This document shows, one piece after another, positions 1 to 64,000 of a stretch of 64,000 bases of DNA. Source of the stretch: Octopus vulgaris (Eukaryota); NCBI GenBank assembly GCA_951406725.2, contig OX597830.1, positions 44,268,001-44,332,000 on the forward strand, in the 5' to 3' direction. The notes beneath the pieces are model-generated. The model saw only the letters and a program-made list of their open reading frames with translations, was not told the origin of the DNA and did no database searches. How positions within the stretch are numbered: the first letter of the stretch is position 1; every line of letters starts with the position of its first letter. Made by a program: the position numbers and the translations under genes.

Positions 1-1039
1 ATGCACAGAAATAAAGTAGATAAGAGCATAAAAAAAAATATATATATTTAAAAAAAAAAACACTGGTGATAAAACCTCTTACAGGTAAAGTGAAGGATCA
101 AGAAATAAGTATTAAAAATCATGCGAAGATTGTAAAGTAGTGCTGGTCTGGTTCACAAAAGTATGTATATATATATGGAAAGATAGTGAAAGAGAGAGAG
201 AGAGAGAGAGAAATAATAATGTTCAGGTATGTTTTGTAAAGATATTAAAAGAAAAAGGATAAAGTATAGAAGAAAGAAATTTTTTAAAATCAAACAAAAC
301 CTTTTAAAGAATCGAAAACACAAATACTTTGTAAACTTCAATAAACTGTTTATAATGAAGATATTTAAATAAATATTTAGCAATTTAACTCAAATATTTC
401 TTAATACACTGTTCTTAAAAATTCACCTTCACTAAATTAATTCCAATATAAAGCAACGAGGAAGTGTTTGTTCACAAAAACTGGATGTTATCACGTGTGT
501 GGCATACATTACTTCTAAGTGTCACAGTTGAATAAAGGTTGTTCGATGTAGCAAAGCTTTGCAGGGAAATTTTTCTGTATTAAGTCACAATTACTAACCA
601 ATTTTTATGTTAAATTCAGAACTAATCTTCAAACTTCTGTTTTCTTTAGTACAGTAGTTCTTAAACTTTTTCAGGTTGCTGTCCCTTTGGTTCTAAGGCC
701 ACATTCCTAGTGGCCTTTGAATCTTTGTCGCTTTGGTTCTAAGGTCACATTCCTAGTAGCCTTAGAATCTTCACAGACATGCACCATTTTCTGCAGCAAA
801 TTCAAAACAACTGCATTTCACAAATAAAACAATCTAATTAACCCTCCATTTTGTTTGTTTTTCTGCATCCATTGCCTCATTTTGGTCACCCCATTATCTC
901 CCCATCTTCCTTCAACACTTCCCAATACCACACACTTAGTATTCCACTGCAAAATTGTATTTAACAATACATAAGGGACCAGTTCTTGTTATTGTGCATG
1001 TTGGGATCTTTAATTATTACATGTTCCAATCCATGGCTC

Positions 1040-1190
1040 ATTACTCCATGCTCACAAGGCTTCATCAAACAAAAGGAAGTGGAAGCATCAGTGAAGGAGT
1101 TCTTTGTTTCACAGGATGAGAACTGGAATCAGTGTTGGATTAAAGAACTGACAAATAAAGCAAGTGAGTTACCAAAATATTGCAAAACCT
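1040..1190 (+). mobile_element. Mariner transposase C-terminal remnant
   Basis: EVEASVKEFFVSQDENW...IKEL resembles the mariner C-terminus. Confidence 0.55.
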
Positions 1191-2116
1191 TCCTACACAA
1201 CACAATATGATGCTGATGGCATGACAAGGTACAAAGCAGTGGCATTGTGGTAACGCGACATCAAAATAACACAGAATGGCATAAAGATACTCTGAATGTA
1301 GTGGAATTCAGGCACCATGGAGTAGCGGGAAAATTCCTTGCAAACTGTTTTATTTTCTCAGCTGGAAATATTCATCTGAAAATCTCTAATAGTCTTAGGA
1401 AAGGTGTAAATGTGACAACTTGGATTTTCCTATCCACTTTCAACAGATTATGAAAAGTGAAGCTTATTTGGGAAGGTAATGGAACAACGAGTTCAGTAGA
1501 ATCTTCCTAAAGACTTCTATAACATCACACGAGACAGCTTTGCATTTAGACTCTGCAGTAAGATGGAGGTAATAAATATTCTTGGTAAAAGAATTGTGGT
1601 GTGTGCCTCGGCTTTTTTCATTGAAGACATTTGATAACATACACAATCATTATGCTGAGAGTTGCTGAAGCATGGAACAAACTGCCGGCATCAGTTGTTA
1701 GTTGACGGAGCACTGCATCCTTCAAAACTTCCATGCTTCCTGAGATTCGCCAACACTACACTTGATTTTCTCCCCTCCATACACACACAAGCATGTATCT
1801 GACTCATACATTGTTCGCTTTCCAGACATTTCTACATTTCTGCATGTACTTTATATGCACTTTCTGACAGGTTGTGGCGCACCTGAGCACTTATTCAATA
1901 ATTTCATTATTATTATTATTATTATGCAAATTACACATTCACACATAATTATTATATTTCTACGTTTATAGATATTCACACACAATGTATTTTAGTGTTT
2001 CTATTTTTAGCATTTATCATTGTCATCACATATATTCAACCATTTATTTATGTTGCCATTTATAGTACTACTCCTTTATTTAATGGAAATATATCTTCTG
2101 CCTTCTCCTCCTTGTT

Positions 2117-2235
2117 GTCATCATCATCATCTTTATCATCGTCATTGTCACCATCGTTGTCATTGTCATCATCTTTGTCGTCACCATCATCATGATCGTC
2201 ATTGCCATCATCGTTTTTGTCATCATCATCATCAT
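2117..2235. repeat. (CAT/CGT)n microsatellite; many other (CA)n, (TA)n, (AAT)n and (GATA/GACA)n tracts, e.g. 16885-17090, 43385-43510, 53163-53212
   Basis: Directly visible. Confidence 0.95.
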
Positions 2236-2505
2236 TTGTTTTTGTGTTTTTGCTTTCTCTTTCCATGCTGATATCCGTTGCACAGGTCTGTGAAAACAGC
2301 ATTCCTACAGAACACATTGATTCTGCATCATTGAAATTGTGAAACCGAATGTCCTCAGATCAAACATGGTTCTTTCCTCCCAAATTCTTCACCTGCTAAC
2401 TTCCATTCCTATTTTTCTTTTCTCCATCTTTTCGAAGTTATGCCTCATCTATTCATATTAATAACAAAAATGGCTTTGATGAAATAATTCTGAGACAATA
2501 TTTAC

Positions 2506-2634
2506 CTGGTGAACTTCTTCTGTAAATATTCCAATCACCCACACAAGAAGAAGCCATTCAAGAACAGAAATATGCTGTTCAAGTTCAACAAGTACGACGT
2601 AGCTATAAATGCCAAGGAAGATCATGTAAAATAT
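2506..2634 (-). CDS. TRPM: TRPM exon (S1-S2): IFYMIFLGIYSYVVLVELEQHISVLEWLLLVWVIGIFTEEVHQ
   Basis: Splice sites ttccag|...cag|gtaaat; 129 nt, phase 0 to 0. Ends in the S2 EExxQ motif that contributes Ca2+ ligands in TRPM2/4/5/8. Confidence 0.94.
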
Positions 2635-3345
2635 CTGGAAATAAAAGAATTGAAGCATTTTATGTAAGACAGAAAACCATAAAGAATTTAAAAAAAAAAC
2701 AAAGCTAAGTTTTTCCCCAAAATATACTTGCTAAATATTTCACGAACATCTTATGAATAAGAGGAGTTGTGTGCATGTGAGTGTGTGTGTGTGTATGTCT
2801 GTATATGCGTATGTGTGTCTGAGTGTGTGTGTGTGTGTGTGTATGTGTTTGTCTGTGTGTATGTGCATACATATGTGTGTGAATGTATTTGTGTGTATGT
2901 CATTTTTGGGTTCCCCTGAGACTGACAGGAGAAAAGGTGAAAGTTGTTCTCAAACCAGAGATCTATCCAAAGTTTTCACCTTATGGTGAACTCTGCCACT
3001 GGCAAACAAGGAAAACAAGGCAAATGGTGCTAAACCAGGTGATGGATTCAGTTTACAACCTACAACCTGGAATGCAAAGTGATAGAGCAAACACCACAAG
3101 GTAACAAATCCATCCATTACTCTGATAAATCCTCAAATCCCCAATCGTGGACGGGTACCGAATATATTTTATCCACCCCCCACTACCATCAAAAAGGGAA
3201 CAAAAAAAAAAACGATGAAAAGCAGGGTTGACTTTTGTCTGGATCTGAACTGGGACTGTAGAGCGTCAGAATAATCTCTGCCAGGAATTTTTGTCCTCCA
3301 CCCTAACAATTCTCTGCCTGGATCTCATAGCCTGTGTGCACTTAA

Positions 3346-3862
3346 CACGTTGGCTCCCACACGTCCTGCCAGTGGGTCGTGTGGTATGCTAGTGAGTCAC
3401 TCCCGGCCCACCAGCAGGTCATTTCTTAAATTCTTTCCTTTGGACTTTCTGAGAGCTGGAATGCTCCAATTGCTTTGATTTGTGCTTTTGCTACACTAAG
3501 AGAACAAGTTTTTTAATAGATTTTGTATATTTTTTTGGTTTTTCTTCTGATTTCTCCATGTAATGAGGTAAAATAAAAGATTGAGTATTGAGAAAATTCT
3601 ATCTGCCATTGAAACAAAAATAGTTCTTTTTGAAGAAATTGGTAGATTTTCCCCCCAAAAAACCCCAAAAACAGAAAGGAATGAAAAATATTTTACTTGC
3701 CATGTAAAACCAAAATAGTTCTTTTTGAAAAGATTTCGAGATCTTCCAAAAGAAAATATCCCCAAGTTTTAATTGACCACGAGTAGGTCGTGTGGTATCT
3801 AGGATGAAATATGAACTAGAGTACCACACGACCCTCCGGTGGGACGTGGGTATCCAACATTA
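3346..3862. mobile_element. MITE with ~45-bp imperfect TIRs and GGTCGTGTGGTA subterminal repeats
   Basis: The inverted pair at 3346-3393 and 3817-3862 is visible; TTAA at the left end. Confidence 0.6.
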
Positions 3863-4914
3863 CCTATGTAATCTTTGCCTCACAAATGGTTAATTAAGAT
3901 ATTGTATTGCGACTCTAAGATAAGTGAAGCTCGTGATCCAACGTGTTAACATGGTGAAACTCGGTTTTTGAGGGCAACTGATCCTAAGGAAAAAGTTGTT
4001 TTCAAACCCAATTGGGGTAATTATAGCAGAATTGCCTTTATTGTAAACATTTAAACACGCGTCTTCAGTCTGATGGTAGACGACTCCAGTATGGTCTACG
4101 TCAGTGAATTGCGATTTCTTCTTCCTTTCCCTCATATAGCCGATTTCTGGTTCTATACAAAATGTCATTAGTATTGTCTTTCCGTCTCTCATTAGGAAGG
4201 TAGGAAGGGTGAGAAGCTACAACTGTGATTGTTAAGTTTTAAAGTCCCAGTTGCTGAGCGATTTACTGAAGTTGTTTACATAAGTTACCTCCCTTGTTTT
4301 GTGAGTTTGTATCACCAAGTTTTATCCCATTTTTCGACCTGGCAGAATCGTTAGCGCATCAGACTTGGCAGCATTTCGTCCGGCTATACGTTCTAAGTTC
4401 AAATTTCACCGAGGTCAACTTTGCCTTTCATCCTTCCGTGGTCGATAAAAAAAAGTACCAAGGCCTGAAATTTTGGGGTAGGGCCTAGTACTCAGATCTT
4501 TTATGAGCATGTCCACAAATGGCAGAAGCATTGTTTAGGGAAAATATTCTCTCTTCCCAACCACATGGTTCCAGGTTCAGTCCCACTGCGTGGCACCTTG
4601 GGCAAGTGTCTTCTACTATAGCCCTGGGCCTTGTGAGTGGATTTGGTAGGCTGTAAGTCATAAATCCGAAAGAGAAGCATACTATAAACCATAGAGCAGC
4701 AGAATATTTAGATGAAAATAGTTTTGGTTGATTCATAGAATTAGCCAGAGTTTTGTGCCCATAATGCACTTGGCTTTGCATAGGTCTTGTCAGACTCTAA
4801 TGGTCAGGAAAACACTTAAAGGAATTGCTTTAGCATGACCACAGTGTAATGAACGAAACCATTAACAAAAGAATAGAAAATATGTATTTGAAATGTTTAA
4901 ATGTAAATACCAAC

Positions 4915-4990
4915 CAAATTTCCAAAAAATGTTATGACAGGAGTGTTATAGAATAACAGGAGTCTACTGAACATCTTGGAACATGTATTC
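4915..4990 (-). CDS. TRPM: TRPM exon: NTCSKMFSRLLLFYNTPVITFFGNL
   Basis: Splice sites ttccag|...|gttggt; 76 nt, phase 2 to 0; FYxxP..xF..N motif preceding S1. Confidence 0.9.
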
Positions 4991-5037
4991 CTGGAACAAG
5001 AATTTGAAGAATTTTATTTCATTAATGGAATTAATAT

Positions 5038-5071
<34 letters not shown>

Positions 5072-5499
5072 GTAAATTTAAAATAAAGGAAAAACCAGCA
5101 AAAGTCAATTGGAGGCACACAGTGAATATATTAGAATGGTGCTCAGTGGAAGTTAAAAATGGAAAAATAGGGGCAGAAATAATGTTCTGAGCATGGCACT
5201 TTGTCGGAAAGAGTCCAGAGAAGAGGAAAAGCAAGAAGGAGCAGGCAGTGTGAGAGAAGCTCATGAGTTGTTACATAGCTGGAGAAGCAAGTAGAGTTGC
5301 TTGAGAAAGGAATGAAGATCAAGCATGGTGATGAAGTGGATGTGTAGAGAGGAGTGTGAGAGAGGAGGTAAGAAAAGGGTCAGTCTAAGGAAGGAGGAGG
5401 AGGAAGAAAGGAGAAAGAATGACAGATGAATGAAAGTGATTCACAGTCGTTGGTACAGAATCACATAGTACACTGTGTTCATGTTTATTTGTCTCTTAT

Positions 5500-6100
5500 G
5501 GACTGACTTTTGTTCTCAGATATCTGCATTACTGCTCTCAGCTGCAGTCACTGCAGAGTGTCAAACTGGTGGTGGAACTTGAAGCAATCCAGCATCACTA
5601 CACAAAGAAGATTGACTTGGTGAAACAGATGAACCGTGGGGAAAGGCTAAAGGAAGAGAAACTCTACTCTCAAGAAAGAAGGCACGAAATGTATGCAGTA
5701 ATATATATATGGAAGTCCCTGGAAGATCTTGCTCCAAACTTTGGAATTGAAAGTTATATAAACAACCAAACTGGTTGACATTGCATAGTGGCAGAGCTCC
5801 TGCCTTCTCCATTGAGAATAAGGACCCAGTAACAGCTTGGGTTTCAAAGGTCCACAACTACTCAACATTCTGTCAAACAACCTCAGAGATTTGTGAAGTG
5901 TAGATGTGGAGATCTTCAAAGAGTGTCTGTACAGATTTTTTTTCTGAGATACCAGATGAACCCATATTGTGGAAGGCGGCAACAAAGAAAACTAGCTCTG
6001 TTCAACTTGTTGCATAACCAGCAACAGTACAAGAATGAAACCTAATCACATTGAAAAGCAGTGTTCCAGCATGGCCTCAGCATCTGGCCGAAACTAGTAA
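5500..6100 (+). mobile_element. CR1-like LINE 3' fragment
   Basis: YCSQL...LEAIQHHYTKKI...ERLKEEKLYSQERRHEMYAVIYIWK matches the CR1/L2-type ORF2 C-terminus. Confidence 0.75.
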
Positions 6101-6499
6101 AATATATATATTAAGTTCATGCATATCTGTTAATCGTCTCGTATATATTTATTCAAGTTTATCATATCATATAACTCATCTCTTTAAATTTGTCACAGAG
6201 TGGCTGACCGGAAATTCTAAGATTTTTCAATGCTATTTCACTATTATCGGCATTTGCTGTTTCATTAAATTATGTTATCCAAAATTCCAAAGAATACTTT
6301 TTCTCCCTCGTGTTCTGTGCTTGACCACCATAACTCTGACCCCTCTCTCTCGCTCTCTGTCTTTTGATTTACCACTTGATTTGCCAACGCCTCCCACCCT
6401 CCTCCACCATCCCTACCCTTTATAAACTAGCGCATGCACTCTGATTCCCCTACTCGACTTTTAATAACTCCCCCCGAAAGTATAGAAATCCAGAAGATG

Positions 6500-8623
6500 C
6501 TCTTGTCCAAATTTGCTGGCTCGCGGTACATCCGCCCTCCCACACCCTCCATCTATACCGAAAGTTCCTATCCTTTGTCATCCTTCTAAAGGTTTAACAC
6601 CATCCCCACCCCTACCTAGGGTTTATCAATCATATAGTGCATAGAAATGATAGTGTAGTGTATGCAGGTTGAAGGCTACAGTTTGTTTATGAATTCTGCT
6701 AAATGCGAGGGACACTGCTGTCCCTCATCCCAGGGTTTCACGGGCCCTCACCTCCCACAGAGCTGGCACACTCAACGTCGGCATACTGAAAGGTAGGTCT
6801 GGTGAGATCGTTGAGATGCTTGAATGGAGATGTGTCGATTTGTGCTGCCTTCAAGAAGTAAGGTGGAGAGGAGGTTCCGCTAGATTCCTCACAGGCAAAG
6901 AACACAGGTGCAAGATTTTCTGGACAGGGAACACTAACAGGGTCGAGGGCGTGGGTATACTTCTTGTGGAGAAATGGGTTGATAAGGTAATCGAGGTACT
7001 CAGAGTATGTAACAGAATACTTAAGATTGGATTTGTGCCTCATCATAGTTTAGCAGCTATTATCTCGGCCTATGCCCCTCAACCAGGGCTACCTGATGGG
7101 CAGAAAGACCACTTTTATGACACCCTCTTGCAGACTACCTCGTTGACGAATGATAGGGACCTTCTCTTTGTGGCTGGTGACTTCAATGGACATGTTGAAC
7201 AACATGCAGGAGGCTTCCATGGAGGTTATGGTTTTGGTTCCCGCAATGAAGAAGGAACCACACTGCTGGAGTTCTGCGATGCAAATGATCTTATGGTTTG
7301 CAATACCAACTTCAGGAAACCTGACAGTCACCTAGGTACCTACCGTTCTGGCAGACACACTAGCCAAATTGACTACATCCTCACCAGAAAAAGAGAAAGA
7401 TGGCTGCTGATAAATGCCAAAACATTCCCAGAAGAATGTATCTCTCAACATAGACTAGTAGTTAGTGACTTCAGGATCAGGGCTAAATGGATGCCCAGAA
7501 GATGACCAGCATGGAGGAGAAGGGTCTGAAAGCTTAAAGATCCTGCAAATGGACAGAGATTTAGAGATATATTACTCAAAACCTTTGACGAAATAGAAGG
7601 GGATATAGCATCACATGATGTGGAAGACAACTGGGGGTTCCTACAGGACAACCTGCTGAGAGCCACTGACCAGATCTGTGGATGGTGCAAAGTCCCCTTT
7701 CAACCCAAAGTAACGTGGTTGTGGAACAATGTGGTTGACAGGGCTATTAGAAAAAAGAAACAGGCTTGGAAGGACTGGAAGAACGGTGGTAGCAGGGAAT
7801 TGTATCAGACTGCCAGAAGGGAAGCTAGGAGACAAGTTTATTTAGCCAGAAGGGAAGCAGATAAGAAAAAATTTGCCAATGTTCTGTACCATGAGAGAAT
7901 TGTGATGTTGTAGGAGAGAAATGTGTCCGCATGGATTATGGTTCACTTGCACTAAATGAGGCTGCAATGAGAGAGGTTTGCAGATGCCACTATGAAAAGT
8001 TGCTCAATAAAGAGAATGAATGGGAGAAAGAGAATCTGCTGAATGTTGACCCAACAGAGGGACCAGCTATCCGAATTGACAGTACCTTGATAGATAAAGC
8101 TATTAAGAATATGAAGATAGGGAAAGCCCCCGGTCCATCAGGAATTACCGCAGAGATACTCAAAATATCCGTTGGTGTCGGCTATAGCCTAGTCACTCAT
8201 ATTGTTAACCAGGTGATACATGAAGGAGTTATACCAAATGACTGGTGTAGCAGCATAATAGTCAACTGCTACAAAGATAAAGGTGACGCTTACAGAGGTA
8301 TCAAGTTGTGCCGGTCGTACGTGAAAAACAACATTCAAGTGAGGGCGTTGCCAGTGCCGCTGGACTGACTCCTGTGCAGGTGACACATAAAAACACCATT
8401 TGAGCATGGCCATTGCCAGTATTGGCTGACTGACCCTCGTGCCTGTGGCACATAAAAGCACCCACTACACTCTTGGAGTGGTTCGCATGAGGAAGGGCAT
8501 CCAGCTGTAGAAACTCTGCCAGATCAGATTGGAGCATGGTGCAGCCTACTGGTTTGCAATACCTCAGTCAAATCGTCCAACCCATGCCAGCATGGAAAGT
8601 GGACGTTAAACGACAATGATGAT
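6500..8623 (+). mobile_element. Degenerate RTE LINE retaining the APE endonuclease and 3'UTR but lacking the RT
   Basis: Motifs CCLQEVRW, GVGI, SAYAPQ, GDFNGH, SQIDYIL, HRLVV, KAPGPSG, with stops and frameshifts. Jumps from YRGIKL (~8307) to the 3'UTR and (GAT)n tail. The 5' boundary is approximate. Confidence 0.9.
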
Positions 8624-9742
8624 TATTAGTAATGAACAGAAGTTACAGATTAATTCAAAGGTTAATTATTAATAATCCTTTCTACTATAGAAATAAAAAA
8701 TAAAAAATAGAATTCATGCTCTGAGTTCTATATTTTCATCTTTGCATCACCAAACTCTCTCTCTCTCACACACACACAGTTACAGTATATTCTATGATGA
8801 AACTAAGTAGAGTACAGTATAAAGCTTGTCCATGTTCAGATTTATCCTGTACTGTCCAGTAGTAGTAGTATTATTATAGATATGTCCAGGTTTGCATTTG
8901 GGCATCTGTCATGTGAATAGATGAATGAAAGAAATTGGAGTCAATGGGAAGGAGTACGGTTGGACATTTATTTTTTAATCCTTACAATCGTTTCTGTGCA
9001 ACATACTCTCCAGGCATGCAAGTACTTGATTGTGCAGCTGTTTCCCAACATTATTAGATCAAGTTGTGAGATCTAATTTTTCAATTACATATATATATAT
9101 ATTTCAAATGATTCCACCACACTAGTCAGACAAGCAGGCCATTATTCACCTTTGGTCAGAAGGTTGTCCTGTTGTAGGGTTGACCATTTTCAGCTGAATG
9201 GACTGGGGCAATGTGAAATGAAGTGTTTTGGTCAAGAACATGGCATGCTGCTTGATCCTGGAATTGAACCCAAAATTTAGCAATCATGAGTGCAACACCC
9301 CTAACTACCTTCGCACCCAACACACACATACATATATATGTATATGTCTGTGTGTGTATGTTTGTGTGAATAATTGTATAAATATGTAAGTAAATATGAA
9401 TATGGTATAAATAGGGAGATTAACTTTTTATACCATATATATGGTATTTATACCTAGTCTATTCTTTCAAAAGCCACACCCATATACACACAAAAAAACG
9501 CATGCCCCGCCCCAGCAAAATTTGAATTTACATGCTAACCATTCTTGTTCATTTTACTTAGTGATACTTTCATCTCTACTTTGGTAAGTAAATACAATTA
9601 AATCTATATTTTACTAATGAAGTCATAATAAGGCTGAAACATATTCATAGTTGTTTCTCTTATTTATTGAAATAATTAAAATAATATTGCCATATTTGAG
9701 TAGAATGTGATTCTCACATTTTGTACTTAGAAGTCAGAAATA

Positions 9743-10999
9743 TTGGATTGGCCAAAAAGTCTGGTTTTTGTCAACATTAAACTTCAAGCATTTTAATAAG
9801 TAGCTAACTTCAGTCAGTCCCTTCTGCATGGACACTTGTTAGGTGTTTAACACTTCAATGTAATTTGACATGCACTTGTAACAAGACAGGTTGCATTTTA
9901 AGTGCTTGGGGAGGGGGTACCCTGATATTGGAGAACCAAAATAAACGTTAATGACACCTCAAGCTTTTTCATTTTAAAAAAAGGCAAGAAAGTGATGGAA
10001 GCCTGCAGGAAAATTTGTGCAGTGTACAGAAAGGATGCTCTTACAAAATGTGTGTGCCAAAAGTGGTTTACTAGATTTGGAAGTTTTTCTGTTCAAAACA
10101 CTCCTTACTCTGGCTGGCCAATGGAGAGTAACAGTGGCACCAACCTTCTTATATGTCCAGAATGATTCAGATATCCCCCAAATATCCTGAGTATTGAAAA
10201 CCGTCTGCATCAACGTGGTTATGCCAGAATGCTTGGTGTCTGGGTCCCACATCAATTGAATGAGGGCAACCTCATCCAGCAGTTTTCCATTGGCAATTCG
10301 TTGCAGAAACATGAAGAAAATTATCCTTTTTTTAAAGAGGATGGTAAGAGAAGACAAAAAATGTATTGTCTATAGCAATGTGAAGTGCAAGCAATCATTA
10401 GGGAAGCACAATGAACCACCACAAACAAAATCCAAAGCAAGAATTCATGCTTTTAATTTGGTGTGACTGAAAGGCTGTTGTCATTTATGAGCTTCTTCTC
10501 ATGGACAGGACTATCGGTTCAGATGTGTTCTATGACCAGCTGGACAAATTGAATGCAGTGATCCATGAGATGCATCCAGCACTTGCTAATCATCAGGGCA
10601 CTGTCTTTCACATTGTCTTCCATCACGACAGTGTTAGGCTGAAAACTTCTTTGTAAAAAGGGCAGAAATTACTAGTGCCCAATTGGGATGTTTTGTCACA
10701 TCCTCCCTATTTGCCAGACCTTGCACCTTGAAAGTTCCACCTGCCTCTGTCACTTTATAGTTTGTTGAATGGACAAACCTTCAACTCTGAAGAGGATGTA
10801 AAAATCTGCCTGAAAGAGTTTATTTACCAGTTAAGACAGAAAATTCTTTGAGCAGAGAATAATTGATCTGCCTGCAAAATGGCAGAAGTTACTGGAATGA
10901 AATGGTAAATATATCATTGACTGAATAAATCTCTTTGTATCTAAAAGTTGTGTCTTATTTTTGCTTAAAAAAACTGAACAGAATTTTTCGCCAACTCAA
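9743..10999 (+). mobile_element. Full-length degenerate mariner element
   Basis: TIRs TTGGATTGGCCAAAAAGTC / GAATTTTTCGCCAACTCAA with TA flanks; remnants of WVPHQL, HHD and HPPYxPDLAP; ~1.26 kb. Confidence 0.88.
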
Positions 11000-11612
11000 T
11001 ATATTTCATCCTTTCTTTTTCTACATTTAAGTGAAATGCTGTTTCCCAGTTTCAACCCTGATGTTTAGTATTAAATTGTTCATAATAATATAAATACATG
11101 TTGTATATACATTTGTGTCGAGACTTGTGGCTTAGTGCTAAGGGTGTTGGACTCATGATGGTAAGATTGTGGTTTCAATTCTTGGAACTGGGCCATGCAT
11201 TGCATTCTTGAGCAAGTCATTTCATTTCACATTGCTCCAGGCCACTCAGTTGGCAAAAATGAGTTTCTCTGTAATGGAATGGTGTCCCATTTAGGGGCGT
11301 GGTGGTGGGGAGTATATATGTCAGAGAATCAGGGCAACTGGTTCTATGAGTCTATATGATCCAGGAAGACACTTTGATCTCTTCTTTTTTTGTGTTCTTT
11401 TTAAATACAGTAGTCATTGACTAATAGTATTTATTTTCCTTCATCGTATAATTATTTCTTGCTGGATCTTTAGTGCTCCTACAATAAGTATATTAAAGCT
11501 AATTTAACTATGACATTTCACTTCCATAAATTATTCACTTAGATAAGAATAAATTTATAATCCATTAACTTATTTTGATAATTCCTTCAATAAGTGACTT
11601 TTGAAGACTGAC

Positions 11613-11663
11613 CTGGGTTTATGCTTAGAAGGATGGCATAACAAAGAAGCAGACTCAGGTATT
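11613..11663 (-). CDS. TRPM: TRPM loop exon: IPESASLLCHPSKHKP(R)
   Basis: Splice sites atttcag|...cag|gtcagt; 51 nt, open in phase 2 to 2. Lies in a variable loop, so there is no motif support. Confidence 0.6.
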
Positions 11664-11981
11664 CTGAAATAATGAGCCATTGAAAACAGAAATCAAATTA
11701 TCGCTTTCTCTGCAAGTTTTGGTGTTTAACACATAACAAAAACACATAATATAACAAAAACACATATAACAAAAACACAATATAACAAAAATAACTCAAA
11801 CAAAAACAAACAAATGAATTTAAATAATAACAAAAATAAGGCATGCAATGTAATATATAAAACATTAATGATATAATAGATGGAATAATAATAATAATAT
11901 TAATAACAAAAATGGATAAATAAACAGAAATGACAGCACAGAAATAAGAAAAAAAGAGAGACACAGACACACATATATATA

Positions 11982-13240
11982 TCATCATCATCATTGTTTA
12001 ACGTCCGCTTTCCATGCTAGCATGGGTTGGATGATTTGACTGAGGACTGGTGAACCAGATGGCTGCACCAGGCTCCAATCTCATCTGGCAGAGTTTCTAT
12101 AGCTGGATGCCCTTCCTAATGCCAACCACTCCGAGATTGTAGTGGGTGCTTTTACATGCATTGGCACGAGGGCCAGTCCAGCGGCACTAGCAACGACTTC
12201 GCTTGAATGTTTTGTTCACGTGCCACCGTCACAGGTGCCAGTAAGTCCATTCTGGTAATGATCACGCTCATATGGTGCTTTTTATGTGCTACCGGCATGG
12301 AAGCCAGACAGCTGCTCTGGCAGTGATCCCATTCGGATGGAGCTGTTAGCGCTCCAATGGCACAGGTGCCAGTCATCGAATTTGGTTCAATTTCGATTTC
12401 ACTTGACCCAACATGTCTTCGCAAGCAGAGTTTAGTGTCAAATGAAGGAAGGTTGGCATGGGTGCCAATCGTCGAATTTGGTTCAATTTCAAATTCGATT
12501 TCACTTGCCTCAACAGGTCTTTGCAAGCAGAGTTTTATGTCCAAAGAAGGAAAGGTACGCATAAGTGGGCTGGCTACATGCCTGGTAAAGGCCACAGGTC
12601 ATGGTCTCACTTGTCTTGCTAGGTCTTCTCATGCACAGCATATTTCCAAAGGTCTTGGTCACTAGTCATTGCCTCGGTGAGGCCTAATGTTCAAAGGTCA
12701 TGCTTCATCACCTCATCCCAGGACTTCTTGAGTCTACCTCTTCCACAGGTTCCCTCAACCACTAGGGTGTGGCACTTTTTCACACAGCTATCAACATCCA
12801 TTCTCACCACATGACCACAACAGCGCAATTGTCTCTCTTGCACACCACATCTGATGCTTCTTAGGTCCAACTTTCCTCTCAAGGTACTTACACTCTGTCA
12901 AGTATGCACACTGACATTACACATCCAGCGGAGAATGCTGGCTTCGTTCTTTGCAAGCTTACGCATGTCCTCAGCAATCACAGCCCATGTAGCATGGCTG
13001 TTCGTACACATGCGTCATACAGTCTGCCTTTTACTCTGAGTGAGAGGCCCTTTGTCACCAGAAGAGGTAGGAGCTCTCTGAACTTTGTCCAGGCTATTCT
13101 TATTCTATCAGCTACACTTTCAGCACACCCTACCCCACTACTGACTTGGTCATCTAGGTAATGGAAGCTATCAACTACTAGTTTTTCCTCCTTGGAATGT
13201 GGCAAAAGTTGTTATCTGCACATTTTCATTGTTTATTGTC
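11982..13240 (-). mobile_element. Older 5'-truncated RTE LINE 3' fragment
   Basis: Homologous to 56636-57880 (RIAWTKFRELLPLL, CGRGRLKKSW); (CAT)n tail. Confidence 0.9.
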
Positions 13241-14670
13241 ATACATTTGGTCTTACTGCATTCATATATAGATTATAAACAATAAATACAAGTTATGCAC
13301 AATAATCACAAAATAAAAACATCACAGAATCAAAAATAAAATTTAAAATAAAGAAATAAAGAAATATAACTAAAGAAAACAAGGCAAAAGATTGTTTGGA
13401 GATTTCTATTTAGGTAAAAATAGAGAAAAGGGAAAATCTCTTGGTGAGTGAAGTCCAAGAATGAATTTTAATACCTTGTGGCAGCCAATTCACTAACCTT
13501 ATGCTGTGACCTGTGACCTTATGCCCCCTGTGACCTGTGACCTTATGCCTCCCCCCCCCCAACCGAATAGCCATGAGAAGCATAGTCTCGGAACCATGTC
13601 TTCTCTAATATACATTGATATATAGTAAGAAATGATCACCTTATGGAAACATGCGCAAAACCCATAGCGATTGCATGCATAAACAAACACATATGTATAT
13701 ATGTATGTATGTGTATATGCTTGTATGTATGTATAAACACACACAATCACACATGCGCACACACACACTCACGTGTGTTCATATATGCATGTGTTTATAT
13801 ATCATCATCATCATCGTTTAATGTCCACTTTCCATGCTGGCATGGGTGGGACAGTTTGACAAGAGTTGGCCAGGCAGAAGCCTGTACTAGACTTCTGCGA
13901 GTGTTTTGGCAGGATTTTTACAGCTGGATACCCTTCCTAACATCAACCACTCAGCAGAGTGGACCTAGTGCTTTTTACATGGTACAAGTACAGGCGAGGT
14001 CAGTTTTGGCAAGGTTTTCACAGCTGGATGCTCTTCCAGATGTCAACTACTTTACAGTGTGGACTGGATGCTTTTTAAGTGGCACCTGCACTGACAGGGT
14101 CACCACGTACTTTGTAAGACAAAAAAAATATTCTTTTGAGTGGGAGGGGGCGTTGGAGGAGGTGGTCTTATGTCAGATGATGAAAGGTCATAGTGAGAGA
14201 GAAACAGGTGTCTTGCTATGGAGGAGGAACAAGCTTACCCAGTCAGTGGGGTAGGGAGAAAGAGAGAAAGAGAGAGAGATGATGGCAAGTGCCACAATAT
14301 TGCCAAAGAAACGTGTTAAGAGAGAGGGGAAGTGGGAAGCGAGTGGTGAAAACCTGGGTATATATAGTGCAGTGGTGGGGGGTAGGATATTGGATAGCAA
14401 TTATACAGAGGAACAGGGCCCTGTGAGGACAGGATTGGGGAGTGAGAGGTAAGCATAGTGCATAAAGGAAAAGATGTGAGGAGGAGATGTTGATTGGTTT
14501 GTTGGGGGAGGGTGTGCAAAAGTTTTCTTGTTAGGTGTGGGTGGAACACACAGGTCAGTGGGGGGAGCAGTGCTAGTGGATACCAATGATACAGTGAGAC
14601 AGAGCCAAGAGGACAGGATTGGGGAGTGGGAAATAAGCATAGGCATGAATTGTGTGTGTGTGTATGTATG

Positions 14671-14731
<61 letters not shown>

Positions 14732-15064
14732 CTCAACTGTGTAAACAAATCAGCTCTTTTATACAGTTTGGTATAATTCACAACAAAATAGAAACTTGTC
14801 ATAAGCTAATATACTTTCTAAGACCCTTAAGATACCAAAAACGAATTTTTTTTTAAAGGCAGTAGTGTTCAATATATATATATTCCTCCAAAACTTCACC
14901 ACATACATACACACACACACATATAGATTCAAAATAACAAAGAACATTATCTTTCCAATTCAACCCCAGTTTTTTACAACTGGCTGTATATAAAAGGCAT
15001 AAAGTTTGTATTAAAATATCATTCCTGTTGAATTGCTGAAATGAGATAAAAATATTAAATAACT

Positions 15065-15715
15065 CATCATCATCATTATCCTTTAACGTCTAGTTTCAGT
15101 GCTGACATGGATTGGGTGGTTTTACTAGAACTGGAAAACTGGAGAGCTGCAACAAGTTCCAGTCTGGTTTGGCCTTTCCTAATGCCTTACCACTTTGTGT
15201 GCTGGGTGTTTTTAATGTCACACTGCATGAGCACACCAACATCACACTAGCACAAATGCTTCTTATATAGCACCAACACACAACTCTTCCCCAGGGGAGC
15301 AGACTTAACACATCTGCTGTGGAAGATGGGTCTTCTTGAGTACAGCAAGGCACCAGATACCTCAGTCCTTCATCATCTCGTCTGAAAGGTTCAGTGTCCT
15401 GAGATTGACTTTCAGTACTTTGTCCCATACCTCCCTGGGTCTCCCTCTTCCACATGTTCCATCCACTTTGAGAGAGACACTTCTTTATGGAGTTGTTGGC
15501 ATCTATTCACATAATATGATGAAACCAGTCCAGTCTTCTCTCTTGCACACTGCATCTAATTCCTCTTATGCATAACTTCTCTCTCAATACACTAGCACTC
15601 TGGCCAACATGTACACTTACATTACACATCCAGCAGAACATACTAGCCTGGCTCCTCTCATTCCTTCACATGTCCTCTGTATTCAGGGCCTATGTCTCAC
15701 TTCCAAGTAGAATAA
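15065..15715 (-). mobile_element. Degenerate RTE 3' fragment; similar short RTE-tail copies near 13800, 17240, 21100, 22520, 25700-25940, 38800, 46150-46440, 56165-56625 and 61950
   Basis: Shared terminus catcatcatttaacgtc...ccatgctggcatgggttgg...ggatgcccttcctaa. Confidence 0.8.
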
Positions 15716-17944
15716 TTATATGAAATTCTGACTACTTCCTTTTTCTTAATATACATACATATATTGAACTCTGCACAATTTTTCCCTCCCTGTTTTTTTC
15801 ATTCTCTCTCCATTTTTCTCCTTTCTGTCAAAGAGCATAGGCTCAAAATGTAAAATGCTTTTCCATTTTCCCCAAGCATTAAACTAATAAACTAGCTTGT
15901 TCTTACTACACATGTCTTTGTCTTTTGTTTTCTGTAAATTTGAACTATATATACGTATATATATCATCATCATCTCTACATTTCCAAAAAAGCTTATATT
16001 AACTCTGTTTCCTTCTATTGAAACTCGCTCATATCGTCTCTGATGATGGTATATCTTTTATATCCCTGAAACAGATGTAAGACTACCTTTCTCTTGATAA
16101 ATGTCATAGAAATTTCACACTGCCTTGGCTTTGTCGTCTCATTTATTTAACACACGCACACGCCCACACACATACACATATATGTAGCAGGATATATAAA
16201 TGTGAAATACAGCAGTATTTGGAAAGACAATGACAATGTTTACATGACATGTTTGTACTGTATACCATATCAATTTGTATGCTGGAAAATACAGTACTTA
16301 TCGCAAAATATTAAATGGGTCATTGAAAGATGGATAAAGCGAGATGTTTAATGGATAATTAATGAATAGATACAGCAGGATATTTAATGGAGCAACACAT
16401 CACATTACAAAAATCAATAAAAAATATCAAATTATCATATCGTTGAATAGAGCAAATAACTTCAATTGATTTATTTGGTTGAAGAAGCATGAGAAAAATA
16501 GTGGAAAAGACTATTTGGTTTCTTTGGTTAAAGGGTGTTTGTTATTTTGATCCAATCAATGAGTTAGTTGATGTTGTGGGACGTGATAGACAAGGAGACA
16601 ATACATTAATTAATTGATAGAGAACTAGACAGTACATTAATTAGCTTTAGTAATGCTGTGCTTTATTCATCATCAACAGTTTTTCATCCTTGATGTCCAG
16701 CCATTATTACATGCATTTTCCTGTTTGAACTGATGTAAAAAAAGCAAAAACAAAACAAAAAACAACAACATATCCTTTAAACAAGATAAAAAAAAAAATA
16801 ATGATCCATAATACGTAAGGAGTTATTAAGACTGATAAGGCTGTAACTTTACTTTCTGAAGTAGTGAGGAGTATTTAGACCAGTTGTGTGGATGTGTGTG
16901 TGTGTGTGCATGTGTGTGTGCATGTGTAAGAGTGTGTGTGTGTGAGAGAGAGTGTGTGTGTGAGAGTGTGTGTGAGTGTGTGTGTGCGCATGTGTGAGAG
17001 TGTGTGTGTGTATGTGTGAGAGTGTGTGTGTATGTGTATGCATGCATGTATGAGTGTGTGTATGTGGATGTGTGTGCATGTGTGTGTGCGCATACCTCAA
17101 TAATAGAATGAACTTATTATATACAGTGCTCAAGTGCACTAAAACTCATTATCATCATCATCGTCATCATTGTCACCATCATCATCAGACTTATCATCAT
17201 CATCATTGTCGTTGTTGTCATCACCATCATCCTTGTTGTCATCTTCGTTTTAACATCCGCTCTCCCTTGCTTGCATTGGTCAGATAGGATTTGCAGTGGG
17301 CAGACTTTTCTACGGCCTGCTGCCTTTCCCATCACCAACCCTTATTTGTTCCCAAGTTTTCACAGAAGATTGGGAAAGGAAGGATACCACTTACCAGATG
17401 GTGACACACTCTCGTACAACTGTCAAATGAAGGCAAGATGAGCAGACTAGCACAGCCACACACACACATGTATATATATATATATATATATATACATTGC
17501 TTTGGCTTTGAAGAAGTGTTTAGAACATCAATTGGTTACAGAGCGGAGGCATGAAGTAGCTATTGTTTATCTGTTTTTTGCAGCAATGTTTGTGCTATAA
17601 TATTCATAAAATATCCGCCTCCTCCTCTTCGTCATCATCATCATCCCCGTTGTTGTTGTCATTCAATGTTTATTTTAAGAGATGAGATACATTATTCAAT
17701 TGAAAATCTAGGATTTGTTTAATTAGCTTTCTATGAGAGGACACACACACACACAACACAACACATGCACAACACACACACACACACACCACACACACAA
17801 CATACACAACAACACAAAACACACACACACACAATACACACATATGTATGTTTATTAATTAAATGTTAACTAAAATTAAAATTCATTAAGTGCCATTTCC
17901 TCCAACAAAATATAATCATGCCATCAATATTTGAATGATCAATC

Positions 17945-18770
17945 ACCATCATCATCATCATTTAACATATGCTTTCTATGCTGACATGGGTTGGACTGTT
18001 TAACAGGAGCTGGTAAGCCAGAAGACTGCACCAAACTTCACTGTCTGTTTTGGCATGGCTCTTATGGCTGGACACCCTTCCTAACACCAACCACCCAGTA
18101 GAGTGGACTGAGTGCTTTTTCATGTGGCACCAGCACTAGTAGGGTCACCATGTAACTTGCAAGACAAAGATCTCTTCATATGCATCACTTGTCCAAACCA
18201 ACGTAGTCTTCTCTCTTGCATGTTGCTTCTGATTTCTCTTATGTCCAACTTTTTTCTCTTAACACATTTGCACTTTGTTGTATATGCACACTGATGTTGC
18301 ACATCCAACAGAGAATACTCCCTTCATTTCTCTCTAGTCAATGCATGTCTTCTGCATTCAGAGCCCATGTCTCTCTACAATGGAGTATAGCCATTCATAC
18401 ACAAGCATCATATTGGGTTGGTGCATAATTATTGTGGCTTTTTTTCAACAAATTTTATTCAACAAAAACAATAACAATATTTAACAAAAACATCTTTAAA
18501 TGATGGTCTGACCGTCTGCCAAGCAAATGGGAAGCAATAATTGAAGTAGATGGTCAATATGTTCCGGAATAATCATTTAAAGATGTTTTAGTTACATGTT
18601 GTTATTGTTTTTGTTGAATAAAATTTGTTGAAAAAAAGCTGCAATAATTATTGCACCAATCCAATACAATCTACCTTTATTCTGAGAGAGAGACCTTTTA
18701 CTGCCAACAGAGGTAGTAGTTCCCTGAATATCCTCCATCCTATTCTTATTCTGGAAACAATACTTTGGTG
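17945..18770 (-). mobile_element. Degenerate RTE 3' fragment interrupted by a mariner MITE
   Basis: RRLRWFGQV and RIGWRIFRELLPLL remnants lie on either side of the MITE. Confidence 0.8.
18413..18664. mobile_element. Palindromic Tc1/mariner MITE (~90-bp arms, TA TSD)
   Basis: TA|TTGGGTTGGTGCATAATTATT...AATAATTATTGCACCAATCCAA|TA; the centre is a transposase C-terminal remnant (RLPSKWEAIIEVDGQYVPE*). Confidence 0.9.
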
Positions 18771-18879
18771 ATAACAAATATCAGAGGAGATAGTAATGGC
18801 ACTGATCTCTGTTACATAAATGGCAATGATTAACATAAATTAGAATTTGTATATATATACAAAAAAAGTCATGACTTAC

Positions 18880-18905
18880 GGTTCTTTAGTTCTTTTATAA
18901 TAGAC
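18880..18905 (-). CDS. TRPM: TRPM 26-nt microexon: VYYKRTKE(P)
   Basis: Very strong signals (tttttgtttttcatgttttcag| and |gtaagt). Supplies the phase 0 to 2 step needed between 24039 and 4990. Confidence 0.75.
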
Positions 18906-20804
18906 CTGAAAACATGAAAAACAAAAAGGGGCATAAGGTGAGATTAACAAGCCATTTATTTGATAGTTTATAATATTTAAATACATTATTCTCAATTCAC
19001 AAGGTCACTATACAATCCTATCAACAACAGATCATCATTATTCTCTATTTTTCTATAACTAACTAATAATGCTTTCACATTCATACATACACATATGCAC
19101 ACATACACATACACATGCATAGACACACAATCACACATACACATCCACCTTCGTTTATTTGTTTCAGTCATTTGACTGTGGCCATGCTGGAGACCACCTC
19201 AAGTCGAACAAATCGACCCCAGGACTTATTCTTTGTAAGCTTAGTACTTATTCTATTAATTTCTTTTGCCGAACTGCTAAGTTACAGGGACGTAAACACA
19301 CCAACATCAGTTGCCAAGTGATTGTGGCTGGACAAACACACACACACACATGACGGGCTTCTTTCAGTTTCCGACTACAAAAGACACTTGCTCAAGATGC
19401 CATGCAATGGGACTGAACCCTGAACCATGTGGTTGGGAACTTTTTCTGCAAAATCCTCCTTAATTTTGGAAGTGGGGAAGCAAAAGGGTAAGTCAGTTAC
19501 ACTGACCCCAGTGTTCAACTGGTATGTATTTTACTTTGATTCCCAGACCGAGCTTTGTGTTTATTGAGCAAAAATGCCTAAAGCTCCAAGAGGATCTGGC
19601 AGCAGGTGGTGACAAACCCTGCTGTATTCTTTTACCTCAACTTTCTCGCACTCTTTCTTTCTGTTTCTGATGTACCTCTGTTTCAAAGAGGCAGCCTTGT
19701 CATACTCTGTGTCACGCTGAATCTCTCTGAGAACTACGTTAAGGGTACACGTGTCTGTGAAGTGCTCAGCCACTTACATGTTAATTTCACGAGCAGGCTG
19801 TTCTGTTGATCAAATCAACTGGAACCCTCATCATCATAACCAACTGAGGGCCATGATACTAATGTGGCAGTGGGTGAAATGCTTACCAGTATCTTGCTCA
19901 TTCGCAAGGTTCTGAGTTCAAATGTTGCCAAGGCTGACTTTGCCTTTCATCCTTTTGGAGTCAATAAATTAAGTACCAGTAATGCATGGGGATCGATGTA
20001 ATCAACAAGCACCCTCTCCCAAAATTTCAGGCCTTGTGCCTATAGTAGAAAAGATTATAGTGTCATACACTCTGATCATATGCTTGGTGCTACATACTTA
20101 CTAGAAAAACTGGAGTGGTACTATACTGTACCACATAGGTTGTAAAATTTTTAACTGGTACAAATATGGTCTGAAAGGGTTAAGGAGGTTCATAACAATG
20201 ATTTCAAATTTTGGCTCAAGGCCAGCAATTTTTTTGTGGGGAAAGGTAAGCTGATTACATCAACCCTGTCGTTCAATTGATATTTATTTTATCGACGACC
20301 TGGAAAGTCAACCTTGGCAGAAATTGAACTCAGAACGTGACAACAAATGAAATGCCGCCAAGCTGTTTCTCCAGCATGCTAACAATGCTAAACTATTTGT
20401 CCGCTGTGCAGACAATACTGCCAGCTCACTGCCTGATAATAATAGTGGCTGTAAACGAATGCACTGAATCAACCAACCAACCAACCAGCCAACCAACTAC
20501 TAACTTAACCTGTTAGCCAACTTAGCCATCCATCCAGCCATCCAGCCAGTCAATCAACAAGCCATCCAGCCAGCCACTTAATCTCTCAGCTTATATGTTT
20601 TATCTTTTGATAGTTATTAGATTGTGGCCATGTTGGAACACTGCCCTACCGTGAAAAATTTTTAGCTGAATAAATTGACCCCAGCGCTTTTAATTTTTTT
20701 AAAGCCTAATTATTATTCTATCGTTGTCTTTTTGCAGAACCACAAAGTTAGGAGGATGTAAAGACCCAACCTCAGTTGTCAAGTAGTGGTGGGATGAAAT
20801 ATGT

Positions 20805-20858
<54 letters not shown>

Positions 20859-22117
20859 CACGTAGATATCTATCTATATAGATATAAAAAGTCTGAAAAT
20901 AAACCGAAAATAATACCACAAAAATAACTTCCTCTTTAAGAACACGTGTGTTTGACAGTGCTCGCACACTAGAAAATAATCTTCTTCCCCACAAAAAGGT
21001 TAGTAACATCCTCATAAAAGATTTCATAATATTTTTAAAATGATATTTAAAAAAACTGTATTAAGTAATTCTCATAGACTTTGCAAATATATATCACAAT
21101 CATCATCATTGTCATCATCATTTAACATCTGTTGTTCATGGGTTGGATGGTTTGACCAGAGCTGGTAAGCTGGAAGGCTGCACCAGATTCCAGCCTGATT
21201 TGGCATGGCTTCTACTGCTGGATGCCCTTCCTAATGCCAACCACTCCGAGAGTGTAATAGGTGCTTTCACATGCCACTGGCACAAGGTGCCAGTTGCACG
21301 ACACCGGCAGCTGTCACGACTGCAATCTTACATACACATTCACACAACAGGCTTACGTTCTGAGTTTAATTTCCGCCAAGGTCGACTTTGATCCTTTTGG
21401 GGTCAACACATTAAGTACCAGTTGTGTACTATGGTCGATCTAATCGACTGGTCTCCTACCCCAAAATTTCAGACCTTGTGCCTAGAGTAGAAAAGAATAT
21501 TAGATGTAAGGCAATGAGCTGGCAGAATTGTTACTGTACCGGACAAAATACTTAAAGGCATTTCTTCTGACTTTATGTTCTATGTTCAAATGCTGCTGTG
21601 GTCAATTTTGGGGGCAATAAAATAAGTAACAGTTGGGCATTGGGGTCAATGGAATTGACTTACCCTCATCTCTCAAAAATTGCTGGCCTTGTGTAAAAAT
21701 TTGGAATCATTATTAAGAGCCTTTTCAAATCAGGTTCATCAATTTGCATGTCTGTGTAATTAAGAAGGATTTTGTAGGAAAGCTGTCATGTATGTGTGTG
21801 TGTTATTGTGCGTGCACATGCATCTGTGTATGTGAGTGTGTGTGTGGATGTTGACTGCTGCTCCACACTTGGTGGGGGTATCAACATTTTTTGCAAAGTT
21901 TATGATTGGTCACTCTGTCCTTTCATTGAGTGAGTGGAATAAAAAAGATCTCCCTTGTTTGATAACTGAGAAGAGTAAAGGTTGATGACAGGAAAAGCCT
22001 CCGGCTGTAAAATCCTATCACAAATCCAAATTCCCATCCAAATTCATGCTAGTATGGAAAAATGAACATTAAATGCAAATACTGAATAAATGAAATGTTA
22101 ATAATAGTGGTTGGTTA

Positions 22118-22330
22118 AGGCGGCGAGCTGGCAGAAATGTTAGCATGCCGGGCAAAATGCTTAATGGTATATTGCCTATCTTTATGATCTAAGTTTGAAT
22201 TCTGCTGAGGTCGACTTTGCCTTTCACCCTTTCGGGGTCGATAAATTAAGTACCAGTTACGCATTGGGGCCAATCTAATCAACTGGCCCTCTCCCCACAA
22301 ATTTCGAGCCTTGTGCCTAAAGTAGAAAAG
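22118..22330 (+). mobile_element. tRNA-derived SINE family A (representative; about 15 or more copies, e.g. 26890, 27170, 48885, 49140, 61515, and minus-strand 20200, 41090, 47300, 53565)
   Basis: Pol III A-box-like GAGCTGGCAGAA and B box GAGTTCAAATTC/GTTTGAATTC; recurrent ~210-bp consensus. Confidence 0.85.
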
Positions 22331-23930
22331 AATATAGTGGTTGGCATTAGGAAGGGCATCCAGCAGTAGAAACCAAGTCAAATCAGACTGGAATCTGCTG
22401 GTGCAGCTCTCCAGAGGTTGATTTGTTTGACTAAATTTCGTTAAGGTGATGCTCCAGCATGGGTGCAGTCTAATCATCAAAAACAAATAAGAGATAATAA
22501 AAGATAAAGGATTATGTGGGCGTCATCATCATCATAGTTTACCATTAGCCTTCCATGCTAGCATGGGTGGGATGGTTTCACAGGAGCTGGCCAGACAGAC
22601 GCCTGCACCAGGCTTCTGTAATTGTTTTGGCCAGATTTTTACAGCTGGATGCCCTTCCTAACACCAACCATTCAGCAGAGTGGACTTGGTGCTTTTTACA
22701 TGGCACAAGCACAGGCGAGGTCAGTTTTGGTAAGGTTTTTATAGCTGGATGCCCTTCTGAACACCAACTTTACAGTGTGGATGGGATGCTTTTAAGTGGC
22801 ACCTACACTGATAGGGTCACCAAGTACTTGCAAAACAAAAAAACAAAAAGGAGAGGAGGCATTGGAGGAGGTGATCTTGTGTCAGATGATGAAAGGTTAT
22901 AGTGAGACAGAAACAGGTATCTTGCTGTATAGAAAGTACAAGGTTACCCGGCCAGAGATGGGAAGAACAGGAATAAAGACAGAAACAGGTGCACTACTGC
23001 AAAGGAAATACACAGTTACTTAACCCGAGCGAAATGCAGGAGAAGGAGAGAGTGGGAGAGAGCAGGATAGAGATGGATGCAAATTGCTGGACATAATCAC
23101 AAGGAATGGGGATCAGAAAATAAATGGGATGGTTGAGTGTAGGAAGAAAGAGATATAGATGGTGGCAAGTGCCAGGGCTTGCCCTTGAGATTTGAATGCC
23201 ATAATTTAGATGGTAGGATATTGCAAAGGAAGTGTAATTAAAGAGTGTGTCTCCATATTTTCCTATAGTTTTCCTTTCATTGTTGCCATCAACCAAATAA
23301 AATAAAAACAGTGTTTTTTGCTCTTTTAATGATGTAGTATACAGAAGCCATTGCATGTGAGAAGTGTGAACTTGTGATGGTTATGTCATATCTGACTGTA
23401 TAAATATGTAGTGGGAAAGGTGTAGTAAAAGAGGTCGTTGAGACAGCAGATGTAATAGGCATGTGGACAACATCAAAGTAAAACAATGGGAAAGCATTAT
23501 CAACTTGCTCTGAGTTGACAAAGAAGAAAATAAACAGGGGGAATATTGCGTTGATGTGATGAGGTAGAACCAAGCATGTTTTGTGTCTGTGCATGCATTG
23601 GTCATTCAGTGGTGTCTGTTTATGTTCTGCGGCTGCTACAGTGTTGGGTCGTTCATGCTGAATATGTGGTTCTGTGTTGGCTGCTTGACTGGTACAAGTT
23701 ACTTGCTGGCTGTCTCTTGACAGTTCGCCTGCTGATGGCTATCTGCCCCTATTGTATGTCTGACTGTATTTATAATGGTCATGACAGCTAGAAGGATAGA
23801 CATATCACAGGAGCAATTTCTACCTATGTAGATCACCTCCTGTCCACTTGAACCTTAAGTGACATAGGTCATAGGTCAAAGGGAAATCTAACCATCACAC
23901 TTTGACAGGACAAAGGAATTTCTTTTGCAC

Positions 23931-23990
23931 CTGTTTGGCCAGTGGTGGATCAGATGAGTGAGAATCCTTAGATTTAGTTTCGAATCTCCG
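23931..23990 (-). CDS. TRPM: Candidate optional TRPM exon or extension: RRFETKSKDSHSSDPPLAKQ
   Basis: Splice sites cttcctttttcaag|...cag|gtgcaa; 60 nt, phase 0 to 0; only 48 nt from the preceding exon. Not supported by homology. Confidence 0.45.
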
Positions 23991-24038
23991 CTTGAAAAAG
24001 GAAGTGATAGTTTTCACAAATATATAGAGAAATCTTAC

Positions 24039-24137
24039 CATGTTGTCTTTGTTGGTTTCTTCTGATGAGGTACACATGTTATTGTCGTCAAACTTTATCA
24101 GAAATATAAACAATGGACACAATGTACAGAGTATCAA
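24039..24137 (-). CDS. TRPM: TRPM exon (pre-S1 elbow): LILCTLCPLFIFLIKFDDNNMCTSSEETNKDNM
   Basis: Splice sites tttcag|...|gtaaga; 99 nt, phase 0 to 0; hydrophobic pre-S1 helix. Confidence 0.9.
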
Positions 24138-24319
24138 CTGAAAGAAGAATAAAGACAAAAGGAGAGTTTCATAAAGACTCAGGGACATTCTCTGCATGGA
24201 AACAAAATTGAAATGTAAGTGTTAATATAATGTACTGAACTAAAATGTTTTAATTAATTAAAAACAGAAATGTGGGCAATGCAGTAGTGAGTATACAAAG
24301 GGGTGAATATTTATATAAT

Positions 24320-24685
24320 ATGGCTGTCTGGTAAGAAGCTTGCCTCCCAACTACATGGTTCCAGGTTCAGTCCCACTGCGTGGAACTTTGGGCAAGTGTC
24401 TTCTACTATAGCCTCAGGCTGACCAAAGCCTTGTGAGTGGATTTGGTTGACAGAAACTGAAAGAAGCCCGTCGTATATATATATGTGTGTGAGTGTGTGT
24501 GTGTGTGAGTCTGTGTTTGTCCCTCACTACTATCACTTGACAACTGATGATGGTGTGTTTATATCCCCATAACATTAGTGGTTCGGTAAAAGAGACTAAA
24601 AGAATAAGGACTAGGCTTACAAAGAATAAGTCCTGGGGTCAATTTGTTCGACTAAAGGCAATGCTCTAGCATGGCCACAGTCAAT
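24320..24685 (+). mobile_element. tRNA-derived CORE-type SINE family B (representative; copies near 4550, 25975, 38885, 40660, 45110, 49960, 54970, and minus-strand 19160, 42700, 54060, 61360)
   Basis: GGTTCAGTCCC B box, CORE-like ttgggcaagt, internal (TG)n, tail gctccagcatggccacagtc. Confidence 0.85.
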
Positions 24686-26402
24686 TGACATGACACACTG
24701 CCAGGTATGGGACTGTGGTGGTATGATCCTGTAATGTCTATGAATGAAGTTAGATGCATAAAGAAGAGCCGGTCCCTAAATCTGGATGGAACCAATGGAA
24801 GGAGACTCAGGAAGACGTAGGATGAAGTGGTAAAAAATGACCTTTCAATGTTGAACCTTGCTGAGGAGATGATAAAAGACCAAGATGACTAGTGATTTGT
24901 TGTCCTTGAGAAGACTTGTCCATTTAACCCTTTCATTACCAATCTGGCTGAAACTGACTGAGTACAAATGTCTTATTTTCATAAGTTTTGAATTAAAATC
25001 TTCCACCAAACCTTAGTCACAATTTATGTTCCTAACACTAAGGTTGATGATAACGAAGTTATTTTACTAAATTCTTTGTTATATCTAAAGTAACTGAAAG
25101 AAACACAGAGCATCTTGAAATAAATACAGTAACGAAAGAGTTAAGTAAAAATGGGGCCCTAAAGGCATGTCATTTATGTTGCTGTCCCTCTCCTCCATAA
25201 CACATCGTCCTAACACTCCTCCCTCCACTTGTGATCACCACTCACTGCACTCCCCCTCCCCCTTTCTCTTATTCTTCTTTTGTACTTTTATGAACTTTCC
25301 AGCTCACCATTTGTCCCAAACAAGAATCTCTCCTCTGCAACTCATTTTCCTAACACCAACACTCTCCACCCATGACCCTCACTACACTTCTCTCCCCATC
25401 AACTCCCACTCACCTTTCACACTCTCATGAACTTCCCTGCCTACTCACCCTCTCCAGTCCACTCTTCTACTTCACTTACATAAATAACTCCCTGTAACCT
25501 GAGGATGTACCCTGACACATCTTCATTACCATCTTCTCCCTCTCTCTCCCTTCCCCCTCCCCCTGTTTCTGTCTCTCCTCACCTTTTTCAAGCCATTTAT
25601 CTCCTCTACAGCAAGACACCTATTTCTGTCCCCTTATTCATACTCCAACGCCACCTCCCTCAACCAAGGGGTCTTGCAGGACTAGACCCCCACCTCTTCC
25701 TCAGTTGAGGGGTCCAGTCCTGCAAGATACTTGGTGACCTCACTGGTGTTGGTGCCACGTAAAAAGCATCCAGTCCATACTATAAAGTGGTTGGCATATT
25801 AGGAAGGGCATCCAGCCTTAGAAACGATGCCAGAGCAAGCTTTTGAGCTTGGTATAGGCTTCTGGCTCACTGGCTGCTGTCAGACTGTCTGATCCTTGCC
25901 AGTATAGAAGGCAGACATTAAGCAATGATGATGATGATGACGATATTGTAATTAGTATGAAATGAGTAAACTTGGTGTGGCTGTGTGGTGAGAGGCTTAC
26001 TTCCAAGCCATATGGTTTCAGGTTCAGTCCCATTGTGGGATACCTTGGGCAAGTGTCTTCTACTTTAACCTTGAGCCGACGAAAGCACTGTGAGTGAATT
26101 TGGTAGACAGAAACTGAAAGAAGCCTCTCTGTGTGTGTGTGTGTGTGTGTGTTTACTACCATCACTTGAAAAACCAGTGTTGGTGTGTTTACGTCCCTTT
26201 AACTTAGCAGTTCAGCAAAAGTGACTGATAGAAAAAGCACCAGGCTTGAAACAATAAAAAACAAAATTAGTACTAAGCTTTATTCACTCAATTAGAATTT
26301 TCCAAGGAAGTGCCTCAGCATGGCCACAGTCTAATGACTGAAGCAAGTAAAAGGTAAATGATAGAGAATAAATAGAAATAGGAAACAATTGAAATCACTG
26401 AC

Positions 26403-26628
26403 CATCCAGCTGCTGTTATTATCTTTCATTTCTCCCATCCAGATATTGTTCAGTAGAGATTGGCAAGCAGCATGAGAGATAAATTTCTTATTGTCTGCAT
26501 TTACTGCTATAAGCATACATGTGGCGTTGCTCCAGTTTTGCCGTTCTTGCACTAGTAAGTCTAATGCCATTTTTTCATCGGAAGAGTAACATTCAGTCAA
26601 AACTCCAATGGCACGTTCTTCAAAAAGA
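26403..26628 (-). CDS. TRPM: TRPM exon: LFEERAIGVLTECYSSDEKMALDLLVQERQNWSNATCMLIAVNADNKKFISHAACQSLLNNIWMGEMKDNNSSWM
   Basis: Splice sites ttttag|...|gtcagt; 226 nt, phase 2 to 0; classic MHR4/pre-S1 motifs. Confidence 0.95.
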
Positions 26629-27722
26629 CTAAAATTGATAGAAAAATTGGTATTTGTGAAAATCTACATGATAGGAATGAAGTAAAATAACGAAGTCAAG
26701 TTTAAGAGAAAATATTTTACAGTTTACATTTATCAATTTGTGTTGCAAGATTTCTGATGTGAAATTATGTTGAAACAGATATTTGTTGTCTTTCAGGATG
26801 GTCATTTCTTGCTTTCCTGTTGTCTGCCAAACAAACGCACACACTACATATTTGTTCTTCATTCATTTATTACCGTTCTTAAGACAGAGAGCTGGTAGAA
26901 TCATTAGCATGCCGGGCGAAATGTTTAGCGGTATTTTGTCTGTTTTTACATTCTGAGTTCAAATTCCACTGAGGTCGACTTTCCCTTTCATCCTTTCAAG
27001 GTTGATAAATTAAGTACCAGTTGTGTACTGGAGTTGATCTGATCGCCTGGCCCCCTCCCCCCAAATTTCAGGCCTTGTGCCTAGAGCAGAAAAGATTATT
27101 ATTATTACTATTATTGTTATTATCATTATTATTACTATCATTATCATGATTATTCTTATTATTAATAAGGTGGTGAGCTGGTAGAATCGTTAGCACGCTG
27201 GGTGAAATGCTTAGTGATATTTCATGTCTTTTATGTTCTGAGTTCAAATTCCGCCGAGGTTGACTTACCCTTTCATCCTTTCAGGATTGATAAATTAAGT
27301 ACCAGTTGCATACTGGAGTCGATCTTATCAACTGCCCCCCTCCCCCAAAATTTCGGGCCTTGTGCCCAGAGTAGAAAAGTTTACTGCTTTTATTTGACAT
27401 GAGTTAAAAAACAAATATAGTGTGTGTGTTTAATTGGCAAAAAAAAAAAAAATACTGTCCTGAAATACAACAATATTTGACAGTTTATAATCAGTCAGTT
27501 TTGGGTGGAGTGATAGAGTATGGCTTAGTGGTAAGGGTATTTGACTGCCAATCATAAGGTCATGAGTTTGATTCCTGGTGTTGCATTTGTGTCCTTGAGT
27601 AAAACACTTTATTCCATGTTGCTCCTGTGCACTCCCTGGCCAAAATGAGTAGTACCTGTATTTCAAAGGGTCAGCCTCATCATACACCGTGTCCTGCAGA
27701 ATCTCTCTGAGAACTACATTAA

Positions 27723-27951
27723 CCCTTTAGTATTCACTGTAACACTGTCAAATATAATGTTTGTTTATTTATATTGTTTAACAATATAAATGAATTTAAC
27801 ATGTACTATCTTGTAGTTTAGATAGTTTCATGTGATTGTTTAATTTTAGAATGACATTGTAGGGTTTGAGTGAGATGTATGATCTGGCCAGTTTCAACAT
27901 AAAACAGATTAAACATTTTGGTCGGATATGGCTGGCTTGAATGGTGAAGAG
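27723..27951. mobile_element. Second piggyBac-type MITE inserted in a SINE; a split sister copy spans 56063-58862
   Basis: TTAA duplicated. The empty site gagaactacgttaagggta is visible in the SINE copy at ~19730. Confidence 0.8.
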
Positions 27952-28154
27952 TTAAGAGTATGTATGTCTGTGGAATACTCAGCTACTTGGAAGCTAATTT
28001 CACGAGCAGGCTGTTCTATTGATTGGATCAACTGGAACACTCGTCATCATAGCCAACTGAATGCCAGTTTTATTGGGTAATCTATTTAAGAAGCCCCTGT
28101 GATTTTTTATCTGAAGAACATATGGACACTCAGCAGTCGCTTGATTAGTTAATA

Positions 28155-31100
28155 CAGTGGTTCCCAAACTGTGGTCCGTGGACTCCCGGTGGTCCTCAAA
28201 GGTAGTACTGAAGGGTCCTTGAACTAAATTCAAAATTTCATAAATATATATAGAAGCACAATTAAAGGTTACAAACCTCATTCAAGGATAGCAGAATCCT
28301 ATGAAAGTACTGGTTAATTACCTATACAAAGAGTATTGAACATTATATCTAATACTTCACTGCAAGGTAACTATTTAAACTGTGGTTTATATATATTTTA
28401 TTTATCATAATAATAAGATGAGAGAATAGAGAGGTAATTAATGAATTACTATTTATTAATTAATTACCTGATCAAAGAGGGTGCCGAAAGAGATCAAAGA
28501 GGAGTCCCGACCGAGATCAAAGAGGGTGCCGAAAGAGATCAAAGAGAATTCCCGAAAGAGATCAAAGAGGGTAACGAAAAAGATCAAACAGGGTACCGAA
28601 AGAGATCAAAGAGGAGACCCGAACGAGATCAAAGAGGGTGCCGAAAAAGATCAAAGAGGGTAACGAAAAAGACCAAAGAGGGTGCCGAAAGAGATCAAAG
28701 AGGGTGCCGAAAGAGATCAAAGAGGAGTCCCGAACGAGATCAAAGAGGGGTGCCGAAAGAGATCAAAGAGGGTGCCGAACGAGATCAAAGAGGGTGCCGA
28801 ACGAGATCAAAGCGGGTGCCGAAAGAGATCAAAGAGAAGTCTCGAAAGAGATCAAAGAGGGAAACGAAAAAGATCAAAGAGGGTGCCGAAAGAAATCAAA
28901 GAGGAGTGCCGACAAAGATCAAAGATGAGTGCCGAAAAAGATCAAAGAGGTGTGCCGACAAAGATCAAAGAGGAGTGCCGACAAAGATCAAAGAGGAGTG
29001 CCGACAAAGATCAAAGATGAGTGCCGACAAAGATCAAAGAGGAGTGCCGACAAAGATCAAAGAGGAGTGCCGACAAAGATCAAAGAGGAGTGTCGACAAA
29101 GATCAAAGATGAGTGCCGACAAAGATCAAAGATGGGTGTCGACAAAGATCAAAGAGGAGTGTCGACAAAGATCAAAGATGAGTGCCGACAAAGATGGGTG
29201 TCGACAAAGATCAAGGAGGAGTGCCGACAAAGATCAAAGAGGAGTGCCGACAAAGATCAAAGAGTAGTGCCGACAAAGATCAAAGAGGAGTGCCGACAAA
29301 GATCAAAGAGGAGTGCCGACAAAGATCAAAGAGGAGTGCCGACAAAGATCAAAGAGGAGTGCCGACAAAGATCAAAGAGGGTGCCGAAAGAGATCAAAGA
29401 GGGTGCCGAACGAGATCAAAGAGGAAGTGCCGAAAGAGATCAAGGAGGAGTGCCGACAAAGATCAAATAGGAGTGTCGACAAAGATCAAAGAGGAGTGCC
29501 GACAAAGATCAAAGATGAGTGCCGACAAAGATCAAAGATAGGTGTCGACAAAGATCAAAGAGGAGTGCCGACAAAGATCAAAGAGGAGTGCCGACAAATA
29601 TCAAAGAGGGTGCCAAAAGAGATCAAAGAGGAGTGCCGACAAAGATCAAAGACGAGTGCCGACAAAGATCAAAGAGGAGTGCCGACAAAGATCAAAGAGG
29701 GTGCTGAAAGAGATCAAAGAGGAGTGCCGACAAAGATCAAAAGGAGTGCCGACAAAGATCAAAGATGAGTGTCGACAAAGATCAAAGAGGAGTGCCGACA
29801 AAGATCAAAGAAGGTGCCGAAAGAGATCAAAGAGGAGTGCCGACAAAGATCAAAGAGGAGTACCGACAAAGATCAAAGAGGAGTGCCGAAAGAGATCAAG
29901 GAGGAGTGCCGACAAAGATCAAATATGAGTGTCGACAAAGATCAAAGAGGAGTACCGACAAAGATCAAAGATGAGTGCCGACAAAGATCAAAGATGAGTG
30001 CCGACAAAGATCAAAGATAGGTGTCGACAAAGATCAAAGAGGAGTGCCGACAAAGATCAAAGTGTAGTGCCGACAAAGATCAAAGAGGAGTGCCGACAAA
30101 GATCAAAGAGGAGTGCCGACAAAGATCAAAGAGGGTGCCGAAAGAGATCAAAGAGGGTGCCGAACGAGATCAAAGAGGAAGTGCCGAAAGAGATCAAGGA
30201 GGAGTGCCGACAAAGATCAAATAGGAGTGTCGACAAAGATCAAAGAGGAGTGCCGACAAAGATCAAAGATGAGTGCCGACAAAGATCAAAGATAGGTGTC
30301 GACAAAGATAATAGAGGAGTGCCGACAAAGATCAAAGAGGAGTGCCGACAAAGATCAAAGAGGAGTGCCGACAAAGATCAAAGAGGAGTGCCGACAAAGA
30401 TCAAAGAGGGTGCGAAAAGAGATCAAAGAGGTGTGCCGACAAAGATCAAAGACGAGTGCCGACAAAGATCAAAGAGGGTGCTGAAAGAGATCAAAGAGGA
30501 GTGCCGACAAAGATCAAAAGGAGTGCCGACAAAGATCAAAGATGAGTGTCGACAAAGATCAAAGAGGGGTGCCGACAAAGATCAAAGAGGAGTGCCGACA
30601 AAGATCAAAGAGGAGTACCGACAAAGATCAAAGAGGAGTGCCGAAAGAGATCAGGAGGAGTGCCGACAAAGATCAAATAGGAGTGTCGACAAAGATCAAA
30701 GAGGAGTACCGACAAAGATCAAAGATGAGTGCCGACAAAGATCAAAGATGAGTGCCGACAAAGATCAAAGATAGGTGTCGACAAATATCAAAGAGGAGTG
30801 CCGACAAAGATCAAAGTGTAGTGCCGACAAAGATCAAAGAGGAGTGCCGACAAAGATCAAAGAGGAGTGCCGACAAAGATCAAAGAGTGTGCCGACAAAG
30901 ATCAAAGCAGGTGCCGAAAGAGATCAAAGAGAAGTCTCGAAAGAGATCAAAGAGGGTAACGAAAAAGATCAAAGAGGGTGCCGAAAGAGATCAAAGAGGA
31001 GTGCCGACAAAGATCAAAGAGGAGTGCCGACAAAGATCAAAGATGAGTGCCGACAAAGATCAAAGAGGAGTGCCGACAAAGAACAAAGATGAGTGTCGAC

Positions 31101-34100
31101 AAAGATCAAAGATGAGTGCCGACAAAGATCAAAGATGAGTGCCGACAAAGATCAAAGAGGAGTGTCGACAAAGATCAAAGAGGAGTGCCGACAAAGATCA
31201 AAGAGGAGTGCCGACAAAGATCAAAGAGTAGTGCCGACAAAGATCAAAGAGGGGTGCCGACAAAGATCAAAGAGGAGTGCCGAAAGAGATCAAGGAGTGC
31301 CGACAAAGATCAAATAGGAGTGTCGACAAAGATCAAAGAGGAGTGCCGACAAAGATCAAAGATGAGTGTCGACAAAGATCAAAGATGAGTGCCGACAAAG
31401 ATCAAAGATGAGTGCCGACAAAGATCAAAGAGGAGTGCCGACAAAGATCAAAGAGGAGTGCCGACAAAGATCAAAGAGGAGTGCCGAAAAAGATCAAAGA
31501 GGAGTGCCGAAAAAGATCAAAGTGGGTACCGAAAGAGATCAAAGAGGAGTGCCGACAAAGATCAAAGGGGGTACCGAAAGAGATCAAAGAGGAGTGCCGA
31601 CAAAGATCAAAGAGGAGTGCCGACAAAGATCAAAGAGGAGTGCCGACAAAGATCGGTGTCGACAAAGATCAAAGAGGAGTGCCGACAAAGATCAAAGAGG
31701 AGTGCCGACAAAGATCAAAGAGGAGTGCCGACAAAGATCAAAGAGGAGTGCCGACAAAGATCAAAGAGGAGTGCCGACAAAGATCAAAGAGGAGTGCCGA
31801 CAAAGATCAAAGAGGAGTGCCGACAAAGATCAAAGAGGAGTGCCGACAAAGATCAAAGAGGGTGCTGAAAGAGATCAAAGAGGAGTGCCGACAAAGATCA
31901 AAGAGGAGTGCCGACAAAGATCAAAGATGAGTGTCGACAAAGATCAAAGAGGGGTGCCGACAAAGATCAAAGAGGAGTGCCGACAAAGATCAAAGACGAG
32001 TGCCGACAAAGATCAAAGAGGAGTGCCGACAAAGATCAAAGAGGAGTGCCGACAAAGATCAAAGAGGAGTGCCGACAAAGATCAAAGAGGAGTACCGACA
32101 AAGATCAAAGATGAGTGCCGACAAAGATCAAAGATGAGTGCCGACAAAGATCAAAGATAGGTGTCGACAAAGATCAAAGAGGAGTGCCGACAAAGATCAA
32201 AGTGTAGTGCCGACAAAGATCAAAGAGGAGTGCCGACAAAGATCAAAGAGGAGTGCCGACAAAGATCAAAGAGTGTGCCGACAAAGATCAAAGAGGTGCC
32301 GAAAGAGATCAAAGAGAAGTGCCGACAAAGATCAAAGAGGAGTGCCGACAAAGATCAAAGGGGGTGCCGAAAGAGATCAAAGAGGAGTGCCGACAAAGAT
32401 CAAAGAGGAGTGCCGACAAAGATCAAAGAGGGTGCCGAAAGAGATCAAAGAGGGTGCCGAAAGAGATCAAAGAGGGTGCCGAAAGAGATCAAAGAGGAGT
32501 GCCGACAAAGATCAAAGAGGGTGCCGAAAGAGATCAAAGAGGAGTGCCGACAAAGATCAAAGAGGAGTGCCGACAAAGATCAAAGAGGAGTGCCGACAAA
32601 GATCAAAGAGGAGTGCCGACAAAGATCAAAGAGGAGTGCCGACAAAGATCAAAGAGGAGTGCCGACAAAGATCAAAGGAGTGCCGACAAAGATCAAAGAG
32701 GAGTGCCGACAAAGATCAAAGATGAGTGCCGACAAAGATCAAAGATGGGTGTCGACAAAGATCAAAGAGGAGTGCCGACAGAGATCAAAGAGGAGTGCCG
32801 ACAAAGATCAAAGAGGAGTGCCGACAAAGATCAAAGAGGAGTGCCGACAAAGATCAAAGAGGAGTGCCGACAAAGATCAAAGAGGGTGCCGACAAAGATC
32901 AAAGAGGAGTGCCGACAAAGATCAAAGAGGAGTGCCGACAAAGATCAAAGAGGAGTGCCGACAAAGATCAAAGAGTGCCGACAAAGATCAAAGAGGAGTG
33001 CCGACAAAGATCAAAGAGGAGTGCCGACAAAGATCAAAGAGGAGTGCCGACAAAGATCAAAGAGGAGTGCCGACAAAGATCAAAGAGGAGTGCCGACAAA
33101 GATCAAAGAGGGTGCCGACAAAGATCAAAGAGGAGTGCCGACAAAGATCAAAGAGGAGTGCCGACAAAGATCAAAGAGGAGTGCCGACAAAGATCAAAGA
33201 GGAGTGCCGACAAAGATCAAAGAGGAGTGCCGACAAAGATCAAAGATCAGAGTGCCGACAAAGATCAAAGAGGGTGCCGACAAAGATCAAAGAGGAGTGC
33301 CGACAAAGATCAAAGAGGAGTGCCGACAAAGATCAAAGAGGAGTGCCGAAAGAGATCAGAGGAGTGCCGACAAAGATCAAAGAGGAGTGCCGACAAAGAT
33401 CAAAGAGGAGTGCCGACAAAGATCAAAGATGAGTGCCGACAAAGATCAAAGAGGAGTGCCGACAAAGATCAAAGATAGAGTGCCGACAAAGATCAAAGAG
33501 GAGTGCCGACAAAGATCAAAGATGAGTGCCGACAAAGATCAAAGAGGAGTGCCGACAAAGATCAAAGAGGAGTGCCGACAAAGATCAAAGAGGTGCCGAC
33601 AAAGATCAAAGCAGGTGCCGAAAGAGATCAAAGAGGAGTGCCGACAAAGATCAAAGGGGGAGTGCCGACAAAGATCAAAGAGGAGTGCCGACAAAGATCA
33701 AAGAGGAGTGCCGACAAAGATCAAAGAGGAGTGCCGACAAAGATCAAAGAGGAGTGCCGACAAAGATCAAAGAGGAGTGCCGAAAGAGATCAAAGAGGAG
33801 TGCCGAAAAAGATCAAAGAGGAGTGCCGACAAAGATCAAAGAGGAGTGCCGACAAAGATCAAAGAGGAGTGCCGACAAAGATCAAAGAGGAGTGCCGACA
33901 AAGATCAAAGAGGAGTGCCGACAAAGATCAAAGATGAGTGCCGACAAAGATCAAAGATGGGTGTCGACAAAGATCAAAGATGAGTGCCGACAAAGATCAA
34001 AGAGGAGTGCCGACAAAGATCAAAGAGGAGTGCCGACAAAGATCAAAGAGGAGTGCCGACAAAGATCAAAGAGGAGTGCCGACAAAGATCAAAGAGGGTG

Positions 34101-37100
34101 CCGAAAAAGATCAAAGAGGAGTGCCGAAAGAGATCAAAGAGGAGTGCCGACAAAGATCAAAGAGGAGTGTCGACAAAGATCAAAGAGGAGTGCCGACAAA
34201 GATCAAAGAGGAGTGTCGACAAAGATCAAAGATGAGTGCCGACAAAGATCAAAGAGGAGTGTCGACAAAGATCAAAGAGGAGTGCCGACAAAGATCAAAG
34301 AGGAGTGCCGACAAAGATCAAAGAGGAGTGCCGACAAAGATCAAAGAGGAGTGTCGACAAAGATCAAAGAGGGTGCCGACAAAGATCAAAGAGGAGTGCC
34401 GACAAAGATCAAAGAGGAGTGCCGACAAAGATCAAAGATGAGTGCCGACAAAGATCAAAGATGGGTGCCGACAAAGATCAAAGAGGAGTGCCGACAAAGA
34501 TCAAAGAGGGTGCCGAAAGAGATCAAAGAGTAGTGCCGATAAAGATCAAAGAGGAGTGCCGACAAAGATCAAAGAGGGTGCCGAAAGAGATCAAAGAGGA
34601 GTGCCGACAAAGATCAAAGAGGAGTACCGACAAAGATCAAAGAGGAGTGCCGACAAAGATCAAAGAGGAGTGCCGACAAAGATCAAAGAGGAGTGCCGAC
34701 AAAGATCAAAGAGGGTGCCGAAAGAGATCAAAGAGGGTGCCGAAAAAGATCAAAGAGGGTGCCGAAAAAGATCAGGAATGTTTGGAATGTCAGGAATGTC
34801 TGGAATGTCAGGAATGTTTGGAACGTGAGGAATGTCAGAGATCAAAGACGGTGCCGACAGAGATCAAAGAGTGTGCCGACAAAGATCAAAGAGGGTGCCG
34901 ACAAAGATCAAAAACGGTGCCGATAGAGATCAAGGAGTGTGCCGACAAAGATCAAATACGGTACCGACAAACGGTTCAAACTGGATCAAGCATGATCAAA
35001 CCGGTTCAAATGTCAGGAATGTCAGGGATGTCAGGAATGTCTGGAATGTCAGGAATGTCCCGAATGTCAGGAATGTCTGGAATGTTTGGAATGTCAGGAA
35101 TGTCTGAAATGTCAGGAATGTTTGGAATGTCAGGAATGTCTGGAATGTCAGGAATGTTTGGAATGTGAGGAATGTCAGAGATCAAATACGGTGCCGACAG
35201 AGATCAAAGAGTGTGCCGACAGAGATCAAAGATTGTGCCGACAGAGATCAAAGAGTGTGCCGACAAAGATCAAAGCGGGTGCCGAAAGAGATCAAAGAGA
35301 AGTCTCGAAAGAGATCAAAGAGGGTAACGAAAAAGATCAAAGAGGGTGCCGAAAGAGATCAAAGAGGAGTGCCGACAAAGATCAAAGATGAGTGCCGACA
35401 AAGATCAAAGAGGTGTGCCGACAAAGATCAAAGAGGAGTGTCGACAAAGATCAAAGAGTGTGCCGACAAAGATCAAAGAGGAGTGCCGACAAAGATCAAA
35501 GATGAGTGCCGACAAAGATCAAAGAGGAGTGCCGACAAAGATCAAAGATGAGTGCCGACAAAGATCAAAGATGGGTGTCGACAAAGATCAAAGAGGAGTG
35601 CCGACAAAGATCAAAGAGGGTGCCGAAAGAGATCAAAGAGGAGTGCCGACAAAGATCAAAGAGTAGTACCGACAAAGATCAAAGAGGAGTGCCGACAACG
35701 ATCAAAGAGGAGTGCCGACTAAGATCAAAGTGGGTGCCGAAAGAGATCAAAGAGGGTGCCGAAAAAGATCAAAGAGGGTGTCGAAAAAGATCAGGAATGT
35801 CAGGAATGTCTGGAATGTCTGGAATGTCAGGAATGTTTGGAACGTGAGGAATGTCAGAGATCAAAGACGGTGCAGACAGAGATCAAAGACGGTGCCGACA
35901 GAGATCAAAGAGTGTGCTGACAAAGATCAAAGACGGTGCCGACAGAGATCAAAGACGGTGCCGATAGAGATCAAGGAGTGTGCCGACAAAGATCAAATAC
36001 GGTACCGACAAACCGGTTGAAACCGGATCAAACCGGTTCAAACTGGATCAAGCATGATCAAACCGGTTCAAATGTCAGGAATGTCTGGAATGTCAGCAAT
36101 GTTTGGAATGTCAGGAATGTCTGGAATGTTGGGAATGTTTGGAATGTGAGGAATGTCAGAGATCAAATATGGTGCCGACAGAGATCAAAGATTGTGCCGA
36201 CAGAGATCAAAGAGTGTGCCGACAAAGATCTAAGACAGTGCCGACAGAGATCAAAGACGGTGCCGACAAAGATCAAGTGCGGTCCCGACAAACTGGTTCA
36301 AACCAGATCAAACCGGTCCAAACCGGTTTAAACCGGATCAAACCGGTTCAAACTGGATCAAGCCTGATCAAACCGGTTCAAATGTCAGGAATGTCAGGAA
36401 TTTCAGTAATGTCTGGAATGTCTGGAATGTCAGGAATGTCTGGAATGTAAGGAATGTCTGGAATATCAGGAATGTCTGGAATGTCTGGAATGTTTGGAAT
36501 GTGAGGAATGTCAGAGATCAAAGACGGTGCCGACAGAGATCAAAGAGTAGTACCGACAGTGATCAAAGACGGTGCCGACAGAGATCAAAGAGTGTTCCGA
36601 CAAAGATCAAAGAGGGTGCTGACAGAGATCAAAGACGGTGCCGATAGAGATCAAGGAGTGTGCCGACAAAGATCAAAGACGGTGCCGACAGAGATCAAAT
36701 AGTGTGCCGACAAAGATCAAATACGGTGCTGACAAACCGGTTCAAACCGGATCAAACTGGATCAAACCAGATCAAGCCGGTTCAAACCGGATCAAACCGG
36801 TTCAAACTGGATCAAGCCTGATCAAACCAGTTCAAATGTCAGGAATGTCAGGAATTTCAGGAATGTCTGGAATGTCAGGAATGTCAGGAATATATATATA
36901 ATATATATACTACTTCATTTTATTAAACACTGTAAGTATTACATCAGTTTTAAAATGTCGAGCAATCTTCAGTCACATATAGAATTTTCTAGTTAAACGG
37001 ACAATGCACATTCTTATTCCTATTTCATATATATATACACACACACATAAGGATAAGCATATTAAATGGGGTCTGTGGGAAAACTCATTTAAATAAAAGG

Positions 37101-37114
37101 GTTGGGAACCAATG
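28155..37114. mobile_element. hAT/Charlie-type non-autonomous element enclosing the satellite
   Basis: Left TIR CAGTGGTTCCCAAACT (28155); right TIR GGGTTGGGAACCAATG (ends 37114). The 8-bp flanks agttaata and ggccaaca differ by four transitions, so a decayed TSD is possible but weak. Confidence 0.65.
28470..36891 (+). repeat. 8.4-kb compound satellite: 23/22-bp (GATCAAAGAGGAGTGCCGACAAA / GATCAAAGAGGGTGCCGAAAGA), 9-bp (GGAATGTCA/CT/TT) and 10-bp (AAACCGGTTC/AAACYGGATC) units
   Basis: Directly visible tandem array in TRPM intron 26629-37277. About 330 22/23-mers, estimated from length divided by period. The 9-mer and 10-mer blocks are confined to 34775-36891. Confidence 0.98.
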
Positions 37115-37277
37115 GGCCAACACTTTCATTTTAGAAATACACGACACATAAAATTCTATAATATACAAGATTTTATTTGCACTTAAGGGATTAAGGAAAA
37201 AGATTTGGAAACTGTTGCAAACAGTTATTTTTCTGATAATAATGAGGATAATGATATATATATATTTATAGACTTAC

Positions 37278-37378
37278 TCAGCATGTTCCTGAAGTTTGAT
37301 CTTTTGGTCATAATCTTTAGACCGGAGTTTCAAGGACTTGAGCAATTTATTTGCGACTAAAGCAGATGGTAAAGCCTC
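37278..37378 (-). CDS. TRPM: TRPM exon: EALPSALVANKLLKSLKLRSKDYDQKIKLQEHA(D)
   Basis: Splice sites tactag|...|gtaagt; 101 nt, phase 0 to 2; ALVAxKLxxSL motif. Confidence 0.92.
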
Positions 37379-37831
37379 CTAGTAAAAGAAGCACTAAATG
37401 TTAACACATTGAAACAGGCAGAAGACGAATTAAACAACAACAATAACAATAACAACATGAAGAATGAAAATTGCTTTTGTTCTTTATTGATTAATTATGA
37501 ATTTAAATGTTGAAGTGAATCTAATAGTTTTTGTGTGTTTTTAAATGGCTTATAAACACCTTCCACGCTGCAATTGTTTTTATTCCAGCACACGATTTCA
37601 GATCAGGTCACATGCTATGCAAGTACATCTCCGTAATATGAATTTTAATGTTTCATATGAAACTATATACTTCTTCCTGGAAACATCAAAAAAGTTTTAA
37701 TAGGACATGGAACGATGAAAAGAGGTTGAATTATGAATGTCTGCATGTTTAAATGAGTCCATGAATTGAGTCACTCTATGCTCATTTATGCTCGGAGTGT
37801 TGAAAAAATGCAGTTTAAAATTGCATGAGTC

Positions 37832-38070
37832 AAATAAGCAAGCTGAGTCACATGGATAACCTGAGCTGTATGAACAAGATGAACTACATGAGCAAGCTGA
37901 GTAACATGAGTAAACTGAGCCACTTGTAAAAACTGAACCACATAAGCAAGTTAAGTTGTATGAGAAAGCTGAGCTACACGAGCAAGCTGAGCCACATGAC
38001 CAAGCTGAGCCACATGACCAAGCTGAACCACATGACCAAGCTGAACCACATGACCAAATTGAGCCATATC
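37832..38070 (+). repeat. 18-bp minisatellite (CAAGCTGAGCCACATGAC)n, degenerate
   Basis: About 13 copies, most homogeneous at the right end. Confidence 0.85.
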
Positions 38071-39653
38071 AATCCATAAATCCATAAAGGCCTTGTATTA
38101 ATTTAACTTTGTCATTTTACATTCAGTTCCCCTTGGAGTTATTTTTTGGTCATATAAAACAGAATCTCAATAAACATTCAAAGCAGTTCAAATATACAGA
38201 AAAATTATTATCTCTGAATCTCTTAATGAGAAACATTCAGTAACAATACTCTAGAGTAAAGATTATTTGCCAGCATAATGTGGTAGTCCTGGTTAGGATG
38301 AATGTTACTGTTATTTAGCCCCAGGAAACATCATCTGTGTCCTTGTATTTTCGAACAAGGGGGTTTAGCATCCCTACTCAGCACAAAGCAATATCTGTAT
38401 ACCCCAGTTTCTGGGTTATTTCTCTTTGTCAGTATAGAAGAACTGCTTGGCTAGAGATGGCACTGCTAAATTCGTGTTTGTGACATATTTGACTTGTAAA
38501 AATGGCAGTTTTCATTGTAGTTTGCTGTGGAGAAAAAAATTCTTGCTTTAGGTAAAAAAAAGGTGTTAAAAACACTAGCAGTCACTTCATGGCAACTTCT
38601 GGCAGAATAATGAATGCATTTCAAGTTATTTGGCTATCACCAGCATTGTGTATTGCAAAAGAGAGACCACCCTGAAAATCAGTATCAAAGCATTAACTGA
38701 TTATGTGTGACACAGGCCAGGCTGGAGCCAAAGGCTGTTGTTGGCAAATGAAAGCAGTGTAACATTGGTTGAAATGTCTGTAACAGTTCTCTGCCAAAAC
38801 TGGCTTTAACCCATGCCAGCATGGACAACGGATGCTAAATGATGATGATGTTGATGATGTGCCAAGAACAAAAAAATAATTATTAGGTGCAGGTATGGCT
38901 GTGTGGTAAGATGCTTGCTTACCAACTACATGGTTCGAGGTTCAGTCCCACTGCATGGCACCTTGGATCAGTGTCTTCCACAATAGTCTCAGGTCAACCA
39001 AAGCCTTGTGAGTGGATTTGGTAGGGAAAAACTGAAAGAAGCCTATTGTTATATGTGTATTTGTGTGTGTTTCTCACTCACCACTTGACAACCAGTGTTG
39101 GTGTACTTACATCACCATAACTTAGTGGTTCAGCAAAAAAGACCAATAGAATAAGTACCAGGTTTAAAGAAAAAATAAAAAGTATTGGGGGTTGATTCAT
39201 TTGACTAAAAATTCTTGAAAACAATGCTCCAGTATGGTCACAGTCTAATGACAGAAACAAGAGCACTCAGAGAGTGCAAACCTCTGCCAAGGCAACACCA
39301 ACATCCTCTCAAAGATTAGCCAGAGATGATTTTTAAAATGAGAATATCTGAAATATACTTGATTGCTCTCACAAACGAGAATACTAAAAATGAACCTGAC
39401 CGCTCTAAAAAATTAAGTAAAAAAAAAAACGGAAAATTATCCAGAATCCATGTCTGGTACCAGATCGATCCCCAAATCTAATCAGTTTGTGCCAGTCATG
39501 AGGCCAAACATCCCTGGAAGTTTCATCTGAATCCATCCAGCAGTTCTTGAGATATTTTGTCCATGGACAAACGAACAAACAAACAACTGAAAGATAAAAG
39601 TAACAAATAAAAGATAAAAGACAAAATATAGTTCTTGTAACAATCTAACTTAC

Positions 39654-39742
39654 CATTCCTTCTTTCCAAAACAGAAATGCCATTTCTTGCCGGTTTAAAA
39701 GAACTGACCATAGAAACAATTCATTTGCAGGATAATTGAAGT
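39654..39742 (-). CDS. TRPM: TRPM exon: FNYPANELFLWSVLLNRQEMAFLFWKEGM
   Basis: Splice sites tttcag|...|gtaagt; 89 nt, phase 1 to 0; MHR4 motif. Confidence 0.94.
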
Positions 39743-39760
39743 CTGAAATAAAAAAAATTA

Positions 39761-40504
39761 TCATCATCAATATCTATAAAACTGAAATGCGAAAAAGTTG
39801 TTTGATTTCTTGGTTGTTTGTCTGATTTTGGGATGGGAACGGTTTAAGGGGCGGTAGATGGGGTCAGATTGGCGCCAAATTTTACACTGGGGGGTAAAAT
39901 GGGGTGGGCAATAGTGTGAGGAGAGTTGCAAGTCGCTCGGGGCAACCGTTTGGTTGCCATGGTGAGGAATATGGGAAAAATTGAGTTTTATGGGATAGAC
40001 AGGTTGCGCTGTTTGAATAATGGTGGCTTTTCGTGTTACTGCAGGGACTAGAGGCGGTTATCTTTCATTGTAAGTGTAAAAATTTGGGGAGTTTTGGAAA
40101 GTGGGGTAAAAGTTTTCAACTTTTAAAAAGAGTACATTTTTGCCCTATTTTTAGATTTAATATTTTTCTTTTTGCATTATTTGTTTGACATGGGTAAAAA
40201 TGGCATTGTGTTAAAGGCCAAAATTTTAGCTTTCATTTGCATCATGAACCGTCAAAATATACCAGAAAAAAGTATCAAATTTCACAAAATTTTAAGTAAT
40301 TTTGAGTTATTTTTGTGATTTTACGTGCACGCGTAAGTGAAAGTGAGGGAGTCCGAGGGAAAGGAAGAGTAAGAGAGTGGGAAAGTGAGAGAGAAAGGAG
40401 AGAGAAACAAAGAGGGAGAATGTAGCGATAAGAAACAGAAAGGAAGCAACAGAAAGTAACAACCACACCCTCACCCGTGCATAGAGCGGGTCACCTTAAG
40501 CTAG
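39761..40504 (+). mobile_element. Helitron-like non-autonomous element
   Basis: 5' TC...atctataaaact start; 3' GC-rich hairpin cccgtgcatagagcggg followed by CTAG|T. The 5' boundary is approximate. Confidence 0.6.
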
Positions 40505-41039
40505 TCCCATTGTAAATTGAAATTCCATAGAAAAGTGAGGGAGAATTGAACATCTTAATGTTTTGCTGATTCTATTCATATTTTTCAGAAATGACTATTT
40601 TCTAGAATTTTCTACAACCCTGCCCCCACCACCAAAAAAAAAAAAAGACTAACATGCATGAGTGGCAGTGTGGTAAGAAACTTGTTTCCCAACCGTATGG
40701 GCCTGGGTTCAGTCCCACAGTGTGGTACCTTGGGCAAGTGTCTTCTACTATAGCCTTGGGCCAACCAAAGCATTGTGATAGGATTTGGTATAGGGAAACT
40801 GAAAGAAGCCTGTCGTGTGTGTGCATATATATATATACACATATACATAAATAAATGTAAGAACTTACTGCGGACAAGGTTGCTTGGCATTCAATTATAA
40901 GTAAATAAGAAATACACATTAAGTACAGGACAAAATACCAAAAAGTACACAATAAGAACAGGACTTCAACAACGAGTGAAAAATATGTAAACGAGAGACA
41001 AGTATGAGACAAAATACTAAAAAAGTCTAACTCCTCTGC

Positions 41040-41084
<45 letters not shown>

Positions 41085-41436
41085 CCTATCTACTGGAAGC
41101 ACAAGGCCTCAAATTTGGGGGAAAGGATTAAGTCAGCCCCAGTGTGTAACTGGTACTTATCTAATCAACCCCGAAAGGATGAAAGGCAAAGTCAACCCTT
41201 GTGGAATTTGAACTCAGGACGTAACAACAGACAAAATACCTCTAAATATTTTTGCTGGCATGCTAACGATTCTGCCAGCTCACCCTGATGCAGTACCATG
41301 CAGTGGCTCTCATGGCTTTTGAACTTAACTGATTGGAAGTGTTATCATGTACATTGTTTTGTCTTGGTATAAAAGATGGGCTACAGCAAATATTCTGCTC
41401 AACACCACATTGATGGCATACGTTGTTCTCTCACTC

Positions 41437-41471
<35 letters not shown>

Positions 41472-41549
41472 TGATTTCATTTATTTTCCAAAAGAGCAAA
41501 GGATGAGGGTGACAATACAGAGCCAGACATAATGTGTGGGGGTTTGCTT

Positions 41550-41930
41550 ACTTATCGACTCATCATGCCTGTTTGATTCCAGGATTGTAAAGACAGGGGA
41601 AAGAAAAAAAGATAAAATCCTTTAAAATTTGAAAGAATTTGGAGGAATTTAAAGCATGCAAACAGTACGAGTCATGTCTATAATAATTGGTGCTTTGGGA
41701 AGAGTAAACAATGATATAGATAAATGGCTGAAGGAGATTACAACGGAATGCTCAGTAGAGTTCCTACAGAAAGTTTGTCTCTTAGGGACAGTAAGGATTA
41801 TCAGGAGGGTTCTAAGTACTTGAAAGACTGCTGAAAACTTGTGGATACCTAAGGTTACCCATTACCCATATAAATCCTACCTGGAATAAGACCAAATCTG
41901 AGGCAAACCAAAATAATAATAATAACAACA
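41550..41930 (+). mobile_element. R4/Dong-like (RLE-type) non-LTR retrotransposon 3' fragment between (AAT)n tracts
   Basis: Translates IIIGALGRV...WL...LQKVCLLGTVRIIRRVLST*, the typical C-terminus; (TAA)n context as known for Dong elements. Confidence 0.75.
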
Positions 41931-41932
41931 AC

Positions 41933-42029
41933 CTGGGCTGTTTGTTTCATAACTGTACTCAAAATAGTCGTCGTCCATCAGGAAATTGATGAGCTGAGCA
42001 ACATCATTCAGGTCGAGAGATTCTTTTTC
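41933..42029 (-). CDS. TRPM: TRPM exon: EKESLDLNDVAQLINFLMDDDYFEYSYETNSP(D)
   Basis: Strong acceptor ttttgtttcag; weak donor cag|gttgtt. 97 nt, supplying the required phase 0 to 1 step; resembles the LxxVGxxIxxLM segment. Confidence 0.8.
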
Positions 42030-42111
42030 CTGAAACAAAACAGAATTTTGTACTTAAAACCTTGTAAATCAAGATTTCAAGGAGATATGTTATATATATG
42101 ATTAACTACTA

Positions 42112-42630
42112 TTGAACCCTGCAGAACTGAGAAAAACATTGCAGATGTGCGTGCAGCTGTGGAGGGTAAATCATCAAATCACCATCTGTGAGTTATCAGA
42201 GGATGTGCAGATTAGTTACAGTTCAGTTCAGTCCATTATCGCAGAAGATTTGGGTATAAAACACATGTCTGCCAAGTTTGTGCCAAAACTGTTTTCAGCT
42301 GACCAAAAAGACACTTGGGTTTCAGTTGTACAAGATCTCCCCGATTGTGTTGAGAATGATGCATACTTTTTGAAAACTTTGTGTAGACCTCTGAGCAGGT
42401 ATCGACAAGCTTTAGGCAAAATTTGATGCAGGTTCTCTGTTCAACTTTCTCTGTTATGGTCGTTGTGACAATCACATGCTACACACTTTCCTTCCAAGCA
42501 TTGCTGTAAACAGCAGAAGTAAGCTAGAATGTTAAAATTTAGTGTGCATGCACAGCAGAGTTCAAGGTCAATCTGTGTCAAGTGACTTCACTCTGCATGC
42601 TTTAGATTCATTACTATAGAAAGTCAGGAT
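42112..42630. mobile_element. Rearranged mariner remnant (two pieces in opposite orientation)
   Basis: The plus strand carries an HTH/AKFVPKL segment; the minus strand carries the N-terminal EQRTCIKFC segment. Confidence 0.7.
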
Positions 42631-43203
42631 ACATAACCACGTATATATCGTCATTATTTAATGCTCACTTTCCATGCTGGTATGGCCATGCTGGAGTATC
42701 CCTGGACTTATTCTTTGTAAGCCTGATACTTGTTTCAGTCATTTTGACTACAGCCATGCTAGAGCACCACCTTTAGTTGAACAAATCGACCCCAGGGCTT
42801 ATTCTTTTGTAAGCCTAGTACTTATTCTAGCAGTCTCTTTTGCTGAACTGCTAAGTTATGGGGATGTAAACACACCAGCTTTGGTTGTCAGGCAATGATA
42901 GGGTGACAAACACAGACACACAAACACACACACACACATATATATAAAACAGGCTTCTTTCAGTTCCCATCTACCAAATCCACTCACAAAACTTTGGTTA
43001 GCCTGAGGCTATAGTAGAAGACACATGCCCAAGGCGCCACACAGTGGGACTGAACCTGAAACTATGTGGTAGGTAAGCAAGCTACTTATCACACAGCCAC
43101 ACCGGTGCCTATACATATATATATATATATACTACACACACACACACACGCACACATGTGCGTATATATTATATAGATTAAAAGAAAGGATTCTTGATAT
43201 TAC

Positions 43204-43254
43204 CTTCTTGGTGGCTAATTCAAACAGACTGTATAACCAGGAGTTTTTGGGAAT
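43204..43254 (-). CDS. TRPM: TRPM exon: IPKNSWLYSLFELATKK
   Basis: Pyrimidine-rich acceptor ttcaag|...|gtaata; 51 nt, phase 0 to 0; fits the position after ELYN. Confidence 0.8.
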
Positions 43255-43689
43255 CTTGAAGAGAAATGGAAAAATGAAAATTATTATATTAAGATCTGAT
43301 AGAGGGGAAAACATAATAATCTTTTATTCTTTTATTTGTTCATTGGTGACAAATACGACACAAACATAATGACACACACATGGATAGATTGACAGGTAGA
43401 CAGACAGACAGATAGATATATAGACAGAGAGACAGACAGACAGATAGATAGATAGACAGAGAGACAGACAGACAGATAGATAGATAGATAGATAGATACA
43501 TACATACATACCGTTTTATAGTAGGGTTGCAATTGCAATGATTACTAATCAGAGCAATTTTTGACTTATATATATCATCTGATGACAAATTTTAATTAAT
43601 GGCCAATGTACATTATTCCATTGCATTTTAAACTCATCATGCACAGGTGTAGAATAAAAATCCTCTTTAGTTTTGGAGAGATAGCCAGC

Positions 43690-45112
43690 TCTATGCTCTC
43701 ATTCATTCACATCATCTAACTGTTGAATAGGTGCAATGGTGAGGTACAGCCCATCACTGCAAACTGTTTGAGCACTGGATAACTAAAGTGTCTCATGATA
43801 GTCTCTAGCTGCATCAAGTTAAAGGTCTTCCCATTGAGAGATTCTTCAGATGGTTCCTCCCAAACAGTGGATTAAAGATCTTGAGAAGAGGACGGTAGTA
43901 TTACAGAACCTATTCAAGGTCGCATGGTGCCATCACCCTCTTCAACAAGATTGTGATAGAGAAAGAGTTGGCAGACTACCTGCCAACTATAAAATTTATT
44001 TCACGAGGGACCAAATTTGCAACAATCTGGTCGCTGTTTGGAACCCCGAGGAAGCTGGCAGATTTGCTAGTGAGCCCCTTGAGGGGCAAGAAATTTTGTT
44101 CCTCCCCACTTATTGTGGGAGGAGGGTGATAAAAGCCTGGGTATGTGGGCTACCTCCAGGCACAGAAGCAGGATGGATTGGTGATGTCATCTGGCAGGGT
44201 CTGGGGGATAGCAGGCCCAGGCTCTTAAATGTGAGAATGATGCCAGTGGTTGACTGGGAGGGATCAAAAGCAATTTTGACCTTATGGACTCCACACCCCC
44301 ACCCCGTGGCGGGGGAGATGGTGGAAGTTGTGACGGAAGTTGCCTCCATGAAGAGAAAAAGAAAGGTGAACAACAATGGTTGCTCACCAAATAATGTGCA
44401 GGCAGCACAGGATGCGGAGGGAGATAGTGTCTCCCCGAACCCACTGACACAGGTTCCTGTGCCTGCAACCTCAATGAGAAAGAGGAGAAGGGGGAGCAGG
44501 GTACAGTCAGTGGATGGCCCTTTGCTGCCTATTGAAGTGCTGGTGGGATGTGTGCCGCCAGTGCACGAGGCTCTGTCAGTGGGAGTTGTGCCACTGACAG
44601 AGCAGACAGAGAGCCCCCTTGAAGAGGAGGAGGATTTTATCCTCCTTTACCTCGAGGAGGGGGGGGACCTGTCGATGAATACTTGGGCGACCAAGAACTG
44701 GTGTTCTCAGCGTGCTCAAGCAGTCCAAGGTGGCCCCCGCAGGTAACTGCGGAGGTGGTGAGTTATAAATTGTGGCACTGTGTGACACAAACATTTGATA
44801 AAAGGCACTTCACCTTCTTCCTTCTGAACTCCTGGCTGTCAATGTGGTCTGCTCTGCAGGCGGCTAGATATTTGACTGGGGGTCCGGAAGGAGGAGGAAG
44901 GGAAAAGTGATAGTGTGTTTTTGATGTTTGATTAACTTTTTGATTTTTATGTAAGAAAAGAACCTGTGATTTCGAAGGGTGTTTGGTCTGTAGGTGCTGA
45001 ATACCCTTCCCATTTACATCATTCATATTTGTCATTTTCATCTCATTAATGTATATGTCCAGCCCGCATTGATTCTCTGTAAGGCCTTCACGGTCAATTT
45101 GATAAAATAAAG
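43690..45112 (+). mobile_element. Probable internally deleted non-LTR element (Tx1/L1-like) with an ORF1-like 298-aa frame at 43850-44746
   Basis: GC-richer block with a long ORF carrying basic NLS-like patches and a 3' end with AATAAA. The family assignment is inference. Confidence 0.45.
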
Positions 45113-45756
45113 AAGTTTGCTTCCCAGCCACACAATTCTGGGTTCAGTCCCACTGCATGACACCTTGGGCAAGTGTCTTCTACTATAACCTTGGGCCAAC
45201 CAAAGCACATGGTTATAGTAGAGTGGAAAGAAGCCTGTCATATATGTATGTGTGTGTGTGTTTGAGACTGTGTTTGTCTCCCAGCACCACTTTACAATCA
45301 GTATAGGTGTGTTTTTATCCTTGTGACTTAGCAGCTCGGTAAAAGAAACCAATAGAATAAGTGCCAGGCTTTAAAGAAAAAAGAACTGGGGTGGAATCGT
45401 TCGACCAAAATCCTTCAAAGTGGTGCCCCAGGTTGGCTGCAATCTAATAATAGAGGCAATTAAAGGACAAAAGCAAAATGATGAAAGATGCTGTCCCTCC
45501 AGCTCCCACTGGAAATTTTTCTTTATATTATTTCGTGTTCCAGAGGTAAAAGGTCAAATGAATAAAGAAGATAGCTACTTGTTAGGAGGTCAAGAGTTCA
45601 AACCGAGTGCACCCCTCAATCTAAATAACTGATACAAGACAGAGATTTATCTCCCAACTGAGTAAAGTTAAGAAACTAGAATTTCGCAAATTAGATCATA
45701 AGAAAGTTCTTCAGGTCTCAGGAAATATTCAGACAGAGATGTTAAACTTTACTTAC

Positions 45757-45891
45757 CCTGTTATATAATTCTTTAAGACAGTCTCTGGTTAAGAATTTCT
45801 TCAAAGTAACTCCATATTCCATGAAAAGTTTGACAAAGTCAACACGATCTTCATGGAGGGCAAATGACATAAGATTATCCAATGAGCCAGT
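45757..45891 (-). CDS. TRPM: TRPM exon: [45 protein letters not shown]
   Basis: Splice sites tctcag|...|gtaagt; 135 nt, phase 0 to 0; DRVDFVKLF...FLT...LxELY motif. Confidence 0.94.
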
Positions 45892-46813
45892 CTGAGAAGG
45901 AAGAATAAAACAGTAAATTTGATGGTTGTAATTATGAGGAGTGTTCTAGGAGTCATACGTATGGATCTTCTTTTGTTTGTGTACTTGGATGTACAGCGAA
46001 ATATTTATTTCTGTATGTTCTTGTTTTACTTAACATTACTGTAATATTAAGTATAGCAAAGTATAAGTGGACATTAATGTTCATTTACAGAGATTAATGT
46101 ACGTTGAAGAGTGAATAGTGTTTGTTCATCAATTTGTTGTATGATATCTGAGCACTGGTGATGGTGCCACATAAAAAGCACTGGTGATTGTGCCACATAA
46201 AAAGCTGTGGTGATGATGTCATGTAAAAAGCACTGGAGATGGTGTCACATAAGATGCACTGGTGCTGGTGCCATGTAAAAAGCACTGGCAGTGGTGCCAC
46301 TTAAAAAGCACCTGGAAGAGTGTCCAGCTATATAAAAAACAAAACCCAAGCCAAAACAAACTATGGAACCTTGTGTGGCTCCTGGCTTTGCCAGCTCCTG
46401 TCAAAGTGTCCAACCCATGCCAGCATGGAAAACGTTAAGTAACGATCATCCTAATATCTAAGTTATATGGTTTTAGCCTCTTACCAGTCACGGCTGGCTG
46501 ATTGGATGGTACAGGGAACAACCAGCTACAAAAATGATAGTGATATCTGTGACCAGGACATCTTAGTGTCAAATGGCATTGTCCACCTTGCTGGAAATGG
46601 GTACAACAGGAGAGGAACATTTCTCATTCTAAGCAGTATTGATATAATGAGTGATTCAATAGTTTGCCGAGTTTAACTCTTTCTGGGGTGGAATGGGGGA
46701 AAGAATAGAGCTGTACTCCATCCAGGTGAGCTATTGTCTCACATCTACTTATCGTCACAAAACCCAAAGATAAGCTACAGGCCAGGACAATCAATGTGAT
46801 TTGTGTTTTAAGA

Positions 46814-47192
46814 CAGACATGGCCAACCTATGGCTTGCAGGATTTTCTGTTTGGCATGCCTAATGAAACAAACAATTACCTTTAACCCTTTCGTTACCAT
46901 ATTTCTGTTGAGATGCTCTGTATTTCTTTTAACTAATTTTAAATATAATAAAGAATTTAGTAAAAATAGCTTAGTTATCATTAAGCTAGTGTTAGGAGCA
47001 TAAATTGTGACTTAAGTTTGGTGGAAGATTTTAATTAAAAACTTATGAAAACAAGACATTTGTACTACAGAGCCAGAACTGGTTTCAGCCATGTTGGTAT
47101 TAAAAGGGTTAAAATTTTTATTTGTGCAGCCAGCCTCATAACAAGTCATGTTACATTTGACCTGCTTCTTAAAAACAGGTTGCCCACATCTG
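46814..47192. mobile_element. hAT MITE with perfect 8-bp TSD (TTTTAAGA)
   Basis: TIRs CAGACATGGCCAACCT / AGGTTGCCCACATCTG. Confidence 0.85.
46886..47108. mobile_element. piggyBac-type MITE (TTAA TSD); sister copies at 24928-25140 and 59788-60005
   Basis: TTAA|CCCTTT...AAAGGG|TTAA; shared internal sequence aattaaaatcttccaccaaac. Confidence 0.85.
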
Positions 47193-47518
47193 TTTTAAGA
47201 AACTGTTAAGAGTGGAAGAAAGGGAGAAAGTGAAAGATGGATGGGTGGGGGGATTAAGGCAGAAAGAGATTTGTAGAAGAATGCAAACTACTGGCTTTAA
47301 ATATCGACACAAGGCCAGCAATTTCGGGGTGGGGTGGGGGGAATAAGTCGATTACACTGACCCCCAGTAATCAATAATTATTTCATCACTTGTGAAAGAA
47401 TGAAAGGCAAAGTTGACCTCAACAATATTTGAACTCAGAATGTAAAGACAGATGAAATGCTGTTAAGCATTTTGCTCAGCTTGCTCATTATTCTGCCAGC
47501 TCAGCACAAATAATTAAA

Positions 47519-47600
47519 ATGAAAATGGCTGAGTGGTCTAAGGCACTGGTTTAAAGCACCAGTCTGTTTGGAGGCATGAGTTCAAATCCCACTGCTGCCA
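47519..47600 (+). pseudogene. tRNA-Leu (AAG-derived) pseudogene
   Basis: Matches the tRNA-Leu layout (TGGCTGAGTGGTCTAAGGCACTGGTTTAAAGCACCAGT...GTTCAAATCCCACTGCTGCCA). The 5' acceptor strand is lost, the anticodon reads AAA and the CpGs have decayed. Confidence 0.85.
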
Positions 47601-48082
47601 TTTAGTATTTTGTAAAGGCACATGGCTCAGTGGTTAGAGCATCGAGCTTACAATCATAAGGTAGTAAGTTCAATTCCCTGACTGGGTTGTGTTCTTGAGC
47701 AAGACACTTTATTTTATGTTGCTCCAGTTAACTCAGCTGTAGAAATGAGTTGCGATATCACTGGCGCCGAACTATATCAGTCTTTGCCTTTCCCTTTGAA
47801 TAACACTGGTGGTGTGGAGAGGGAAACCTGGTATGCATGGGCGACTGCTGGTCGTTCATAAAACAACCTTGCCTGGACTTATGCCTTAGAGAGGAACTTT
47901 CAAGTGCAATCCCATGGACATTCATGACTGAAGGGAATCTTCAGCCTTTCATAACAGAATCAGAATATATTTCTTATCAATGTAATTTCACATTATTCCT
48001 CAAAGAGAAAAAAAGAATTAAATTTAGTAACACTTCAACTTATGGTTATTAGTAAAAACAATAAACAAATATGTTGTCTTAC

Positions 48083-48180
48083 AGGCCAAAGAGTTTCATC
48101 TGTAAATATTTCACTCTTTGCAATATCACTTCTGTTCCATTCCAGTGTAAGCCTCAAATTTTCTACTTTCTTGTCATTTG
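48083..48180 (-). CDS. TRPM: TRPM exon: (A)NDKKVENLRLTLEWNRSDIAKSEIFTDETLWP
   Basis: Splice sites ttacag|...|gtaaga; 98 nt, phase 1 to 0; WNRxDIAxSEIF motif. Confidence 0.94.
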
Positions 48181-50860
48181 CTGTAATATAGATTTCATAA
48201 TAAACAAGCAGTTGATAAAAAGCTGTCTTTATTTTACTGAATCAAAATATATTTATTTATTTCACATATTTTTGCATTACAATTTGTGAATAAAGGCATT
48301 GTTGGTTAAAGGTTTTCGACAGGGCAATTACTGGTTCAGAACATTTTCCATGACAACAGTGATAAGGGAGTGTTTAAATAACTTGATGCAGAACAAATAA
48401 CAGGGGACTTCATTTTGAAGAGCATTAATTTTTCAATTTTCTGCGTGATTTTTACATACTCAATGCACATCAGTGATAGATACGACCCTCCCACCGCCAC
48501 CACACTATTCATTCATCTAGAGCTCAATGAAATAAATACTGGATATAAACACTTAACAATGGATTGCTCGTCTACCATCAATAAAAACAGTAACTTTTTT
48601 AATTACTGAAGACTGCTTGAATTATTAGAGTCATTTGTGCCAACATTTCCAGCTGTAACGTCTTTTAATTCTTTCTTAGCATTTTTCCAAATATGGTTAC
48701 ATTTGACTGTGTAAAAGTGAGTCAATTTATGTTGAATTATGAATGTGAATCAATTATAAGCTGAATGCAGTTGTGACTATATTTATAGTATATTTGCATA
48801 TATTAATAGGAATGTTGCTAAAGTCTACAAATCTAAAATAACTTCATCCAGTTATTCATGGTTATAATATATTCCAGATATTAGGTGGTGAGCTGGCAGA
48901 AACGTTAGCACTCCAGGCAAAATGCTTGGCAGTATTTCATCTGCCTTTATGTTCTGAGTTCAAATTCTGCCAAGGTTGACTTTCCCTTTCATCCTTTCAG
49001 GGTTGATAAATTAAGTACCAGTTGCATAATGAGGTCGATCTAATTGATTGGCCCTCTCTCCTAAAATTCTGGGTCTTTTGCGCCTCGAGTAGAAAATAAT
49101 ATATTCCAGATATTTTGAACAGCAATGTATAAAGCAACAAGCTGGCAGAATCTTTAGCATGCCAGGCAAAAATACTAAACAGCATTTTGTCTGTCTTTAC
49201 ATTCTGAGTTCAAATTCTGCCACAGTTGAGTTTGTTTCCATCTTTTTAGGGGTTGATAAAATAAGTACCAGTTGATTACTGAGGGTTGATGGAATCAACT
49301 TACTCCAACCCCTGAAATTCCTGGCCTTGTGCCAAATTTATTGTACAAAAACTGGTGGTATTCATAAATGTGTTTAAATATCTTTCAGTATTTAGTTCCA
49401 TCTCTCTTTTGAACTGAAATCCTTTTGGAGCCAAATATTGTATCCTATGAATCATAAAAGAACTAATTATATTCTTGGGTAGATCCAATCAATAGTATTC
49501 CCATCCTACTTTGTAATTTAATTTCATGTCTGATTTTGTGCTTACATAAAAGAAGATCAATATTTCGAAAAATAGATGTGTCTTCTTGATTGTAATGTTA
49601 GTACTAACACTTACAGCATTCCTAACAGAACATAGGATTACAGGATTAATGTTTTTGAATGTGAATACTCTTTCCTCTAAGTATGGGCAAATAGATTTCA
49701 TGATTACATGTGCTGCTGTGGAAAACAGATGCTATATTCAATATAGATACAGCCACTTAAACATTTGCATTCAAGTACACACACACACACAGGTTCATAA
49801 GTACTGAAACACATAAACAAGCACAATATAGTGTTGTTCTCGCTTTCCTTTAAAGCAATATTGACTATTTCTCAAATGATGGTGTGTGGTGATCCATAAT
49901 TCTGCATTGTCTCTTTTGAGGAGCCATTAACAGACAGCAGAAAGAATTTGAACATATAGGTGCAGGAGTGGCTGCATGGTAAGAAGCTTGGTTTCCAACC
50001 ACATGGTTCCTGGTTCAGTCCTACTGTGTGACACCTTGGGCAAGTGTCTTCTATTATAGTTTTGGGCCAACCAAATTAATCCCAGGACTTATTCTTTGTA
50101 AGCCTATTTATATTGGTCTCTTTTGCCAAACCACTAAATTACAGGGATGTAAACACATTAACATCAGTTGTCAAGCAATGGTGGGTGGGGGACAAACACA
50201 GACACACAAATACATACATACATATAATTATATATTGTTATATTTCGGAATGGTCATTTTGCCAGTTTAGCCAATAAAAACACACGCACTATATATTTGG
50301 TGTTATTTTGCTTCAGTGTTATTTATTTTTTTACATTAATCTTAATCTTATTTCGGCCAGAGTTCTTTCGTCACACTCCTGTGACCGCATCAGTGGTCCT
50401 TTGTTTTCTTCTTTCTTATTTGTGTCTCGCCTTACTAACCGTCAGCCATTTTGTATTTCTATTGTATGTCTTCATTTGCGCATGCTTATATCTCTATGTG
50501 CGTTTATGTTTATTTAGTGTGTGTATGTGGGGGGGGGTGCCTGTAATATTTGTATCTTCTGTTTATATATGTTCGTGTAATTTTTATGTAATTTGTATTT
50601 TGTTTTTTGTTTTTGTTTATTCTTATTTTGTTCATGTGTTTACATCCACTTATTATTATCATTACATATGCTTGTATGTATAACAACAATACTAGTAATA
50701 ATAATAATAAATTGAATCGAAAAAAAAATTATAAAAATAAATTTTTTATAGTGGGCTACATGTAGTGGGCTACATGTTACTTGTAGCACTAAGAACAACC
50801 TAACCTGACAAGCGGGCATTCATGCACACACACATGCATACATACATATGCACATGCATG

Positions 50861-50901
<41 letters not shown>

Positions 50902-51644
50902 TACACTTTAGAATGCATAAACAAAACTGTCTGGCGAATGGGAACCTAGAAGTCTGAGTAACAGTTTTTGTGATTATTTTGATGCTTTTTGATAATGCAT
51001 ATTACTCTACTTCTGGTATTTGAGTACTATTTTTTCCAACTTGTTTCACATTTATGTGCTTACTCTGGCATATATATATATATATATACACATACACATG
51101 TAATAGTATTAATTAACAGTAGGAGAGGGATTTTGTATTAGACTTATATTTTAATAAAAGTCTAATTCAAAATCCATCTCCTATTAATTAATATTACCCT
51201 AACTGTCACTGTGGAGTTCCTGAAGTAAATCCAATGGAAGTGTACCATAACTACAGATGACAACAGGTAGCCTAAACTGTGCCAGTGCTCTACTATATGT
51301 ATGTATGTATGTATGTATGCATGCCTGTATGTATGTATGCTCCAGCATACATTAACAATTCATACCAACTTTATCTAAAGCTTTGTCATGAGAGATTAAA
51401 ACAGAGGTACAAAGTTAAGATTAACAAGGAAAAGGGATTAAAAAATAAAATATCAATCAATAAGAAAAACATTTAATTGCCAAATTACTATATCTGAATA
51501 TTATGCAACGAGAGGAAAAGAAGAAGGAATAATGTCCAAATCTTTTAAAGACCAAACGCATGAGATGGATGGGATTGTTGTTAATGATGTTCATATTTTA
51601 GCATTCTTAAATCATTAAAGGTGGACAGCAGTAATCAGAAGGTG

Positions 51645-51960
51645 TGCAAGTGGCTCACTGGTTCGGATGTTTGGTTCACGATTATAAGGTCGTGAGTTCG
51701 ATAGCTGGTAGTGCACTGTGTCCTTGAGCAAGACACTTTATTTCATGTTGCTCCAGTCCACTCCCCTGGCAAAAATGAGTTGTTCCTGTATTTGAAAGGG
51801 CCAGCTGTGTCACATTCTGTGTCATGCTGTATCTCCCTAAGAATTACATTAAGGGTATGCATGTCCGTGGAGTTCTCAGCCACTTGCATGTGCATTTCAT
51901 GAGCAGGCTGTTCTGTTGATTGGATTAACTGGAACCCTAATTGTTATGATGGAAGGAGTG
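51645..51960 (+). mobile_element. tRNA-derived SINE family C (representative; copies near 11125, 27520, 47617, 55577, and minus-strand 9190)
   Basis: tRNA-like head tggct.agtggtt...gttcga, followed by ccttgagcaagacactt...gctccagtccactc. Confidence 0.8.
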
Positions 51961-52112
51961 GCAGTTTACATATAAAAAAATGGCATTAGATGTAATTTTT
52001 ATACCTAAATCATTTTCAGGAATTATTACTGGAATTATTTTTCAGGTTGTTTAACTTCATATTTGTTTGGTTCAGTGAAAGTTACAAGACAAGCAGTTCA
52101 AACAGTTTAGAC

Positions 52113-52375
52113 CAGCAGTTCTCAACCAATTTTCTATCTATTTATCTGTGGACCTCTTTGATTCCAATTTTACTCAGGGAGACCCCAAAGTCATTCGATC
52201 TTTAATAAAATCCAATTATATTTTCATTATTAAATATTATCAGGAATTGTATTAAAAAATTGTTTAAATGTTTTGTGTATTGTAGAAGTATAACCAGTTT
52301 ATTGCACATAAATACGGACCCTTAAGAGCCATGTGGACCCCTAAGGGTTATCTGGAACCCAGTTGATAATTGTTG
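52113..52375. mobile_element. hAT/Charlie-type MITE
   Basis: TIR CAGCAGTTCTCAACC...; TSD gtttagac/ggttagac (7 of 8 match). Confidence 0.8.
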
Positions 52376-52674
52376 GGTTAGACTCTGTGGTTGTATACAT
52401 TATAGATGTGTTCAGGGCTGAGCTGAAGTCTTGTTTTATTATCTGACTAGTTTGAGTTTTATCATCCTCAGATATTTTAAGGTCTTGAGCTGTACTGAAA
52501 GCTGTGTAAAAAAAAAAAAAAGACCCTTGGGAGTTTTAATAAATTTAAAAGAAGACTTTCTAAAGTTAAACTTTGTAAAACTTTACTTTTTGACATCCAA
52601 TGTAAAATTTAATGAGAATTAAATTCTAATGAAAATGTAAAGAAATGAAGTCTTATTCTTAAAATAGTTCTGAC

Positions 52675-52871
52675 CTTTGAGAAGAGCCTTCAAGATTGCC
52701 ATGTCAATATCTCGAACTGAATCCTTAGAATCCATTTCAAAAACTGTCACTAAATTTGGATGATCAAGGGAACCACAGACATATTTGAGCAAATCATTTA
52801 TATTCGAATTATTGCCAAATTCTTGAATGATTTTTTTTCTGATTGCATCTTTTAGCTCATCTGGTAGTGAT
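52675..52871 (-). CDS. TRPM: TRPM exon: SLPDELKDAIRKKIIQEFGNNSNINDLLKYVCGSLDHPNLVTVFEMDSKDSVRDIDMAILKALLK
   Basis: Splice sites ttctag|...|gtcaga; 197 nt, phase 2 to 1; DIDxAILxALLK motif. Confidence 0.93.
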
Positions 52872-53160
52872 CTAGAAAAAGTTCAATGTAAAAAGCATAA
52901 ATAAGAAAAATATATAAACATTGAGAAAAAAAAAATTGAAAAAGAATGAAAAGTTACATAAATAGAACAATTTCACAAGAAGTTATACAGTTCTATATTT
53001 GAGAGATGAGGAATTATGTACATTATTTACATTTGATGGATATTTGTCCTTGTCTTGTTAGTTGTTAACACAACGTTTCAGCTGATATACTCTCTAGCTT
53101 TCATCAGGTATCCTGGGGAAATTTTGAACCTGGGTTCCCATTCCTAAGGTATTTTTCATT

Positions 53161-53217
<57 letters not shown>

Positions 53218-54010
53218 TCACTGCCTGGAATTGAACTTGGAATCTTGGGGTCAGTAGCCCTTTGTTGTTAACCACTATGCCATATGCCCATGGGCAGTGG
53301 TTAACAACAAACAAGATGAGGATAAATATTGCTCAAATGTAAATAATGTATAAGAAGTTATGTTAACTGAATGGGGTACTATCTTGGTATCACAACTAAC
53401 AAGTTATGTCAGAGAGTCTATTCTCTTACTTGCACAGGCAACAACAAATGATGATATCTAGGTTCAAAACAAAACAACACAAAATGAAACAAAAAACAAA
53501 CAAATACAAAACAACAGATATCAGTTGTGTTGTTCTGCTGGTGTCACAAACAACAAATAATATTCTTTTCTACTCTAGGCACAAGGCCTGAAATTTTTGG
53601 GGAAGGGGCCAGTCGATTAGATTGATCCCAGTATGCAACTAGCACTTAATTTACTGACCCCGAAAGGATTAAAGGCAAAGTCGACCTTGGCAGAATTTGA
53701 ACTCAGAGTGTAAAGACAGACAAAATACTACTAAGCATTTTGCCCAGCATGCTAACGTTTCTGCCAGCTCACCACCTGAAACAACAAATAATATTAATGA
53801 CACAAATGTTAACTGACTGTACCCAATTGGTTCCACCCTGCTTGAGAGCACTTCTGGGTCTTTAAGACAACATTTATGTTTATCACTCAATGGGATCAAA
53901 CCCAGACCTTCCATTAAAATTTCATGTTAATTTGTTCCAAAGATCAACCAAATAACGACAAAGTTACTTTACAAAATATTCTATTATTTTTCAAATGAAT
54001 GACAACAAAG

Positions 54011-54057
<47 letters not shown>

Positions 54058-55354
54058 GGGGGCTTTCTTTCAGTTTCCATCTACCAAATCCACTCACAAG
54101 GCTTTGGTCAGCTTGAAGCTATATTAACAGACACTTGATCAAGGTGCTATGCAATGGGACTGAACCTAGAACCATGTGGTCCAGAAGCAAGCTTCTTGGC
54201 AGATATACAATTTTTTTTGTAGGTTTTACAACTGGATGCTCTTGCTATCACCAAACATTTAACATTTTTACAATTCCTGAAGTGAATTTTCTTCAACCAG
54301 CAATCAAGAATAAAAAAGAGAGAAAACATTTGGATTTGGACCCTGGGAGATTATCCTTCTCCAGAGCTCAACTGGTACTTATTTTATTGACCTGCAAAAC
54401 ATGAAAACCAAAGATGACCTTGGTGACAGTTGAACTCAAAATACAGAGGTTTACAAATACAGAGTTGGCCAAAAGTTACTGGACAGTAAATCAAAGCCAT
54501 TTAATTCCAAGATTGAAACAAAAAATTATTTTATATGAGACTTTGCTAATAAATAGACAAATGCTGAAAAAAAAAATGGTGATTTTAACACACAGCATTC
54601 AATTATAAAACATTCATAACTGGAATAAATAATAAATTTAATATTAAGTTGTGTCTGGGGAGAGTCATTTTCTTTTAGTGCCTTATAATTTAACACACTC
54701 ACCAGTAAAATTTCCACTTATTTCTTATTTTTATTTTCTTAAAATTTTCAATGCATCTTGCAACCTTTTCAATAGTCTTGACTATTAAGCATTTATGGAA
54801 TTTTGATTTGCTGTCAGGTGACTTTGGCCAACTCTTGTCTACTGCCATGCTGGAGCACCACCTTTAGTCGAACAACCCCATTCTTTGTAAGCCTAGTACT
54901 TATTCTATTGGTCAGTTTTGCCAAACTGTTTAGTAATGGGGATGTAAACACACCAACATAGGTATCAGCATGGGAGTGTGGTAAGAAGTTTGCTTCCCAA
55001 CCACTGCATGACACCTTTGGCAAGTGTCTTATAGCCTTGGATCAACCAAAGCTTTGTGAGTGGATTTGGTAGATGGAAACTGGAAGAAGTCAGTCGTGTG
55101 TGAGTGTGTGTATCTGTTTGTTCCCCACACCCCATTTTACAATTGGTGTTGGTGTGTTTACATCCCTGTAACTTAGTGGTTAAGAGAAAGTGGCTGATAT
55201 AATAAATACGAGGCATAAATAAAAATACTGGGGTTGATTCATTCGACTAAAGACTCTTCACGGTGGTGCCCCAGCATGGTCACACTTTAATGACTGTAAG
55301 AGATGAAAGATGAAAGATGATAAGTCATTGTGAAGAAGATGTGAAAACACTAAC

Positions 55355-55446
55355 CCATCAGTTATATCTTTGTCATTTTCCTCTTCTACATTCTTGAATG
55401 CCGTTTGGTAAGCGTAAGCCATAATGTCAGCTGCCCGACCAGATCC
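55355..55446 (-). CDS. TRPM: TRPM exon: GSGRAADIMAYAYQTAFKNVEEENDKDITD(G)
   Basis: Splice sites tgtcag|...|gttagt; 92 nt, phase 0 to 2; GSGRAAD motif. Confidence 0.93.
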
Positions 55447-56635
55447 CTGACAATGAAATAGAGAAATTGAAAATGCTCATTGAATTCAAAATTTTAACCT
55501 GTAAATTGCAAGAATTCAGACAATTTTTCAGTCTGATGCACTGTAGTTTCCTTATCTCTTTCTTCCAGTCATGAAGGCACATGGCCTGGTGGTTAGAGTG
55601 TTGTACTCATGACTACAGGATTGTGGTTTCGAATTCCGGTCTGGGTGGTTTATTGTACTTTTGAGCAAAACACTTAATTTTGTATTGCTTCAGTTCAGTC
55701 AGCTGTAAATGAGTAACCTAGCAGTGCATTGGCATCCCATTTAGGGGCAGTGTTGTGATCTTGGTCACTTATACACCACAGAAATCTGGTAACTGGTCCT
55801 ATGAATCCTAGGGTTTTCAGACAGTACTTACTTTTTCTTCTCCCAATCCCAGAGGCCATGCAAGAGAGTTACAAGCACTGCCATTTCTCTTCTGATTATT
55901 TCATAGAAAAAAAAAAGAGCAACTAACCATAAAAACCAAATAAAGTATCAAAATATTTTGATAAAACATTCTGCATTCATGTAAAACTTTATACGAGTTG
56001 ACCTCTTGTTTGCCTGTCACCTAATTACAAGCTTGTATTTTGCCTTATCACAAGATATTTAACCCGTCCGTATCCAGATTACTCTGTCAAATGTAATGTT
56101 TTTTTTTACCCAATGTTTTGAATTAATCATGCATTATCTTGTAGATTTGAGATTTCAATGATGTCATCATTGTCGTTTAATGTCTGTTTTCCATGCTGGC
56201 ATGGACTGGATTGACAGGAGCCAGCCAGCTGGAGAGCTGTCCAGCTTTCGATTGTCTGGTCTGGCATGGTTTCTACAGCTGGATTCCCTTCCTGATGCCA
56301 ATCACTTTACACAGTTCCAGATGCTTTCTATGTACAACCAGCATGTGTACCTCTATGTGGTATCAGCACAAGTGTTGTTTACGTGGCACCAACACAGGTG
56401 ACACAAATTCATTTTATTTGGCACTGGCACTTGCAAGACAAAGAATTCTTGGCTGGGAGAGGGAGTAGAGGTGTGGCCATGGATGGCTGTGATTTTACTT
56501 AGCTTGAAATATCTTCTCAAGTACAGCAAATCACCAGAGTCTCAGTCCCTTGTCATCTCAGTGAGCCCAGTGTCTGAAGATCCTTTCTCATCATTTTCCA
56601 AGGTCTACTCCTTTCACAGGTTCCCATGATTGTTT

Positions 56636-58760
56636 CATCATCATCATCATGATGATCATCATCATGATGATCATCATCATTTAACGTCCGCTTTCCATGC
56701 TAGCATGGGTTGGATGGTTCAACTGGGGTCTGGGGAGCCCGAAGGCTGCACCAGGCCAGTCAGATCTGGCAGTGTTTCTACAGCTGGATGCCCTTCCTAA
56801 CGCCAACCACTCCGAGAGTGTAGTGGGTGATTTTATGTGCCACCGACACAGGTGCCAGACGAGGCTGGTGAACGGCCACGCTCGGATGGTGTTTTTATGT
56901 GCCACCGACACAGGTGCCAGACGAGGCTGGCGAACGGCCACGCTCGGATGGTGTTTTTATGTGCCACCGACACAGGTGCCAGACAAGGCTAGCAGACGAC
57001 CACGCTCGGATACGTTCGGATGGTTTTCTCGTGTGCCACCGGCACTGGTACCATAAAGATACAAATTCCATTGATGTTCATCTATTTTGATTTTGTTTGA
57101 TTTTTTGATTTGATTTGATTTTGATTTGATTTGATTTTCACTTGCCTCAACAGGTCTTCACAAGTGTCACAAGAAGGAAGGTATGCACAGGTGGACTGAC
57201 TACGTCCCAGGTAGGGGCCACGGGTTATGGCCTGACTAGTCTTGCCGGGTCTTCTCACGCACAGCATACTTCCATAGGTCTTGGTCTCTAGTCATTTCCT
57301 TGGTGAGACCTAAAGATCGAAGGTCGTGCTTCACCACTTCGTCCCAGGTTTTCCTGGGTCTACCTCTTCCACAGGTTCCCTCAACTGCTAGGGTGTAGCA
57401 CTTTTGCACACAACTATCTTCAGCCATTCTTGTCATATGACCATACCAGCGCAGCCGTCTCTCTTGCACACCACAACTGACGCTTCTTAGGTTCAACTTT
57501 TCTCTCAAGGTACTTACACTCTGACGATTATGAACACTGACATTACACATCCATCGGAGCATACTGGCTTCATTTCTTGCGAGCTTACGCATATCCTCAG
57601 CAGTCACGGCCCATGTTTCACTACCATGTAGCATGGCTGTACGTACACATGCATCATACAGTCTGCCTTTTACTCTGAGCGAGAGGCCTTTTGTCACCAG
57701 CAGGGGTAAGAGCTCTCTAAACTTTGCCCAGGCTATTCTTACTCTAGCAGTTACACTTTCAGCACACCCACCCCCGCTACTGACTTGGTCTCCTAGGTAG
57801 CAGAAGCTATCAACTACTTCTAGTTTGTCTCCCTGGAACGTGGTAGAAGTTGGTCTCTGCACGTTTCCAGAGTTTATTTCTCCTGAGCATCTGCCACATA
57901 CGAAAACTATCTTCCCAGTTAGCCTACCTTTGACATTGCTGCACCTCTTATGTGTCCATAGCTTACACTTGGTGCACCTTATAGAGTTTCTACCTACACC
58001 TTTTTTACAGATCGAGCAGGGCCATCTACCTGAAGTCGTTTGTGGTTGGTCCACCTTCCTACTTATTAGGACTTTGGTTTTGGCTAGGTTGATTCTAAGG
58101 CCCTTCGATTCTAATCCTTGTTTCCACACCTGAAACTTCTCCTCCAGTTCTGATAGTGACTCAGCAATTAGAGCAAGGTCATCAGCATAGAGGAGCTCCC
58201 AGGGGCATCCTGTCTTGAATTCTTCCGTTATTGCCTGGAGGACTATGATAAATAGGAGGGGGCTGAGGACTGAACCTTGGTGGACCCCAACCTCTACCCG
58301 GAATTCTTCACTGTACTCGTTGCCTACCCTCACCTTACTAGCAGCGTCTCTGTACATGGCTCGCACAGCTCTCACTAACCATTCATCTATCCCTAGTTTC
58401 CTCATTGACCACCAGATAAGGGATCGGGGGACCCTGTCAAAGGCTTTCTCCAAGTCAACAAAAGCCAGGTACAAGGGCTTACCTTTGGCTAGGTATTTCT
58501 CCTGCAGCTGTCTTACCAGGAATATAGCATCAGTAGTACTTTTCCCTGGCACGAACCCAAACTGCATATCATCTAAGCTAACTCTCTCTCTAATTAATTG
58601 GGCTATAACCCTCTCCGTAACCTTCATTACCTGATCCAACAGCTTGATGCCCCTGTAGTTATTTGTATCTAGGGCGTCACCTTTACCTTTGTAGCAGTTG
58701 ACTATTATGCTGCTACACCAGTCATTGGGTATGACTCCTTCGTGTATCACCTGGTTAACA
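56636..58760 (-). mobile_element. Young 5'-truncated RTE-clade LINE with 3'UTR and (ATG)n tail
   Basis: Uninterrupted RT ORF, three ~60-bp tandem repeats in the 3'UTR (56830-57010), (CAT)n tail, possible tgttt TSD. Confidence 0.93.
57236..58750 (-). CDS. RTE reverse transcriptase, 5'-truncated, 504-aa open frame with an inserted C4HC3 finger
   Basis: Motifs NYRGIKLL, QFGF, FVDLEKAFD, GVHQGSVLSPLLF, YADD, FCYLG, RLRWYGH, GRGRPRKTW. Confidence 0.92.
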   Translation of the reverse strand: MIHEGVIPNDWCSSIIVNCYKGKGDALDTNNYRGIKLLDQVMKVTERVIAQLIRERVSLDDMQFGFVPGKSTTDAIFLVRQLQEKYLAKGKPLYLAFVDLEKAFDRVPRSLIWWSMRKLGIDEWLVRAVRAMYRDAASKVRVGNEYSEEFRVEVGVHQGSVLSPLLFIIVLQAITEEFKTGCPWELLYADDLALIAESLSELEEKFQVWKQGLESKGLRINLAKTKVLISRKVDQPQTTSGRWPCSICKKGVGRNSIRCTKCKLWTHKRCSNVKGRLTGKIVFVCGRCSGEINSGNVQRPTSTTFQGDKLEVVDSFCYLGDQVSSGGGCAESVTARVRIAWAKFRELLPLLVTKGLSLRVKGRLYDACVRTAMLHGSETWAVTAEDMRKLARNEASMLRWMCNVSVHNRQSVSTLREKLNLRSVSCGVQERRLRWYGHMTRMAEDSCVQKCYTLAVEGTCGRGRPRKTWDEVVKHDLRSLGLTKEMTRDQDLWKYAVREKTRQD

Positions 58761-58916
58761 CCTGTTTATTTCTAGAATACATTGTAAGAGGCCAGATCCA
58801 GCCAATTTGAACATAAAACAGAATATTTGGGCCAAATATTGGTTGATTGAAATGCTAAAGATTTAAACAGTATAAATTTGCTCTGCCAGTAATTAGATTA
58901 TGGAATATTTACAGAC

Positions 58917-59029
58917 CTTTACTACAATAACTGGAGTATGGCATGAAGTTGAACTAAAGACTGTCTTCAGAGTTCCAGGTCCACCTTCAACCATTACTAC
59001 AACAGCTGGAATCTTGACCTTTTCTGTCT
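58917..59029 (-). CDS. TRPM: TRPM exon: (E)TEKVKIPAVVVMVEGGPGTLKTVFSSTSCHTPVIVVK
   Basis: Poly-T acceptor ttttag|...|gtctgt; 113 nt, phase 1 to 0; VEGGPGT motif. Confidence 0.93.
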
Positions 59030-59314
59030 CTAAAATTAAAAAAAAAACTTGATTAAGGTCTAAAAATATACTTAATTAAAAATATAATATATAACTTCAT
59101 TAAAGTACAACATTTAACATGAATAAAATGGTTTTAGTCATTAGAAAACAAACAATAAACATTCTAGAAATATGAAACCACGAGTTTTCCCATTTATAAA
59201 TGGAATGGAATGTGATGCTAATTTGATACTCGTTTCCTCCTGTACTAATTCAATTGTAGAAATATCATTATTTCTAAGTCTCTCTAAAGGAGACTACAGC
59301 AGTGGTACTGGATA

Positions 59315-59465
59315 TTAATAGTTATCGTCAAGCTAATATGGCAGTCCATAAATATAGGACGAATGCTGCCGTTGATTAGCTTCAAGAGGCCATCGCCTCT
59401 AGCAAGCTAGCTATGTGACACACAAACTTACAGGACTGCCATATTAGCTTGGTGATTACTATTAA
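59315..59465. mobile_element. Small MITE with 33-bp inverted repeats
   Basis: ttaatagttatcgtcaagctaatatggcagtcc / ggactgccatattagcttggtgattactattaa. Confidence 0.75.
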
Positions 59466-60224
59466 TTCAATTGTATTAAGCATTTAAAAATTATTCATTG
59501 GATAAAGTTTGCATAATCGAAATTTGAAGGAAAATAAAATAATATTCAAATGCATTTGGTAAGAAATTAAAAATAAACCTTAAAATACTCGTAAAATTGT
59601 CAGAAATTTATGTCCACCATGTTTAATAGAAAGAAAGAAACAAATGACTTATATATTACACAATGTGCAGTTGATCTCCCTGTAAGAAAAACATTACTAA
59701 ACAAAGCTAATACTCTTTCACATATACGAAAATACAATCTCTCATATATCTTGTATATTGAATAACTAACTTTACTAACTGGCTTAACTCTTTTGATACC
59801 AACCTGCCTGAAACTGCTTCTGGCTCTGTAGTACAAATGTCTTGTTTCCATAAGTTTTGAATTAAAATCTTCCACCAAACATTAGTCACAATTTATGTTC
59901 CTAACACTAAATGATAACTAAGTTCTTTTACTAAATTCTTTGTTATATTTAAAATTAATTGAAAGAAACACAGAACATCTCAACAGAGATATGATAACAA
60001 AAGGATCAAATGAGTTTTAGATACATCAATATGGATAAGATATCCTTATAATCCTTAAATTCAAAGTTCTCCTGGCTTCTCTGAGATTTTAAGGATTTCA
60101 GCAAAAATAGTACATCGCTGTGATAAACTCTTTTGGCTAATATACTGTTACAGACAAATCCTTTACTTTAAAATAAATTCCAGTTCAGTTCAGGGTTGCA
60201 AATTTCACTGGGGTTACAACTTAC

Positions 60225-60399
60225 CTCGGATATTTTTACTTGCAATGGTCTTTTCCAACTGAGTTCGGAATTCAATTTCTGTTCCAAAAGTATGCTGAGT
60301 ACCATTATCAACAAGGATGAAATGTGAGTGATTAGGATCCAAGGGGCTCACTCTTTTGCTATGATCATTTATAACATGATATTCAGCTGGCCAAGATCC
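60225..60399 (-). CDS. TRPM: TRPM exon: GSWPAEYHVINDHSKRVSPLDPNHSHFILVDNGTQHTFGTEIEFRTQLEKTIASKNIR
   Basis: Splice sites ttgtag|...|gtaagt; 175 nt, phase 0 to 1; LDPNHSHFILVD motif. Confidence 0.95.
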
Positions 60400-60449
60400 C
60401 TACAAGTCAATAATTTAGATGTTAGACATATTATTGCAATCATTGTTGT

Positions 60450-61110
60450 TATTCCAGGAGTTACAGCAGAAGGCTGTGAGCACTTGACCGCACTCGAGGT
60501 GCCAAGCACCCATCCTTGGTCTATGCCTAATCCAGGTTTGCAGCTCAGTCAAAGAGAGAAGCTGTGGAAAAGTGTGCCTGACAAACAGTGACCACACCTG
60601 CTCACCTTCAAGGAAATGCTGGAGATGCCACAACCTCAGCGCATGTCTGCATGTCAGTAACCATGGCATGCCCAGCCCTCTATTCAGTGGCTGTTGACAG
60701 CAGATGAAGCACTACACCACTGAAATGTGCCCCTTCAACAGAAAGTGGAAGAGCGAGCGTACCAGCTTGGTCAACCAGCAAACGGGACAAGGGACAACAG
60801 TCAAACGATAAGAGATGACAGATGCAATGTACACATTCACTACTTCTACTCGTCCTTTCAGGGACAGCTTCCTCTCGGCTCATTTCTGGGTGAGATTGGC
60901 TACCCTGCTCATCACCTTGTCCCAGTTTTTCTCCACCTGGAGGTTCAGACCAAACCCCATGATGCTGTTAGATGGCATGGACTTGCCTCTCCAGGTGCCG
61001 AGTTGCATGCCCACTGACTTTTCTGCATTAATTTTTGCGCCTGTCACTCTTTCATATTCTTGTAGTGTGTCACCGATCATGCCTATATGCTTGGTTGAAA
61101 AAAAGGGCAA
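60450..61110 (-). mobile_element. Tx1/L1-like LINE ORF2 fragment
   Basis: YERVTGAKINAEKSVGMQLGTW matches the Y..ASGAKIN..KS segment that follows YADD in Tx1/L1 RTs. Confidence 0.7.
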
Positions 61111-62084
61111 TTAAAAAAGAAACAGTGAGCCTAACCCTAACCCTAACCCGAAGAACAAACACAAAAAAGCAACAACATGAGGATGTGGTATATGTAAAGT
61201 ATTAGTGGATGCTAAGGGAAGGAAAGAAGGATGGTTTAACATTTCGAGCAATGCTCTTCTTCAGAAACAGAGGAAAGTCCAATAAAAAGGAAGACAGTGG
61301 AAAAAAATCACCAATAATCACATGTGGTTGCTATATGTATATATATATATATATATAATGGACTTCTTTCAATTTCAGTCTACCAAATCCACTCACAAGG
61401 TTTTGGTTGGCCTGAGGCTTGAAGACACTTGCCCAAGGTGCCATGCAGTGGGACTGAACCCAGAACTATGTTGTTGTTAGAAATTGATATTTAATATTAA
61501 TATGTAGTAAGCTAGAGAGCTGGCAGAATCGTTAGCATGTTGGTCAAAATGCTTAGTGGTATGTTGTCTGTCTTTATGTCCTGAGATCAAATTCCACTGG
61601 AGCTGACTTATCCTTTTAGGGTTGATAATATAAGTACCAGTTGAGCACTGGGGTGGATACATTTGACTCATCACTTCTGCTGAAATTGCTGGCCTTGTGA
61701 CAAAGTTTGAAACAAGTGTGTAATAAAGGGGTGAGCTGGGAGAGCAGCTAGCATGCTGGGCAAAATGCTTAGTGGCATTTTGTCCGTCTTTATGTTCTGA
61801 GTTCAAGTTCTGCAGAGGCCAACTTATCTTCAGTCCTTACTAGTATCAATTGAGAACTGGGTTCGATGTAATTGATTAAACCCTTCTTTTTAAAATTGCT
61901 GGACTTGTGCCAAAAATTGAAACATATTTATATATAATATTGATAATTTGTAAGTCTGGTGCAGGTTTCTGCTTGGTCGGCTTCTGTCAAGCTGTCCCAC
62001 CCATACCAGCATGTAAAGTGGACGTTAAACAATGATGATGATATCTGATATAGACAGAAGATCTCAAATTTGTGAGGACTAATA

Positions 62085-63303
62085 CGAGGGCGGACAGAAA
62101 AGTTCTTAGGGTAACAATGAAGGAGTGATGCTAGAGCTACGAAATCTTGCATGCATTAATATCACCTCTTCTTATTAATTGTTTCTTTCCAGGTACCCTG
62201 CATCTGACGCTTCAAAGAAGACTTCAAAAGTAACTAGTAGTGACTTTTCTTGAAAAAATACAAAATTTGGCATCAAGGTGTTATCAGCTACCTACAGAAA
62301 AAGGGTTTAGGCTACAGCGACATTCATGCTGTCATGGTTGCTACACTAGGGGATGATGTTCCATATCATCCCTTAATGTAGCAACCATGTCAGCATGAAA
62401 AGTGGGATGCTGAATTTAGGAGGGAAAAGGAAAGACTTGAAGATGAGCCATGTTCTGGACATCCTGAAACTGTGACTGCTGCAGAAAACATTGTGTGGAA
62501 GACATGTGATTGACTCTAAACCAAATAGCATATCCTGCAATACATTTGAGAACATTCTGTATAATGAAACTTGACATGGTTTACAGAAGGTTTCTGCTTG
62601 GCAGGTGCAATGTCTTTTGACACCTGATCAAATGTACCCTAGGCTGATGTCAACATGGGGAAAATCAGACATTGTTTGAGGCAGATCCAGCTAGCTTCCT
62701 TGAATGTTTCCTAATCCAGGATGAGTGTTGGATTCATCACTTTGAGCCAGACACAAAGAGACAGTCCATGCAGTGGAATCACCCCTTCTCACCTGCACCA
62801 AAAGAAAGCCAATGTCATTTCATCTGCAGGGCAGGTGATGGTCTCAGGTTTTTGTGGTGGGAATGCAAAAGGCTTTGTGTTCATTGACAATCTTCAAAAG
62901 GGCCACACCATCAATGGAGAGCACTATGCCAACTTGCTCAGGCAGTTACTAAAGGCTATCAATACAAAAACACCCAGGAAAATAATTTTCCATGGCTGCT
63001 GTGTGTGACTGTGACTTTGAACTGATTGATCTTTCTTCCCTATTCTCCTGATTATCATCCGTTTCCCAACAAGAAAAAAACATTTGGTTGGGAACTAGTA
63101 TCGCTGTGACGATGATGTCATATTTGCTGTTGACTTTTTTGCCCAACAAGATGAAAGTTTCTTCTTCAATGAGATCCAAGCACTGCAACACTGATGGAAG
63201 AGGTGTGTGAATCACAAGGGGGACTATGCTGAAAATAAACTTCATTGGGTCACATTCCACCAAAATACCTTGGTCAGCCTATGAACTTTTCCACTGACCT
63301 TCG
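62085..63303 (+). mobile_element. Full-length degenerate mariner element (second subfamily)
   Basis: TIRs CGAGGGCGGACAGAAAAGTTC / GAACTTTTCCACTGACCTTCG with TA flanks; DECWIHHFEPDTKRQSMQW, SAGQVM, GHTINGEHYANLL. Confidence 0.88.
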
Positions 63304-63375
63304 TATATTTTATCACATACTTCTAAGAAAACAAACAGAAGAAAGCAAAATGCTTAAAACACATAAGAAGCTTAC

Positions 63376-63539
63376 GTTTGTATTCTCTAATAATTCTTTT
63401 TTCTGGACACAACCCCATGGTGCAATGCCTATTGCCACCACCTTATCCTTGCCAGATAATACAAATCCATAATCCCGAATAGCTTCTCCAACATGCTTCA
63501 TCACTCCAGCATGTAATCCTGCACTCGTAACCCAGGCAC
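63376..63539 (-). CDS. TRPM: TRPM exon (MHR1/2): GAWVTSAGLHAGVMKHVGEAIRDYGFVLSGKDKVVAIGIAPWGCVQKKELLENTN
   Basis: Splice sites ttacag|...|gtaagc; 164 nt, phase 1 to 0; conserved motifs. Confidence 0.95.
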
Positions 63540-64000
63540 CTGTAATGCAAGCAAACAAGAATTCAGCATTAGAGCTGGAGGAAATGCATTAAAATTCATT
63601 AGAATTTTCATTACTTTTACTAAAATATTTGATTTTCTGAGATGGAGACAGTTTTTGTTTGAGACTTAAATGCTTTACAATCTAGGTGAAAGTTTTGTTG
63701 AGGTCAACTTTGCCTTTCATCTTTTTGGTGTTGAGGAAATGAATTACCAAGTAAATAGTGGGGTTGATGGAATCGACTAGTTCCTCCCCCCTTTCCAAAA
63801 ATGGGAAAAAATTTGAGGCAGGCTTTGTACTAATAGCAGAAAGAATTAATTTAAGGTGATATCGTGGTAGAATTGGCAGCACAGAAGACAAAATACTTAG
63901 TGGCATTTCTTTCAGTTCTTTTCATTGTGAGTTCATATTCTGCCTTGGTGGACTTTGCCTTTCCTTCAGGCTTGATAAAATAAGTACCAATTGAACACTG

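Follow-up and report, generated by a model that had tools for sequence, protein, structure and literature searches.

A satellite array in a TRPM intron

The window analysed here, a 64-kb stretch of octopus DNA, carries TRPM exons, two of which are separated by an intron of ~10.6 kb, ~79% of which is an intronic satellite array of ~8.4 kb at 28470-36891 (Table 1). Some 390 bp separate the end of the array from the upstream exon's 5′ splice site. TRF places a 23-bp array of 322 copies at 28470-35793, followed by 9-bp and 10-bp blocks to 36891, and together with a block map this bears out the coordinates and the 22/23-, 9- and 10-bp monomers of an earlier, sequence-only reading. The units run head to tail in a long non-coding array, as in satellites and minisatellites. 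The same reading held the array to be built from TCF, TEAD and CP2/Grainyhead (Grh) modules; all three are present in the block map, but the TCF-type unit accounts for 90% (7,550 bp) and alone fills the first 6.3 kb, whereas the TEAD-type (569 bp over six blocks) and CP2/Grh-type units (286 bp over four blocks) are confined to the final 2.1 kb. Rfam gave no match over 24000-41000, no RNA record carrying the array appeared among the matches listed, and no long near-identical duplications were found inside it. A coding function was rejected, as a period of 22/23 bp is not divisible by 3 and the plus-strand open reading frames reflect a mere lack of stops.

Motif counts on both strands, comparing the array with the remainder of the window, gave 295 and 1 for the 9-bp HMG core, 35 and 0 for the TEAD double motif, and 9 and 0 for the Grainyhead palindrome; the loose CP2 half-site pair, with 16 in the array and 54 outside, is therefore weak evidence taken alone. 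The CpG observed/expected ratio is 0.90 in the array versus 0.29 elsewhere in the window. Four public runs, each from a different study, also yield contigs with TEAD and CP2 units, and in three of the four a listed contig spans a TEAD/CP2 junction. From these contigs, the array is no invention of assembly; no listed contig bridged an array edge to unique flank, and the 8.4-kb length is taken from the assembly.

Table 1 Features of the TRPM intron and its array (positions in the window)
Feature	Position	Strand	Basis
TRPM exon downstream of array, approximate bounds	26400..26620	-	PF25508, E=1.6e-17
Left arm of ~400-bp element with terminal inverted repeats, interrupted by array	28155..28252	+	Array-free copy in L120 has both arms
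Another dispersed, foldback-like repeat, lying inside the first and truncated by array	28240..28463	+	7/7 copies examined continue with other sequence, without array
Left junction, final 11 bp repeating in inverted orientation a sequence ~25 bp upstream (snap-back filler)	28459..28469	+	Read directly
Main TCF-type block, 22/23-bp units, HMG site then Helper-like site after 4-5 bp	28470..34772	+	TRF, motif counts, block map; geometry from PMC4154663 Table S1
Mixed region cycling TCF, CP2/Grh, TEAD, TCF	34773..36891	+	Block map; identical junctions at other loci
TCF blocks inside mixed region	34838-34971, 35178-35791, 35857-36011, 36159-36290, 36514-36734	+	Block map
9-bp TEAD-type blocks	34773..34837, 35009-35177, 35792-35856, 36071-36158, 36381-36513, 36835-36891	+	TRF, block map; syntax from PMC12008814
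10-bp CP2/Grainyhead-type blocks	34972-35008, 36012-36070, 36291-36380, 36735..36834	+	TRF, block map; motifs from PMC5829564, PMC9223585
Right junction: short TA tract, then right arm of inverted-repeat element (36907-37114)	36892..37114	+	Array-free copy comparison
TRPM exon upstream of array	37278..37378	-	Translation, splice sites read; between exons with Pfam TRPM2 matches

Site syntax of the three units

Judged from its sequence, the TCF unit is bipartite, pairing an HMG site with a C-clamp Helper-like site, a point absent from the earlier reading. The two stand 4-5 bp apart in the Akimbo orientation at 249 of the 295 HMG sites (193 AK5 and 56 AK4), the orientation and spacing of a Wnt-responsive CRM; 37 of the 295 have no intact Helper core nearby, and a change breaks this core in ~12% of 23-bp units. 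In the host TCF gene, L093/L114 contain the TCF-type HMG exon, and L117, ~31 kb downstream, contains a cysteine-rich exon which we take, from its residue pattern, to encode the C-clamp, so that by this pattern the host presumably has the TCF with C-clamp that accompanies such CRMs; a Pfam PF08347 search returned no match.

Compared with Table S1 of PMC4154663, the TCF unit matches the HMG probe at 10 of 11 bases and the Helper at 6 of 7, in a favoured orientation; Akimbo is the one favoured in the fly studies that this source describes. The 23-bp unit resembles its AK6 probe, and the transition into the following unit its KK0 probe. According to the same source, AK6 is the best spacing, AK5 was used in earlier binding work and AK0-6 are enriched in ChIP; the octopus spacing is AK4/AK5, not AK6, and the Helper departs from the fly consensus at one base. 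The units share the HMG site, the Helper and the Akimbo orientation of Drosophila Wnt CRMs and synthetic HMG-Helper reporters (PMC4154663), but stand in hundreds of tandem copies where the CRMs hold a few.

For TEAD, the single site of highest affinity given in PMC12008814 is identical to the 9-bp unit, which repeats at the period of the cooperative Tead double motif described there. In the 10-bp unit, the Grainyhead palindrome and CP2 half-sites, the latter at a 10-bp period in runs of at least three, follow the motifs given in PMC5829564 and PMC9223585. The reference motifs come from fly, mouse and human and were compared with octopus units. What the earlier reading claimed on site identity and on the 9- and 10-bp periods agrees with the syntax published in these sources (PMC4154663, PMC12008814, PMC5829564, PMC9223585), and its case is now stronger because of the Helper site and of further modules elsewhere in the genome. 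As presented in these papers, the Tead double motif and Grh/CP2 sites are isolated enhancer elements, whereas in the octopus they are satellite monomers. The 10-bp unit and the TCF unit have seven bases in common.

Insertion site and genome-wide family

The array breaks two nested older repeats and is therefore a secondary insertion. The ~400-bp element with terminal inverted repeats is presumably hAT-like. No target-site duplication was seen at the array junctions, which show deletion and inverted filler instead (other loci were judged by eye). A carrier transposon of MITE or Helentron type was rejected for want of shared termini in the 21 stretches examined and of a target-site duplication at the window junctions, and the 216 bp left of the array, considered as donor flank, proved to be a separate dispersed repeat. 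In bivalves, some satellites are carried inside Helitron/Helentron or MITE elements; the octopus arrays resemble them as short dispersed arrays in a spiralian genome, but have no common carrier, and other copies of the flanking repeats lack the array.

The array family occupies at least about 60 scattered places in the assembly with unrelated flanks (reversed-pattern controls gave 0), which confirms the dispersal suspected earlier and gives the multi-locus family expected of a satellite. Arrays range from ~0.3 to 100 kb, the largest seen being ~100 kb, and exact-pattern totals run from hundreds to about 2,000. In arrays of up to about 100 kb, the TCF, TEAD and CP2 modules are joined to units matching MEF2, octamer, STAT and NRF1, as judged by eye against an independent motif table. 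About nine of eleven unit types carry a named site, the 13-bp F and Y type modules matched no named table entry by eye, and ~18 unrelated tandem repeats gave no comparable full-length motif match, again by eye. Module content differs widely between loci, with TCF units alone at some, and the larger arrays are pure repeat across tens of kb. A fixed TCF-CP2-TEAD order recurs at 10-18 stretches, and module junctions recur between loci at short shared words. The modules themselves share words and may derive from one another.

The dedicated TRPM super-enhancer proposed in the sequence-only reading fits poorly with a secondary insertion in two older dispersed repeats and with 21 stretches that share no termini. 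Arrays kept by the host as multi-pathway enhancers, or as sinks buffering beta-catenin/TCF, YAP/TEAD and others, with the TRPM copy tuning TRPM, would accord with the optimal site syntax and its conservation, with the CpG ratio, which is compatible with an unmethylated or young array, and with the ~390 bp that separate array and TRPM exon. Such a host-selected device is nonetheless rather unlikely, given the insertion into nested repeats, the highly variable module content with TCF-only loci, and the tens of kb of pure repeat in larger arrays.

Among the 21 stretches no common termini were found around arrays, near-edge matches being another satellite module or unrelated repeats, and long open reading frames near arrays belong to a mix of retroelement families that lie at no constant distance or orientation. 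Origin as a LINE tail was rejected, since the one LINE family near several arrays varies in distance and orientation and is joined directly only in L028. Viral enhancers typically hold a broad set of signal-responsive sites, and the arrays have a similarly broad set. The modules could thus have started out as a transposon or DNA-virus enhancer and been amplified as satellites after loss of the carrier, a quite unlikely origin to which the fixed TCF-CP2-TEAD order, pointing to one ancestral unit, and the TEAD double motif that SV40 carries (PMC12008814) lend some weight, but against which stand the lack of common flanks or termini, the mixed families of the nearby retroelements and the failure to find a carrier element.

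Large arrays occur where contig C18 begins and close to where C2 ends, with regional clusters on C13, C5 and C14, and one array abuts telomere-like repeats and another an assembly gap. These positions recall a centromeric or subtelomeric structural satellite that would use TFs as CENP-B-like binders, a role made very improbable by the size of the largest arrays (~100 kb in the assembly, where collapse is possible), the exact-pattern totals of hundreds to about 2,000 and the many small, interstitial copies. An rDNA cluster was located on C20; an origin in the rDNA spacer was rejected, as 12 satellite units share no 12-mer with the one 18.6-kb rDNA unit read. Compared with the intron flank, organism B shows 0 differences in 445 bp and organism C 1 in 182 bp; this near-identity therefore indicates the same or a very close species and is no proof of an old family.

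Conservation and origin of the modules

Conservation was assessed by ranking the site mask of each unit against all its circular shifts. The TCF mask ranks 1 of 22 and is the only one to reach p<0.05, its 13 site positions showing 8 distinct common variants and the 9 others 16 (p=0.010); such p-values are optimistic because monomers share descent; the gap between site and spacer persists within G/C positions and within A/T positions. The TEAD mask ranks 1 of 9, and the NRF1 mask 1 of 22, or second when shifted one base further by hand. Conservation is weak in the 13-bp MEF2 unit (rank 3 of 13), and by circular shifts site positions have no extra conservation in the CP2/Grh (8 of 10), octamer (14 of 21) and 20-bp MEF2 (5 of 20) units. 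Anchor-biased per-position figures were left out of this claim. The earlier impression of near-invariant motifs and variable spacers is borne out in the TCF and TEAD units but fails for the CP2/Grh unit.

A hand estimate that assumes uniform bases, a library of 300 motifs and independent modules puts the chance of the three modules with Helper geometry at ~1e-6, an overstatement given the seven bases that recur in both the 10-bp and the TCF unit. Neutral minisatellites that resemble TF sites by chance, their apparent conservation reflecting subfamily history, are an improbable source of the arrays. Short units do often match some motif, with 42 of 828 motifs enriched in HSat3 (bioRxiv 10.1101/2024.10.22.616524), the shared words may mean that modules derive from each other, and three of seven modules lack extra conservation while one is weak; but the 9-bp unit is the best TEAD single site at the cooperative period, the TCF unit combines its HMG and Helper matches in a favoured orientation, and named sites in most unit types contrast with the unrelated tandem repeats.

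Human HSat3, as described in bioRxiv 10.1101/2024.10.22.616524, has dense TEAD sites, can be bound by several pathway factors and recruits YAP through TEAD, and cooperative binding on its repeated sites is proposed there. The octopus arrays are likewise satellites dense in TF motifs, TEAD sites included. In HSat3, however, a degenerate pentamer is repeated over megabase arrays next to rDNA, whereas the octopus arrays are scattered and of ~0.3-100 kb in the assembly, where collapse is possible, with one unit per factor at a matching period, a bipartite TCF site and shuffled modules; TF binding has been shown for HSat3, and the octopus sites are predicted from sequence alone. The same preprint cites mouse and fly satellites to which Pax, Foxd3, YY1 and other factors bind; these share the motif-based binding to tandem repeats that is predicted for the octopus, but consist of one monomer with incidental sites in place of linked single-factor modules.

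The octopus arrays are best read as a modular satellite superfamily that may act as a TF platform comparable to human HSat3-TEAD, though with an exact syntax for several pathways. Direct observations cover how the units and the insertion are built, the dispersal, the module junctions that recur, and the relative conservation of the TCF, TEAD and NRF1 sites. We see about an even chance that the TRPM array is a dispersed copy of this superfamily whose units, predicted high-affinity TF sites, were amplified through binding; counted towards this explanation are four separate syntax matches across the window's three modules, the insertion with deletion and snap-back filler and no shared termini, and the precedent of TEAD/YAP on HSat3. 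TCF would bind each 22/23-bp unit through HMG domain and C-clamp, TEAD would bind the 9-bp units as cooperative pairs, and CP2/Grainyhead the 10-bp units. Bound arrays would remain accessible and cluster in the nucleus, and clustering would favour both template switching between arrays, with module mixing at short shared words and frequent inversions, and the insertion of copied array pieces at DNA breaks. Units keeping a good site would be amplified preferentially, a step from binding to amplification that we infer; the TRPM copy would stem from a break-repair insertion, any effect on TRPM being incidental.

A stronger form of this explanation, possible but doubtful, is a self-propagating enhancer-grammar satellite with modules tuned by selection to TCF/C-clamp, TEAD, Grh/CP2, MEF2, POU, STAT and NRF1, recombined like cassettes and seeded genome-wide, so that TF binding would drive satellite evolution and scatter signal-responsive elements or sinks into genes. 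More broadly, the arrays suggest that protein binding may shape the evolution and spread of satellite repeats. Such shaping has long been an open matter because most monomers are unreadable. No earlier description of a satellite superfamily linking single-factor modules was found in the literature searched, which did not extend to subscription journals, repeat databases or bioRxiv supplements. Octopus monomers can be read against defined rules (HMG-Helper spacing, the TEAD 9-bp period and the CP2 10-bp period) and thousands of natural unit variants are available, so that selection on satellites, the titration of TFs by repeats and the emergence of signal-responsive enhancers become directly testable. 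The units would also be candidates for natural reporters of Wnt and Hippo activity in an animal group short of such tools.

Anatomy of the TRPM intronic array

The array consists of three unit types of 22/23 bp (TCF-type), 9 bp (TEAD-type) and 10 bp (CP2/Grh-type), the top 22/23-bp form being present in 122 exact copies. In the block map these types occupy 7,550, 569 and 286 bp, respectively; the initial 6.3 kb holds only TCF-type units, and the final 2.1 kb runs through cycles of TCF, CP2/Grh and TEAD. The host is an intron of a minus-strand TRPM gene, the flanking ORFs matching Pfam LSDAT_euk and TRPM2. The block map and these matches thus bear out the three monomers and TRPM setting proposed by the sequence-only reading. 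CpG is undepleted in the array (0.90 vs 0.29 in the remainder of the window). The next TRPM intron contains an unrelated 18-bp tandem repeat, a few copies of which carry a candidate word that we take to be AP-1-like, and TRPM introns also hold ORF fragments of retroelement endonuclease and reverse transcriptase, presumably RTE-like.

Coordinates and sizes of the array, its surroundings, the composite arrays and the further units (motif names by eye comparison with the available part of PMC1702496 Table 1 where cited)
Feature	Location	Strand	Size	Basis or remark
Array	window 28470-36891	+
Nearest TRPM exons	window 37278-37378 and about 26400-26620	-		ORF/translation reading
18-bp tandem repeat	window 37826-38066			13 copies
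Retroelement ORF fragments	window 6693-8365	+
Retroelement ORF fragments	window 57239-58765	-
Composite array	C14:64,374,400-64,476,400		~100 kb	sampled at parts only
Composite array	C18:1-102,000 (contig start)		~100 kb
Composite array	C2:215,452,000-215,494,000 (near contig end)		at least 40 kb
MEF2-type units			13 bp and 20 bp	MEF2 consensus match, PMC1702496
Octamer-type unit			21 bp	octamer match, PMC1702496
STAT-type unit			52 bp	STAT site match, PMC1702496
NRF1-type unit			22 bp	NRF1 site match, PMC1702496
Inverted-TEAD unit			58/59 bp	inverted TEAD half-sites, by eye

Transcription factor sites and their conservation

The TCF unit agrees with the HMG probe of PMC4154663 at 10 of 11 bases, as the TCF/LEF assignment of the sequence-only reading had anticipated, and the 7-bp word that follows departs from the fly Helper consensus at one of seven bases and includes the whole 4-bp human Helper core. 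Judged by the probes in the available part of that paper, HMG and Helper lie in the Akimbo orientation, while the Helper and the HMG site of the next unit form the KK0 arrangement. Among 295 HMG cores in the array, the spacing is 5 in 193, 4 in 56 and another value in 9, with 37 lacking an intact Helper core. The same part of the paper puts AK6 (Akimbo, 6-bp spacing) first, AK5 having served in earlier binding work; it reports ChIP enrichment for AK0-6 and a preference of human TCF1E for AK2-9. Helper sites require the C-clamp. On contig C6 the host TCF gene combines HMG exons with a C-clamp exon, assigned by residue pattern. By sequence criteria the array is a predicted Wnt-responsive element; that the host selected such arrays as an enhancer or sink we consider unlikely. 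The second HMG exon of the TCF gene occurs in two similar copies ~11 kb apart (L114 and L115, C6:42.75-42.77 Mb), possibly mutually exclusive exons.

Two 9-bp forms are common, and one of them, read on the minus strand, is the highest-affinity single TEAD site named in the available part of PMC12008814; the unit period equals that of the paper's cooperative double motif, which in its models loses strength when the spacing shifts by 1 bp; the TEAD site at 9-bp period proposed earlier is thereby upheld. The 10-bp forms alternate between the Grainyhead palindrome and a variant differing by one base, and contain runs of CP2 half-sites spaced 10 bp (PMC5829564 and PMC9223585, available parts). The proposed CP2/Grainyhead sites thus stand as palindrome and spaced half-sites, but not as the loose CP2 pattern alone, which is commonplace beyond the array (16 inside, 54 outside; both strands, window).

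A hand calculation of chance resemblance, which takes all bases as equally frequent and assumes 300 competing motifs, gives TEAD 18/4^9 x 300 = 0.02, Grainyhead 10/4^8 x 300 = 0.05, HMG 46/4^10 x 300 = 0.013, and a correctly oriented Helper core among 8 spacings 0.06. The product, ~1e-6, is too favourable, because the 10-bp unit has seven bases in common with the TCF unit, from which it may derive. As a weak control by eye, ~5 of 23 other tandem repeats are family variants and the remainder have no comparable full-length site. We regard chance as improbable.

Conservation was measured without motif anchoring. Across 2,251 TCF monomers from 31 stretches, mismatch is 1.2-5.6% in the HMG core, 3.6-8.5% in the Helper core and 9.5-30% at most spacer positions, three positions outside the sites being likewise conserved (2-5%). 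Site and non-site mismatch is 5.4% vs 20.3% at G/C positions and 1.6% vs 4.8% at A/T positions. The site mask ranks 1 of 22 circular shifts (p=0.010 on distinct common variants). For TEAD the mask takes first place among 9 shifts (p=0.12); the degenerate position is near 50:50 A:T, and most common variants in contigs of four public runs also fall there. The NRF1-type mask ranks 1 of 22 (p=0.10) despite CpGs in its core, or second at the strict consensus position. By circular shifts, extra site conservation is absent from the CP2/Grh (8 of 10), octamer (14 of 21) and 20-bp MEF2 (5 of 20) units, and the 13-bp MEF2 unit (3 of 13) is counted against it. Near-invariant motif bases between variable spacers, as previously suggested by eye, therefore hold for TCF and TEAD but not for CP2/Grh. 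Since monomers have common ancestry, these ranks and p-values are indications, not independent tests.

A dispersed superfamily with further modules

Searches of the genome assembly (2.8 Gb, 227 contigs) with the three-module end returned 696 matches from 35 of 253 candidates scored; exact patterns gave 2,013 TCF, 389 TEAD and 104 CP2/Grh matches, and reversed controls none. By hand count among the matches listed, the family occupies at least ~60 separate places, which substantiates the suspected genome-wide dispersal. Several of the first 20 stretches fetched have all three modules and several TCF units alone. Orientation switches within arrays are frequent. Certain junctions are seen repeatedly: 18 stretches pass from TCF to CP2/Grh, 12 from TEAD to TCF and 10 from CP2/Grh to TEAD, mostly via a few bases common to both units.

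Tracing CP2/Grh matches led to larger composite arrays on C14, C18 and C2 (L036-L048, L055-L066), where the window's modules join further units with many inversions. A centromeric or telomeric role is, in our judgement, very improbable. Two 13-bp units match by eye no named entry in the available part of PMC1702496 Table 1. Pattern counts are 48 for NRF1-type, 1,816 for 13-bp MEF2-type and 528 for one unnamed 13-bp module (Y-type), with controls at 0. Because the NRF1-type unit is often solitary, with direct joins to other modules in 3 stretches, its membership is the least secure; its NRF1 site overlaps what we take to be a poorly conserved E2F-like word. Its blocks alternate in L056, L110 and L111 (C18, C30) with a 152-bp tandem repeat, presumably SINE-like. 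The 52-bp STAT-type unit contains a word we read as CSL/Su(H)-like, and its degenerate 70/73-bp variant (L055:3640-4500) seemingly NF-kB-like words. Close to the end of C2, next to a 5-kb AAT tract, lies a highly homogeneous 65-bp satellite (99% matches; L067-L068, C2:215.53-215.57 Mb) that is unrelated to the superfamily. No modules occur in the one rDNA unit examined; the rDNA cluster (L139, L140; C20:23.96-24.07 Mb) has ~18.4-kb units, spacer repeats of 189 and 141 bp, and unusually long 18S and 28S matches (~2.6 and 4.9 kb).

Insertion and proposed role

The two flanks of the window's array are the left and right arms of one ~400-bp inverted-repeat element, present array-free in L120. Nested in it is a second, foldback-like repeat, truncated at 28463, which runs on normally in 7 of 7 other copies examined. 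The array interrupts both repeats and is therefore younger than both. The final 11 bases preceding it repeat nearby sequence in inverted orientation. Inverted filler without target-site duplication is a signature of double-strand-break repair, and templated insertion at such a break, with loss of flanking DNA, fits. A transposon-borne repeat was rejected by the tests made: no flanks are shared near array edges in the window and 20 stretches compared, and the window array's junctions have no target-site duplication. That the arrays are the relic of a parasite's enhancer seems to us rather doubtful.

From the anatomy, dispersal, junctions, partial conservation and host C-clamp established here, we give an about even chance to a transcription-factor platform: units would be bound by their factors, bound arrays would cluster, binding would favour amplification of the bound units, and arrays would spread via break repair and template switching. 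Human HSat3 binds TEAD, recruits YAP and binds further pathway factors (bioRxiv 10.1101/2024.10.22.616524, available part); the likeness would lie in the platform role, proposed for this superfamily from sequence. Unlike HSat3, the superfamily falls short of megabase scale in this assembly and has one tuned unit per factor. Listings from the literature searched, outside paywalled journals, databases of repeats and the supplements of preprints, show no prior description, as the sequence-only reading supposed; given those exclusions, an unnamed repeat-library entry is possible.

Array ends in the window and in L020, L025, L031, L033, L034 and L035 often adjoin TA/CA/ATT microsatellites, against a high background of such tracts, and one interstitial array edge (L016, C8:56.729 Mb) directly adjoins telomere-like hexamer repeats. 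In L028:1-1840 a LINE reverse-transcriptase ORF ends ~115 bp from an array, and the element's short tandem 3' tail passes straight into 13-bp MEF2-type units via a few common bases.

Follow-up and report, generated by a model that had tools for sequence, protein, structure and literature searches.

Does the long run of TCF-like sites in a TRPM intron of Octopus vulgaris serve that gene, or does it belong to something of wider occurrence in the genome? The stretch of 64,000 nucleotides analysed here (the window) had been predicted to hold about 275 tandem bipartite TCF sites, each an HMG site with a Helper site for the C-clamp domain, and a Wnt-dependent function in TRPM expression was implied. 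The features concerned are as follows.

26472..26627, − strand: TRPM exon on the downstream side of the array, covering PF25508 positions 206-257
28157..28469, no strand: left flank, a fragment of a high-copy non-autonomous element; the array truncates it, and the sequence that normally follows is missing
28470..34774, + strand: main block of T units (22/23 bp), HMG-type site AAGATCAAAGA, 4-5 bp spacer and Helper-like GCCGA(C/A)A, in AK5/AK4 and KK0 arrangement
34772..34838, + strand: first block of E units, 9-bp GGAATGTC(A/T), with TEAD double-motif spacing
34839..35008, + strand: T units, then a short run of 10-bp units
35009..35178, + strand: E block, ~19 units
35179..35790, + strand: T block, ~27 units
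35791..36891, + strand: alternating E, T and 10-bp blocks
35791-35857, 36071-36159, 36381-36514 and 36835-36891, + strand: E blocks of this tail
35855-36010, 36157-36290 and 36512-36734, + strand: T blocks of this tail
36009-36072, 36289-36382 and 36733-36836, + strand: 10-bp AAACCGG(T/A)TC blocks, Grainyhead/CP2-like
36892..37113, no strand: right flank, a different portion of the high-copy element family seen at the left flank, without the ~60 bp that other copies have ahead of it; target-site duplication absent
39657..39737, − strand: TRPM exon on the upstream side of the array, covering PF25508 positions 144-170
45742..45888, − strand: further upstream TRPM exon (PF25508 positions 12-60)

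Composition and dispersal of the array

The predicted array is real, with 277 tandem units counted between 28470 and 34776 (214 of 23 bp, 49 of 22 bp and 14 of other lengths), all on the + strand and 120 of them identical to the commonest unit sequence. AGATCAAAG was present in 253 units, and GATCAAAG, which fits the HMG site CTTTGWWS, occurred 254 times. Several details of the original prediction needed correction: GCCG, said to flank every HMG site, was found in 226 of the 277 units, with GTCG in its place 27 times and an RCCG count of 236; the array does not end at 34774, as TRF extended the repeat to 35793 and mixed blocks reach 36891; the listed spacer GACGGT had no copy within 28470..34774 and 10 in the tail; and neighbouring sites do not share one DNA face, since 23 bp make 2.19 turns at 10.5 bp per turn, an offset of ~68 degrees. 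The TEAD-like and Grainyhead-like blocks and the genome-wide family were absent from that account. An internal duplication (29255-29598 and 30009-30352) was detected, and the share of the commonest unit climbed from 9 to 26 per 40. The CpG observed/expected ratio was 0.91 in the array versus 0.29 in the remainder of the window, which may mean nothing more than a young insertion. A protein-coding repeat was rejected, as the 22/23-bp units shift frames and TGA variants break them; the longest open stretch (591 codons) results from a unit without stops.

Genome-wide, a 20-base pattern of the monomer gave 4,459 exact matches, and its control gave none. The 17 T loci inspected, on nine contigs and in unrelated DNA, accounted for 872 of these matches (~20% of T units). 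The same units recurred in differing orders and orientations at C11:20.8, C15:40.7, C18:20.3, C13:65.4/65.5, C1:15.1, C8:91.7 and C2:215.5. The arrays inspected are dispersed and 1-35 kb long, some stopping at assembly gaps, and outside the window MEF2-, POU- and STAT/ETS-like units join the network. Copies of the T family were also located inside what we take, by eye, to be Gypsy-like sequence and a SINE, as well as inside telomere-like tracts (touched by three arrays) and other repeats. The block in the TRPM intron is one copy of a dispersed, shuffling minisatellite network of about ten unit types.

Site geometry, motif matches and conservation

Orientations are named according to the probes listed in the PMC4154663 supplement. 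Every 23-mer combines one HMG site with a Helper-like site 5 bp away (AK5 one way, KK0 the other way). In the block, AK5 was found in 179 units and AK4 in 35 on one side, with KK0 on the other; at 15 loci, AK4 (914) and AK5 (586) made up most of 1,527 pairs, and KK0 1,409 of 1,415. For fly TCF, AK5 was the configuration first shown to raise binding, AK6 has the best IC50 (5.1 nM) with KK0 intermediate, and the favoured arrangements are AK near 6 and FF0, with AK2-9 in human. The comparison with high-affinity fly configurations that the original prediction called for places AK5/AK4 and KK0 close to the best fly geometry. The Helper also fits the worm GCCRAnW as predicted, with 223 such sites in the block. 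The full fly/human Helper (GCCGCCR/RCCGCC) had no copy there, the Helper being GCCGACA/GCCGAAA, and full activation by the fly Helper is described as depending on all seven bases. The outer S of SCTTTGATS was present in only 7 HMG sites of the block. Among 400,000 shuffled 23-mers, CTTTGWWS appeared in 1.5% and CTTTGWWS with RCCG in AK2-9 in 0.08%, percentages that are not genome-wide p-values because the unit was noticed for looking like a TCF site.

A host TCF gene, found through the HMG family, encodes the expected four-cysteine C-clamp (G000:C6:42738546 and 42731645; cysteines one and two separated by 12 residues, downstream of the HMG exons, with exon joining inferred). A genome search for the beta-catenin-binding Pfam family returned no match, with no control giving a signal either. 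In 337 kb of other DNA, nine lone HMG 8-mers and no AK4-5 pair were detected, suggesting by extrapolation that the satellite probably holds most AK4-5 HMG-Helper pairs of the genome. On sequence grounds, the reading of the units as putative bipartite TCF sites is partly supported.

No part of the T unit is better kept than the HMG site. Single-copy variants were even across the 23-mer (~11 per position), whereas amplified variants numbered 1.8 per position in the HMG site versus 11.7 in the spacer; the corresponding p of 1e-10 is inflated because amplified variants are common to loci by descent. For GCCG, conservation did not exceed that of the spacer (p=0.25 for the ratio of amplified to singleton variants; rotation rank 12 of 23), which is largely the outcome that the original prediction had named as counting against itself. 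Its view that variation concentrates in the spacer holds in that the spacer varies, but positions 16, 17, 21 and 23, in the Helper and its tail, vary too. In rotation tests (without the duplicate locus C17:56.8 and with no more than 60 windows per locus), the TCF core ranked 2 of 23 and the TEAD core 1 of 9; motif positions were not better kept in the 10-, 13-, 21- and 52-bp units (8/10, 8/13, 19/21 and 27/52), and conservation over the eight modules combined was not significant (p=0.27). The 21-bp figures were lower than in a separate tally, probably owing to mixed windows.

For the E unit, RMATTCC recurs every 9 bp, the TEAD double-motif period, with 38 overlapping doubles in the window's tail, and the 10-bp unit carries the Grainyhead/CP2-like CNRG-N6-CNRG at period 10. 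A 16-motif panel, about half of it picked after seeing the units, matched 8/10 linked units versus 1/28 other repeat units (1.4 expected). Among independent, non-ascertained units 5/7 matched (p=4e-6 raw, 0.01 when scaled for a panel representing a sixfold larger number of families, and 0.11 at twelvefold scaling). The 13-bp CCAAATAGCCAAC and 14-bp TCAAACATCTTTCA were linked units with no match in the panel, and a test written down in advance yielded, from four new loci, one new unit without a motif match as read by eye. Unit pairs sharing a family (the 9- and 59-mer; the 13- and 18-mer) have mainly the motif itself in common. NF-kB was not counted, the 52-bp consensus being one base off the strict consensus, with exact sites in variants; no usable short-form consensus for MEF2 or CP2 was obtained from PMC10300182 and PMC2873413.

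Junctions, spread and competing explanations

The insertion interrupted a young high-copy repeat, whose left part is presumably a hAT-like MITE. Among 13 arrays with both ends available, ten share at most 11 bp between flanks, two share only telomere-like repeats and one has a long flanking duplication, and the flanks of different arrays are unrelated to one another. At 57 array ends (~20% of T units), no carrier element was recognized from shared termini, coding sequence or target-site duplication; the flanks had nothing in common except for a single segmental duplicate, tracts of telomere-like sequence, a local duplication and short repeats of common kinds. An empty-site check of the left flank plus 31 array bases against four runs gave no contig that qualified as bridging the junction; in one, the shorter side measured 29 bases.

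The explanation that we favour, at about even confidence, is a dispersed, shuffling satellite network whose units would bind transcription factors, like human HSat3 with TEAD. Junctions and internal duplications suggest that templated copying at DNA breaks would most likely have spread it, with unequal exchange enlarging it afterwards. The 23-mer would probably be bound by TCF through the HMG domain and probably also the C-clamp, the 9-mer probably by TEAD as cooperative pairs, and other units perhaps by Grainyhead/CP2, MEF2, POU and STAT/ETS factors. In a more speculative step, binding probably influenced the choice of units that amplified, for the TCF and TEAD cores at least; one conceivable route is that arrays kept open, unmethylated and clustered might recombine with one another. 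The likely effect would be a platform or sink for factors, any local effect on TRPM being a by-product at most. We entertain only tentatively, and with some doubt, the fullest form of this proposal: a carrier-free, self-shuffling toolkit, each module offering near-optimal sites for one signalling or developmental factor (TCF in C-clamp geometry, TEAD pairs, Grainyhead/CP2, MEF2, POU, STAT/ETS), selected via factor binding, pasted at about a hundred places, serving there as a mobile enhancer, a sink or a nuclear hub, and holding most perfect bipartite TCF sites of the genome.

The role implied at the outset, a host-selected Wnt-responsive super-enhancer of the TRPM gene, is very improbable. The exons at 26472..26627 and 39657..39737 do place the array in a TRPM intron, the geometry is good, the host TCF has a C-clamp, and short synthetic HMG-Helper multimers drive fly Wnt reporters; natural Wnt elements, however, are said in PMC3916239 to have no dense clusters of perfect HMG sites. 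The insertion disrupted a young repeat, and the T family also lies within the Gypsy-like, SINE, telomere-like and other repeats. In the TRPM paralogue (C17:56.88 Mb), the same two exons are ~2.2 kb apart, too short for the 8.4-kb array. With the family at so many unrelated places, the link to TRPM is weak and the array is no element specific to TRPM. An artefact of assembly or contamination with synthetic reporter DNA, suggested by the likeness of the units to TCF, TEAD and MEF2 reporter probes, is largely refuted and scarcely credible: natural variation is graded over 2,288 units at 15 loci, the array sequence occurs in seven runs of five studies under three organism labels (0.30-0.46 of words; one possibly the assembly's own sample), and summed read depth over the unit was very high in 4/4 runs. 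No RNA run containing the array sequence was among the matches listed.

A serious alternative, which we nevertheless hold improbable on balance, is a neutral satellite network in which motif likeness reflects chance and selective noticing and any binding is without consequence. The combined conservation test, the unconserved Helper, the panel result under the harshest scaling, the two of ten linked units and the one prospectively found unit that match nothing, and the C-to-T and G-to-A changes in the 10-mer, explained by CpG decay as well as by CNRG tolerance, agree with it; the excess of panel matches in linked over control units, the fitting motif spacing in three families, the unit pairs with chiefly a motif in common and the avoidance of the HMG core by amplified variants speak against it. 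Rather unlikely, though compatible with the favoured network, is that the units are enhancer repeats escaped from some large mobile element or from an endogenous virus, selected there as binding sites and now self-amplifying. A closed set of about ten units recurs, as from one source, and enhancers of viruses and LTR elements typically carry near-optimal sites for many pathways, but the modules stand in no fixed order, the array ends inspected share no flank apart from the exceptions given, viral and metagenome contigs gave no matches (collections that would hardly contain such an element), and the rDNA spacer is excluded as a source, one 18.6-kb rDNA unit having no match for six motifs.

Comparison with known systems and significance

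Tandem repeats carried by Helitrons or LTR elements can give rise to satellites, and the octopus family resembles such satellites in forming several dispersed short arrays, as from one source, whereas no carrier element was found beside the inspected arrays. Targeted insertion has been linked to NR2C/F-bound telomere repeats in ALT cells. These variant repeats offer a proposed precedent for factor-bound repeats that meet and are copied to new places, although the ALT case is a cancer-cell process with one repeat, unlike the octopus network, and the role of NR2C/F has been argued, in PMC7691514, to be indirect. Human HSat3, which binds TEAD and is proposed as a multi-factor platform or depot in PMC11526998 and 10.1101/2025.05.02.651992, is likewise a tandem repeat made of factor motifs at high copy, TEAD included, a likeness known here from sequence. 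HSat3 is described there as a single unit built on 5 bp, forming megabase arrays that are pericentromeric and close to rDNA, whereas the octopus has some ten unit types of 9-59 bp, unrelated to one another and each bearing a motif of its own, mixed in arrays that, among those inspected, are 1-35 kb long and dispersed, apparently through the arms, and an rDNA unit without the motifs. Fly, worm and human bipartite TCF sites (PMC4154663, PMC4267635, PMC3916239, PMC3896468 and PMC4999783) share with the array an HMG site, an RCCG-containing Helper in AK5/AK4 and KK0, and a TCF with a C-clamp, but natural Wnt elements have a few degenerate pairs where the array has hundreds in tandem, and the octopus GCCGA(C/A)A differs from the known GCCGCCR and is not preferentially conserved. 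RMATTCC every 9 bp matches the cooperative spacing of the TEAD double motif as given in PMC12008814, there one pair in an enhancer and here runs of 5-30 sites.

Were they bound, the thousands of perfect bipartite TCF sites, together with TEAD pairs, could serve to buffer Wnt and Hippo effectors or to concentrate them, and each new insertion would be a ready multi-pathway enhancer at a new place; the array may thus soak up or gather Wnt, Hippo and other regulators. Whether transcription factors drive which satellites arise and spread would become a testable question, for which several unrelated units provide replicate cases within one family.

The array and its TRPM setting

The block of tandem bipartite TCF sites put forward in the original prediction proved real, with 277 units on a single strand at 28470-34776, of which 253 contained AGATCAAAG and 226 contained GCCG. 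The proposed start and main block held, whereas the proposed end fell short, as the 23-bp array reaches 35793 (TRF) and is continued up to 36891 by a tail in which blocks of three kinds alternate, built from a 9-bp unit, a 10-bp unit or the 22-bp form. The array is intronic, because TRPM exons, all on the minus strand, lie around it:

45742-45888, minus strand, TRPM exon
39657-39737, minus strand, TRPM exon
26472-26627, minus strand, TRPM exon

The array splits a high-copy element, with DNA lost on both sides of the insertion. Its CpG observed/expected ratio was 0.91 versus 0.29 in the remaining window, a lack of CpG decay that fits either absent methylation or a young insertion. In addition, an 18-bp repeat at 37826-38066, probably non-coding intron DNA, has an open frame of QAEPHD-type repeats. 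The window also harbors the reverse transcriptase of a non-LTR retroelement, carrying a PHD-like finger (57236-58765, minus), and an endonuclease fragment (6693-8368, plus). A G+C-rich patch holds an open frame of 302 codons (43838-44746, plus) that matched no Pfam family and is perhaps part of a retroelement. The TRPM paralogue set is expanded (contig C17: 42.96, 43.07, 44.29, 56.88, 67.61 and 79.31 Mb; C9: 99.3 Mb), and the regions at C17:56.8 and 79.2 Mb resemble two copies produced by a segmental or haplotype duplication.

Site geometry, host TCF and constraint

HMG-Helper pairs were compared with the orientation and spacing classes defined in fly. The 23-mer divides into 11 + 5 + 7 bases without remainder and therefore reads as AK5 in one direction and as KK0 in the opposite one; the 22-mer corresponds to AK4. 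Within the 28470-34776 block, AK5 occurred in 179 units and AK4 in 35, and across 15 loci the two classes together covered 1,500 of the 1,527 pairs counted. According to PMC4154663 and its supplement, the AK6 probe consists of a reverse HMG site, 6 bp and the Helper, the KK0 probe of the Helper followed by a reverse HMG site without a gap, and AK5 is the configuration of the first demonstration of the Helper effect; the IC50 was 5.1 nM for AK6, 39-67 nM for the group including KK0, and 292-969 nM for HMG alone. The Helper matched the worm consensus as predicted (PMC3916239) and the short RCCG core (PMC4267635), and GCCGCC was absent among array Helpers. Moreover, the host TCF gene on contig C6 encodes the expected four-cysteine C-clamp, split across two exons further down from the HMG exons, with a cysteine spacing that agrees with PMC3896468. 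Its second HMG exon occurs in two tandem versions (G000:C6:42769099 and 42758056; L067-L068), which points to alternative exons whose basic tails differ. CpG methylation of the Helper reduced binding in a preliminary human test (PMC4267635).

A total of 2,288 units, drawn from 15 loci, were used to count position conservation. Consensus match was 94-98.5% at the nine HMG positions, 85, 89, 94 and 96% at the GCCG positions, and 48-95% at the six spacer positions. Single-copy variants were evenly spread along the unit (about 11 per position), but the density of variants amplified within a locus was 1.8 per position for the HMG site, 7.8 for GCCG and 11.7 for the spacer. Since loci have variants in common by descent, the HMG p-value, although very small, overstates the significance. 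The idea that GCCG is kept above the spacer was not borne out (amplified variants, p=0.25), and in a rotation test over 12 loci the HMG core ranked 2/23 and RCCG 12/23. Taken together, the data point to constraint on the HMG site but not on the Helper. By eye, a GTCCCG-type variant was concentrated at array ends at several loci, as though older variants survive at array edges.

A dispersed mosaic of motif-like units

Tracing which units lie within 150 bp of one another linked ten unit types into a network. The 9-mer repeats RMATTCC each 9 bp, the spacing of cooperative TEAD double motifs (PMC12008814), and the 10-mer carries AACCGGTT, yielding CNRG-N6-CNRG as in Grainyhead and CP2 sites (PMC5829564). 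The window's tail contained 52 TEAD-type sites, including 38 overlapping doubles, and the 59-mer carries an inverted TEAD pair. By the usual consensus motifs, we take the 13-mer and the 18/20-mer to contain MEF2 sites, the 21-mer a POU octamer, and the 52-mer STAT and ETS sites; one 13-mer and one 14-mer matched no panel motif.

The panel comprised 16 motifs, eight seen and eight not seen in the units, and matched 8/10 linked units versus 1/28 controls, an imperfect comparison as the controls are short, low-copy repeats. Nine of the controls came from 387 kb of DNA elsewhere, and the other 19 were units at family loci that were either small or unlinked; variants of the 22/23-bp T unit and the 9-bp unit were excluded. 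Five of seven independent units outside ascertainment matched (raw p=4e-6; 0.01 at sixfold and 0.11 at twelvefold panel scaling for post-hoc choice). A prospective module search at four new loci returned known units and a single new one, which was G-rich and matched nothing. Arrays of 17-34 kb with alternating MEF2-like and octamer-like units were seen at C18:20.27-20.30 Mb, C1:15.08-15.10 Mb and C8:91.73 Mb, and a 35-base MEF2-unit pattern had 1,875 exact genome-wide matches. At L037 (C14:63.37 Mb) and L084 (C4:171.13 Mb), two further repeats, one AT-rich with a 13/37-bp unit and one of 32 bp, occur close to T arrays but are not chained to them, and neither matched a panel motif.

A 20-base monomer pattern had 4,459 exact genome-wide matches (control, 0), of which 872 fell in 17 inspected T loci on nine contigs; by extrapolation, the family may occupy roughly 90 loci. 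Array flanks were unrelated, comprising retroelement fragments, SINE fragments, telomere-like tracts and AT-rich DNA. Two C17 loci share a common flank (98% over 719 bp) and each lie about 105 kb from a TRPM paralogue, and were thus counted as one duplicated insertion. Among 13 arrays with both ends, ten had no flank duplication, two shared telomere-like repeats only, and one had a long duplication. Three arrays are embedded in, or directly abut, telomere-like (CCCTAA)n tracts, at L034 (C9:35.73 Mb), L036 (C11:26.14 Mb) and L078 (C15:40.66 Mb); 282 kb of other DNA gave only two such matches, both at one locus. An rDNA spacer was excluded as the source of units; tandem rDNA at G000:C20:23.96-24.07 Mb (L125-L126) has a unit of about 18.4 kb with 141-bp and 189-bp spacer repeats.

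Origin of the network and rival readings

The arrays make up a network of minisatellite units that have been shuffled and dispersed, and they show internal duplication and homogenisation. Their arrival resembles capture at DNA breaks more than transposition, since the window's array interrupts an element with DNA loss on both sides, and units were probably inserted at such breaks by templating. An escape of units from an enhancer of some unnamed element is rather unlikely, as the 57 array ends inspected showed no carrier. An artefact is hardly credible: tail words were present at 0.30-0.46 in seven sequencing runs (five studies, three organism labels), and summed unit depth, which is not copy number, was very high in 4/4 runs examined. 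A Wnt enhancer specific to TRPM, suggested by the intronic position, is highly improbable for so dispersed a family.

A neutral likeness of the units to transcription-factor sites is a somewhat stronger candidate, though still doubtful. In rotation tests, motif positions were best kept in the 23-mer and 9-mer only; motifs ranked 7/59 in the 59-mer and 5/18 in the 18-mer, positions in the 10-, 13-, 21- and 52-mers were no better kept, and all unit types combined gave p=0.27.

The reading that joins a shuffled network, break insertion, TCF/TEAD binding and factor-driven clustering has, in our judgement, about an even chance of being right. Literature listings and the openings of abstracts showed no published description of the family, and genome-paper repeat libraries, Dfam or Repbase may list the units. 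Human HSat3 binds TEAD and more than a dozen factors (PMC11526998) and is a possible TEAD depot (10.1101/2025.05.02.651992). The octopus network would work as HSat3 does but, unlike it, is scattered through the genome as a mosaic whose units are unrelated to one another. TCF and TEAD probably bind the units and, more speculatively, could hold arrays open and draw them together, which would explain why unrelated units mix and why the TCF/TEAD cores are spared.
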